Assembly: GCA_032718475.1 (NCBI GenBank)
Contig: JAUCBJ010008176.1
Span: 21,263-85,262 of the forward strand
Direction of reading: 5' to 3'
From: Nemertoderma westbladi
Taxonomy: Eukaryota > Animalia > Xenacoelomorpha
Length of the DNA stretch: 64,000 bases
Numbering within the stretch: the first letter of the stretch is position 1; each line of letters begins with the position of its first letter. The translations under genes were made by a program, and so were the position numbers. Below are positions 1 to 64,000 of this stretch, in pieces. The notes below the pieces were generated by a model. It made no database searches and was not told where the DNA came from. It saw only the letters and a program-made list of their open reading frames with translations.

Positions 1-51
1 AGTTCACTATAATTTATTGTTCAGTAAAATGTATCCCTTGCTTAAAGATAA

Positions 52-220
52 AAGGGGCACGGTACATATACAAGGATATAAGGGGCAAGGTACATATACA
101 AGGATATAAGGGGCCCGGTACATATACAAGGATATAAGGGGCACGGTACATATACAAGGATATAAGGGGCACGACGGTACATATACAAGGATATAAGGGG
201 CACGGTACATAAGGATATAA
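52..220. repeat. 28-bp minisatellite (AAGGATATAAGGGGCACGGTACATATAC), about 6 copies
   Basis: Direct tandem periodicity of 28 bp. ORFs 7..210 and 42..227 are translations of it. Confidence 0.9.
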
Positions 221-240
221 ACTTCAAACCCTAGCTAGAA

Positions 241-3200
241 TGATTTCATTGAACTTATTGTATTTCAACTCACCAACCTACATATGGTTGATTTTATATA
301 AACGCTCATTGAACTTATTGCATTTCAACTCACCCACCGACATAAGTTGATTTTATATAAACGCTCATTGAACTTATTGTATTTCAACTCACACACCTAC
401 ATAAGTTGATTTTATATAAACGCTCATTGAACTTATTGCATTTCAACTCACCCACCTACATAAGTTGATTTTATATAAACGCTCATTGAACTTATTGTAT
501 TTCAACTCACCAACCTACATATGGTTGATTTTATATAAACGCTCATTGAACTTATTGCATTTCAACTCACCCACCTACATATGGTTGATTTTATATAAAC
601 GCTCATTGAACTTATTGTATTTCAACTCACACACCTACATAAGTTGATTTTATATAAACGCTCATTGAACTTATTGTATTTCAACTCACCAACCTACATA
701 TGGTTGATTTTATATAAACGCTCATTGAACTTATTGCATTTCAACTCACCCACCTACATATGGGTGATTTTATATAAACGCTCATTGAACTTATTGTATT
801 TCAACTCACCAACCTACATATGGTTGATTTTATATAAACGCTCATTGAACTTATTGTATTTCAACTCACCAACCTACATATGGTTGATTTTATATAAACA
901 CTCATTGAACTTATTGCATTTCAACTCACCCACCTACATATGGTTGATTTTATATAAACGCTCATTGAACTTATTGCATTTCAACTCACCCACCTACATA
1001 AGTTGATTTTATATAAACGCTCATTGAACTTATTGTATTTCAACTCACCAACCTACATATGGTTGATTTTATATAAACGCTCATTGAACTTATTGCATTT
1101 CAACTCACCCACCTACATAAGTTGATTTTATATAAACGCTCATTGAACTTATTGTATTTCAACTCACCAACCTACATATGGTTGATTTTATATAAACGCT
1201 CATTGAACTTATTGCATTTCAACTCACCCACCTACATAAGTTGATTTTATATAAACGCTCATTGAACTTATTGTATTTCAACTCACCCACCTACATATAG
1301 TTGATTTTATATAAACGCTCATTGAACTTATTGCATTTCAACTCACCCACCTACATAAGTTGATTTTATATAAACGCTCATTGAATTTATTGTATTTCAA
1401 CTCACCCACCTACATATGGTTAATTTTATATAAACGCTCATTGAACTTATTGTATTTCAACTCACCCACCTACATAAGTTGATTTTATATAAACGCTCAT
1501 TGAACTTATTGTATTTCAACTCACCCACCTACATATAGTTGATTTTATATAAACGCTCATTGAACTTATTGCATTTCAACTCACCCACCTACATAAGTTG
1601 ATTTTATATAAACGCTCATTGAATTTATTGTATTTCAACTCACCCACCTACATAAGTTGATTTTATATAAACGCTCATTGAATTTATTGTATTTCAACTC
1701 ACCCACCTACATATGGTTAATTTTATATAAACGCTCATTGAACTTATTGTATTTCAACTCACCCACCTACATAAGTTGATTTTATATAAACGCTCATTGA
1801 ACTTATTGCATTTCAACTCACCCACCTACATAAGTTGATTTTATATAAACGCTCATTGAACTTATTGTATTTCAACTCACCAACCTACATATGGTTGATT
1901 TTATATAAACGCTCATTGAACTTATTGCATTTCAACTCACCCACCTACATAAGTTGATTTTATATAAACGCTCATTGAACTTATTGTATTTCAACTCACC
2001 AACCTACATATGGTTGATTTTATATAAACGCTCATTGAACTTATTGCATTTCAACTCACCCACCTACATAAGTTGATTTTATATAAACGCTCATTGAACT
2101 TATTGTATTTCAACTCACCAACCTACATATGGTTGATTTTATATAAACGCTCATTGAACTTATTGCATTTCAACTCACACACCTACATAAGTTGATTTTA
2201 TATAAACGCTCATTGAACTTATTGCATTTCAACTCACCCACCTACATAAGTTGATTTTATATAAACGCTCATTGAACTTATTGTATTTCAACTCACCCAC
2301 CTACATATAGTTGATTTTATATAAACGCTCATTGAACTTATTGTATTTCAACTCACCCACCTACATATAGTTGATTTTATATAAACGCTCATTGAACTTA
2401 TTGCATTTCAACTCACCCACCTACATAAGTTGATTTTATATAAACGCTCATTGAATTTATTGTATTTCAACTCACCCACCTACATATGGTTAATTTTATA
2501 TAAACGCTCATTGAACTTATTGTATTTCAACTCACCCACCTACATATGGGTGATTTTATATAAACGCTCATTGAACTTATTGCATTTCAACTCACCCACC
2601 TACATAAGTTGATTTTATATAAACGCTCATTGAATTTATTGTATTTCAACTCACCCACCTACATATGGTTAATTTTATATAAACGCTCATTGAACTTCTT
2701 GTATTTCAACTCACCCACCTACATATAGTTGATTTTATATAAACGCTCATTGAACTTATTGCATTTCAACTCACCCACCTACATAAGTTGATTTTATATA
2801 AACGCTCATTGAATTTATTGTATTTCAACTCACCCACCTACATATGGTTAATTTTATATAAACGCTCATTGAACTTATTGTATTTCAACTCACCCACCTA
2901 CATATGGGTGATTTTATATAAACGCTCATTGAACTTATTGCATTTCAACTCACCCACCTACATATGGGTGATTTTATATAAACGCTCATTGAACTTATTG
3001 CATTTCAACTCACCCACCTACATATGGTTGATTTTATATAAACGCTCATTGAACTTATTGTATTTCAACTCACCCACCTACATATGGTTGATTTTATATA
3101 AACGCTCATTGAACTTATTGTATTTCAACTCACCCACCTACATAAGTTGATTTTATATAAACGCTCATTGAACTTATTGTATTTCAACTCACCCACCTAC

Positions 3201-3291
3201 ATATGGTTGATTTTATATAAACGCTCATTGAACTTATTGCATTTCAACTCACCCACCTACATATGGTTGATTTTATATAAACGCTCATTGA
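241..3291. repeat. 59/60-bp tandem satellite, about 50 copies
   Basis: Unit TTGATTTTATATAAACGCTCATTGAACTTATTGYATTTCAACTCACCMACCTACATATGG, with a 59-bp variant ending ACATAAG. Confidence 0.97.
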
Positions 3292-3455
3292 ATTTTCATC
3301 GGCCCAATCAATTCACTATCATTAGGCAATTTATCATTAAGCGTATTTTTTCCATCTTTCCAAACAGTCTGGGAAACTTCTTATGGGGTATTTTGGTATT
3401 CACGTGCTGCGCGAAGACCTTTATTTTTTGACTAGTTTTTGTAGATTAAATTGAA

Positions 3456-6400
3456 ATGTGGGGAGAAAGGAATGTGGGAAAATGGGAATGTGGGAAGATG
3501 GGAATGTGGGAAGGTGGATGGGAATGTGGGAAGGTGGATGGGAATGTGAGAAGATGGGGAATTGGGAAGACGGGGATGCAGAAAGATGGGAATGTGGGAA
3601 GATGGGAATGCAGGAAGATGGGAATGTGGGAAGATGGATGGGAATGTGGGAAAATGGATGGGAATGTGGTAAGATGGATGGGAATGTGGTATGGTGTCTA
3701 GATGGGCATGTGATGGAAGATGGATTGGAATGTGGGGAGATGGATGGGAATGTGAGAAGATGGGGAATTGGGAAGATGGGAATGCAGGAATGTGGGAAGA
3801 TGGGAATGCAGGAAGATGGAAATATGGGAAGATGGGAATGCAGGAAGATGGGAATGTGGGAAGACGGAAATGTGAGAAGATGGGGAATTGATAAGACAGG
3901 AATGCAGGAAGATGGGAATGTGGGAAGACGGGAATGCAGGGAGATGGGAATGTGGGAAGACGGGAATGCAGGAAGATGGGAATGTGGGAAGACGGGAATT
4001 GGGAAGACGGGAATGTGGGAAGACGGGAATGTGGGAAGATGGGAATGTGGAAAGATGGAAATGCAGGAAGATGGGAATGTGGGAAGACGGGAATGCAGGA
4101 AGATGTGAATGTGGGAAGACGGGAATGCAGGAAGATGGGAATGTGTGAAGACGGGAATGCAGGAAGATGGGAATGTGGGAAGACGGGAATGCAGGAAGAT
4201 GGGAATGTGGGAAGACGGGAATTGGGAAGACGGGAATGTGGGAAGACGGGAATGCAGGAAGATGGGAATGTGGGAAGACGGGAATTTGGAAGACGGGAAT
4301 GTGGGAAGACTGGAATGTGGGAAGATGGAAATGTGTGAAGATGGAAATGCTGGAATATGGGAATGTGGGAAGTCGGGAATGCAGGGCGACGGGAATGTGG
4401 TAAGGTGTCTATATGGGCATGTGATGGAAGATCGATGGGAATGTGGTAAGGTGTCTAGATGGGCATGTGATGGAAGAAAGATGGGAATGTGGGAAAATGG
4501 ATGGGAATGTGGGAAGTTGGGGAATTGGGAAGACGGGAAAGCAGGAAGATGGGAATGTGGGAAGACGGGAATGCAGGAAGATGGGAATGTGGGAAGACGG
4601 GAATGCAGGAAGATGGTAATGTGGGAAGATGGGAATGCAGGAAGATGGGAATGTGGGAAGACGGGAATTGGGAAGACGGGAATGTGGGAAGACGGGAATG
4701 CAGGAAGATGGGAATGTGGGAAGACGGGAATTTGGAAGACGGGAATGTGGGAAGACTGGAATGTGGGAAGATGGAAATGTGTGAAGATGGAAATGCTGGA
4801 ATATGGGAATGTGGGAAGTCGGGAATGCAGGGCGACGGGAATGTGGTAAGGTGTCTATATGGGCATGTGATGGAAGATCGATGGGAATGTGGGAAGATGG
4901 ATTGGAATGTGGGAAGATGGGGAATTGGGAAGACGGGAATGCAGGAAGATGAGATTGTGGGAAGACGGGAATGTGGTAAGGTGTCTAGATGGGCATGTGA
5001 TGGAAGATGGATTAGAATGTGGGAAGATGGATGGGAATGTGAGAAGATGGGGAATTGGGAAGACGGGAATGCAGGAAGATGGGAATATGGGAAGACTGGA
5101 ATGTGGTAAGGTGTCTAGATGGACATGTGATGGAAGATGGATTGGAATGTGGGAAGATGGATGGGAATGTGAGAAGATGGGGAATTGGGAAGATGGGGAA
5201 TTGGGTAGACGGGAATGTGGTAAGGTGTCTAGATGGGCATGTGATGGAAGATGGATTAGAATGTGGGAAGATGGATGGGAATGCAGGAAGATGGGAATAT
5301 GGGAAGACGGGAATGTGGTAAGGTGTCTAGATGGACATGTGATGGAAGATGGATTGGAATGTGGGAAGATGGATGGGAATGTGAGAAAATGGATGGGAAT
5401 GTGGGAAGATGGGGAATTGGGTAGACGGGAATGCAGGAAGATGGGAATGTGGGAAGACGGGAATGCAGGAAGATAATTTGGGTTCTGATTATTTCTACAG
5501 ATTCTCGCAGTCGTACCGGTCTCATACAGTTTGACACTGTTGACGATGCTGTTACAGCTGTGTTGCTAGGGAATGTGGTAAGGTGTCTAGATGGGCATGT
5601 GATGGAAGATGGATTGGAATGTGGGAAGATGGATGGGAATGTGAGAAGATGGGGAATTGGGAAGACGGGAATGCAGGAAGATGGGAATGTGGTAAGGTGT
5701 CTAGATGGACATGTGATGGAAGATGGATTGGAATGTGGGAAGATGGATGGGAATGTGAGAAGATGGGGAATTGGGAAGATGGGAATGTGGTAAGGTGTCT
5801 AGATGGGCATGTGATGGAAGATGGATTGGAATATGGGAAGATGGATGGGAATGTTAGAAGATGGGGAATTGGGAAGATGGGAATGCAGGAAGACGGGAAT
5901 GCAGGAAGATGGATGGGAATGTGGGAAAATGGATGGGAATGTGGGAAGATGGATGGGAATGTGGGAAGATGGATGGGAATGTGGGAAGATGGATGGGAAT
6001 GTGGGGAAATTGATGAGAATGTGGGAAGATGGGGAATTGGGAAGATGGGAATGCAGGAAGACGGGAATGCAGGAAGATGGATGGGAATGTGGGAAAATGG
6101 ATGGGAATGTGGGAAGATGGATGGGAATGTGGGAAGATGGATGGGAATGTGGGAAGATGGATGGGAATGTGGGGAAATGGATGGGAAGGTGGGAAGACGG
6201 GAATGCAGGAAGATGGGAATGTGGGAAGACGGGAATTGGGAAGACGGGAATGTGGGAAGGTGTCTAGATGGGCATGTGATGGAAGATGGATTGGAATGTG
6301 GGAAGATGGATGGGAATGTGAGAAGATGGGGAATTGGGAAGATGGGAATATGGTAAGGTGTCTAGATGGGCATGTGATGGAAGATGGATTGGAATATGGG

Positions 6401-9400
6401 AAGATGGATGGGAATGTGAGAAGATGGGGAATTGGGAAGACGGGGATGCAGAAAGATGGGAATGTGGGAAGATGGGAATGTGGGAAAATGGGAATGTGGG
6501 AAGACGGATGGGGATGTGAGAAGATGGGGAATTGGGAAGATGGGAATGCAGGAAGACGGGAATGCAGGAAGATGGATGGGAATGTGGGAAAATGGATGGG
6601 AATGTGGGAAGATGGATGGGAATGTGGGAAGATGGATGGGAATGTGGGAAGATGGATGGGAATGTGGGGAAATGGATGGGAATGTGGGAAGACGGGAATG
6701 CAGGAAGATGGGAATGTGGGAAGACGGGAATTGGGAAGACGGGAATGTGGGAAGACTGGAATGTGGGAAGATGGAAATCTGTGAAGATGGAAATGCTGGA
6801 ATATAATGTGGGAAGACGGGAATGCAGGGCGACGGGAATGTGGGAAGACTGGAATGTGGGAAGATGGAAATGTGTGAAGATGGAAATGCTGGAATATGGG
6901 AATGTGGGAAGACGGGAATGCAGGGCGACGGGAATGCAGGAATATGGATGGAAATGTGGGGAAATTGATGGGAATGTGGGAAGATGGGGAATTGGGAAGA
7001 TGGGAATGCAGGAAGACGGGAATGCAGGAAGATGGATGGGAATGTGGGAAAATGGATGGGAATGTGGGAAGATGGATGGGAATGTGGGAAGATGGATGGG
7101 AATGTGGGAAGATGGATGGGAATGTGGGAAGATGGTAATGGTGGGAGATGGGAATGTGGGAAGACGGGAATGCAGGAAGATGGGAATGTGGTAAGGTGTC
7201 TAGATGGACATGTGATGGAAGATGGATTGGAATATGGGAAGATGGATGGGAATGTGAGAAGATGGGGAATTGGGAAGACGGGAATGCAGGAAGATGGGAA
7301 TGTGGGAAGACGGGAATGCAGGAAGATGGGAATGTGGGAAGACGGGAATGTGGTAAGGTGTCTAGATGGGCATGTGATGGAAGATGGAATGGAATGTGGG
7401 AAGATGGATGGGAATGTGCGAAAATGGATGGGAATGTGGGAAGACGGGAATGTGGTAAGGTGTCTAGATGGGCATGTGATGGAAGATGGATTGGAATGTG
7501 GGAAGATGGATGGGAATGTGGGAAAATGGATGGGAATGTGGGAAGACGGGAATGTGGTAAGGTGTCTAGATGGGCATGTGATGGAAGATGGATTGGAATG
7601 TGGGAAGATGGATGAGAATGTGGGAAAATGGATGGGAATGTGGTAAGATGGGGAATTGAGTAGACGGGAATGCAGGAAGATGGGAATGTGGGAAGACGGG
7701 AATGCAGGAACATGGGAATGTGGGAAGACGGGAATGTGGTAAGGTGTCTAGATAGGCATGTGATGGAAGATGGATTGGAATGTGGGAAGATAGATGGGAA
7801 TGTGGGAAAATGGATGGGAATGTGGGAAGACAGGAATGTGGTAAGGTGTCTAGATGGACATGTGATGGAAGATGGATTGGAATGTGGGAAGATGGATGAG
7901 AATGAGGGAAAATGGATGGGAATGTGGGAAGATGGATGGGAATGCGGGAAGATGGATGGGAAAGTGGGGAGATGGATTGGAATGTGGGAAGATGGATGGG
8001 AATCTGGGAAGAAGGATGGGAATGTGGAAAGATAGATGGGAATATTGGAAGATGATAATGCGGGAAGACGGGAATGTGGTAAGGTGTCTAAATAGGCATG
8101 TGATGGAATATAGATGGGAATGTGGGAAGATGGATGGGAATGTGAGAAGATGGATGGGAATGTGGGAAGGTGGATGGGAATGTGGGGAGATGGATGGGAA
8201 TGTGGGGAGATGGATGGGAATGTGGGAAGATGGATGGGAATGTAGGAAGATGGATGGGAATGTAGGAAGGTGGATGGGAATGTGGAAATAAGGATGGCAA
8301 TGTGGAAAGATGGATGGGAATGTGGGAAGATGGATGGGAATGTGGAAAGATGGATGGGAATGTGAAAAGATGGATAGGAATGTGGAAAGATGTATGGGAC
8401 TGTGAGAAGATTGGGAATTGGGAAGACGGGAATGCAGGAAGATGGGAATGTGGGAAGACGGGAATGTGGTAAGGTGTCTAGATGGGCATGTGATGGAAGA
8501 TGGATTGGAATGTGGGAAGATGGATGGGAATGTGGGAAAATGGATGGGAATGTGGGAAGACGGGAATGTGGTAAGGTGTCTAGATGGGCATGTGATGGAA
8601 GATGGATTGGAATGTGGGAAGATGGATGAGAATGTGGGAAAATGGATGGGAATGTGGGAAGATGGGGAATTGGGTAGACGGGAATGCAGGAAGATGGGAA
8701 TGTGGGAAGACGGGAATGTGGTAAGGTGTCTAGATGGGCATGTGATGGAAGATGGATTGGAATGTGGGAAGATGGATGGGAATGTGGGAAAATGGATGGG
8801 AATGTGGGAAGACGGGAATGTGGTAAGGTGTCTAGATGGGCATGTGATGGAAGATGGATTGGAATGTGGGAAGATGGATGGGAATGTGGGAAAATGGATG
8901 GGAATGTGGGAAGACGGGAATGTGGTAAGGTGTCTAGATGGGCATGTGATGGAAGATGGATTGGAATGTGGGAAGATGGATGAGAATGAGAGAAAATGGA
9001 TGGGAATATTGGGAAGATGGATGGGAATGTGGGAAGATGGATGGGAAAGTGGGGAGATGGATTGGAATGTGGGGAGATGGATGGGAATCTGGGAAGATGG
9101 ATGGGAATGTGGGAAGATAGATGGGAATATTGGAAGATGATAATTCGGGAAGACGGGAATGTTGTAAGGTGTCTAAATAGGCATGTGATGGAAGATAGAT
9201 GGGAATGTGGGAAGATGGATGGGAATGTGAGAAGATGGATGGGAATGTGGGGAGATGGATGGGAATGTGGGGAGACGGATGGGGATGTGAGAAGATGGGG
9301 AATTGGGAAGATGGGAATGCAGGAAGACGGGAATGCAGGAAGATGGATGGGAATGTGGGAAAATGGATGGGAATGTGGGAAGATGGATGGGAATGTGGGA

Positions 9401-12400
9401 AGATGGATGGGAATGTGGGAAGATGGATGGGAATGTGGGGAAATGGATGGGAATGTGGGAAGACGGGAATGCAGGAAGATGGGAATGTGGGAAGACGGGA
9501 ATTGGGAAGACGGGAATGTGGGAAGACTGGAATGTGGGAAGATGGAAATCTGTGAAGATGGAAATGCTGGAATATAATGTGGGAAGACGGGAATGCAGGG
9601 CGACGGGAATGTGGGAAGACTGGAATGTGGGAAGATGGAAATGTGTGAAGATGGAAATGCTGGAATATGGGAATGTGGGAAGACGGGAATGCAGGGCGAC
9701 GGGAATGCAGGAATATGGATGGAAATGTGGGGAAATTGATGGGAATGTGGGAAGATGGGGAATTGGGAAGATGGGAATGCAGGAAGACGGGAATGCAGGA
9801 AGATGGATGGGAATGTGGGAAAATGGATGGGAATGTGGGAAGATGGATGGGAATGTGGGAAGATGGATGGGAATGTGGGAAGATGGATGGGAATGTGGGA
9901 AGATGGTAATGGTGGGAGATGGGAATGTGGGAAGACGGGAATGCAGGAAGATGGGAATGTGGTAAGGTGTCTAGATGGACATGTGATGGAAGATGGATTG
10001 GAATATGGGAAGATGGATGGGAATGTGAGAAGATGGGGAATTGGGAAGACGGGAATGCAGGAAGATGGGAATGTGGGAAGACGGGAATGCAGGAAGATGG
10101 GAATGTGGGAAGACGGGAATGTGGTAAGGTGTCTAGATGGGCATGTGATGGAAGATGGAATGGAATGTGGGAAGATGGATGGGAATGTGCGAAAATGGAT
10201 GGGAATGTGGGAAGACGGGAATGTGGTAAGGTGTCTAGATGGGCATGTGATGGAAGATGGATTGGAATGTGGGAAGATGGATGGGAATGTGGGAAAATGG
10301 ATGGGAATGTGGGAAGACGGGAATGTGGTAAGGTGTCTAGATGGGCATGTGATGGAAGATGGATTGGAATGTGGGAAGATGGATGAGAATGTGGGAAAAT
10401 GGATGGGAATGTGGTAAGATGGGGAATTGAGTAGACGGGAATGCAGGAAGATGGGAATGTGGGAAGACGGGAATGCAGGAACATGGGAATGTGGGAAGAC
10501 GGGAATGTGGTAAGGTGTCTAGATAGGCATGTGATGGAAGATGGATTGGAATGTGGGAAGATAGATGGGAATGTGGGAAAATGGATGGGAATGTGGGAAG
10601 ACAGGAATGTGGTAAGGTGTCTAGATGGACATGTGATGGAAGATGGATTGGAATGTGGGAAGATGGATGAGAATGAGGGAAAATGGATGGGAATGTGGGA
10701 AGATGGATGGGAATGCGGGAAGATGGATGGGAAAGTGGGGAGATGGATTGGAATGTGGGAAGATGGATGGGAATCTGGGAAGAAGGATGGGAATGTGGAA
10801 AGATAGATGGGAATATTGGAAGATGATAATGCGGGAAGACGGGAATGTGGTAAGGTGTCTAAATAGGCATGTGATGGAATATAGATGGGAATGTGGGAAG
10901 ATGGATGGGAATGTGAGAAGATGGATGGGAATGTGGGAAGGTGGATGGGAATGTGGGGAGATGGATGGGAATGTGGGGAGATGGATGGGAATGTGGGAAG
11001 ATGGATGGGAATGTAGGAAGATGGATGGGAATGTAGGAAGGTGGATGGGAATGTGGAAATAAGGATGGCAATGTGGAAAGATGGATGGGAATGTGGGAAG
11101 ATGGATGGGAATGTGGAAAGATGGATGGGAATGTGAAAAGATGGATAGGAATGTGGAAAGATGTATGGGACTGTGAGAAGATTGGGAATTGGGAAGACGG
11201 GAATGCAGGAAGATGGGAATGTGGGAAGACGGGAATGTGGTAAGGTGTCTAGATGGGCATGTGATGGAAGATGGATTGGAATGTGGGAAGATGGATGGGA
11301 ATGTGGGAAAATGGATGGGAATGTGGGAAGACGGGAATGTGGTAAGGTGTCTAGATGGGCATGTGATGGAAGATGGATTGGAATGTGGGAAGATGGATGA
11401 GAATGTGGGAAAATGGATGGGAATGTGGGAAGATGGGGAATTGGGTAGACGGGAATGCAGGAAGATGGGAATGTGGGAAGACGGGAATGTGGTAAGGTGT
11501 CTAGATGGGCATGTGATGGAAGATGGATTGGAATGTGGGAAGATGGATGGGAATGTGGGAAAATGGATGGGAATGTGGGAAGACGGGAATGTGGTAAGGT
11601 GTCTAGATGGGCATGTGATGGAAGATGGATTGGAATGTGGGAAGATGGATGGGAATGTGGGAAAATGGATGGGAATGTGGGAAGACGGGAATGTGGTAAG
11701 GTGTCTAGATGGGCATGTGATGGAAGATGGATTGGAATGTGGGAAGATGGATGAGAATGAGAGAAAATGGATGGGAATATTGGGAAGATGGATGGGAATG
11801 TGGGAAGATGGATGGGAAAGTGGGGAGATGGATTGGAATGTGGGGAGATGGATGGGAATCTGGGAAGATGGATGGGAATGTGGGAAGATAGATGGGAATA
11901 TTGGAAGATGATAATGCGGGAAGACGGGAATGTTGTAAGGTGTCTAAATAGGCATGTGATGGAAGATAGATGGGAATGTGGGAAGATGGATGGGAATGTG
12001 AGAAGATGGATGGGAATGTGGGGAGATGGATGGGAATGTGGGGAGATGGATGGGAATGTGGGGAGATGGATGGGAATGTGGGAAGATGGATGAGAATGTG
12101 GGAAGATGGATGGGAATGTGGAACGATGTATGGGAATGTGGGAACATGGATGGGAATGTGGGAAGATGGATGGGAATGTAGGAAGGTGGATGGGAATGTG
12201 GAAATAAGGATGGGAATGTGGAAAGATGGATGGGAATGTGGGAAAATGGATGGGAATGTGAGAAGATGGATGGGAATGTGGAAAGATGCATGGGAATGTG
12301 GGAAAATGGATGGGAATGTGGGAATGTAGGAAGATGGATGGGAATGTGGAAATATGGATGGGAATGTGGAAAGATGGATGGGAATGTAAGAAGATGGATG

Positions 12401-13180
12401 GGAATGTGGAAAGATGGATAGGAATGTGGGAAGATGGATGGGAATGTGGGAAGATGGATGGGAATGTTGGAAGATGGAGGGGAATGTGGAAAGATGGATG
12501 GAATGTGGGGAGATGGATGAGAATGAGAGAAAATGGATGGGAATGTGGGAATATGGATGGGAATGTAGGAAGATGGATGGGAATGTGGAAATATGGATGG
12601 GAATGTGGAAAGATGGATGGGAATGTAAGAAGATGGATGGGAATGTGGAAAGATGGATAGGAATGTGGGAAGATGGATGGGAATGTGGAAAGATGGATGG
12701 GAATGTAAGAAGATGGATGGGAATGTGGAAAGATGGATAGGAATGTGGGAAAATGGATGGGAATGTGGGAATATGGATGGGAATGTAGGAAGATGGATGG
12801 GAATGTGGAAATATGGATGGGAATGTGGAAAGATGGATGGGAATGTAAGAAGATGGATGGGAATGTGGAAAGATGGATAGGAATGTGGGAAGATGGATGG
12901 GAATGTGGAAAGATGGATGGGAATGTAAGAAGATGGATGGGAATGTGGAAAGATGGATAGGAATGTGGGAAGATGGATGGGAATGTAGGAAGGTGGATGG
13001 GAATGTGGAAATAAGGATGGCAATGTGGAAAGATGGATGGGAATGTGGGGAGATGGATGGAAGGTGGAAAGATGGATGGGAATGTGGAAAGATGGATGGG
13101 AATGTGGGAAAATGGATTGGAATGTTGGAAGACGGATTGGAATGTCGGAAGATGGTAACGGTGGGAGATGGGAATGCGGG
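3456..13180. repeat. Complex purine-rich satellite built on GGGAATGTGGGAAGATG(GATG) with a recurring GGGAATGTGGTAAGGTGTCTAGATGGGCATGTGATGG module
   Basis: Continuous degenerate 16/20-bp units with strong strand asymmetry. Contains a 2771-bp internal tandem duplication (identical ORFs at 6532/9303, 7670/10441, 8418/11189). Confidence 0.97.
5501..5577 (+). CDS. Isolated internal exon, RRM fragment resembling hnRNP L/PTB-family RRM4 (xSRSRTGLIQFDTVDDAVTAVLLGNV)
   Basis: Only non-repetitive island in the satellite. Branch-like TTCTGAT, acceptor ATTTCTACAG|, 77 nt open (phase 1 in, phase 0 out), donor GTG|GTAAGG. Peptide fits the RRM beta3-helix2 pattern (GLIxF...DAV.A...N). Family call is from memory, not from a search. 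Confidence 0.65.
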
Positions 13181-16100
13181 ATCCAACTCCAGGCCAAGTT
13201 TGATTTCATATAAACTCACTATATTCCAATTCCAGTCCCTGCAGATTGATTTTAAATAAACTCACTGCATTCCAACTCCAGTCCTTCGAGGTTGATTTTA
13301 TTTATATAAACGCACTGTATTCAAACCACAGTCATTAGAGGTTGATTTTATTTATATAAACTCACTGTATTCCAACTCCAGTCCTTAGAGGTTGATTTTA
13401 TTTATATAAACTCACTGCATTCCAACCACAGTCCTTAGAGGTTGGTTTTATTTATATAAACTCACTGTATTCCAACTCCAGTCATTAGAGGTTGATTTTA
13501 TTTATATAAACTCTTTGTATTCCAACCACAGTCCTTAGAGGTTGATTTTATTTATATAAACTCACTGTATTCCAACCACAGTCCTTAGAGTTTGATTTTA
13601 TTTATATAAACTCACTGTATTCCAACTCCAGTCCTTAGAGGTTGATTTTATTTATATAAACTCACTATATTCCAACCACAGTCCTTAGAGGTTTATTTTA
13701 TTTATATAAACTCACTGTATTCCAACTCCAGACCTTAGAGGTTGATTTTATTTATATTAACTCACTTTATTCCAACTCCAGTCCTTAGAGATTGATTTTA
13801 TTTATATAAACTCACTGTATTCCAACCACAGTCCTTAGAGTTTTGATTTTATTTATATAAACTCACTGTATTCAAAGCACAGTGCTAAGAGGTTGATTTT
13901 ATTTATATAAACTCATTGTATTCCAACTCCAGTCCTTAGAGGTTGATTTTATTTATATAAACTCACTGTATTCCAACTCCAGTCCTTAGAGGTTGATTTT
14001 ATTTATATAAACTCACTGTATTCAAACCACAGTCATTAGAGGTTGATTTTATTTATATAAACTCACTGTATTCCAACTCCAGTCCTTAGATGTTGATTTT
14101 ATTTATATAAACTCACTGTATTCAAACCACAGTCATTAGAGGTTGATTTTATTTATATAAACTCACTGTATTCCAACTCCAGTCCTTAGATGTTGATTTT
14201 ATTTATATAAACTCACTGTATTCAAAGCACAGTGCTAAGAGGTTGATTTTATTTATATAAACTCATTGTATTCCAACTCCAGTCCTTAGAGGTTGATTTT
14301 ATTTATATAAACTCACTGTATTCCAACTCCAGTCCTTAGAGGTTGATTTTATTTATATAAACTCACTGTATTCAAACCACAGTCATTAGAGGTTGATTTT
14401 ATTTATATAAACTCACTGTATTCCAACTCCAGTCCTTAGATGTTGATTTTATTTATATAAACTCACTGTATTCCAACTCCAGTCCTTAGAGGTTGATTTT
14501 ATTTATATAAACTCACTGTATTCCAACTCCAGTCCTTAGAGGTTGATTTTATATATATAAACTCATTGTATTCCAACTCCAGTCCTTAGAGGTTGATTTT
14601 ATTTATATAAACTCACTGTATTCAAACTCCAGTCCTTAGAGGTTAATTTTATTTATATTAACTCACTTTATTCCAACTCCAGTCCTTAGAGGTTGATTTT
14701 ATTTATATAAACTCATTGTATTCCAACCACAGTCCTTAGAGGTTGGTTTTATTTATATAAACTCACTTTATTTCAACTCCAGTCCTTAGAGGTTGATTTT
14801 ATTTATATAAACTCACTATATTCCAACCACAGTCCTTAGAAGTTGATTTTATTTATACAAACTCACTGCATTCCAACTCCAGTCCTTAGGTTGATGTTAT
14901 TTATATAAACTCACTGTATTCAAACTCCAGTCCTTAGAGGTTGATTTTATTTATATTAACTCACTTTATTCCAACTCCAGTCCTTAGAGGTTGATTTTAT
15001 TTATATAAACTCATTGTATTCCAACCACAGTCCTTAGAGGTTGGTTTTATTTATATAAACTCACTTTATTTCAACTCCAGTCCTTAGAGGTTGATTTTAT
15101 TTATATAAACTCACTATATTCCAACTTCAGTCCTTAGAAGTTGATTTTATTTATACAAACTCACTGCATTCCAACTCCAGTCCTTAGAGGTTGGTTTTAT
15201 TTATATAAACTCACTTTATTTCAACTCCAGTCCTTAGAGGTTGATGTTATTTATATAAACTCATTGTATTCCAACCACAGTCCTTAGAGGTTGGTTTTAT
15301 TTATATAAACTCACTTTATTTCAACTCCAGTCCTTAGAGGTTGATGTTATTTATATAAACTCACTGTATTCCAACCACAGTCCTTAGAGGTTGATTTTAT
15401 TTATATAGACTCACTGTATTCCAACCCCAGTCCTTAGAGGTTGATTGTATTTATATAAACACACTGCATTCCAAATCCAGTCCTTAGAGGTTGATTTTAT
15501 TTATATAAACTCACTGTATTCAAACCACAGTTCTTGGAGGTTGATTTTATTTATATAAACTCACTTTATTCCAACTCCAGTCCTTAGAGGTTGATTTTAT
15601 TTATATATTTAAACTCACTGCATTCCAACTCCAGTCCTTAGAGGTTGATTTTATTTATATAAACTCACTACATTCCAACCACAGTCCTTAGAGGTTGATT
15701 TTATTTATATAAACTCACTTTATTCCAACTCCAGTCCTTAGAGGTTGATTGTATTTATATAAACTCACTGCATTCCAACTCCAGTCCATACAGTTTGATT
15801 TTATTTATATAAACTCACTTTATTCCAACTCCAGTCCTTAGAGGTTGATTTTATTTATATAAACTCACTGTATTCCAACCACAGTCCTTAGAGTTTGATT
15901 TTATTTATATAAACTCACTGTATTCCAAACACAGTCCTTAGAGGTTGATTTTATTTATATAAACTCACTGTATTCCAACTCCAGTCCTTAGAGGTTGATT
16001 TTATTTATATAAACTCACTGCATTCCAACCACAGTCCTTAGAGGTTGGTTTTCTTTATATAAACTCACTGTATTCCAACTCCAGTCATTAGAGGTTGATT

Positions 16101-17900
16101 TTATTTATATAATCTCACTGTATTCCAACCACAGTCCTTAGTGGTTGATTTTATTTATATAAACTCACTGTATTCCAACTCCAGTTCTTAGAGGCTGATT
16201 TTATTTATATAAACTCACTGCATTCCAACCACAGTCATTAGAGGTTGATTTTATTTATATAAACTCACTGTATTCAAACTCCAGTCCTTAGAGGTTGATT
16301 TTATTTATATAAACTCACTTTATTCCAACTCCAGTCCTTAGAGGTTGATATTATTTATATAAACTCACTGTATTCCAACCACCGCCTTAGAGGTTGATTT
16401 TATTTATATAAACTCACTGTATTCCAACCACAGTCCTTAGAGGTTGATTTTATATATATAAACTCACTGCATTCCAACTCGTCCTTAGAGGTTGATTTTA
16501 ATTATATAAACTCACTGTATTCAAACTCCAGTCCTTGAGGTTGATTTTATTTATATAAACTCACTGCATTCCAACCACAGTCCTTAGAGGTTGGTTTTCT
16601 TTATATAAACTCACTGTATTCCAACTCCAGTCATTAGAGGTTGATTTTATTTATATAAACTCACTGTATTCCAACCACAGTCCTTAGAGGTTGATTTTAT
16701 TTATATAAACTCACTGTATTCCAACTCCAGTTCTTAGAGGTTGATTTTATTTATATAACCTCACTGTATTCCAACCACAGTCCTTAGAGGTTGATTTTAT
16801 TTATATAAACTCACTGTATTCCAACTCCAATCCTTAGAGGTTGATTTTATTTATATAAACTCACTGTATTCCAACCACAGTCCTTAGAGGTTGATTTTAT
16901 TTATATAAACTCACTGTATTCCAACCACAGTCCTTAGAGGTTGATTTTATTTATATAAACTCACTGTATTCCAACTCCAGTCCTTCGAGGTTGATTTTAT
17001 TTATATAAACTCACTGCATTCCAACCACAGTCATTAGAGGTTGATTTTATTTATATAAACTCACTGTATTCCAACTCCAGTCCTTAGAGGTTGATTTTAT
17101 TTATATAAACTCACTGTATTCCAACTCCAGTCCTTAGAGGTTGATTTTATTTATATAAACTCACTGTATTCCAACTCCAGTCCTTCGAGGTTGATTTTAT
17201 TTTTATAAACTCACTGCATTCCAACCACAGTCATTAGAGGTTGATTTTATTTATATAAACTCATTGTATTCCAACTCCAGTCCTTAGAGGTTGATTTTAT
17301 TTATATAAACTCACTGCATTCCAACCACAGTCCTTAGAGGTTGATTTTATTTATATTAACTCACTGCATTCCAACCACAGTCATTAGAGGTTGATTTTAT
17401 TTATATAAACTCACTGTATTCCAACTTCAGTCCTTAGAGGTTGATTTTATTTATATAAACTCACTGCATTCCAACCACAGTCCTTAGAGGTTGATTTTAT
17501 TTATATAAACTCACTGCATTCCAACCACAGTCATTAGAGGTTGATTTTATTTATATAAACTCACTGTATTCCAACTCCAGTCCTTAGAGGTTGATTTTAT
17601 TTATATAAACTCACTGTATTCCAACTCCAGTCCTTAGAGGTTGATTTTATTTATATAAACTCACTGTATTCCAACCACCGCCTTAGAGGTTGATTTTATT
17701 TATATAAACTCACTGCATTCCAACCACAGTCATTAGAGGTTGATTTTATTTATATAAACTCACTGTATTCCAACTCCAGTCCTTAGAGGTTGATTTTATT
17801 TATATAAACTCACTGTATTCCAACCACAGTCCTTAGAGGTTGATTTTATTTATATAAACTCACTGTATTCCAACTCCAGTCCATACAGTTTGATTTTATT
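13181..17900 (-). repeat. 50-bp satellite (about 90 copies) duplicating the 3' end of the CREBRF bZIP exon and its splice donor
   Basis: Plus-strand unit TTGATTTTATTTATATAAACTCACTGTATTCCAACTCCAGTCCTTAGAGG. The last unit (17851-17900) overlaps the coding exon. Confidence 0.97.
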
Positions 17901-18181
17901 GCTCTCGTGTTGTGCCTTTTTCTTGAGCCGACAAGCCCGACTTGCTAGTCTGTTTTTCTCACGACGGACCGCGTCAGATTGTTTGGATCCCGCACCCTGT
18001 GGCTTTGGTTCAATTGCGTGGAGTTGGTCGTTGATTCGTTGTAGCTCATTTCCTAGTAACAGCAGTCTTCGGGGATTGGGCACAAAATCTTTGCTGGAAA
18101 TATTTGACACTTCGGAGAGATGACGTTGTCGAGAATATTTGCTTGAGGCCTCCGATAGGTGGCGCTGCCGAGATTGCTGAC
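17864..18181 (-). CDS. CREBRF: CREBRF/REPTOR-like bZIP transcription factor, coding exon 5 (basic region and start of zipper)
   Basis: Acceptor TTATAATAG|, donor TACA|GTGAGT, 318 nt, phase 1/1. Encodes DFVPNPRRLLLLGNELQRIN...RREKNRLASRACRLKKKAQHESNKIKLYGLELEY, matching the CREBRF/REPTOR signature as I recall it (PNPKKLLQIGNEL...KEKNKLASRACRLKKKAQ.EANK.KL.GL). Confidence 0.92.
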
Positions 18182-18753
18182 CTATTATAATATTGTTCCA
18201 AATATAATTTTATGTATTGAATCTCTAATTTAATATTTGTTAATTTTCATATTTATATATTTTATCATCAAAGGTGGGCTAAATGTAATTCGTAAAGGTA
18301 GTTCGGGCAGTGGTGTGGTGGTGCTTGGTGGCTACCATACCATACTACTACGGGATGCCAACTACACTAGTTACGAATTGCGGACCATTTTTTCCAATAT
18401 TACACGTAGAGTCAGCTGGACTTATTTTTGCAATAATGTCTTAAATTTGAAGGTTGTAAAACAAGGCATAACATTCCATTAGTTTGTTTTACACTTTATG
18501 TTAAAAATTAATAAAAATAACCATCACAAAAATATAAGTGGGTGGGGGACTCTTATAATTCATCCCACTCCAGGGGAAAATATACACCAATAACTAACAG
18601 CGGGCAATTCAAAACTGAAACAATACAAAACTGTCTATGTAATCCGAATTTTCCTTATTTGTTCTGCCGTATATTTTCAACAGTTTTGGTTAGAATTAAG
18701 TGCTACTGCACAATGTAACCTGCTCCTTTCCCTACAACAATAGAACAACTTAC

Positions 18754-18930
18754 CTAAAATATCGAGGGACCCGAATGACTGACAAGCCGAGTAACAACTA
18801 CTAGATTCCGAATTATTGCGATTGCGTCTCTCTGTCTTTGTTCGCGTTTTATAAACTTTAATATCCCAAAGTTTAGCGACCACTGAAGGGTGCTTTGTGT
18901 CTGGAGTTTCCATGGATGACTCAACAGGGT
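18754..18930 (-). CDS. CREBRF: CREBRF-like coding exon 4
   Basis: Acceptor CTTACTATCCCAG|, donor TAG|GTAAGT, 177 nt, phase 1/1, open and in frame with both neighbours (DPVESSMETP...SFGSLDIL). Confidence 0.85.
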   Translation of the reverse strand, partial: TLLSHPWKLQTQSTLQWSLNFGILKFIKREQRQRDAIAIIRNLVVVTRLVSHSGPSIF

Positions 18931-19390
18931 CTGGGATAGTAAGAATATGTATATAAATATATAAGGCCAAGAGGCCAAAGAAAGAAAGTTAGAAACCATA
19001 CCCAAAATAGAAAAATAACTTTATTACGAAAGAAACAATTAATTAATCGTCTTTAGGTTCACATCTTCAGGCCATTATCACAACATTCCTTCTACGGGGT
19101 ATTCTGGTTGCCATCGTGATAGGGAATGCCGCCCTCATCACGGCTATGACAGGCTCTTCGTCAAGGGAGTAATAATTTATTGAATTCCAGGGTCCAGTTT
19201 AAAGCGTTTAGTTAACAATGAGAACTGATTTCAATTGTTATATTGAATTAATTAATTACAATAGTCGGTCGAAGCCGGAGGCAACCCAAACAAAAAGGCT
19301 ACTTCTATAAATTAATTATGAATAATATAGGTATATTTAATATTTATCTCAAATAAAAAATACATACAGCTATGATAACTGTGTGTATAA

Positions 19391-20657
19391 TCTGTCCCAT
19401 GTTGTATCATAGCTGTACGTTTAGTCTGTCCCATGTTGTATCATAGCTGTATGTTTTGGGTCCCATGTTGTATCATAGCTGTATGTTTAGTCTGTCCCGT
19501 GTTGTATTATAGCTGTATGTTTAGGGTCCCATGTTGTATCATAGTTGTATGTTTAGTCTGTCCCATGTTGCATCATAGCTTTATGTTTAGGGTCCCATGT
19601 TGTATCATAGTTGTATGTTTAGTTAGGGTCCCATGTTGTATCATATCTGTATGTTTAGGGTCCCATGTTGTATCATAGTTGTATGTTTAGTCTGTCCCAT
19701 GTTGTATCATAGCTGTATGTTTAGGGTCCCATGTTGTATCATATCTGTATGTTTAGGGTCCCATGTTGTATCATAGTTGTATGTTTAGTCTGTCCCATGT
19801 TAGCTGTATGTTTAGTCTGTCCCATTTTGTATCATAGTTGTATGTTTAGTCTGTCCCATGTTGTATCATAGCTGTATGTTTAGGGTCCCATGTTGTATCA
19901 TAGCTGTATGTTTGTTTAGTCTGTCCCATGTTGTATCATAGTTGTATGTTTAGTCTGTCCCATGTTGTATCATAGCTGTATGTTTAGTCTGTCCCATTTT
20001 GTATCATAGTTGTATGTTTAGTCTGTCCTATGTTGTATCATAGCTGTATGTTTAGTCTGTCCCATGTTGTATCATAGTTGTATGTTTAGGGTCCCATGTT
20101 GTATCACAGCTCTATGTTTAGTCTGTCCCATGTTGTATCATAGCTGTATGTTTAGTCTGTCCCATTTTGTATCATAGTTGTATGTTTAGTCTGTCCTATG
20201 TTGTATCATAGCTGTATGTTTAGTCTGTCCCATGTTGTATCATAGTTGTATGTTTAGGGTCCTATGTTGTATCACAGCTCTATGTTTAGTCTGTCCCATG
20301 TTGTATCATAGCTGTATGTTTAGTCTGCCCCATGTTGTATCATAGCTGTATGTTTAGTCTGTCCCTTGTTGTATCATAGTTGTATGTTTAGGGTCCCATG
20401 TTGTATCATAGTTGTATGTTTAGTCTGTCCCATGTTAGCTGTATGTTTAGTCTGTCCTATTTTGTATCATAGTTGTATGTTTAGTCTGTCCTATGTTGTA
20501 TCATAGCTGTATGTTTAGTCCGACCCATGTTGTATCATAGCTGTCTGTTTAGGGTCCTATGTTGTATCATAGTTGTATGTTTAGTCTGTCCCATGTTATA
20601 TCATAGTTGTATGTTTAGTCTGTCCCATATTGTATCATAGCTGTATGTTTAGGGTCC
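19391..20657. repeat. Intronic 34/32-bp minisatellite (TAGTCTGTCCCATGTTGTATCATAGCTGTATGTT)
   Basis: Direct tandem periodicity, roughly 38 copies. Confidence 0.95.
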
Positions 20658-20662
20658 TTTAT

Positions 20663-20891
20663 GTGGGGCAGGGCGGTGGGACATTGCGGTGGGACAGGGC
20701 GGTGGGACAGGGCGGTGGGGCAGGGCGGTGGGGCAGGGCGGTGGGGCAGGGCGGTGGGACAGGGCGGTGGGACAGGGCGGTGGGACAGGGCGATGGGGTA
20801 GGGCGGTGCGACAGGGCGGTAGGGCAGGGCGGTGGGGCAGGGCGGTGGGGCAGGGCAGGCGCAGAGAGGGGGAGGGGGGGGGGGGGGGGGG
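20663..20891 (+). repeat. G-rich 13/14-bp minisatellite (GGGCAGGGCGGTG) followed by a poly-G run; G-quadruplex-capable
   Basis: Many GGG runs with short loops, about 110 bp into the intron from the exon-3 donor. Confidence 0.9.
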
Positions 20892-21004
20892 AGGCAGCCC
20901 CCATACACCTGGCCTCGTACGCCTATATGGTTAGTAGTATGAATAATATAATTTAAAATGAAAGTAATTGACAGTAATGTATGTACGGCAGTATAATTGC
21001 TCAC

Positions 21005-21170
21005 CATCCCCTAAGATTTCCTCACTATCGTCGCTTATGTTATCATTATCTTCGGATAAATCGTCTATTGAGTCCATATAACTCGATGCGCTCGTGCTGT
21101 AATTACCGCTGTCATTGCGACAACGATATGGGTGTATGAGGGGAACTACAGTTGTCGGGGAAGTTAATGT
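21005..21170 (-). CDS. CREBRF: CREBRF-like coding exon 3 (acidic region); absent from the ORF track
   Basis: Acceptor TATTTTACAG|, donor GATG|GTGAGC, 166 nt, phase 0/1. Reads TLTSPTTVVPLIHPYRCRNDSGNYSTSASSYMDSIDDLSEDNDNISDDSEEILGD. Confidence 0.85.
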
Positions 21171-21753
21171 CTGTAAAATAATAAAGAACCAGGTTTCACT
21201 ACAACTTTAGTTAAGTACATAGTTCTGCAACGTTATTCACATTATTCAATATGCATATGATATGAAGTGTGGCCTTCGCGCAGCATGTGAGACTAATTTA
21301 TGACAAGTAACAACTCGAAAGGATTACATAAAATATGAGAAGATTCCATCTGATAAATTATTTTTCGCTCTCCATTTTCCCTCTAGACTTTGTAACAGCA
21401 GTGGAAGAACGTTTAATGTTTAGACCTTCAGCCCTCTGCCTCTAGCGTGAAGTCTGTTGAACTGATGGTGCCTAAAATCTGTCAAAAATTTCCACTTTTG
21501 GTCCTATTTATGTCTAGTCTACAAATTTTCAACTCAACAGATGTAATCACACATTATTGTCCCTACTACTACTACTACTACGACCACCCTAATACGTGTC
21601 TCCTTAAAGAATGAACCGATACTATGACTTAGATCCATAGACAGACATGGAGAGTAAATAGAACACGCTGTTCCTTTCCCACCACAGATTGATGGAATTA
21701 ATAAAATAATAACAAAAGAAGGATTAGTCTGAGAAATCAAATATAGTGATAAT

Positions 21754-23056
21754 TAATTATAATTATAATATACACCCCCACTCGGGGTAAATTAAACATA
21801 AGAAACAGTAAGAGTTAAACAGTAAGTAACAGTAACCGGGAGTATACACTATGCAGAAATAATACACGTACGTAACGGGGACACAGTAATTGAAACAGTA
21901 AGTACAGTATACATACCGGGAATATATAACAATATAATTAATAAACCTACTGTAGTAAGTTGATGTAGGTTGTAGCTGTGAGAGTGAGTGTAGCAGTTAA
22001 TTTTGGTGTGTGTCAGTGTTTGGTTGTGTACCGTTTTTGATGGGTGACAGTAATTTGGATTATGTATGTAGTGTGTGAGTGGGGCGGTCTATGAGGCAAG
22101 CTGAGAGAGCGAGGGGACGTTGGGGCAGTCAAGGACGTGATATCGAAAGGCACAGGAGTTGTGGCAGTATTTGCATTGGCAGTCCGGTGTTAGTTCGTGG
22201 AATGGCTTGTTGTTAAGACACAATTTATGGTGAAAGCCGTGTGCTGTAGTTCTAGTAGTGATGTGACGGTTTTTCTGACCAGGAAGCTTCCAGGTATTGG
22301 AAGTGAAGGCAGGACCGAGAATGTATTGTTCTATGTTAAAGTTGTTAATGCGTTCGAGCCTGTGCTGTCTGTATTGGGATTGGATTTCGTTGTCGAATAT
22401 GTTAGGATGTTTTTCTATAATAGATTCTACTAGTGTTGGTTCATTTACAAGTTTTAGTGCCAATGTGGTGGATGTCGAAATATGTAGACCTAACAGACGT
22501 TTAATAAATGTAGCTTTGATTTTGTCAAGTTCCTTTAGGTGCTTTACTTTTAGAAATTTTGCGAAAACTGGGAGGGCATATTCTATAATGGGTGCTATTT
22601 TTACGTTGAATATTTTAAGGCCTGTTTCTACCGAAAGTAAGGGTAACATATTGAATGAACCGATGAGTTTGAAAGCTTTTTCCTTTTTAGACTTAATGTG
22701 GTTCGTAAAGCAGAGTGTTGGTTGTAGAATTACTCCTAAGTATTCATATTGATTTACTATTTTGATGTTTTCGTTTCCGTATGTGAATGTGTCTGTAAGA
22801 GCTAGTCTACCCGATCGTCTGAATTTTATTATTTTAGTTTTTGTTAAGTTAACTACCATGCCGTTTGAAGTGCACCAGTCATGTAAGATATTTAAACCAA
22901 GTTGGACATGTTCACGGTTGTTTGAGTACAGTACGAGATCGTCAGCATAGAATACAAACCTAAGTAAAGATATTGTTCGTCGTAAGAGGTATGCGAGATC
23001 GGCTATAAAAATAATAAATAATGTAGGTGATAGGCAGTCCCCTTGTAAAACCTTGT
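21754..23056 (-). mobile_element. 5'-truncated non-LTR retrotransposon (LINE) with 14-bp target-site duplication
   Basis: Open frame from about 23052 to 22089 with RT motifs VLQGDCLSPTLF, FYADDLV, VNLTKTK and YEYLGV, followed by a 3' UTR and AT-rich tail. TSD AATATAGTGATAAT at 21740-21753 and 23057-23070. Confidence 0.93.
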
Positions 23057-23244
23057 AATATAGTGATAATAATGATGCATTCGTATAATAGACGCGGCAT
23101 CAATAAACAAGTTATCCAGTATCCCTCCAATAACTGGCGTATCTTTCCAAATTAATATTTAATATTGTTGCCAATTGCAATTCCACTTAATAATAAAGAT
23201 AATCTCACAATCACTATCCAATCCACTGCCACTCCCCGGCTCAG

Positions 23245-23416
23245 ATAGGGGGGGAAACTGGACGCAATAAAATTCATCCCTCTACAGGGGAAATTGGACG
23301 CAAATAACAGAGGATTACTCTCAAAAATAAAACTGTAACCTGTTATATTGTGTTTACACTGTTTAGTTTATTGTTTTGGTTAAAATAACGTGCCACTGTA
23401 ACCTGCTCCTTTCCCT
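23245..23416. mobile_element. Dispersed MITE-like repeat; related copies at about 18540-18733 and 27630-27780 (inverted)
   Basis: Shared block GTTTATTGTTTTGGTTAAAATAACGTGCCACTGTAACCTGCTCCTTTC and AATTCATCCC...CAGGGGAAA; near-exact reverse complement at 27638-27690. Confidence 0.7.
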
Positions 23417-23427
23417 AAATTGAAAAG

Positions 23428-24890
23428 GTCAGTGAGAACCCTTGAACGCAATGGCACTCCGTCAGTGAGAACCCTGAACGCAATGGCACTCCGTCAGTGA
23501 GAACCCTGAACGCAATGGCACTCCGTCAGTGAGAACCCTTGAACGCAATGGCACTCCGTCAGTGAGAACCCTTGAACGCAATGGCACTCCGTCAGTGAGA
23601 ACCCTTGAACGCAATGGCACTCCGTCAGTGAGAACCCTGAACGCAATGGCACTCCGTCATTGAGAACCCTGAACGCAATGGCACTCCGTCATTGAGAACC
23701 CTGAACGCAATGGCAACTCCGTCAGTGAGAACCCTGAACGCAATGGCACTCCGTCAGTGAGAACCCTTGAACGCAATGGCACTCCGTCAGTGAGAACCCT
23801 GAACGCAATGGCACTCCGTCATTGCGAACCCTTGAACGCAATGGCACTCTGTCAGTGAGAACCCTGAACGCAATGGCACTCCGTCATTGAGAACCCTGAA
23901 CGCAATGGCACTCCGTCAGTGAGAACCCTTGAACGCAATGGCACTCCGTCAGTGAGAACACTTGAACGCAATGGCACTCCGTCATTGAGAACCCTGAACG
24001 CAATGGCACTCCGTCAGTGAGAACCCTTGAACGCAAGGGCACTCCGTCAGTGACAACCCTTGAACGCAATGGCACTCCGTCAGTGAGAACCCTTGAACGC
24101 AATGGCACTCCGTCAGTGAGAACCCTTGAACGCAATGGCACTCATTCAGTGAGAACACTTGAACGCAATGGCACTCCGCCAGTGAGAACCTGAAAGCAAT
24201 GGCACTCAGTCAGTGAGAACCCTTGAAGGCAATGGCACTCCGTCAGTGAGAACCCTTGAACGCAATGGCACCCCGTCAGTGACAACCCTTGAACGCAATG
24301 GCACCCCGTCAGTGAGAACCCTTGAACGCAATGGCACTCCGTCAGTGAGAACCCTTGAACGCAATGCCACTCCGTCAGTAAAAACCTTGAACGCAATGGT
24401 ACTCCGTCAGTGAGAACCCTTGAACGCAATGGCACTCCGTCAGTGACAACCCTTGAACGTAATGGCACTCCGTCAGTGAGAACCCTTGAACGCAATGGCA
24501 CTCCGTCAGTGACAACCCTTGAACGTAATGGCACTCCGTCAGTGAGAACCCTTGAACGCAATGGCACTCCGTCAGTGAGAACCCTTGAACGCAATGCCAC
24601 TCCGTCAGTAAAAACCTTGAACGCAATGGTACTCCGTCAGTGAGAACCCTTGAACGCAATGGCACTCCGTCAGTGAAAACCTTGAACGCAATGGTACTCC
24701 GTCAGTGAGAACCCTTGAACGCAATGGCACTCCGTCAGTGAGAACCCTTGAACGCAATGGCACTCCGTCAGTGAGAACCCTGAACGCAATGGCACTCCGT
24801 CAGTGAGAACCCTGAATGCAATGGCACTCCGTCAGTGAGAACCCTTGAACGCAATGCCACTCCGTCAGTGAAAACCTTGAACGCAATGGC
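23428..24890. repeat. Intronic 33/32-bp minisatellite (GTCAGTGAGAACCCTTGAACGCAATGGCACTCC)
   Basis: Direct tandem periodicity, about 44 copies, with frequent 1-bp indels. Confidence 0.96.
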
Positions 24891-25099
24891 CGATTCCTGG
24901 CATTCCATTTTTTGATTCTCTTCTGCCGGTTAAAAGTGACAGTTTTAATTAAGTTTTTTTAAAAGTTTTTAATTAAAGTGACCTTTTAATTTTATGATTT
25001 TTGATTTTAATTTGTTTGTGTTCGGCAAAGATGAATTGAATCACACTACAAACAAAATAAAGATACAAAGAGAGATAGAGAGAGATAGGACAAACTTAC

Positions 25100-25715
25100 C
25101 ATTCGCCTCACCGGACTTCCTGTACCCCGGAGGTCCGCTCGCCTCACCGGACTTCCTGTACCCCGGGCGTCCGCAACAAGCTGGCCTTTTGGTCTATCGA
25201 GACTGCCGAGTCGAGGTCTGGGCGGCAGACGGGGTCGGGGCGCGTCGAGGCTGCACACCCGTGGCCGGGACCACGGCGACGGTGACGAGGGACTCATGGA
25301 TGTGTCGGGGAACCCGGGAGGGTATGCGGCGGGCGGCCCGTCCGACGGACAAAAGCGCTCCTCCGGGAAGTCCTCAAGTTGCAGCCGCATCGTCTGGGAT
25401 GTTTGCTGGAATTGAGGCGGCGGCGGTCTGCACTGGAACTCTGATGGCGGTTGTCTGTACGACTGAGACTGCAGGCAGAACGGTTGCTGTGAATTCTGGG
25501 AAATCTGCATTTCTTCGGTCTTGAAATAGGATGTTTGCTGTACATATTGCTGAAATTGCTGTGCAGGGAACTCCTGCTTGACACGCTGCTGTTGTAATTC
25601 GTGATTTATTTTCTGATGTCTCTGTAACTGCTCTTGCCGCTGCAGTTGTCTCTGTTGCTGTAGCTGCTGTTGTTGCTGATGTTGTTGCTGTTGCTGCTGT
25701 TGCTGTAGCTGCTGA

Positions 25716-25759
<44 letters not shown>

Positions 25760-26593
25760 TTGTTGTTGTTGCTGTAGCTGCTGATGTTGTTGTTGCTGCT
25801 GTTGTTGCTGCTGTAGCTGCTGATGTTGTTGTTGCTGCTGTTGTTGCTGTTGTAGCTGCTGATGTTGTTGTTGCTGCTGTTGTTGCTGTTGTAGCTGCTG
25901 ATGTTGTTGCTGTTGTTGTTGTTGTTGATATTGTTGCTGTTGTTGTTGCTGTTGTTGTAGCTGTTGTTGTAGATGTTGCTGCAGGACATCACGATTAGGT
26001 TGAAGCGAACGCTCGGGATGTTCAGATGTAAACTTCCGAACATGTTCTCCACAATTTTGGACTTCTAAATCCAATGCAGCCTGCGCGAGGGGTCTTGGTT
26101 GTGTGACTATATGGGAGCTACCAGTTCCGGACCGCTGTTTGTGTTTAGATGCCGCTGAGATGACGTAGATGGGATTGTTTGTCTGCGGGTCGGGTTTGCC
26201 TACCTCGACGAGGAAGTGGGTCGCGTTCGGAGCTGCCGGCGAGACGAGATAGGCTGTTTGTCCTCCCTGCAGGGATGGGTCGCTCCCTTTGGAGACCGCG
26301 GTTATATAATGGGTAACATTACGCACTAGACCCGTGAGTCCAGACGCGGGGACCAGTTTGGCAACCGAGGGGTTGGGCAACTTAGTCGCTTCCTTCTCCT
26401 GTAGCGTTGGATCATTAAGTTGCGTTAGTGTTGGACCTGGATCGCCCTTGAATGTCGGCTCATCCCATGGGTCCTCCGTAGATAGGTCGAACATATCTGT
26501 CGTCCACGGTTCACTGATATCCGATTGTGAGTCTATGATTTTTATTAATTCTTGAATGGAATAGTCCTTGTAGGGATTCACTCTTCCGTCATT
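25100..26593 (-). CDS. CREBRF: CREBRF-like coding exon 2 (498 codons, polyQ-rich)
   Basis: Acceptor ATATCTCTAG|, donor ATG|GTAAGT, 1494 nt, phase 0/0, matches ORF 25046..26581. Contains GPTLTQLN and a long polyQ tract. Confidence 0.87.
25600..25985 (-). repeat. CAA/CAG polyglutamine tract with a 39-bp (13-aa, ...QHQQLQ...) higher-order unit
   Basis: Seen directly inside the exon-2 reading frame. Confidence 0.93.
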
Positions 26594-26893
26594 CTAGAGA
26601 TATTCAAAAAATTTAGTCATCAACATTATTGTTTTCACATGTTATTATAAATTATCGTGTACAAATACGACACTACAAAATTTTTGCCTACCAAATTAAA
26701 TTCTTCCAATACCAAATATTTCGACATACGAATTATGTTTATTGTTAATTAAGTTTCAATTACAGTTTGGGCTGTTAAATCAAATTTAAATTTGTATTCG
26801 TATTATATTTTGTAGGCCATTAAATGGTAGCCCAAATATTATATAATTTAAAAAATTAATATAAAGGAAGCGAATGTTCATAGGGACGCTTAC

Positions 26894-26995
26894 CTCCTCC
26901 AGACTGTCTAGAGACAGACCCTGGTTGAGTTGGTCTTCCTCTATACTCCTGGCATAAGGGAAGGGACCGCTCCCAATGCCATACAGTGTAGCCAT
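26894..26995 (-). CDS. CREBRF: CREBRF-like first coding exon (exon probably begins at 27038)
   Basis: Strong Kozak context GTCACCATGG with an in-frame TAA just upstream. 34 codons, donor GAG|GTAAGC, phase 0. Upstream acceptor TTTTATAG| at 27039-27040 implies an earlier 5' UTR exon. Confidence 0.8.
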
Positions 26996-28146
26996 GGTGA
27001 CAGTGCCTTACAAGGCTCTGTCACACCCACAAACACGTCTATAAAATAAAACACCAAAATGGCAGACGATAATTTATGATGTTGGTATTCACGGTAGATA
27101 CAATACAATGATACGTGATGGATCAAATTATAAACCGAACCCGACCAGGAACCGACCCGAACAGGACGTGCAATATTATAATAATAACAAAAAATGGTTC
27201 CATATCAGGCGTCTTATCCCAGATGGAACAAAACATATTATTCTTAAAGATATTCCGAGGGGTACTATTTACTATTTGCACAATAAACACGTTCTTGATT
27301 AAATCAAGAAAGTATAGGTGCCAGTAAAGTAGACCAGCCAGTGAGTGACTCAGTCAGTCTCCCAAACTAGACAACGAATGATGGTAAACGCGATAACACT
27401 ATCACGTGAACCAACCTTTCTGAATCTGGTAGGTCATTAAACTTTGCTTTGTATTTATAGTTACGTCCGCAAAGTTATCTAACATATCAATAGTTCAGCA
27501 CTCTAGCTTTCTCCTATCCCGAACCCATTAATTAATAAATCTTTTATGTTCTCGAGAGAGACAGGGGGGTAAACTGGACGCAAGTCCCATCTTGACGAAA
27601 TAATATCCCGCCTCAATGTTAAACTCTCAATTTAGAGAAAGGAGCAGGTTACAGTGGCACGTTATTTTAACCAAAACAATAAACTAAACTCAATAGAACA
27701 GGTTATAGTTTTATTTTTTATAGTAATCAACTGTTATTTGCGTCAAATTTCCCCTGGGGAGGGATGAATTTTTATTGCATGAATTTGATGGATGAATTTC
27801 TTTCGACGCAATAAAAGTTCATCCCTAAAATCGACGCAAATAACTGCTGAGAAAGTTGCATGTTGAAAGTTGAAAGCTCATTGTGTGACCCGGGCCTAAT
27901 AATGAATTGTATCACCTAACATTAACCGTACACCAATTACACTATGCTAATATTTATACTCTCAGGTATTATTTATACTAAATTAATACAAAATACAATG
28001 AATAAGAATATATTTTAGCAATATATTCCTCAGCAAACTGTTCCTTTTTGTAGAGTTTAAATACTATACTGCTTTACCCTATAAAATTGGGTTGGGGCTG
28101 GTTTACTGGTACTCAACCTCAACCAAGTAGTCAACCCATTGCCTAG

Positions 28147-28531
28147 CAGAGGCGTAGCGAGCCCTTCTGGCGCCCAGGGGAATGAAGCTGAGATACCTTT
28201 TAAATATTATATAACAGAATATAATATTTAAAAAAACATCTAAAAAAACAGTTTACTAAAAGTATATAACTATATCAAATCTATTATACAAAAGTTTGAT
28301 ATACTGAAATTATAATACTGTATATTTAATGGCGAGCGAAACGAGTAGAGAAAATTTTTACATTTTTCGCTTATGACACATGTCCTGTAAATACTGTATC
28401 ACAATCCCTGAATTTTCACTGATTTGTCTTATTTTTACAAGAATACTGACATTTGCCGGGCATTTCAGCGCCACCGGGTGAGTGCGCCCGGCTGCCCGGG
28501 GGAACATCCCCCCCCCCTCGCTACGCCTCTG
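28147..28531. mobile_element. hAT-type MITE, 385 bp
   Basis: Perfect 15-bp TIR CAGAGGCGTAGCGAG / CTCGCTACGCCTCTG and 8-bp TSD TTGCCTAG at 28139-28146 and 28532-28539. Confidence 0.92.
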
Positions 28532-30657
28532 TTGCCTAGCAGTTAAATAAGATGGATGCTATTAAGGTATGTGTGTGTACTGAATTTACATCCCCGCTTG
28601 GACTGCTGCTACAATAATGGACTGCATCGATATATTTCTGTTTTCACAATTGGGCGCAATGCCTCAACCATGCATGACAGTGTATGCCTATTACAGAATA
28701 CTCAGAAGTCAGGAAGTCAGAACTCACCATGTGAAGGAAGAGTTACATCAAACCAATATGCGTATGTAAATATTCTTGTAATTTGCAACGTCAAAAAATG
28801 TAATATTATTAGAAAGTAAGTTGAACTTCCAAATAAATACTACAAGGAATTCTATTTTCCATCTAAATAAGCAGTGGACGGAGCAGGCAGGCTTTAACAA
28901 AGGGAATAATGGACAGCCAGTAATAAGAAAGAGTTCCACAAAACAGCTGGTGTTTCATACTGACCAATGAGGAACGCGCATATTGGTTGTCCCAACTGGC
29001 GGCTGGATTTCCTGGTCATTCAACCCAATGATAGTAACAGTGTTAGTGCAGCACTGCTGTACAGGATCAATTGGATAGCGTTTGGCTTGGCCGCCACGAC
29101 TTTGGATAATGGATCAACCATATCACCAGCTGCAAGGCTATTAAGGATGAAACAGCCCCTCAGGGTTTGTAACAGGAAAGTTAACAAGCAACCTAAAAAG
29201 CATGATTCATCAAGGACGATGGAGAATCTTGCCACGTTTATTGAAGGGGATACAACTGGTTATCTATGTATGTTACACGAAATAGTGCAGTAGCAATGCC
29301 AGGTCATTCCACAATTATTCACATTTAAAATATGGCTATGCTATTATGTTACCTTGTGACGTTCCCTAGCACCCACGCACCCACCTAAACAAATTTGAAT
29401 ATAGTCCCAAAATGCAATGCACTTGTGCCGAAGGCCTATACAGATTCGTCATAAATATAAAATATAACTTCTATATGATTTCGGCCGAAAAGTGAAAACC
29501 TGGTATTCCGTATTCTACACATGACATGTAATTCTTTAGGGGTATTGATGTATAAATCCGGCGCTCCGGGGAAGCCTAATTATTAAGGAAATTATATAAT
29601 TAAAGGGAAACACTAATTAATTAAAGATTAAGTAATTATTCAATTGTAATTATAAACAAGTGATTAGATATGACCGACCTAATTAGATATGACCAACCAT
29701 CCCAGTCCTACACTTTATTGTGTCGGCAGTCCGGCAGAAACAAGGCCGCCCCCAATTCATTCGGTCATCAATACACGTTCGTGGGGCCTTCGCGCAGCAC
29801 GAGGCTTAGTTATGAGATACAGATTAATATTGAGCGACTCTACTGTATCAGAAACTCGGTATCTAAGAAATTTAACAAAACACCAGTAAATCAAAGAGAG
29901 GGAAAAGTCTTTATAATATGATATTAATTTATCATGTCAACACCTCAACGAGATTATTTAGCTAATTATTCTAAAGAACCATGATTAAGTACTCGGCAAT
30001 CATTTTGTAAGCTAAACACAATAACCAAGCTGGCTTATTAGTCTGGCTTATTACAATGCTGCCTTTGAGTAGAGGTGAGGTGTGGTTCGACTGGTTCCCC
30101 TTCCAAGCTAGGCCAGGCATGGCCTAGCTTGGAGGAGGAGGGAGCTATAGCTGAAGACGGGGCATTTTAATAACTTAATTACGTTTAGATCAATTAAAAA
30201 CACATTTCTTAAAGCAAATCTCTTGAAGTAATTAAAACTATAATGGAATGGGGTATGGGGAATACAGTTGTATAATTTTTAAGTATAATTATTTAAATCT
30301 TATACTAGAACATAGATTTCATTAACATTTGGCGTTATTTGGCATTTATTAACGTTTAAAATTGAACACGACAGAACAATAGAACGACAGACACACCGAT
30401 TGAGTTACTGGTGCCCGTATGCTAAGCTCGCTTACTTTCGTGGCTCGCCCCACACTTTCAGAATAAGTCCACTATCTACACTGGTTACTATAGCAATAAG
30501 CTGAAAGCTTTAAGTGGCGGGATTGCAGGTTGTACCTGGATTTTGGGGTGGGTTGGCTACGCCCAAAAATTAAACTATACTCTGTGCTCATGACTGTCCT
30601 TTATTGTTTTGCTTTGCTTTGATTTCCAGCTGCCCCTGCAACTATAATATATTCCTT

Positions 30658-30882
30658 GGCAAAGGCGACTGACCGAACCCATTGCCATTTAAAGGAGCAG
30701 GTTAGTAAAGGAGCAGGTTACAGAGACGTGTTGGGGGAACCAAAACAATAAACGAAAGTTAACACATGTTAAACGATTAAGGGTCCGGTCAATAATACAC
30801 AAGTAAAATATAAATCAGATATAAAGCTTCAATACGGTATTTAAAGGGTCCGGTGAATGGGTCCGGTCAGTAGCCACTTCCC
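30658..30882. mobile_element. MITE with imperfect TIRs
   Basis: Inverted GGCGACTGACCGAACCCATT / AATGGGTCCGGTCAGTAGCC near the ends; flanking direct repeat TATTCCTT at 30650-30657 and 30883-30890. Confidence 0.7.
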
Positions 30883-31638
30883 TATTCCTTTCCTTTAATT
30901 GATAAATTAACATTGTTGATTCGCCAAATGGTATTTGTAACTGAACTCATACCTGTATCAAATTCAGGTCGTATTTAGCCAATCGCAACTCACAAATGGG
31001 ACAACATGATAATAATATAGGCCTAGGCTTTCCTGGACTTTCAATTCATATTTATCAGACGGTTTCCATCCATCAGCAGAGGTTTCTCCATCACAATCCA
31101 TTGTGTTATTTATTTTGTGAGAATTATCTATTATATGAAACTCTGAAAGGGTGCTGATGTTGTATGCAAAACAAAAAACGAAACTCAACACAAGAACACG
31201 AGTTATAGTTTATTTTAAGTTTTTCGGGCTTTCGTTGGGCTCTAACGGCTTGTTTAGTTTCCCAACCATTGTATATCCGACCCTCCCTTCCAATTTTGTA
31301 TGAAGTTTCTAATCCACCACAAGTAGGTTTACTTATTCCTTTGGGATTTTGCAACATAATTACGGCATCTATGACGCTACTGCAGTGAACAGTACAGTGG
31401 GAAATTGCGGAACGGAAATTAGCAGAAACCTGAAGTGACCTTTTCTGCCTATCTAGCACTTGTCGGCAATAAATCACAGGTTAATGTGCCAGCCGCAGTC
31501 AATCATCAGCAACTTGGGTTGAATTTTCGGACGAGCTGCTTATTAACTTAATGTATCTTTCTCTCTCAATCGCCATCGGCCTACTACAGTTCAAATAAAT
31601 GGACCAGTGGATATATTATTGTTAAGGATTATTGTTAA

Positions 31639-31841
31639 GAGGGTAAACGCTACGCCTACAACTACGGTAAGCCCACTGCCTGACTGTTGATTCTCAAGCT
31701 GTTTATTTATCAATTAAATTGGCTTTTCTACTGTAGTTCTAACTCTCGTTTATTGTTTTGGTTCCTTTCAACTCGCCTCGGCAACCTTCTGCCTACAAGT
31801 AGGTGTAGCGTGTAGGTGTGTAGGCGTGGCCATTTACCCCC
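31639..31841. mobile_element. Mutator (MULE)-like MITE, 203 bp
   Basis: Imperfect TIR GAGGGTAAACGCTACGCCTACA / TGTAGGCGTGGCCATTTACCCCC and 9-bp TSD TATTGTTAA at 31630-31638 and 31842-31850. Confidence 0.75.
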
Positions 31842-32226
31842 TATTGTTAATTAATTGTAGAAGGTGTCGTCCCGTTACGGCAAATTTTTTGAGAGATTAG
31901 CCGTAACGCGACTTTCAAAGTCGCGGTACGGCTACTCTAAAAGTCGCGTTACGGCTAATCTATTGTCTTAGTTTTACATAGGGAATCATTATCAATAGTA
32001 TTCTATTGTGTTTACGTACAGATGAGAAAGGTTCGAAAAATTTAATGTAATAATGTTTTACAGCATGGGAGTCTCCGGGGGAGGGGGGGGGGGGATTTTA
32101 CCGTCTTTCATACTGTATGTTTTTCGACAACCTCACATTCAATATAATACTGTATTCTATGGTATTCTTAGTCACAGCCTCAAGCACAGGTACCGAATAC
32201 AGCCAATAATAGCAGCCGAAGAAGCA

Positions 32227-33090
32227 ATGAGTGGTTTTGTGGAACATATTCCACTACTTCATATCGATGTTGTTAACCAACGCCTGGCTCGCTACCTGGA
32301 CCATATGGCGTTCTGTTTGGGGACTGACAAGCAGGCAATGGCCGTCCTTCCAGCCGCCGATCACCCAGTTGAAGGTCCAGCTGCATTGGGAGGGGGTGGT
32401 GATCCCGACTGGTATGTTGGTGTATTGAACCACCCCTTCGCGGCCGAACCATTTCTTCCCAACCCACCCCCGAACCACCCCTTCGCGGCCGAACCATTCC
32501 AACCCACCCCACCACTGAACCACCCCTTCGCGGCCGAACCATTTCTTCCCAACCCACCCCCGAACCACCCCTTCGCGTCCGAACCATTCCAACCCACCCC
32601 ACCACTGAACCACCCCTTCGCGGCCGAACCATTTCTTCCCAACCCACCCCCGAACCACCCCTTCGCGGCCGAACCATTCCAACCCACCCCACCACTGAAC
32701 CACCCCTTCGCGGCCGAACCATTTCTTCCCAACCCACCCCCGAACCACCCCTTCGCGGCCGAACCATTTCTTCCCAACCCACCCCCGAACCACCCCTTCG
32801 CGTCCGACCCATTCCAACCCACCCCACTACTGAACCACCCCTTCGCGGCCGAACCATTTCTTCCCAACCCACCCCCGAACCACCCCTTCGCGGCCGAACC
32901 ATTTCTTCCCAACCCACCCCCGAACCACCCCTTCGCGTCCGAACCATTCCAACCCACCCCACCACTGAACCACCCCTTCGCGGCCGAACCATTTCTTCCC
33001 AACCCACCCCCGAACCACCCCTTCGCGGCCGAATTATTCCAACCCACTCCACCACCGAACCAAATATCATACGCGGCGATGACTGGCTAA
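32227..33090 (+). CDS. Hypothetical proline-rich ORF with 14 in-frame 45-bp repeats (NHPFAAEPFLPNPPP); coding status uncertain
   Basis: Part of ORF 32053..33090: unique N-terminal segment plus indel-free 15-aa repeats at 32428-33060. Lies between inverted 20-bp motifs. No recognisable domain. Confidence 0.35.
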   Translation: MSGFVEHIPLLHIDVVNQRLARYLDHMAFCLGTDKQAMAVLPAADHPVEGPAALGGGGDPDWYVGVLNHPFAAEPFLPNPPPNHPFAAEPFQPTPPLNHPFAAEPFLPNPPPNHPFASEPFQPTPPLNHPFAAEPFLPNPPPNHPFAAEPFQPTPPLNHPFAAEPFLPNPPPNHPFAAEPFLPNPPPNHPFASDPFQPTPLLNHPFAAEPFLPNPPPNHPFAAEPFLPNPPPNHPFASEPFQPTPPLNHPFAAEPFLPNPPPNHPFAAELFQPTPPPNQISYAAMTG

Positions 33091-33111
33091 TTCAAGAGCT
33101 TTTAATTTCTT

Positions 33112-33284
33112 TTAATTTAGTAATTATTGTATTATTTTTGTACCACAGTACACAGTACCATATAGGTAAATTGGTCGAAAGTATACCTGTATCAGTATTT
33201 TGCCGAAATATGGCACTTTGAATTTATCATTATAATGGTACTGTGTACTGTGGTACAAAAATAATACAATAATTACTAAATTAA
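33112..33284. repeat. Long inverted repeat, arms of about 48 bp with a spacer of about 75 bp
   Basis: TTAATTTAGTAATTATTGTATTATTTTTGTACCACAGTACACAGTACCA followed by its reverse complement from about 33236. Confidence 0.9.
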
Positions 33285-35888
33285 GTTTTTACTATGAAAA
33301 TTAGCCGTAACGCGACTTTAGCCGTACCGCCACTGCGCCATTGTAGAATTCCCATAACTGTTGCCATGGAAACTCCTATAGAATCCTCATATATGTAACA
33401 TGATTTAGTGTGTTACTTACAAAGCTTGTAAGTTTGGGTGTTCTCGTTGAGTAACAATAAGGGGGTGTACAGATTATCACGGGATTTATATCTATATTTT
33501 ACGGGATTTAGTGCGTTGTTACGGGATGGAGTCTCTTGGTGTTACGGGAATTAGTGTTTTCGTTGTGTAACAGGTTTCCGTGTCTTTGCAATTGTTACAT
33601 GGCTTAGTGCGTTACAAGGATTGGTTGTTCAGTAGGTACCATACTGACCTGACACAGTATACTAGTCGCAGACACAAACATGCGACTGCGATAAGCAGAT
33701 CACCCTAGGGGTTATTCTCTCTCCTATCCATGTTACTATCCCCCTCCTTCATTAGGATCATCTCTCTCCCTCACATATTAACCACGCATCTCTCAAGGAT
33801 ACTGCGGGCGGGAACCTCTGATGCGATCGATTGGTCACAGTCCTCCAGTATCGTCGCGTCAGTTAGTCCAACTCAACCGAGACTTACTCTAACCGGATAG
33901 TTGCGGGTGGGATAGTTGCTGCGGCAGCCAGCAGCCGGCACACGCAATGATAAAAGCTCTAATAAATATACCGCACCCTGCGACCAATGCTTATTACAGT
34001 ACTCATCGATATTAACAATAAAAATAATGGATGCCTTTGTAAATATTATATGGCGATAGAAATGAGTTAGTTATATAGGTTAAGAGTTACTAGTATTGAA
34101 TTGTTTAATGAAGATAAGAATGAATAAATATCACAATTATAAGCATAGAGTTTTGCTTGGATCAATGACATTCGTTTTCTAATCTTACGAGATGGAAAAT
34201 AATCCTTCAGATCTATGAATCCCTTAATCATGTATGACATCTTTATCATTATAAATCATGACGGTTACCAAATTATTATGTGTATTAATCACCACGGCAA
34301 CGCTTTCATAAACACAACCATAATCACTCTGTCGCATTGATAACTAGTTTTATTTTACAGCCAGGGCCATAAACGTATAGTTGAATAAACTAGCATATAT
34401 CATCGCCCAGTAATTAAATACAAGTGAAGTGTGTCAGTCCTTTTGTGGGCCGTAGGAGCGCACATATTATTTGGCACTCATTTTAACAGGATGAGTCGTC
34501 GTCACTCCTCTGTCCTGTACACTTGGCCATGATATTTACGTATCCCTCCGGTGGAAAGCAAACACAGAGAAGTAATATTCATTGCCAGTTCCGATAATGA
34601 TTGACACATGATTGGCAATATCAGATATAATAATTCTATAACGGGTTTCCTAATCACCTTGCTACGATTACATCACCAAGTTCTGTTATATTGGAAGACA
34701 AACAGCGCGAAACATAGTTTATTGTTTATAATAGACATAGCGTTGCTAGGAAATAAAAAATATGCAGATCTGAGGGTGAGAGGATACAGATCAGGTTTAT
34801 TCGATAGGTTTTTCCTGGTTGCGATAAGTCGATGGGTGGATAGGGTGTGATGGCGATGTGAATATGTACTCAATTGTACTGTTGTTATACGAATATAACT
34901 AATAAATGTATATACAATAGAAAGGTTGCTAGGCAGCCATAGAATGCCGGACGTTAAACAATTCTACAGTATACTGTATTAATAACTCAAGAAAACTGTC
35001 GCGTCACTGCCTTTTCTTTATATCATATTTATGAACATGACGACGAGGGCAAGCGAGCCAATTGTTATATTTCGAGTTTGGACTCTAAGATAAGAATATT
35101 GTTTACTTATGTAAAACTTCATCTCTGCACTCGTTCGGTACTTTAATACACTCGAGTCATGTCGTTGAAATTGCTACTTTTCACACAACGATGTAAATAA
35201 TAATATCACTTGAGTGAGTTGATAATATAATCCAATGCTACATAACTACAATGTAACGAGATACCGCTACATCGAGAACTCTTCAACAGCTGTTATTAAT
35301 CTCAACCTTAGCATGTTACCGAGGTGGTGTTGCTACCTCGAATTAAAAGTCCCATGTGGTCGTGTAAGTCATTATCCCCAGCATCCAAGAAATTGAGGAA
35401 TTATTTTGAGGAAATGTCCGCTAATTTAATATATATATTTAGAGCGAAGTGCGGCAACCAGCAAATACAGTGCTGAAATGGTATTGGGTGGTGATGCAAT
35501 ATTACTCAAAAACATAATACAAACCGTACCCCCCCCCCCCCCCCCCCCCCCAAGCCGCACAGGGGGCCATTGGACAACTTTTATCGGACTTGTGAGTTGC
35601 GCCAGGGGGCCGGTCTTGCCCCACTGAACATCTCTCTTAAATTAACATAACCAGTAATAACAACCTAAAAAAATAATACTAAATGAAACTCAGTGGAATT
35701 AAACTTAATTAAGAATTCAATATTTATGAAATTCATACACCTATATTCTACAACATCCGAATTTTGTGGTTAAAGACGGCCAAGTACAGTATGATTGAGC
35801 ACAGTGGAAGCAGATGTTTGTATTGACAGATGCAAGGCCATGAGGAGGTAAATTGCGGACATACAAGGAATCAGATAGTATTTCCACC

Positions 35889-35990
35889 TGAGCCGCTAGC
35901 TGAATGGTTAGAGCGTCAGACTTCCAACCCGGAGGTCACCAGTTCGATCCCACCTGTACGTCATTGCTTTGCAAAGCTGTACCCCAGTTA
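35889..35990 (+). mobile_element. tRNA-derived SINE head or tRNA pseudogene
   Basis: Pol III A box TAGCTGAATGGTTAG and B box GTTCGATCCC at tRNA spacing. Anticodon and acceptor stems do not pair, so it is not a functional tRNA. Confidence 0.7.
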
Positions 35991-38461
35991 TAATAATAAC
36001 CACTCATTCACCCGATATGAAACCACTCATTCACCCATAACACCCATAATATATTACAATAGCTTATCATCAACGTCAGAATTAATTGTGCAGCAATCTG
36101 TAAAGTTCTACTTTTCACTTTCATGTTTCGGTATTACGAGGGTAGGGCCTTTCAGGATTTACCAGTGCGCTGATAAAGTTGACAACTATGTCAACAGAAA
36201 AACACAGACATAAACTAACCTTAGATAATCTTGAGAATATCACTGGTAGTTGAGTTCCATCAGCCGGTAGGTGGTGCTGTGCAATCCGTAGGTCTATTTC
36301 CTACATTCGGATTTAGCGAAAGACTTGTCAGCAACGGTGTCTTGGATACAGTACAACTTATGGGCAGTTAGTGTTCGAAACGGATGGTTTATTTCAATCG
36401 TATGTATTTGGTCAGTTATATTCAACATTGAAACACAAGTCAAATAGGCATACACCGGTAAGTACTGTCTATTTGCTGCTACTTTTCATGTTGTCTTGAC
36501 CTACGGTACAGAAATTGATTGCGTATTTCTTTAGATGTATTTCAATATATAGGTATAGGAAGGAATTATTCTATGGAGATTAAGAAGGAGATTGAGTGAA
36601 AAGTTGAATAATAGCATAAATATGTTACACTTCACTTGGTAGGGGAAAGAAACATAACAACAAATATATAGCCCGCCGGGGCTATAAAGGAAACTAGCCA
36701 GGTCGCTAATTTATAGCTAAATAAGTAATGGGTTTCCTCTGGGGAGTAAAGTTCTGGGGGGCTGCAGGATACCTCCCCCCAGAACTATGCGATTTTGTAC
36801 GTATTCCCTGTCCCGACGGCCGAAGAAAACTTTAATTTACTTTTTCCAGCCTCATCAGCACAGGGAAATCAAATAAAGCACATTTCAAACTATAAATGCG
36901 GAATTCGGGGTTAATAATAATGTACAGTCTTGCGGTTTAATAGTTGACGTCCAGCTACAAAAAAAAACAGAAACTGTACCGGTGCTCTCTGTTTCTCGAA
37001 TTTCAACAAAGCGCCTAACGAACCTGACTATTTCCAAACCCATTCCTTTCACAAGTTTAAAGGAGCCACATGTTAACCCTTACACAGTAATAACCTTACT
37101 TAACAATAATAGAGTTACATTAAAATTATATATTTATATACATGACGCAGCGTGATAATTCCGCGCAATTCTACTGTAAAATTGACATAATTTGCTTTAA
37201 AATATTAATTAATCGTTCTCACTCCTCAGAACAGGCCTATCTAAGTGCCTAGTTATAAAAAACCTGTATTTATCATTTTATGTACATTCGTATCCAATTC
37301 CTTTGCTTTATATAAAACCTTGAAAGGTAGAACAAGACACAAGTAGTACTTGCCAAGGCATTGCTTGTGATAGCTGGCCCGTCATTGGCTACATTTCTCA
37401 GCTGAATTTGTTTACAATTTAATTATCCTTGCCACAGCCAGCCACCGCCATTGGGATAACCGGGAGGACATTGCTTATTTGACCGGAATATAAAAGGTGA
37501 AGGGTAGAAATAGTACAGCTTATTGTGTCTGCATATTGAATATTCATGAAAATTACTAGAATCAATGCTGCTACTGGTTAACATATCGATGTACACCTCA
37601 GAAACTTTTATATTTTACTGCAGATAATTATGTAATTAAAATATAGCTAAATAGACATTGCTACCTCCAACATAATGGTCTGCACCAGGGAATATAGATC
37701 GAGGGTCCAATTAAATACAATTTGCCAATGCCAGTTAAAAGGCTCAGCTGTGTTTCCAGGACGACTCAATTCTAGGAGTGACATTGCCAGAAACTTCCCA
37801 TGCTGGTATAAGTTGTACATACATATTCCGAGAAAGCTGCTTTAGATGGCTGATTAATCAGAAATATACCATATTTTCCCGAAACCGTATGAGAGATCTT
37901 TTGGCTCCGCCAGTACATTATAATTGCAGTTGGTTAGTGCGAGGTTGGGGATATTAAATTTTCGTGTGTTTAATAATTATTGGAGATTGAGCTGGGTATG
38001 AACCCTTTTGGAAATGGTACCTCTTGAACTGCATGGAACACATGGGGGATGGGATGGTTCAATATTGTTAGTTAGCTAGTTAGTCGGATTTTGTATTCTT
38101 TGAGGTTAATGACCCCTCTTGAGATTGTGAAATGAATTCAAATAACCCTGTGCAATCTACTACTTATTAATTTATCAAGAGCTAAGAACACACAACTACA
38201 CCTCCGAAGGCTAATTAGAGTGATAGAGCAGCGTGTTGCCATATGAATGTTATATAGGCCAACTGCGTCTGCGGGCGTTACGTTGCGAGAAATATATAAT
38301 GCAGAAATAATAATAAATAGATAATAATACGATAAATCTGCTTTATGTCGTTGGTTCTATTCAGTTTCAGGTTTATATAACTGACAGCAACGATACAGCC
38401 TGTACTTTTGGTGATATATTATTATGTTGTAATGTCCCAACAGAGCGACTTTGCAGCGCAT

Positions 38462-38527
38462 CCGTTCAATGCAAGTGAACCTGAAACTATAGCTATTCGT
38501 AGTTTCAGGTTCACTTGCATTGAACGG
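38462..38527. repeat. Perfect 28-bp-stem hairpin with a 10-nt loop
   Basis: CCGTTCAATGCAAGTGAACCTGAAACTA - TAGCTATTCG - TAGTTTCAGGTTCACTTGCATTGAACGG. Confidence 0.92.
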
Positions 38528-39333
38528 TTACCACATAAACAATAATTGGTATTTATTATTAATTGCCTGATAGCCAGGTAGGCATACTATATTACCTACC
38601 GGTAGCTATTAATAACCAGTAGCTACCTATAGTATTAACATGGCTCCACGCCACTATAAACATAAGCTAACTTATTTATAACATAATTTATGTCATTTTT
38701 ACATTTATTTATAAAGCAACTAATATAATTTGTGCAGTTTCTATCACTTATAATATATATACAATATTTCGTAATGTTACAAATTTTGGAATAAAACTAC
38801 ATACATACTTGTTGCAAAGTACTTTACAGTGTTCTGGTCCTCGTGGCTTTATTTTCACTCACTCACTAACGTTCGTTCGTGTAAGAAAACACTCGGATCA
38901 GCACACTGTAAATTGCCACTTTACACACAAGTATGTAATTATTACATACTTGTTTGTAAAGTAGCACTTTACAGTGTGTGTATTTCTGTGCAATGTAAAT
39001 AGTTATTACAAAAAATACCAAACTAAGAAGGACCTGCGTTATTATATTCACCTACATTTATAAATTCTCATTCACCTTATATTCACCCTGTAAGGAGAAA
39101 CCCCTAGATGCAACTGAAGTTGCAGATCAATAGAAGATCCTTGTAACATTATCGAACATTATAACAGCTGCACGAATAATGCTGTAGACTACCCCGAAGG
39201 ATCGAGTTGTGACCAAATCGATAGACTCTCCAGTTAACATGGGGTGCAGCCACACTCCAGGAAATATCAGGAAACAAATAATCTTGTTTTAATCAAGAAA
39301 AGCAATATTAACGAAAAAATAAATAAACCCATA

Positions 39334-40095
39334 TTACGTTTCGATATATTACAAAATAATCATCTTCAGCCAATTATTTAAAATACAAACTCAAAATGTA
39401 AAATATTATACAATATATTAATAAGTAATTAAACAGGACTAAGGATGATCCAACTCTATAGTCTATAAAGTCTAGAAAATGAGGAAAAAATTATACAATA
39501 TATATTATATATACATAACCCTAGAGATGTTAATAAATAGTATAAATTGAGCATTTGAGTAATGGTTGTACAGTACAGTTAGGACATTGATAGACACATG
39601 GAAACTATTTATTCTAGCATACGGTATAAATTGCTTAAATTGAATTAGAAGATTGAAAAATAAACTGCGAAAAAATATATGATTACCAGAATATTTTAGG
39701 AATATTCAGTAGAGAGTTTACCTAAAAAAAAATGCATTAAGTAATCTGTAGGAACAACTACAGTAAGGGAGGGGCTTAGAAATTATACAGTATACATACT
39801 TAGAACACGTGTAGAGGAAAAGAGGTACCTTGAACGTTAAGAGTTGGTCGATGCATAGCAATTAGTAAACTTTATTTAATGAGAAGGTCGTAGTTAGTAG
39901 GTGCATGAGCGAGGGACGTAAAGTCTTCTATAGAGAAGGGATGGTCGGCCTCTGTGGCATGTACCCGCACAGTAGAGTGTTTAGGGGCCACTGTTTTCCC
40001 GGTTCGTGGAGATAGACCTAAGTGCTCACAGATTCTGACCTTAAAATATATAGTATCATCGCAGATGATACTTACATCAATTATATATATAAGAT
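39334..40095 (-). mobile_element. Penelope-like retroelement 3' remnant (C-terminal GIY-YIG endonuclease region, 3' UTR, hammerhead-like core)
   Basis: FKVRICEHLGLSPRTGK...HPFSIEDFTSL...YDLLIK*SLLIAMHRPTLNVQGTSFPLHVF* (ends 39800), typical of PLE endonuclease tails, with the conserved E replaced by a stop. CTGAAGA...CGAAACGT lies downstream. Confidence 0.82.
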
Positions 40096-40096
40096 T

Positions 40097-43000
40097 TCCA
40101 TCTTGCACGAGCTCTCGCGCCACATCCCACGGGTTCCATCATCTCAGCTGTATGAACACCTCCATCTTCCACGATCACTCGCGCCACATCCCACGGGTTC
40201 CATCATCTCAGCTGTATGAACACCTCCATCTTCCACGATCACTCGCGCCACATCCCACGGATTTCATCATCTCAGCTGTATGAACACCTCCATCTTGCAC
40301 GAGCTCTCGCGCCACATCCCACGGGTTGCATCATCTCAGCTGTATGAACACCTCCATCTTCCACGATCACTCGCGCCACATCCCACGGGTTCCATCATCT
40401 CAGCTGTATGAACACCTCCATCTTCCACGATCACTCGCGCCACATCCCACGGATTTCATCATCTCAGCTGTATGAACACCTCCATCTTGCACGAGCTCTC
40501 GCGCCACATCCCACGGGTTGCATCATCTCAGCTGTATGAACACCTCAATCTTCTACGATCACTCGCGCCACATCCCACGGGTTCCATCATCTCAGCTGTA
40601 TGAACACCTCCATCTTCCACGATCACTCGCGCCACATCCCACGGATTTCATCATCTCAGCTGTATGAACACCTCCATCTTGCACGAGCTCTCGCGCCACA
40701 TCCCACGGGTTGCATCATCTCAGCTGTATGAACACCTCCATCTTCCACGATCACTCGCGCCACATCCCACGGGTTCCATCATCTCAGCTGTATGAACACC
40801 TCCATCTTCCACGATCACTCGCGCCACATCCCACGGTTCCATCATCTCAGCTGTATGAACACCTCCCTCTTCCACGATCACTCGCGCCACATCCCACGGG
40901 TTCCATCATCTCAACTGTATGAACACCTCCATCTTCCACGAGCTCTCGCGCCACATCCCACGGGTTCCATCATCTCAGCTGTATGAACACCTCCATCTTC
41001 CACGAGCTCTCCCGCCACATCCCACGGGTTCCATCATCTCAGCTGTATGAACACCTCCATCTTCCACGATCACTCGCGCCACATCCCACGGGTTCCATCA
41101 TCTCAGCTGTATGAACACCTCCATCTTCCATGATCACTCGCGCCACATCCCACGGATTTCATCATCTCAGCTGTATGAACACCTCCATCTTGCACGAGCT
41201 CTCGCGCCACATCCCACGGGTTGCATCATCTCAGCTGTATGAACACCTCCATCTTCCACGATCACTCGCGCCACATCCCACGGGTTCCATCATCTCAGCT
41301 GTATGAACACCTCCATCTTCCACGATCACTCGCGCCACATCCCACGGGTTCCATCATCTCAGCTGTATGAACACCTCCATCTTCCACGATCACTCGCGCC
41401 ACATCCCACGGGTTCCATCATCTCAACTGTATGAACACCTCCATCTTCCACGAGCTCTCGCGCCACATCCCACGGGTTCCATCATCTCAGCTGTATGAAC
41501 ACCTCCATCTTCCACGAGCTCTCCCGCCACATCCCACGGGTTCCATCATCTCAGCTGTATGAACACCTTCATCTTCCACGATCACTCGCGCCACATCCCA
41601 CGGGTTCCATCATCTCAGCTGTATGAACACCTCCATCGTCCATGATCACTCGCGCCACATCCCACGGGTTCCATCATCTCAGCTGTATGAACACCTCCAT
41701 CTTCCACGAGCTCTCGCGCCACATCCCACGGGTTCCATCATCTCAGCTGTATGAACACCTCCATCTTCCACGATCACTCGCGCCACATCCCACGGATTTC
41801 ATCATCTCAGCTGTATGAACACCTCCATCTTGCACGAGCTCTCGCGCCACATCCCACGGGTTGCATCATCTCAGCTGTATGAACACCTCCATCTTCCACG
41901 ATCACTCGCGCCACATCCCACGGGTTCCATCATCTCAGCTGTATGAACACCTCCATCTTCCATGATCACTCGCGCCACATCCCACGGATTTCATCATCTC
42001 AGCTGTATGAACACCTCCATCTTGCACGAGCTCTCGCGCCACATCCCACGGGTTGCATCATCTCAGCTGTATGAACACCTCCATCTTCCACGATCACTCG
42101 CGCCACATCCCACGGGTTCCATCATCTCAGCTGTATGAACACCTCCATCTTCCACGATCACTCGCGCCACATCCCACGGGTTCCATCATCTCAGCTGTAT
42201 GAACACCTCCATCTTCCACGATCACTCGCGCCACATCCCACGGGTTCCATCATCTCAACTGTATGAACACCTCCATCTTCCACGAGCTCTCGCGCCACAT
42301 CCCACGGGTTCCATCATCTTAGCTGTATGAACACCTCCATCTTCCACGAGCTCTCCCGCCACATCCCACGGGTTCCATCATCTCAGCTGTATGAACACCT
42401 TCATCTTCCACGATCACTCGCACCACATCCCACGGGTTCCATCATCTCAGCTGTATGAACACCTCCATCGTCCATGATCACTCGCGCCACATCCCACGGG
42501 TTCCATCATCTCAGCTGTATGAACACCTCCATCTTCCACGAGCTCTCGCGCCACATCCCACGAGTTCCATCATCTCAGCTGTATGAACACCTCCATCTCC
42601 CACGAGCTCTCCCGCCACATCCCACGGGTTCCATCATCTCAGCTGTATGAATACCTCCATCTTCCACGATCACTCGCGCCACATCCCACGGGTTCCATCA
42701 TCTCAGCTGTATGAGCACCTCCATCTTCCACGAGCTCTCGCGCCACATCCCACGGGTTCCATCATCTCAGCTGTATGAACACCTCCATCTTCCACGAGCT
42801 CTCGCGCCACATCCCACGAGTTCCATCATCTCAGCTGTATGAACACCTCCATCTTCCACGAGCTCTCCCGCCACATCCCACGGGTTCCATCATCTCAGCT
42901 GTATGAACACCTCCACCTTCCACGAGCTCTCGCGCCACATCCCACGGGTTCCATCATCTCAGCTGTATGAACACCTCCATCTTCCACGAGCTCTCGCGCC

Positions 43001-46000
43001 ACATCCCACGGGTTCCATCATCTCAGCTGTATGAACACCTCCATCTTCCACGATCACTCGCGCCACATCCCACGGATTTCATCATCTCAGCTGTATGAAC
43101 ACCTCCATCTTGCACGAGCTCTCGCGCCACATCCCACGGGTTGCATCATCTCAGCTGTATGAACACCTCCATCTTCTACGATCACTCGCGCCACATCCCA
43201 CGGGTTCCATCATCTCAGCTGTATGAACACCTCCATCTTCCACGAGCTCTCGCGCCACATCCCACGGGTTCCATCATCTCAGCTGTATGAACACCTCCAT
43301 CTTCCACGATCACTCGCGCCACATCCCACGGATTTCATCATCTCAGCTGTATGAACACCTCCATCTTGCACGAGCTCTCGCGCCACATCCCACGGGTTGC
43401 ATCATCTCAGCTGTATGAACACCTCCATCTTCCACGATCACTCGCGCCACATCCCACGGGTTCCATCATCTCAGCTGTATGAACACCTCCATCTTCCACG
43501 ATCACTCGCGCCACATCCCACGGTTCCATCATCTCAGCTGTATGAACACCTCCCTCTTCCACGATCACTCGCGCCACATCCCACGGGTTCCATCATCTCA
43601 ACTGTATGAACACCTCCATCTTCCACGAGCTCTCGCGCCACATCCCACGGGTTCCATCATCTCAGCTGTATGAACACCTCCATCTTCCACGAGCTCTCCC
43701 GCCACATCCCACGGGTTCCATCATCTCAGCTGTATGAACACCTCCATCTTCCACGATCACTCGCGCCACATCCCACGGGTTCCATCATCTCAGCTGTATG
43801 AACACCTCCATCTTCCATGATCACTCGCGCCACATCCCACGGATTTCATCATCTCAGCTGTATGAACACCTCCATCTTGCACGAGCTCTCGCGCCACATC
43901 CCACGGGTTGCATCATCTCAGCTGTATGAACACCTCCATCTTCCACGATCACTCGCGCCACATCCCACGGGTTCCATCATCTCAGCTGTATGAACACCTC
44001 CATCTTCCACGATCACTCGCGCCACATCCCACGGGTTCCATCATCTCAGCTGTATGAACACCTCCATCTTCCACGATCACTCGCGCCACATCCCACGGGT
44101 TCCATCATCTCAACTGTATGAACACCTCCATCTTCCACGAGCTCTCGCGCCACATCCCACGGGTTCCATCATCTCAGCTGTATGAACACCTCCATCTTCC
44201 ACGAGCTCTCCCGCCACATCCCACGGGTTCCATCATCTCAGCTGTATGAACACCTTCATCTTCCACGATCACTCGCGCCACATCCCACGGGTTCCATCAT
44301 CTCAGCTGTATGAACACCTCCATCGTCCATGATCACTCGCGCCACATCCCACGGGTTCCATCATCTCAGCTGTATGAACACCTCCATCTTCCACGAGCTC
44401 TCGCGCCACATCCCACGGGTTCCATCATCTCAGCTGTATGAACACCTCCATCTTCCACGATCACTCGCGCCACATCCCACGGATTTCATCATCTCAGCTG
44501 TATGAACACCTCCATCTTGCACGAGCTCTCGCGCCACATCCCACGGGTTGCATCATCTCAGCTGTATGAACACCTCCATCTTCCACGATCACTCGCGCCA
44601 CATCCCACGGGTTCCATCATCTCAGCTGTATGAACACCTCCATCTTCCATGATCACTCGCGCCACATCCCACGGATTTCATCATCTCAGCTGTATGAACA
44701 CCTCCATCTTGCACGAGCTCTCGCGCCACATCCCACGGGTTGCATCATCTCAGCTGTATGAACACCTCCATCTTCCACGATCACTCGCGCCACATCCCAC
44801 GGGTTCCATCATCTCAGCTGTATGAACACCTCCATCTTCCACGATCACTCGCGCCACATCCCACGGGTTCCATCATCTCAGCTGTATGAACACCTCCATC
44901 TTCCACGATCACTCGCGCCACATCCCACGGGTTCCATCATCTCAACTGTATGAACACCTCCATCTTCCACGAGCTCTCGCGCCACATCCCACGGGTTCCA
45001 TCATCTTAGCTGTATGAACACCTCCATCTTCCACGAGCTCTCCCGCCACATCCCACGGGTTCCATCATCTCAGCTGTATGAACACCTTCATCTTCCACGA
45101 TCACTCGCACCACATCCCACGGGTTCCATCATCTCAGCTGTATGAACACCTCCATCGTCCATGATCACTCGCGCCACATCCCACGGGTTCCATCATCTCA
45201 GCTGTATGAACACCTCCATCTTCCACGAGCTCTCGCGCCACATCCCACGAGTTCCATCATCTCAGCTGTATGAACACCTCCATCTCCCACGAGCTCTCCC
45301 GCCACATCCCACGGGTTCCATCATCTCAGCTGTATGAATACCTCCATCTTCCACGATCACTCGCGCCACATCCCACGGGTTCCATCATCTCAGCTGTATG
45401 AGCACCTCCATCTTCCACGAGCTCTCGCGCCACATCCCACGGGTTCCATCATCTCAGCTGTATGAACACCTCCATCTTCCACGAGCTCTCGCGCCACATC
45501 CCACGAGTTCCATCATCTCAGCTGTATGAACACCTCCATCTTCCACGAGCTCTCCCGCCACATCCCACGGGTTCCATCATCTCAGCTGTATGAACACCTC
45601 CACCTTCCACGAGCTCTCGCGCCACATCCCACGGGTTCCATCATCTCAGCTGTATGAACACCTCCATCTTCCACGAGCTCTCGCGCCACATCCCACGAGT
45701 TCCATCATCTCAGCTGTATGAACACCTCCATCTTCCACGAGCTCTCCCGCCACATCCCACGGGTTCCATCATCTCAGCTGTATGAACACCTCCACCTTCC
45801 ACGAGCTCTCGCGCCACATTCCACGGGTTCCATCATCTCAGCTGTATGAACACCTCCATCTTCCACGAGCTCTCGCGCCACATCCCACGGGTTCCATCAT
45901 CTCAGCTGTATGAACACCTCCATCTTCCACGAGCTCTCCCGCCACATCCCACGGGTTCCATCATCTCAGCTGTATGAACACCTCCACCTTCCACGAGCTC

Positions 46001-49000
46001 TCGCGCCACATCCCACGGGTTCCATCATCTCGGCTGTATGAACACCTCCATCTTCCACGAGCTCTCGCGCCACATCCCATGGGTTCCATCATCTCAGCTG
46101 TATGAACACCTCCATCTTCCACGAGCTTTCCCGCCACATCCCACGGGTTCCATCATCTCAGCTGTATGAACACCTCCATCTTGCACGAGCTCTCGCGCCA
46201 CATCCCACGGGTTGCATCATCTCAGCTGTATGAACACCTCCATCTTCCACGATCACTCGCGCCACATCCCACGGGTTCCATCATCTCAGCTGTATGAACA
46301 CCTCCATCTTCCACGATCACTCGCGCCACATCCCACGGATTTCATCATCTCAGCTGTATGAACACCTCCATCTTGCACGAGCTCTCGCGCCACATCCCAC
46401 GGGTTGCATCATCTCAGCTGTATGAACACCTCCATCTTCCACGATCACTCGCGCCACATCCCACGGGTTCCATCATCTCAGCTGTATGAACACCTCCATC
46501 TTCCACGATCACTCGCGCCACATCCCACGGATTTCATCATCTCAGCTGTATGAACACCTCCATCTTGCACGAGCTCTCGCGCCACATCCCACGGGTTGCA
46601 TCATCTCAGCTGTATGAACACCTCCATCTTCCACGATCAGTCGCGCCACATCCCACGGGTTCCATCATCTCAGCTGTATGAACACCTCCATCTTCCACGA
46701 TCACTCGCGCCACATCCCACGGGTTCCATCATCTCAGCTGTATGAACACCTCCATCTTCCACGAGCTCCCCCGCCACATCCCACGGGTTCCATCATCTCA
46801 GCTGTATGAACACCTCCATCTTCCACGATCACTCCCGCCACATCCCACGGGTTCCATCATCTCAGCTGTATGAACACCTCCATCTTCCACGATCACTCGC
46901 GCCACATCCCACGGTTCCATCATCTCAGCTGTATGAACACCTCCCTCTTCCACGATCACTCGCGCCACATCCCACGGGTTCCATCATCTCAACTGTATGA
47001 ACACCTCCATCTTCCACGAGCTCTCGCGCCACATCCCACGGGTTCCATCATCTCAGCTGTATGAACACCTCCATCTTCCACGAGCTCTCCCGCCACATCC
47101 CACGGGTTCCATCATCTCAGCTGTATGAACACCTCCATCTTCCACGATCACTCGCGCCACATCCCACGGGTTCCATCATCTCAGCTGTATGAACACCTCC
47201 ATCTTCCATGATCACTCGCGCCACATCCCACGGATTTCATCATCTCAGCTGTATGAACACCTCCATCTTGCACGAGCTCTCGCGCCACATCCCACGGGTT
47301 GCATCATCTCAGCTGTATGAACACCTCCATCTTCCACGATCACTCGCGCCACATCCCACGGGTTCCATCATCTCAGCTGTATGAACACCTCCATCTTCCA
47401 CGATCACTCGCGCCACATCCCACGGGTTCCATCATCTCAGCTGTATGAACACCTCCATCTTCCACGATCACTCGCGCCACATCCCACGGGTTCCATCATC
47501 TCAACTGTATGAACACCTCCATCTTCCACGAGCTCTCGCGCCACATCCCACGGGTTCCATCATCTCAGCTGTATGAACACCTCCATCTTCCACGAGCTCT
47601 CCCGCCACATCCCACGGGTTCCATCATCTCAGCTGTATGAACACCTTCATCTTCCACGATCACTCGCGCCACATCCCACGGGTTCCATCATCTCAGCTGT
47701 ATGAACACCTCCATCGTCCATGATCACTCGCGCCACATCCCACGGGTTCCATCATCTCAGCTGTATGAACACCTCCATCTTCCACGAGCTCTCGCGCCAC
47801 ATCCCACGGGTTCCATCATCTCAGCTGTATGAACACCTCCATCTTCCACGATCACTCGCGCCACATCCCACGGATTTCATCATCTCAGCTGTATGAACAC
47901 CTCCATCTTGCACGAGCTCTCGCGCCACATCCCACGGGTTGCATCATCTCAGCTGTATGAACACCTCCATCTTCCACGATCACTCGCGCCACATCCCACG
48001 GGTTCCATCATCTCAGCTGTATGAACACCTCCATCTTCCATGATCACTCGCGCCACATCCCACGGATTTCATCATCTCAGCTGTATGAACACCTCCATCT
48101 TGCACGAGCTCTCGCGCCACATCCCACGGGTTGCATCATCTCAGCTGTATGAACACCTCCATCTTCCACGATCACTCGCGCCACATCCCACGGGTTCCAT
48201 CATCTCAGCTGTATGAACACCTCCATCTTCCACGATCACTCGCGCCACATCCCACGGGTTCCATCATCTCAGCTGTATGAACACCTCCATCTTCCACGAT
48301 CACTCGCGCCACATCCCACGGGTTCCATCATCTCAACTGTATGAACACCTCCATCTTCCACGAGCTCTCGCGCCACATCCCACGGGTTCCATCATCTTAG
48401 CTGTATGAACACCTCCATCTTCCACGAGCTCTCCCGCCACATCCCACGGGTTCCATCATCTCAGCTGTATGAACACCTTCATCTTCCACGATCACTCGCA
48501 CCACATCCCACGGGTTCCATCATCTCAGCTGTATGAACACCTCCATCGTCCATGATCACTCGCGCCACATCCCACGGGTTCCATCATCTCAGCTGTATGA
48601 ACACCTCCATCTTCCACGAGCTCTCGCGCCACATCCCACGAGTTCCATCATCTCAGCTGTATGAACACCTCCATCTCCCACGAGCTCTCCCGCCACATCC
48701 CACGGGTTCCATCATCTCAGCTGTATGAATACCTCCATCTTCCACGATCACTCGCGCCACATCCCACGGGTTCCATCATCTCAGCTGTATGAGCACCTCC
48801 ATCTTCCACGAGCTCTCGCGCCACATCCCACGGGTTCCATCATCTCAGCTGTATGAACACCTCCATCTTCCACGAGCTCTCGCGCCACATCCCACGAGTT
48901 CCATCATCTCAGCTGTATGAACACCTCCATCTTCCACGAGCTCTCCCGCCACATCCCACGGGTTCCATCATCTCAGCTGTATGAACACCTCCACCTTCCA

Positions 49001-51762
49001 CGAGCTCTCGCGCCACATCCCACGGGTTCCATCATCTCAGCTGTATGAACACCTCCATCTTCCACGAGCTCTCGCGCCACATCCCACGGGTTCCATCATC
49101 TCAGCTGTATGAACACCTCCATCTTCCACGAGCTCTCGCGCCACATCCCACGGGTTCCATCATCTCAGCTGTATGAACACCTCCATCTTCCACGAGCTCT
49201 CGCGCCACATCCCACGGGTTCCATCATCTCAGCTGTATGAACACCTCCATCTTCCACGAGCTCTCGCGCCACATCCCACGGGTTCCATCATCTCAGCTGT
49301 ATGAACACCTCCATCTTCCACGAGCTCTCCCGCCACATCCCACGGGTTCCATCATCTCAGCTGTATGAACACCTCCACCTTCCACGATCTCTCGCGCCAC
49401 ATCCCACGGGTTCCATCATCTCGGCTGTATGAACACCTCCATCTTCCACGAGCTCTCGCGCCACATCCCACGGGTTCCATCATCTCAGCTGTATGAACAC
49501 CTCCATCTTCCACGATCACTCCCGCCACATCCCACGGGTTCCATCATCTCAGCTGTATGAACACCTCCATCTTGCACGAGCTCTCGCGCCACATCCCACG
49601 GGTTGCATCATCTCAGCTGTATGAACACCTCCATCTTCCACGATCACTCGCGCCACATCCCACGGGTTCCATCATCTCAGCTGTATGAACACCTCCATCT
49701 TCCACGATCACTCGCGCCACATCCCACGGATTTCATCATCTCAGCTGTATGAACACCTCCATCTTGCACGAGCTCTCGCGCCACATCCCACGGGTTGCAT
49801 CATCTCAGCTGTATGAACACCTCCATCTTCCACGATCACTCGCGCCACATCCCACGGGTTCCATCATCTCAGCTGTATGAACACCTCCATCTTCCACGAT
49901 CACTCGCGCCACATCCCACGGATTTCATCATCTCAGCTGTATGAACACCTCCATCTTGCACGAGCTCTCGCGCCACATCCCACGGGTTGCATCATCTCAG
50001 CTGTATGAACACCTCCATCTTCCACGATCACTCGCGCCACATCCCACGGGTTCCATCATCTCAGCTGTATGAACACCTCCATCTTCCACGATCACTCGCG
50101 CCACATCCCACGGGTTCCATCATCTCAGCTGTATGAACACCTCCATCTTCCACGAGCTCTCCCGCCACATCCCACGGGTTCCATCATCTCAGCTGTATGA
50201 ACACCTCCATCTTCCACGATCACTCGCGCCACATCCCACGGGTTCCATCATCTCAGCTGTATGAACACCTCCATCTTCCATGATCACTCGCGCCACATCC
50301 CACGGGTTCCATCATCTCAGCTGTATGAACACCTCCATCTTCCACGAGCTCTCGCGCCACATCCCACGGGTTCCATCATCTCAGCTGTATGAACACCTCC
50401 ATCTTCCACGAGCTCTCGCGCCACATCCCACGGGTTCCATCATCTCAGCTGTATGAACACCTCCATCTTCCACGATCACTCGCGCCACATCCCACGGGTT
50501 CCATCATCTCAGCTGTATGAACACCTCCATCTTCCACGATCACTCGCGCCACATCCCACGGGTTCCATCATCTCAGCTGTATGAACACCTCCATCTTCCA
50601 CGAGCTCTCGCGCCACATCCCACGGGTTCCATCATCTCAGCTGTATGAACACCTCCATCTTCCACGAGCTCTCCCGCCACATCCCACGGGTTCCATCATC
50701 TCAGCTGTATGAACACCTCCATCTTCCACGATCACTCGCGCCACATCCCACGGGTTCCATCATCTCAGCTGTATGAACACCTCCATCTTCCACGAGCTCT
50801 CGCGCCACATCCCACGGGTTCCATCATCTCAGCTGTATGAACACCTCCATCTTCCACGAGCTCTCGCGCCACATCCCACGGGTTCCATCATCTCAGCTGT
50901 ATGAACACCTCCATCTTCCACGAGCTCTCGCGCCACATCCCACGGGTTCCATCATCTCAGCTGTATGAACACCTCCATCTTCCACGATCACTCGCGCCAC
51001 ATCCCACGGGTTCCATCATCTCAGCTGTATGAACACCTCCATCTTCCACGAGCTCTCGCGCCACATCCCACGGGTTCCATCATCTCAGCTGTATGAACAC
51101 CTCCATCTTCCACGAGCTCTCGCGCCACATCCCACGGGTTCCATCATCTCAGCTGTATGAACACCTCCATCTTCCACGAGCTCTCGCGCCACATCCCACG
51201 GGTTCCATCATCTCAGCTGTATGAACACCTCCATCTTCCACGAGCTCTCGCGCCACATCCCACGGGTTCCATCATCTCAGCTGTATGAACACCTCCATCT
51301 TCCACGATCACTCGCGCCACATCCCACGGGTTCCATCATCTCAGCTGTATGAACACCTCCATCTTCCACGATCACTCGCGCCACATCCCACGGGTTCCAT
51401 CATCTCAGCTGTATGAACACCTCCATCTTCCACGAGCTCTCGCGCCACATCCCACGGGTTCCATCATCTCAGCTGTATGAACACCTCCATCTTCCACGAG
51501 CTCTCCCGCCACATCCCACGGGTTCCATCATCTCAGCTGTATGAACACCTCCATCTTCCACGATCACTCGCGCCACATCCCACGGGTTCCATCATCTCAG
51601 CTGTATGAACACCTCCATCTTCCACGATCACTCGCGCCACATCCCACGGGTTCCATCATCTCAGCTGTATGAACACCTCCATCTTCCACGAGCTCTCGCG
51701 CCACATCCCACGGGTTCCATCATCTCAGCTGTATGAACACCTCCATCTTCCACGAGCTCTCC
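40097..51762. repeat. 64-bp satellite, about 180 copies, with higher-order structure
   Basis: Unit CCATCTTCCACGA(TCA/GCT)CTCGCGCCACATCCCACGGGTTCCATCATCTCAGCTGTATGAACACCT, very homogeneous. Confidence 0.98.
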
Positions 51763-52477
51763 TCACTCGACTCTTATTATTATTCCTTTTAATGCAGGAC
51801 TAGCCCATATAGATAAACAGATAGAATTAACAATAAAGTACAACAACATAAAGATAAATATATAATATATATAATGAACACAATATAGATAAATATATAA
51901 TATTAATATATATAATAAACACAATATAGATAAATATATAATATTAATATATATAATAAACACAATATAGATAAATACAAATTTATAATTTCCTTTAAGG
52001 TATAAATACAGTGATGTACATATTCATCACTGTATCTGTAGACACTGCCTCTCGACTTGTTCGAATAGGTATCACGCTCTAAGTTGCTCTGAATGTCCCC
52101 CCCTCGCTAGACTTGCCTCCATGTGAACTGAGAAAAAAAAACTACGTAAAATTTTTATATATATTTATTTAAAAAACTAAGTTTATTTTATTTATTCTTT
52201 ATCGCCCATAGTAAAATTGCTAAATAGTATAGTGATATAAGTGATATTATTATATTATTAAATAATTTTAACAGGCCGTCCTCCATTTACCCCGACTGGG
52301 GGTGTATATATTACAGTACTGTATATTATTATTAATAAGTTTTCCATCTGGAACCACTATTACCTCAATCTACAAATAATCTTATTTGTTGTTAATAAAT
52401 TACTAGATATGTCAACTAGGCAACTGAGACCGTAGCGAAACGTTAACAAAACTCATAACAAAACGCTGTTCGCTCAA

Positions 52478-55400
52478 ACTACTCCAACACTACCTCCAGT
52501 CACTCCGCTACTCTCACCAACTACTCCAACACTACCTCCAGTCACTCCGCTACTCTCACCAACTACTCCAACACTACCTACAGTCACACCGCTTCTCACA
52601 CCAACTACTCCAACACTACCTCCAGTCACTCCGCTACTCTTACCAACTACTCCAACATTACCTCCAGTCACTCCGCTACTCTCACCAACTACTCCCAACA
52701 CTACCTCCAGTCACACCGCTACTCACACCAACTACTCCAACACTACCTCCAGTCACTCCGCCACTCTCACCAACTGCCCCAACACTACCTCCAGTCACTC
52801 CGCTACTCTCACCAACTACTCCATCACTACCTCCAGTCACTCCGCTACTCTCACCAACTACTCCCAACACTACCTCCAGTCACACCGCTTCTCACACCAA
52901 CTACTCCAACACTACCCCCCGTCACTCCGCTACTCTCACCAACTACTCCAACACTACCCCCGTCACTCCGCTACTCTCACCAACTACTCCATCACTACCT
53001 CCAGTCACACCGCTTCTCACACCAACTACTCCAACACTACCTCCAGTCACTCCGCTACTCTCACCAACTACTCCAACACTACCTCCAGTCACTCCGCCAC
53101 TCTCACCAACTACTCCAACACTACCTCCAGTCACTCCGCTACTCTCACCAACTACTCCAACACTACCTCCAGTCACTCCGCTTCTCTCACCAACTACTCC
53201 AACACTACCTCCAGTCACACCGCTACTCTCACCAACTACTCCAACACTACCCCCGTCACTCCGCTACTCTCACCAACTACTCCAACACTACCTCCAGTCA
53301 CACCGCTTCTCACACCAACTACTCCAACACTACCTCCAGTCACACCGCTACTCTCACCAACTACTCCAACACTACCTCCAGTCACTCCGCTACTCTCACC
53401 AACTACTCCAACACTACCTCCAGTCACTCCGCCACTCTCACCAACTACTCCAACACTACCTCCAGTCACTCCGCTACTCTCACCAACTACTCCAACACTA
53501 CCTCCAGTCACTCCGCTACTCTCACCAACTACTCCAACACTACCTCCAGTCACTCCGCTACTCTCACCAACTACTCCAACACTACCTCCAGTCACTCGCA
53601 CTCACCAACTACTCCACACTACCTCCAGTCACTCCGCTACTCCACCAACTACTCCAACACTACCTCCAGTCACTCCGCTTCTCACACCAACTACTCCAAC
53701 ACTACCTCCAGTCACACCGCCACTCTCACCAACTACTCCAACATTACCTCCAGTCACTCCGCTTCTCACACCAACTACTCCAACACTACCTCCAGTCACT
53801 CCGCTACTCTCACCAACTACTCCAACACTACCTCCAGTCACTCCGCTACTCTCACCAACTACTCCAACACTACCTCCAGTCCACTCCGCTACTCTCACCA
53901 ACTACTCCAACACTACCTCCAGTCACTCCGCTACTCTCACCAACTACTCCAACACTACCTCCAGTCACTCCGCTTCTCACACCAACTACTCCAACACTAC
54001 CTCCAGTCACTCCGCTACTCTCACCAACTACTCCAACACTACCTCCAGTCACTCCGCTACTCTCACCAACTACTCCAACACTACCTCCAGTCACTCCGCT
54101 ACTCTCACCAACTACTCCAACACTACCTCCAGTCACACCGCCACTTTCACCAACTACTCCAACACTACCTACAGTCACTCCGCTACTCACACCAACTACT
54201 CCAACACTACCCCCAGTCACTCCGCTACTCTCACCAACTACCCCAACACTACCTCCAGTCACTCCGCTACTCACACCAACTACCCCAACACTACCTCCAG
54301 TCACACTGCCACTCACACCAACTACTCCAACACTACCTCCAGTCACACCGCTTCTCACACCAACTACTCCAACACTACCTCCAGTCACTCCGCTACTCTC
54401 ACCAACTACTCCAACACTACCTCCAGTCACTCCGCTACTCTCACCAACTACTCCAACACTACCTCCAGTCACACCGCCACTTTCACCAACTACTCCAACA
54501 CTACCTCCAGTCACTCCGCTACTCTCACCAACTACTCCAACACTACCCCCAGTCACTCCGCTACTCTCACCAACTACTCCAACACTACCCCCAGTCACTC
54601 CGCCACTCTCACCAACTACTCCAACACTACCCCCCGTCACTCCGCTTCTCACACCAAACTACTCTATACTCCAACACTACCTCCAGTCACTCCGCTACTC
54701 TCACCAACTACTCCAACACTACCTCCAGTCACTCCGCTACTCTCACCAACTACTCCAACACTACCCCCCATCACTCCGCTACTCTCACCAACTACTCCAA
54801 CACTACCCCCCGTCACTCCGCTACTCTCACCAACTACTCCAACACTACCTCCAGTCACTCCGCTACTCTCACCAACTACTCCATCACTACCTCCAGTCAC
54901 ACCGCTTCTCACACCAACTACTCTAACACTACCCCCCGTCACTCCGCTACTCTCACCAACTACTCCATCACTACCCCGTCACTCCGCTACTCTCACCAAC
55001 TACTCCATCACTACCTCCAGTCACACCGCTTCTCACACCAATACTACCTCCAGTCACTCCGCTACTCTCACCAACTACTCCAACACTACCTCCAGTCACT
55101 CCGCTACTCTCACCAACTACTCCAACACTACCTCCAGTCACTCCGCTACTCTCACCAACTACTCCAACACTACCCCCAGTCACTCCGCTACTCTCACCAA
55201 CTACTCCAACACTACCTCCAGTCACACCGCTACTCTCACCAACTACTCCATCACTACCTCCAGTCCACTCACACCGCTTACTCTCACCAACTACTCCAAC
55301 ACTACCTCCAGTCACTCCGCTACTCTCACCAACTACTCCAACACTACCTCCAGTCACTCCGCTACTCTCACCAACTACTCCAACACTACCCCCAGTCACT

Positions 55401-58400
55401 CCGCTACTCTCACCAACTACTCCAACACTACCTCCAGTCACTCCGCTACTCTCACCAACTACTCCATCACTACCTCCAGTCACTCCGCCTACTCTCCACC
55501 AAACTACTCCCAACACTACCTCCAGTCACTCCGCTACTCTCACCAACTACTCCAACACTACCTCCAGTCACTCCGCTACTCTCACCAACTACTCCAACAC
55601 TACCTCCAGTCACTCCACTACTCTCACCAACTACTCCAACACTACCTCCAGTCACTCCGCTTCTCACACCAACTACTCCAACACTACCTCCAGTCACTCC
55701 GCTACTCACACCAACTACTCCATCACTACCTCCAGTCACTCCGCTACTCTCACCAACTACTCCAACACTACCTCCAGTCACTCCGCTACTCACACCAACT
55801 ACTCCAACACTACCTCCAGTCACTCCGCTACTCTCACCAACTACTCCAACACTACCTCCAGTCACTCCGCTACTCTCACCAACTACTCCATCACTACCTC
55901 CAGTCACTCCGCTACTCTCACCAACTACTCCAACACTACCTCCAGTCACTCTGCTACTCACACCAACTACTCCATCACTACCTACAGTCACTCCGCTACT
56001 CACACCAACTACTCCATCACTACCTCCAGTCACACCGCCACTCTCACCAACTACTCCAACACTACTTCCAGTCACTCCACTACTCTCACCAACACTACCT
56101 CCAGTCACTCCGCTACTCTCACCAACTACTCCAACACTACCTCCAGTCACTCCGCTACTCTCACCAACTACTCCAACACTACCTCCAGTCACTCCGCTAC
56201 TCTCACCAACTACTCCAACACTACCTCCAGTCACTCCGCTACTCACACCAACTACTCCAACACTACCTCCAGTCACTCCGCTACTCTCACCAACTACTCC
56301 AACACTACCTCCAGTCACTCCGCTACTCTCACCAACTACTCCAACACTACCTCCAGTCACTCCGCTACTCTCACCAACTACTCCAACACTACCTCCAGTC
56401 ACTCCGCTACTCACACCAACTACTCCAACACTACCTCCAGTCACTCCGCTACTCTCACCAACTACTCCAACACTACCTCCAGTCACTCCGCTACTCACAC
56501 CAACTACTCCATCACTACCTCCAGTCACTCCGCTACTCACACCAACTACTCCAACACTACCTCCAGTCACTCCGCTACTCTCACCAACTACTCCAACACT
56601 ACCTCCAGTCACTCCGCTACTCACACCAACTACTCCAACACTACCTCCAGTCACTCCGCTACTCACACCAACTACTCCAACACTACCTCCAGTAACTCTG
56701 CTACTCTCACCAACTACTCCAACATTACCTCCAGTCACACCGCTACTCTCACCAACTACTCCAACACTACCTCCAGTCACTCCACTACTCTCACCAACTA
56801 CTCCAACACTACCTCCAGTCACTCCACTACTCTCACCAACTACTCCATCACTACCTCCAGTCACTCCGCTTCTCACACCAACTACTCCAACACTACCTCC
56901 AGGCACTCCGCTACTCTCACCAACTACTCCATCACTACCTCCAGTCACTCCGCTTCTCACACCAACTACTCCAACACTACCTCCAGTCACTCCGCTACTC
57001 TCACCAACTACTCCAACACTACCTCCAGTCACCACGCCACTCTCACCAACTGCTCCAACACTACCTCCAGTCACTCCGCTACTCTCACCAACTACTCCAA
57101 CACTACCTCCAGTCACCACGCCACTCTCACCAACTACTCTAACACTACCTCCAGTCACTCCACTACTCTCACCAACTACACCATCACTACCTCCAGTCAC
57201 TCCGCTTCTCACACCAACTACTCCAACATTACCTCCAGTCACTCCGCTACTCCCACCAACTACTCCAACACTACCTCCAGTCACTCCGCTACTCTCACCA
57301 ACTACTCCAACACTACCTCCAGTCACCACGCCACTCTCACCAACTACTCCAACACTACCTCCAGTCACTCCGCTACTCTCACCAACTACTCCAACACTAC
57401 CTCCAGTCACCACGCCACTCTCACCAACTACTCTAACACTACCCCCAGTCACTCCGCCACTCTCACCAACTACTCCAACACTACCTCCAGTCACTCCGCC
57501 ACTCTCACCAACTACTCCAACACTACCTCCAGTCACCACGCCACTCTCACCAACTACTCCAACACTACCTCCAGTCACTCCGCTACTCTCACCAACTACT
57601 CCAACACTACCCCCCGTCACTCCGCTACTCCCACCAACTACTCCAACACTACCTCCAGTCACTCCGCTACTCTCACCAACTACTCAATCACTACCTCCAG
57701 TCACTCCGCTACTCTCACCAACTACTCCATCACTACCTCCAGTCACTCCGCTTCTCACACCAACTACTCCAACACTACCTCCAGTCACTCCGCTACTCTC
57801 ACCAACTACTCCAACACTACCTCCAGTCACCACGCCACTCTCACCAACTACTCCTCACTACCTCCAGTCACTCCGCTACTCTCACCAACTACTCCAACAC
57901 TACCCCCCGTCACTCCGCTTCTCACACCAACTACTCTAACACTACCCCCCGTCACTCCGCTACTCTCACCAACTACTCCAACACTACCCCCAGTCACTCC
58001 GCCACTCTCACCAACTACTCCAACACTACCTCCAGTCACACCGCTTCTCACACCAACTACTCCAACACTACCCCCCGTCACTCCGCCACTCTTACCAACT
58101 ACTCCAACACTACCTCCAGTCACTCCGCCGCTCTCACCAACTACTCCAACACTACCTCCAGTCACTCCGCCACTCTCACCAACTACTCCAACACTACCTC
58201 CAGTCACACCGCTTCTCACACCAACTACTCCAACACTACCCCCCGTCACTCCGCTACTCTCACCAACTACTCCAACACTACCTCCAGTCACTCCGCCGCT
58301 CTCACCAACTACTCCAACACTACCTCCAGTCACTCCGCCACTCTCACCAACTACTCCAACACTACCTCCAGTCACACCGCTGCTCACACCAACTACTCCT

Positions 58401-61400
58401 CACTACCTCCAGTCACTCCGCTTCTCACACCAACTACTCCAACACTACCCCCAGTCACTCCGCCACTCTCACCAACTACTCCAACACTACCTCCAGTCAC
58501 ACCGCTTCTCACACCAACTACTCCAACACTACCCCCAGTCACACCGCTTCTCACACCAACTACTCCAACACTACCTCCAGTCACACCGCTTCTCACACCA
58601 ACTACTCCAACACTACCCCCCGTCACTCCGCTACTCTCACCAACTACTCCAACACTACCTCCAGTCACACCGCCACTCTCACCAACTACTCCAACACTAC
58701 CTCCACCTCCAGTCACTCCGCTACTCCCACCAACTACTCCAACACTACCTCCAGTCACTCCGCTACTCTCACCAACTACTCCAACACTACCTCCAGTCAC
58801 TCCGCTACTCTCACCAACTACTCCATCACTACCTCCAGTCACTCCGCTACTCTCACCAACTACTCCAACTCGACCTCCACCTCCAGTCACTCCGCTACTC
58901 CCACCAACTACTCCAACACTACCTCCAGTCACTCCGCTACTCCCACCAACTACTCCAACACTACCTCCAGTCACTCCGCTACTCTTACCAACTACTCCAA
59001 CACTACCTCCAGTCACTCCGCTACTCTCACCAACTACTCCATCACTACCTCCAGTCACTCCGCTACTCTCACCAACTACTCCAACACGACCTCCACCTCC
59101 AGTCACTCCGCTACTCCCACCAACTACTCCAACACTACCTCCAGTCACTCCGCTACTCCCACCAACTACTCCAACACTACCTCCAGTCACTCCGCTACTC
59201 TCACCAACTACTCCAACACGACCTCCAGTCACTCCGCTACTCTCACCAACTACTCCAACACGACCTCCAGTCACTCCGCTACTCTCACCAACTACTCCAA
59301 CACGACCTCCACCTCCAGTCACTCCGCTACTCCCACCAACTACTCCAACACTACCTCCAGTCACTCCGCTACTCCCACCAACTACTCCAACACTACCTCC
59401 AGTCACTCCGCTACTCTCACCAACTACTCCAACACGACCTCCAGTCACTCCGCTACTCTCACCAACTACTCCAACACGACCTCCACCTCCAGTCACTCCG
59501 CTACTCCCACCAACTACTCCAACACTACCTCCAGTCACTCCGCTACTCCCACCAACTACTCCAACACTACCTCCAGTCACTCCGCTACTCCCACCAACTA
59601 CTCCAACATTACCTCCAGTCACACCGCCACTCTCACCAACTACTCCAACACTACCTCCAGTCACTCCGCTACTCTCACCAACTACTCCAACACTACCTCC
59701 AGTCACTCCGCTACTCACACCAACTACTCCTCACTACCTCCAGTCACTCCGCTACTCTCACCAACTACTCCATCACTACCTCCAGTCACTCCGCTACTCT
59801 CACCAACTACTCCAACACGACCTCCACCTCCAGTCACTCCGCTACTCCCACCAACTACTCCAACACTACCTCCAGTCACTCCGCTACTCCCACCAACTAC
59901 TCCAACACTACCTCCAGTCACTCCGCTACTCTCACCAACTACTCCAACACGACCTCCAGTCACTCCGCTACTCTCACCAACTACTCCAACACGACCTCCA
60001 GTCACTCCGCTACTCTCACCAACTACTCCAACACGACCTCCACCTCCAGTCACTCCGCTACTCCCACCAACTACTCCAACACTACCTCCAGTCACTCCGC
60101 TACTCCCACCAACTACTCCAACACTACCTCCAGTCACTCCGCTACTCTCACCAACTACTCCAACACGACCTCCAGTCACTCCGCTACTCTCACCAACTAC
60201 TCCAACACGACCTCCACCTCCAGTCACTCCGCTACTCCCACCAACTACTCCAACACTACCTCCAGTCACTCCGCTACTCCCACCAACTACTCCAACACTA
60301 CCTCCAGTCACTCCGCTACTCCCACCAACTACTCCAACATTACCTCCAGTCACTCCGCTACTCTCACCAACTACTCCAACACGACCTCCAGTCACTCCGC
60401 TACTCTCACCAACTACTCCAACACGACCTCCACCTCCAGTCACTCCGCTACTCCCACCAACTACTCCAACACTACCTCCAGTCACTCCGCTACTCCCACC
60501 AACTACTCCAACACTACCTCCAGTCACTCCGCTACTCTCACCAACTACTCCAACACGACCTCCAGTCACTCCGCTACTCTCACCAACTACTCCAACACGA
60601 CCTCCAGTCACTCCGCTACTCTCACCAACTACTCCAACACGACCTCCACCTCCAGTCACTCCGCTACTCCCACCAACTACTCCAACACTACCTCCAGTCA
60701 CTCCGCTACTCCCACCAACTACTCCAACACTACCTCCAGTCACTCCGCTACTCTCACCAACTACTCCAACACGACCTCCAGTCACTCCGCTACTCTCACC
60801 AACTACTCCAACACGACCTCCACCTCCAGTCACTCCGCTACTCCCACCAACTACTCCAACACTACCTCCAGTCACTCCGCTACTCTCACCAACTACTCCA
60901 TCACTACCTCCAGTCACTCCGCTACTCTCACCAACTACTCCAACACTACCTCCAGTCACTCCGCTACTCTCACCAACTACTCCAACACTACCTCCAGTCA
61001 CTCCGCTACTCACACCAACTACTCCTCACTACCTCCAGTCACTCCGCTACTCTCACCAACTACTCCAACACTACCTCCAGTCACTCCGCTACTCTCACCA
61101 ACTACTCCATCACAATCTCTAGACACACCGCTACTCGCACCAACTACTCCAACACTACCTCCAGTAACTCCGCTACTCTCACCAACTACTCCAACACTAC
61201 CTCCTATCACACCGCTTCTCACACCAACTACTCCAACACTACCTCCAGTAACTCCGCTACTCTCACCAACTACTCCAACACTACCTCCAGTCACACCGCT
61301 TCTCACACCAACTACTCCAACACTACCTCCAGTCACTCCGCCACTCTCACCAACTACTCCAACACTACCTCCAGTCACTCCGCTACTCTCACCAACTACT

Positions 61401-62146
61401 CCAACACTACCTCCAGTCACTCCGCCACTCTCACCAACTACTCCAACACTACCTCCAGTCACTCCGCTACTCACACAAACTACGCCAACACTACCTCCAG
61501 TCACTCCGCTACTCACACCAACTACTCCTCACTACCTCCAGTCACTCCGCCACTCTCACCAACTACTCCAACACTACCTCCAGTCACTCCGCTACTCTCA
61601 CCAACTACTCCAACACTACCTCCAGTCACTCCGCTACTCACACCAACTACTCCTCACTACCTCCAGTCACTCCGCTACACTCACCAACTACTCCAACACT
61701 ACCTCCAGTCACTCCGCTACTCACACCAACTACTCCATCACTATCTCCAGTCACTGCTACTCTCACCAACTACTCCAACACTACCTCCAGTCACTCCGCT
61801 ACTCTCACCAACTACTCCAACACTACCTCCAGTCACTCCGCTACTCTCACCAACTACTCCAACACTACCTCCAGTCACTCCGCTACTCACACCAACTACT
61901 CCTCACTACCTCCAGTCACTCCGCTACTCTCACCAACTACTCCAACACTACCTCCAGTCACTCCGCTACTCTCACCAACTACTCCAACACTACCCCCCGT
62001 CACTCCGCTACTCACACCAACTACTCCTCACTACCCCCAGTCACTCCGCTACTCTCACCAACTACTCCAACACTACCCCCAGTCACTCCGCTACTCACAC
62101 CAACTACTCCTCACTACCTCCAGTCACTCCGCTACTCTCACCAACT
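52478..62146. repeat. 42-bp satellite, about 230 copies
   Basis: Unit CCAGTCACTCCGCTACTCTCACCAACTACTCCAACACTACCT; source of the [14 protein letters not shown] ORFs. Confidence 0.98.
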
Positions 62147-63897
62147 GTTACCGCAAGTAAGAAAGACCCAACCTTGGGACGTCACTCGATATGAAGATAT
62201 GCGGTAGCGGTAATTTGAAGACCAACAATTTATTATCTACATTTTGATCACACAAACAAAGGCGTTATGGAGGGAAACATCAAGAAAACAACCGTTCATT
62301 CACATAGGAATGCAGGAGACACCTGCTACTCACAAACCAAGTCAGACAATAAAGGAACTTACCATTTCCACAGTCAGACAGTATACAATTAATTATGGAT
62401 CCGTTTGTTACCTGTAATTGGTAGTAGTTCGACCCGTCCTTTACTCAAATAGATGAATAATTACCGGTCTGCCGGTAAGTGTATGCTGATACTGTAAGAT
62501 TAGTGACTCTATGAGCTGACCGAAAATATCGCTACAGCCAGAAATCATAAATCGGGGCAGAAATTACACCCATGAGCTGCGCTAAGTTTAGTAATTAGCG
62601 GACCTAGCTAAACTTTCGGGAACACAGAACAGATAAGGCTGTAAGGTGTCTGACTGAATGTCGAAAAGAAAGTAAGCGTCAGCTTCCAGTCAGTAGGTAT
62701 AATAATATATCAGAATAATTATGCAATTCCTTAGTTCAGTAGGTTGAATTTACACAAATTTACAGATTGATGTACATCCTCATAAAAAACATAGATTTGA
62801 AGGCCCTTCTGGTCTTCTTACCGCATATCCATAACACAGCACAATAATTAGACAGGCAGACAGGATACCGTTACCGTATGTAGTACTGTAGTACCGTGGT
62901 TTTATGCTTATGCCCTGGCCTATCCAGCCCTTCCTCTCCACCACGTCCTCTCTAGCTCTCAAAATCCCATTCACTCTTTAAAAGAGCCAATGAGCGGCAA
63001 GAAATCACAAGCCATAAAGAAAAATAATTGCACAGCGGTAAATTTAAATATAAATTGCATTAAACACTGCTGTGAACAAAAAATATAAATGTTGACAATA
63101 TACTGTAAGTATAACAATCGATTTGCTTCAACAAACCGCTTCCAAATTATAGTCTCATAGGCACTACCATATAATTGTAAATATCTTCTTAGAATATAAT
63201 TTTATAAAAGACTCAAGAAGCAAATGATTGTTATCACAATGCACGAAATTATAAATCCTTTCAACTAAAGAATGTCCAGAATCAAACCATTTGCATAAAA
63301 AATAATAATTTTAATTTCGTTAATAGATTAATACACCATGTCTCCAGGCGCCTCGGTAAAATTAATCAAATGAACGACAAATAACCAGGCCGAAATTAAA
63401 GAGGCCTGCAAATAACTAACTAATGTGACATAATACCAAGGTGTGGTACTTGCATAATACGTACATAATTACAATAACTAATATTTCAGAGAACTTCCAA
63501 TTAATCAAATCCTAAAAATAAACTACAATTAACATAACTTACTTCCATAGGAAAATATCTCATTAAATTCAATGGTGTACATATAATTACATACAAATTA
63601 ATTATTCGTCTTGATCGACAACATATAATAATTACAGTAAACATATTGTACAAGTAATAGACCTTTTGTTATAAGAAGTTTATCATTACCACCAGGTTAC
63701 TTTAATAACTAAACCAACATAAATGGAAGAAACAGGACAAAGAGTTTCTCTGTAAGTGATAACCCACATGTAGCTATAGACTAATCGAAATAAGTCAATG
63801 GATATAATATCGTCATGTAGCCGATCTGCATCGGCAATAACTAACTAAATAGGGTCTAAATAAGTAGGACAGATAGCAAAACATTACTGACCAAAGG

Positions 63898-64000
63898 TCC
63901 GACGGATTCGTGCAAACAACCCACAGGGCCGACGGATATCGTGTGATATCATGTGAACAACCATGGATCCGACGGATATCGTGTGAACAACCACGGATCC
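63898..64000. repeat. Start of another approximately 30-bp tandem repeat (CCGACGGATATCGTG...AACAACC), cut by the window edge
   Basis: Three degenerate copies visible. Confidence 0.6.

What the first reader, a model, noticed from the sequence alone, without database searches (positions are those of the whole stretch)
13181..17900. About 90 tandem copies of the CREBRF exon end and 5' splice site, each paired with AATAAA and a stop codon
Seen: on the sense (minus) strand the exon ends AAT AAA ATC AAA CTG TAT GGA CTG GAG TTG GAA TAC A|GTGAGTTTATATA. The satellite unit is the same 50 nt (37 exonic + 13 intronic), reading AAT AAA ATC AAC CTC TAA GGA CTG GAG TTG GAA TAC A|GTGAGT. Most units therefore keep a donor in near-native context and a poly(A) hexamer. 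Using any donor but the first, or retaining the intron, meets TAA at 17850-17852 (…LEYSEFI*), which is immediately followed by AATAAA. Established: U1 snRNP bound at 5' splice sites suppresses nearby intronic poly(A) sites, and competing donors change splicing. Inference: this could be a copy-number-tunable decoy-donor / intronic-polyadenylation array switching between full-length and zipper-truncated (or NMD-targeted) CREBRF. It could also be a neutral expansion that the spliceosome tolerates.
Basis: partly seen in the sequence, partly recalled or inferred. Interest (0 to 1): 0.88.

Follow-up and report, generated by a model that had tools for sequence, protein, structure and literature searches.

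The report
Splice-donor minisatellite in CREBRF intron
The end of one exon of an animal's CREBRF gene, splice signal included, is copied about 94 times into the next intron, but the one spliced transcript-like contig seen leaves the exon at the original signal, so the copies are likely tolerated repeat DNA of a kind already described in human and lancelet genes.

Summary
The array is real: 94.1 copies of a 50-nt unit at 13199-17900. The unit is the last 37 nt of the CREBRF bZIP exon plus 13 intronic nt. Of 92 internal units, 80 keep GTGAGT and 81 keep AATAAA. An independent sample also holds the array. The regulatory reading is not supported. Donor and AATAAA columns vary no less than other columns (P 0.10-0.74), and G+1 is lost in 8 of 92 units. 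AATAAA is simply the codons of a conserved Asn-Lys. The single contig of a transcript-like run splices at the native donor, in frame, and no array-bearing contig was laid from that run; contigs cannot exclude rare isoforms. The layout is known: human F7, 6-16, CBS, LMNB2, PDGF and lancelet 'mirages'. This scan noted it before on other DNA (45 findings, at least 19 genomes). Verdict: new member of a known kind, probably neutral.

The parts
13199..17900 (-). 50-nt donor-spanning minisatellite, 94 copies including the native unit
17851..17900 (-). native unit: last 37 nt of CREBRF exon 5 plus first 13 nt of intron 5
17864..18181 (-). CREBRF exon 5 (318 nt, basic region and first zipper heptad), phase-1 ends
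   Evidence: covered by spliced contig
17858..17863 (-). authentic 5' splice site GTGAGT (7 of 9 match to MAG/GURAGU)
   Evidence: same site in organism B
17845..17852 (-). read-through stop TAA (17852-17850) overlapping the first intronic AATAAA (17850-17845)
15756..15805 (-). internal unit carrying all three native-exon alleles (only such unit of 92)
13182..13252 (-). two degenerate distal end units, with 1 and 2 native alleles
3455..13155 (.). purine-rich 16/20-nt satellite in the same intron; no GTRAG and no AATAAA on either strand count shown
246..3292 (-). 59/60-nt array, 51 units, homologous to the 50-mer; ancestral donor position reads ATGAG in all 51, a different GTGAGT is present in all 51
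18754..18930 (-). CREBRF exon 4
   Evidence: joined to exon 5 by the contig
21005..21170 (-). CREBRF exon 3 (predicted)
25100..26593 (-). CREBRF exon 2 (predicted; poly-Q rich; ends in a 36-nt duplication with two extra in-phase donor-like sites)
26894..26995 (-). CREBRF first coding exon (predicted)

Best explanation
This is a minisatellite of 94 copies of the CREBRF exon end plus its splice donor; it likely arose by tandem duplication and drifts neutrally, and the cell likely keeps splicing at the first donor, as the one spliced contig shows. Steps: (1) shown: the unit is the exon end plus 13 intronic nt; (2) inferred from protein conservation: copying went exon to array, because the unit turns invariant Lys into Asn and conserved Tyr into a stop; (3) inferred: slippage and unequal exchange amplified and homogenised the units, leaving ragged ends, block repeats and a diverged daughter array; (4) shown at contig level: splicing at the native donor, in frame; (5) inferred from the F7 experiments: the most upstream donor wins over identical downstream ones, and any leak to later donors or to the AATAAA copies would give stop-containing RNAs without a selected role.
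For: K is invariant in 120 of 120 homologues and Y present in 113 of 120 where the unit has AAC and TAA. Column variation at donor +1..+6, GT, AATAAA and both together is not below random column sets in any of three measures (P 0.10-0.74). G+1>A occurs in 8 of 92 units, above the median column of 2. Exact blocks of 3-5 units recur 6-10 units apart and end units are degenerate, as described for lancelet mirages (PMC3087553, passages). One 3,727-nt contig of run X3 skips intron 4 at GT..AG ends, covers exon 5 and leaves at the native donor; it reads on for ten sense codons with M, L, I at +3, +7, +10 from the Tyr, where homologues mostly have L, I/L, I/V/A. At 80% likeness only that 1 contig was laid from X3 on 17851-18300, whereas DNA-like run X2 laid many unit contigs. 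Eleven listed arrays cover 67% of the window and 98% of the visible intron is satellite. The daughter array has lost the ancestral donor position in 51 of 51 units. Precedent: PMC1557585 (abstract, Introduction, Discussion, passages).
Against: RNA evidence is one contig from one run that the tool labels 'DNA?'; I infer it is RNA from the intron skip. Contigs drop rare variants and show no 3' ends, and decay of stop-containing RNA would hide leaks. The column test has low power (about one variant allele per column), and donor plus AATAAA columns do lean lower in carriers (2.0 against 5.3, P 0.10; both hexamers rank in the top 11 of 45 windows). Eleven downstream donors match the consensus better than the native one (8 of 9 against 7 of 9). 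Human 6-16 and CBS arrays do use two extra donors (cited in PMC1557585; originals not read). Intronic AATAAA is reported as counter-selected near weak donors (PMC5499120, abstract), so 81 copies here are not obviously harmless.
Confidence: 0.8

Rival explanations
1. Regulated switch: U1 bound at the copied donors gates the copied AATAAA signals, so array length or U1 supply tunes full-length against zipper-truncated or decayed CREBRF.
For: Each intact unit holds AATAAA 37 nt upstream and 13 nt downstream of a donor. U1 protection from intronic cleavage is described for human, mouse and Drosophila (PMC5499120, abstract). Use of donor 2 puts the stop 36 nt before the junction, under the 50-nt rule quoted in a search listing (PMC13187750), so that RNA might escape decay. 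An intronic VNTR modulates CUL4A splicing (PMC12776774, passage).
Against: No column conservation; AATAAA is explained by Asn-Lys codons; no array-bearing contig from X3; no unusual fold (z -1.5 to +0.5); the region is full of unrelated arrays.
Confidence: 0.07
2. Leaky but unselected: donors 2-3 or proximal AATAAA copies are used at a measurable level (over 5%), lowering CREBRF output with no adaptive role.
For: The first 11 downstream donors are all intact GTGAGT; human 6-16 and CBS arrays use two extra donors (PMC1557585 Introduction).
Against: The X3 contig runs through the native junction unbroken for 3,727 nt and no alternative contig was laid; F7, LMNB2, PDGF and lancelet cases use only the authentic site.
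Confidence: 0.1
3. A pre-existing satellite (for example the 60-mer family) inserted here and supplied or overwrote the exon end and donor.
For: A related array lies 10 kb away.
Against: The exon part encodes the conserved N-K-I-K-L-Y-G-L peptide and the intron site is shared with organism B, so the sequence is ancestral to the gene; no further copy lies in the window.
Confidence: 0.02
4. Assembly artefact.
For: Exact array length cannot be checked with contigs.
Against: 52 distinct haplotypes among 92 units; sample S2 of another study has unit contigs, a 'goes back 50' joint and the same AAA/GTGAG variant.
Confidence: 0.01

Closest known systems
Human F7 intron 7 37-bp VNTR (Borensztajn et al. 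2006, PMC1557585; read: abstract, Introduction, Discussion, 12 passages)
   Same: First repeat spans the exon-intron boundary; identical donors follow the real one; only the most upstream donor is seen in use.
   Different: 5-9 repeats with 4 exonic nt there; 94 repeats with 37 exonic nt here, with AATAAA in the unit and an immediate stop. Function of the downstream donors was tested there, not here.
Human 6-16 (25 pseudo-sites), CBS intron 13 (15-20 repeats), LAMIN B2 (100 bp x 10-15), PDGF intron 4 (81 bp x 16-18), as cited in the Introduction of PMC1557585 (originals not read)
   Same: Donor-spanning minisatellites in ordinary genes.
   Different: 6-16 and CBS use two extra donors; here any extra donor brings a stop, and none was seen.
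Lancelet 'mirages' in Adh3, BflGb6 and BflGb9 (Ebner et al. 2010, PMC3087553; read: 6 passages)
   Same: Invertebrate tandem duplications of exon-intron boundaries, concerted evolution inside, diverged cluster ends, no apparent effect on splicing.
   Different: 3-6 units in BflGb6 against 94 here; a separate diverged daughter array 10 kb downstream is not mentioned in the passages read.
Intronic VNTR of human CUL4A (passage in review PMC12776774)
   Same: Intronic tandem repeat that could tune splicing by length.
   Different: Length-splicing link is reported there; no such data here, and the passage does not say the unit holds a donor.

Membership tests
Donor-spanning minisatellite ('mirage', F7 type) | First unit spans an authentic exon-intron boundary | tested here: met
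   same intron site in organism B
Donor-spanning minisatellite ('mirage', F7 type) | Head-to-tail copies repeat the donor in the following intron | tested here: met
   81 downstream GTGAGT, 48 identical to the native 9-mer
Donor-spanning minisatellite ('mirage', F7 type) | Concerted evolution with diverged ends | tested here: met
   mean 2.5 differences from consensus, block repeats, degenerate end units
Donor-spanning minisatellite ('mirage', F7 type) | Main transcript uses the most upstream donor | tested here: met
   one contig of one transcript-like run; minor forms not testable
Donor-spanning minisatellite ('mirage', F7 type) | Copy-number polymorphism | not testable with these tools
   only contigs; summed depth is no copy number
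Donor-spanning minisatellite ('mirage', F7 type) | Downstream donors work when the first is disabled | not testable with these tools
   needs a minigene
Regulated intronic polyadenylation / U1-gated element | Poly(A) ends mapped downstream of the intronic AATAAA | not testable with these tools
   contigs show no ends; no array-bearing contig from X3
Regulated intronic polyadenylation / U1-gated element | Selective constraint on AATAAA and donor | tested here: not met
   P 0.10-0.74 over 12 set-by-measure tests, low power
CREBRF/REPTOR gene | bZIP basic region with the CREBRF-type motif and best hits in the family | tested here: met
CREBRF/REPTOR gene | C-terminal zipper and conserved tail exon | tested here: inconclusive
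   not in the window; first ten codons seen in the contig fit the heptad

The most novel reading that the evidence does not exclude
The array is a self-contained U1 sensor: every unit pairs a poly(A) signal with a donor, so when U1 is limiting or stress slows splicing, CREBRF transcripts end inside the array or use donor 2 and make a protein that keeps the basic region but loses the zipper and tail. Array length would set the threshold, and the daughter array, with a re-evolved GTGAGT in all 51 units, would carry U1 protection to the far side of a 17-kb satellite intron.
Probability: 0.06. Interest if true: 0.75.

Novelty: new member of a known kind. Interest (0 to 1): 0.24.

Why it matters
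As it stands it is a further, large invertebrate example of a known oddity. Its use is as a natural test case: 81 spare donors and 81 AATAAA signals directly behind a modest donor in a metabolic regulator gene, apparently tolerated, which would test first-donor preference and U1 protection outside mammals. If the switch reading held, it would be a repeat-built regulator of a TORC1-linked transcription factor (role of the family from search listings and passages).

Tried and rejected
No whole genome is held, so other copies in the genome and the next exon could not be located. Run search: no RNA holder listed; this is no evidence on expression. The downstream exon is not in the window: tblastn of homologue tails gave only noise and an 18-nt probe from the contig had 0 matches with 3 mismatches, so the intron exceeds 17,863 nt. 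Idea that the 60-mer is the spliced or next-exon sequence: rejected, the contig continues with unrelated letters. RNA structure hiding downstream donors: rejected; no fold beats shuffles and array donors are predicted more open than the native one (0.09 against 0.005). Similarity of the 3293-3454 spacer to the exon end: not significant (333 of 2000 shuffles). Column counts were anchored on the donor and dropped 23 of 74 pieces, so they were replaced. Exon 1 and 2 limits were off by one and corrected. A search for CREBRF with intronic polyadenylation or truncated isoforms listed 20 of 225 papers, none naming CREBRF or REPTOR; this does not show that none exists. The original 6-16 paper was not held and a CUL4A primary paper was not found. 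The taxon was not resolved: best hits are 40-58% identical and span echinoderms, molluscs and arthropods.

Full report
Observation. The minus strand at 17900-13199 is a 50-nt tandem array of 94.1 copies. Walking it unit by unit gives 95 units: the native unit, 92 internal units and 2 degenerate ones at the far end. Of the 92, 84 keep GT, 80 keep GTGAGT, 81 keep AATAAA. There are 52 distinct haplotypes, a mean of 2.5 differences from consensus, and exact blocks of 3-5 units recurring 6-10 units apart.

Gene. The exon upstream encodes a bZIP basic region; 272 proteins match it and the named ones among the 120 listed are CREBRF/REPTOR, bZIP or unnamed proteins at 40-58% identity. Five predicted exons (26995-26894, 26593-25100, 21170-21005, 18930-18754, 18181-17864) have GT and AG ends and join into 752 codons without a stop. 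The donor is an old intron site. A contig of organism B matches 17875-17938 and has GTAAGT at the same codon and phase (my reading of the loose end). Nine of 119 homologues lose the conserved tail from this very codon, which I read as gene predictions running into the same intron (a tenth listed row has a normal tail). The rest of the gene lies beyond base 1.

Direction of copying. The unit differs from the exon at 3 of 50 columns. Two of these turn a Lys that is invariant in 120 of 120 homologues into Asn, and a Tyr present in 113 of 120 into a stop. So the exon is the source. The AATAAA is the codon pair for Asn-Lys, conserved in 119 and 120 of 120 homologues; it was inherited, not acquired. 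One internal unit (15805-15756) carries all three native alleles, which suggests later exchange with the exon end or a surviving old unit (inference).

Is the array real? Run X2, a different sample and study from the possible source, gives a contig that stops inside the duplicated exon end, a 'goes back 50' joint and unit contigs with a variant also seen in the window. Summed depth on the unit is 1917 against 25 on single-copy DNA; the tool warns that this is no copy number.

Which donor is used? Run X3 is labelled 'DNA?', but its 3,727-nt contig skips 18179-18752 at GT..AG ends and its single-copy intron bins have no depth, so I treat it as RNA. It covers exon 5 with one other letter, leaves at the native donor and runs 2,437 letters further. 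Read in frame, the next ten codons are open and place M, L, I at +3, +7, +10 from the Tyr, where homologues mostly have L, I/L and I/V/A. At 80% likeness this was the only X3 contig laid on 17851-18300 (1 of 1). This shows that the normal mRNA exists and suggests it dominates. It cannot exclude rare or decayed forms: donors 2, 3 and 4 would put the stop 36, 86 and 136 nt before the junction.

Selection test. Counting variant alleles, carriers and changes on a spanning tree, the GT, donor +1..+6, AATAAA and combined columns are not more conserved than random column sets (P 0.10-0.74). G+1 is changed in 8 of 92 units. The test is weak, and the combined set leans low in carriers (P 0.10); the AT-rich stretch around the unit junction varies little as a whole. 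Folding shows nothing unusual. Eleven downstream donors fit the consensus better than the native site; in F7 such stronger downstream sites did not compete unless perfect (PMC1557585).

Context. Eleven arrays cover 67% of the window, and 17,565 of the 17,863 visible intron bases are satellite. A second array at 246-3292 (59/60 nt, 51 units) is homologous to the 50-mer: local score 40 against a maximum of 35 in 5,000 shuffles, 37 of 50 identities in a global alignment, score 49 against a maximum of 42 in 400 shuffles. It shares the ATACA/ATGCA variation and has fixed variants that are rare in the 50-mer, including G+1>A in 51 of 51 units. A different GTGAGT stands in all 51 units. Most simply, part of an early array was separated by the 9.7-kb purine satellite and re-amplified (inference). 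Loss of the ancestral donor there fits drift; the new GTGAGT may be chance, since the unrelated 42-mer upstream also holds 211 GTRAG on this strand.

Comparison. Borensztajn et al. 2006 (PMC1557585; abstract, Introduction, Discussion and passages read) describe the same layout in human F7 and cite 6-16, CBS, LAMIN B2 and PDGF; only the most upstream F7 donor is used though the others work. Ebner et al. 2010 (PMC3087553; passages) describe lancelet 'mirages' that do not disturb splicing and have diverged ends. I found the F7 paper by my own search; the lancelet lead came from earlier notes of this scan, which list 45 findings of this kind in at least 19 genomes, one with about 377 copies (unchecked AI notes). 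A look-up adding AATAAA and polyadenylation found 0 notes, and none matched this protein. No supplements were read.

Verdict. Real, correctly described, a new member of a known kind. Most likely a tolerated, drifting expansion (0.8). Measurable leak without function 0.10, regulated switch 0.07. What is particular here is the size, the AATAAA in each unit and the daughter array.

Noticed in passing
window 246-3292 (-): 59/60-nt array, 51 units, derived from the same exon-end unit; each unit also has TAG/GT in 50 of 51 copies, loosely like a recursive splice site but without a pyrimidine tract.
   Followed up: partly
window 25103-25174 (-): 36-nt in-frame duplication at the end of exon 2 gives three in-phase donor candidates (25147, 25111, 25099); a second, tiny donor duplication in the same gene. 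Which is used is unknown.
   Followed up: partly
window 15756-15805 (-): Unit with all three native alleles. If exchange also runs from array to exon, it would bring a stop codon into CREBRF (inference).
   Followed up: partly
window 25629-25982 (-): Long poly-Q tract of about 110 codons in exon 2, coded by 12/15/36-nt repeats.
   Followed up: no
window 22089-23099 (-): 336-codon frame with a partial reverse transcriptase (PF00078, E 2.5e-15) in intron 2, probably a 5'-truncated LINE.
   Followed up: partly
window 32026-33090 (+): 354-codon frame containing a 45-nt in-frame repeat (14 copies); no Pfam match.
   Followed up: no
window 23264-23423, 27627-27778, 30707-30757, 18683-18734: Short dispersed repeat, 87% identical between two copies in opposite orientation; the 18683-18734 piece is hit by many contigs in X2 and X3.
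   Followed up: no
window 40097-51761 and 52477-62146: Two very long unrelated arrays (64 nt x 182, 42 nt x 229) upstream of the gene.
   Followed up: no
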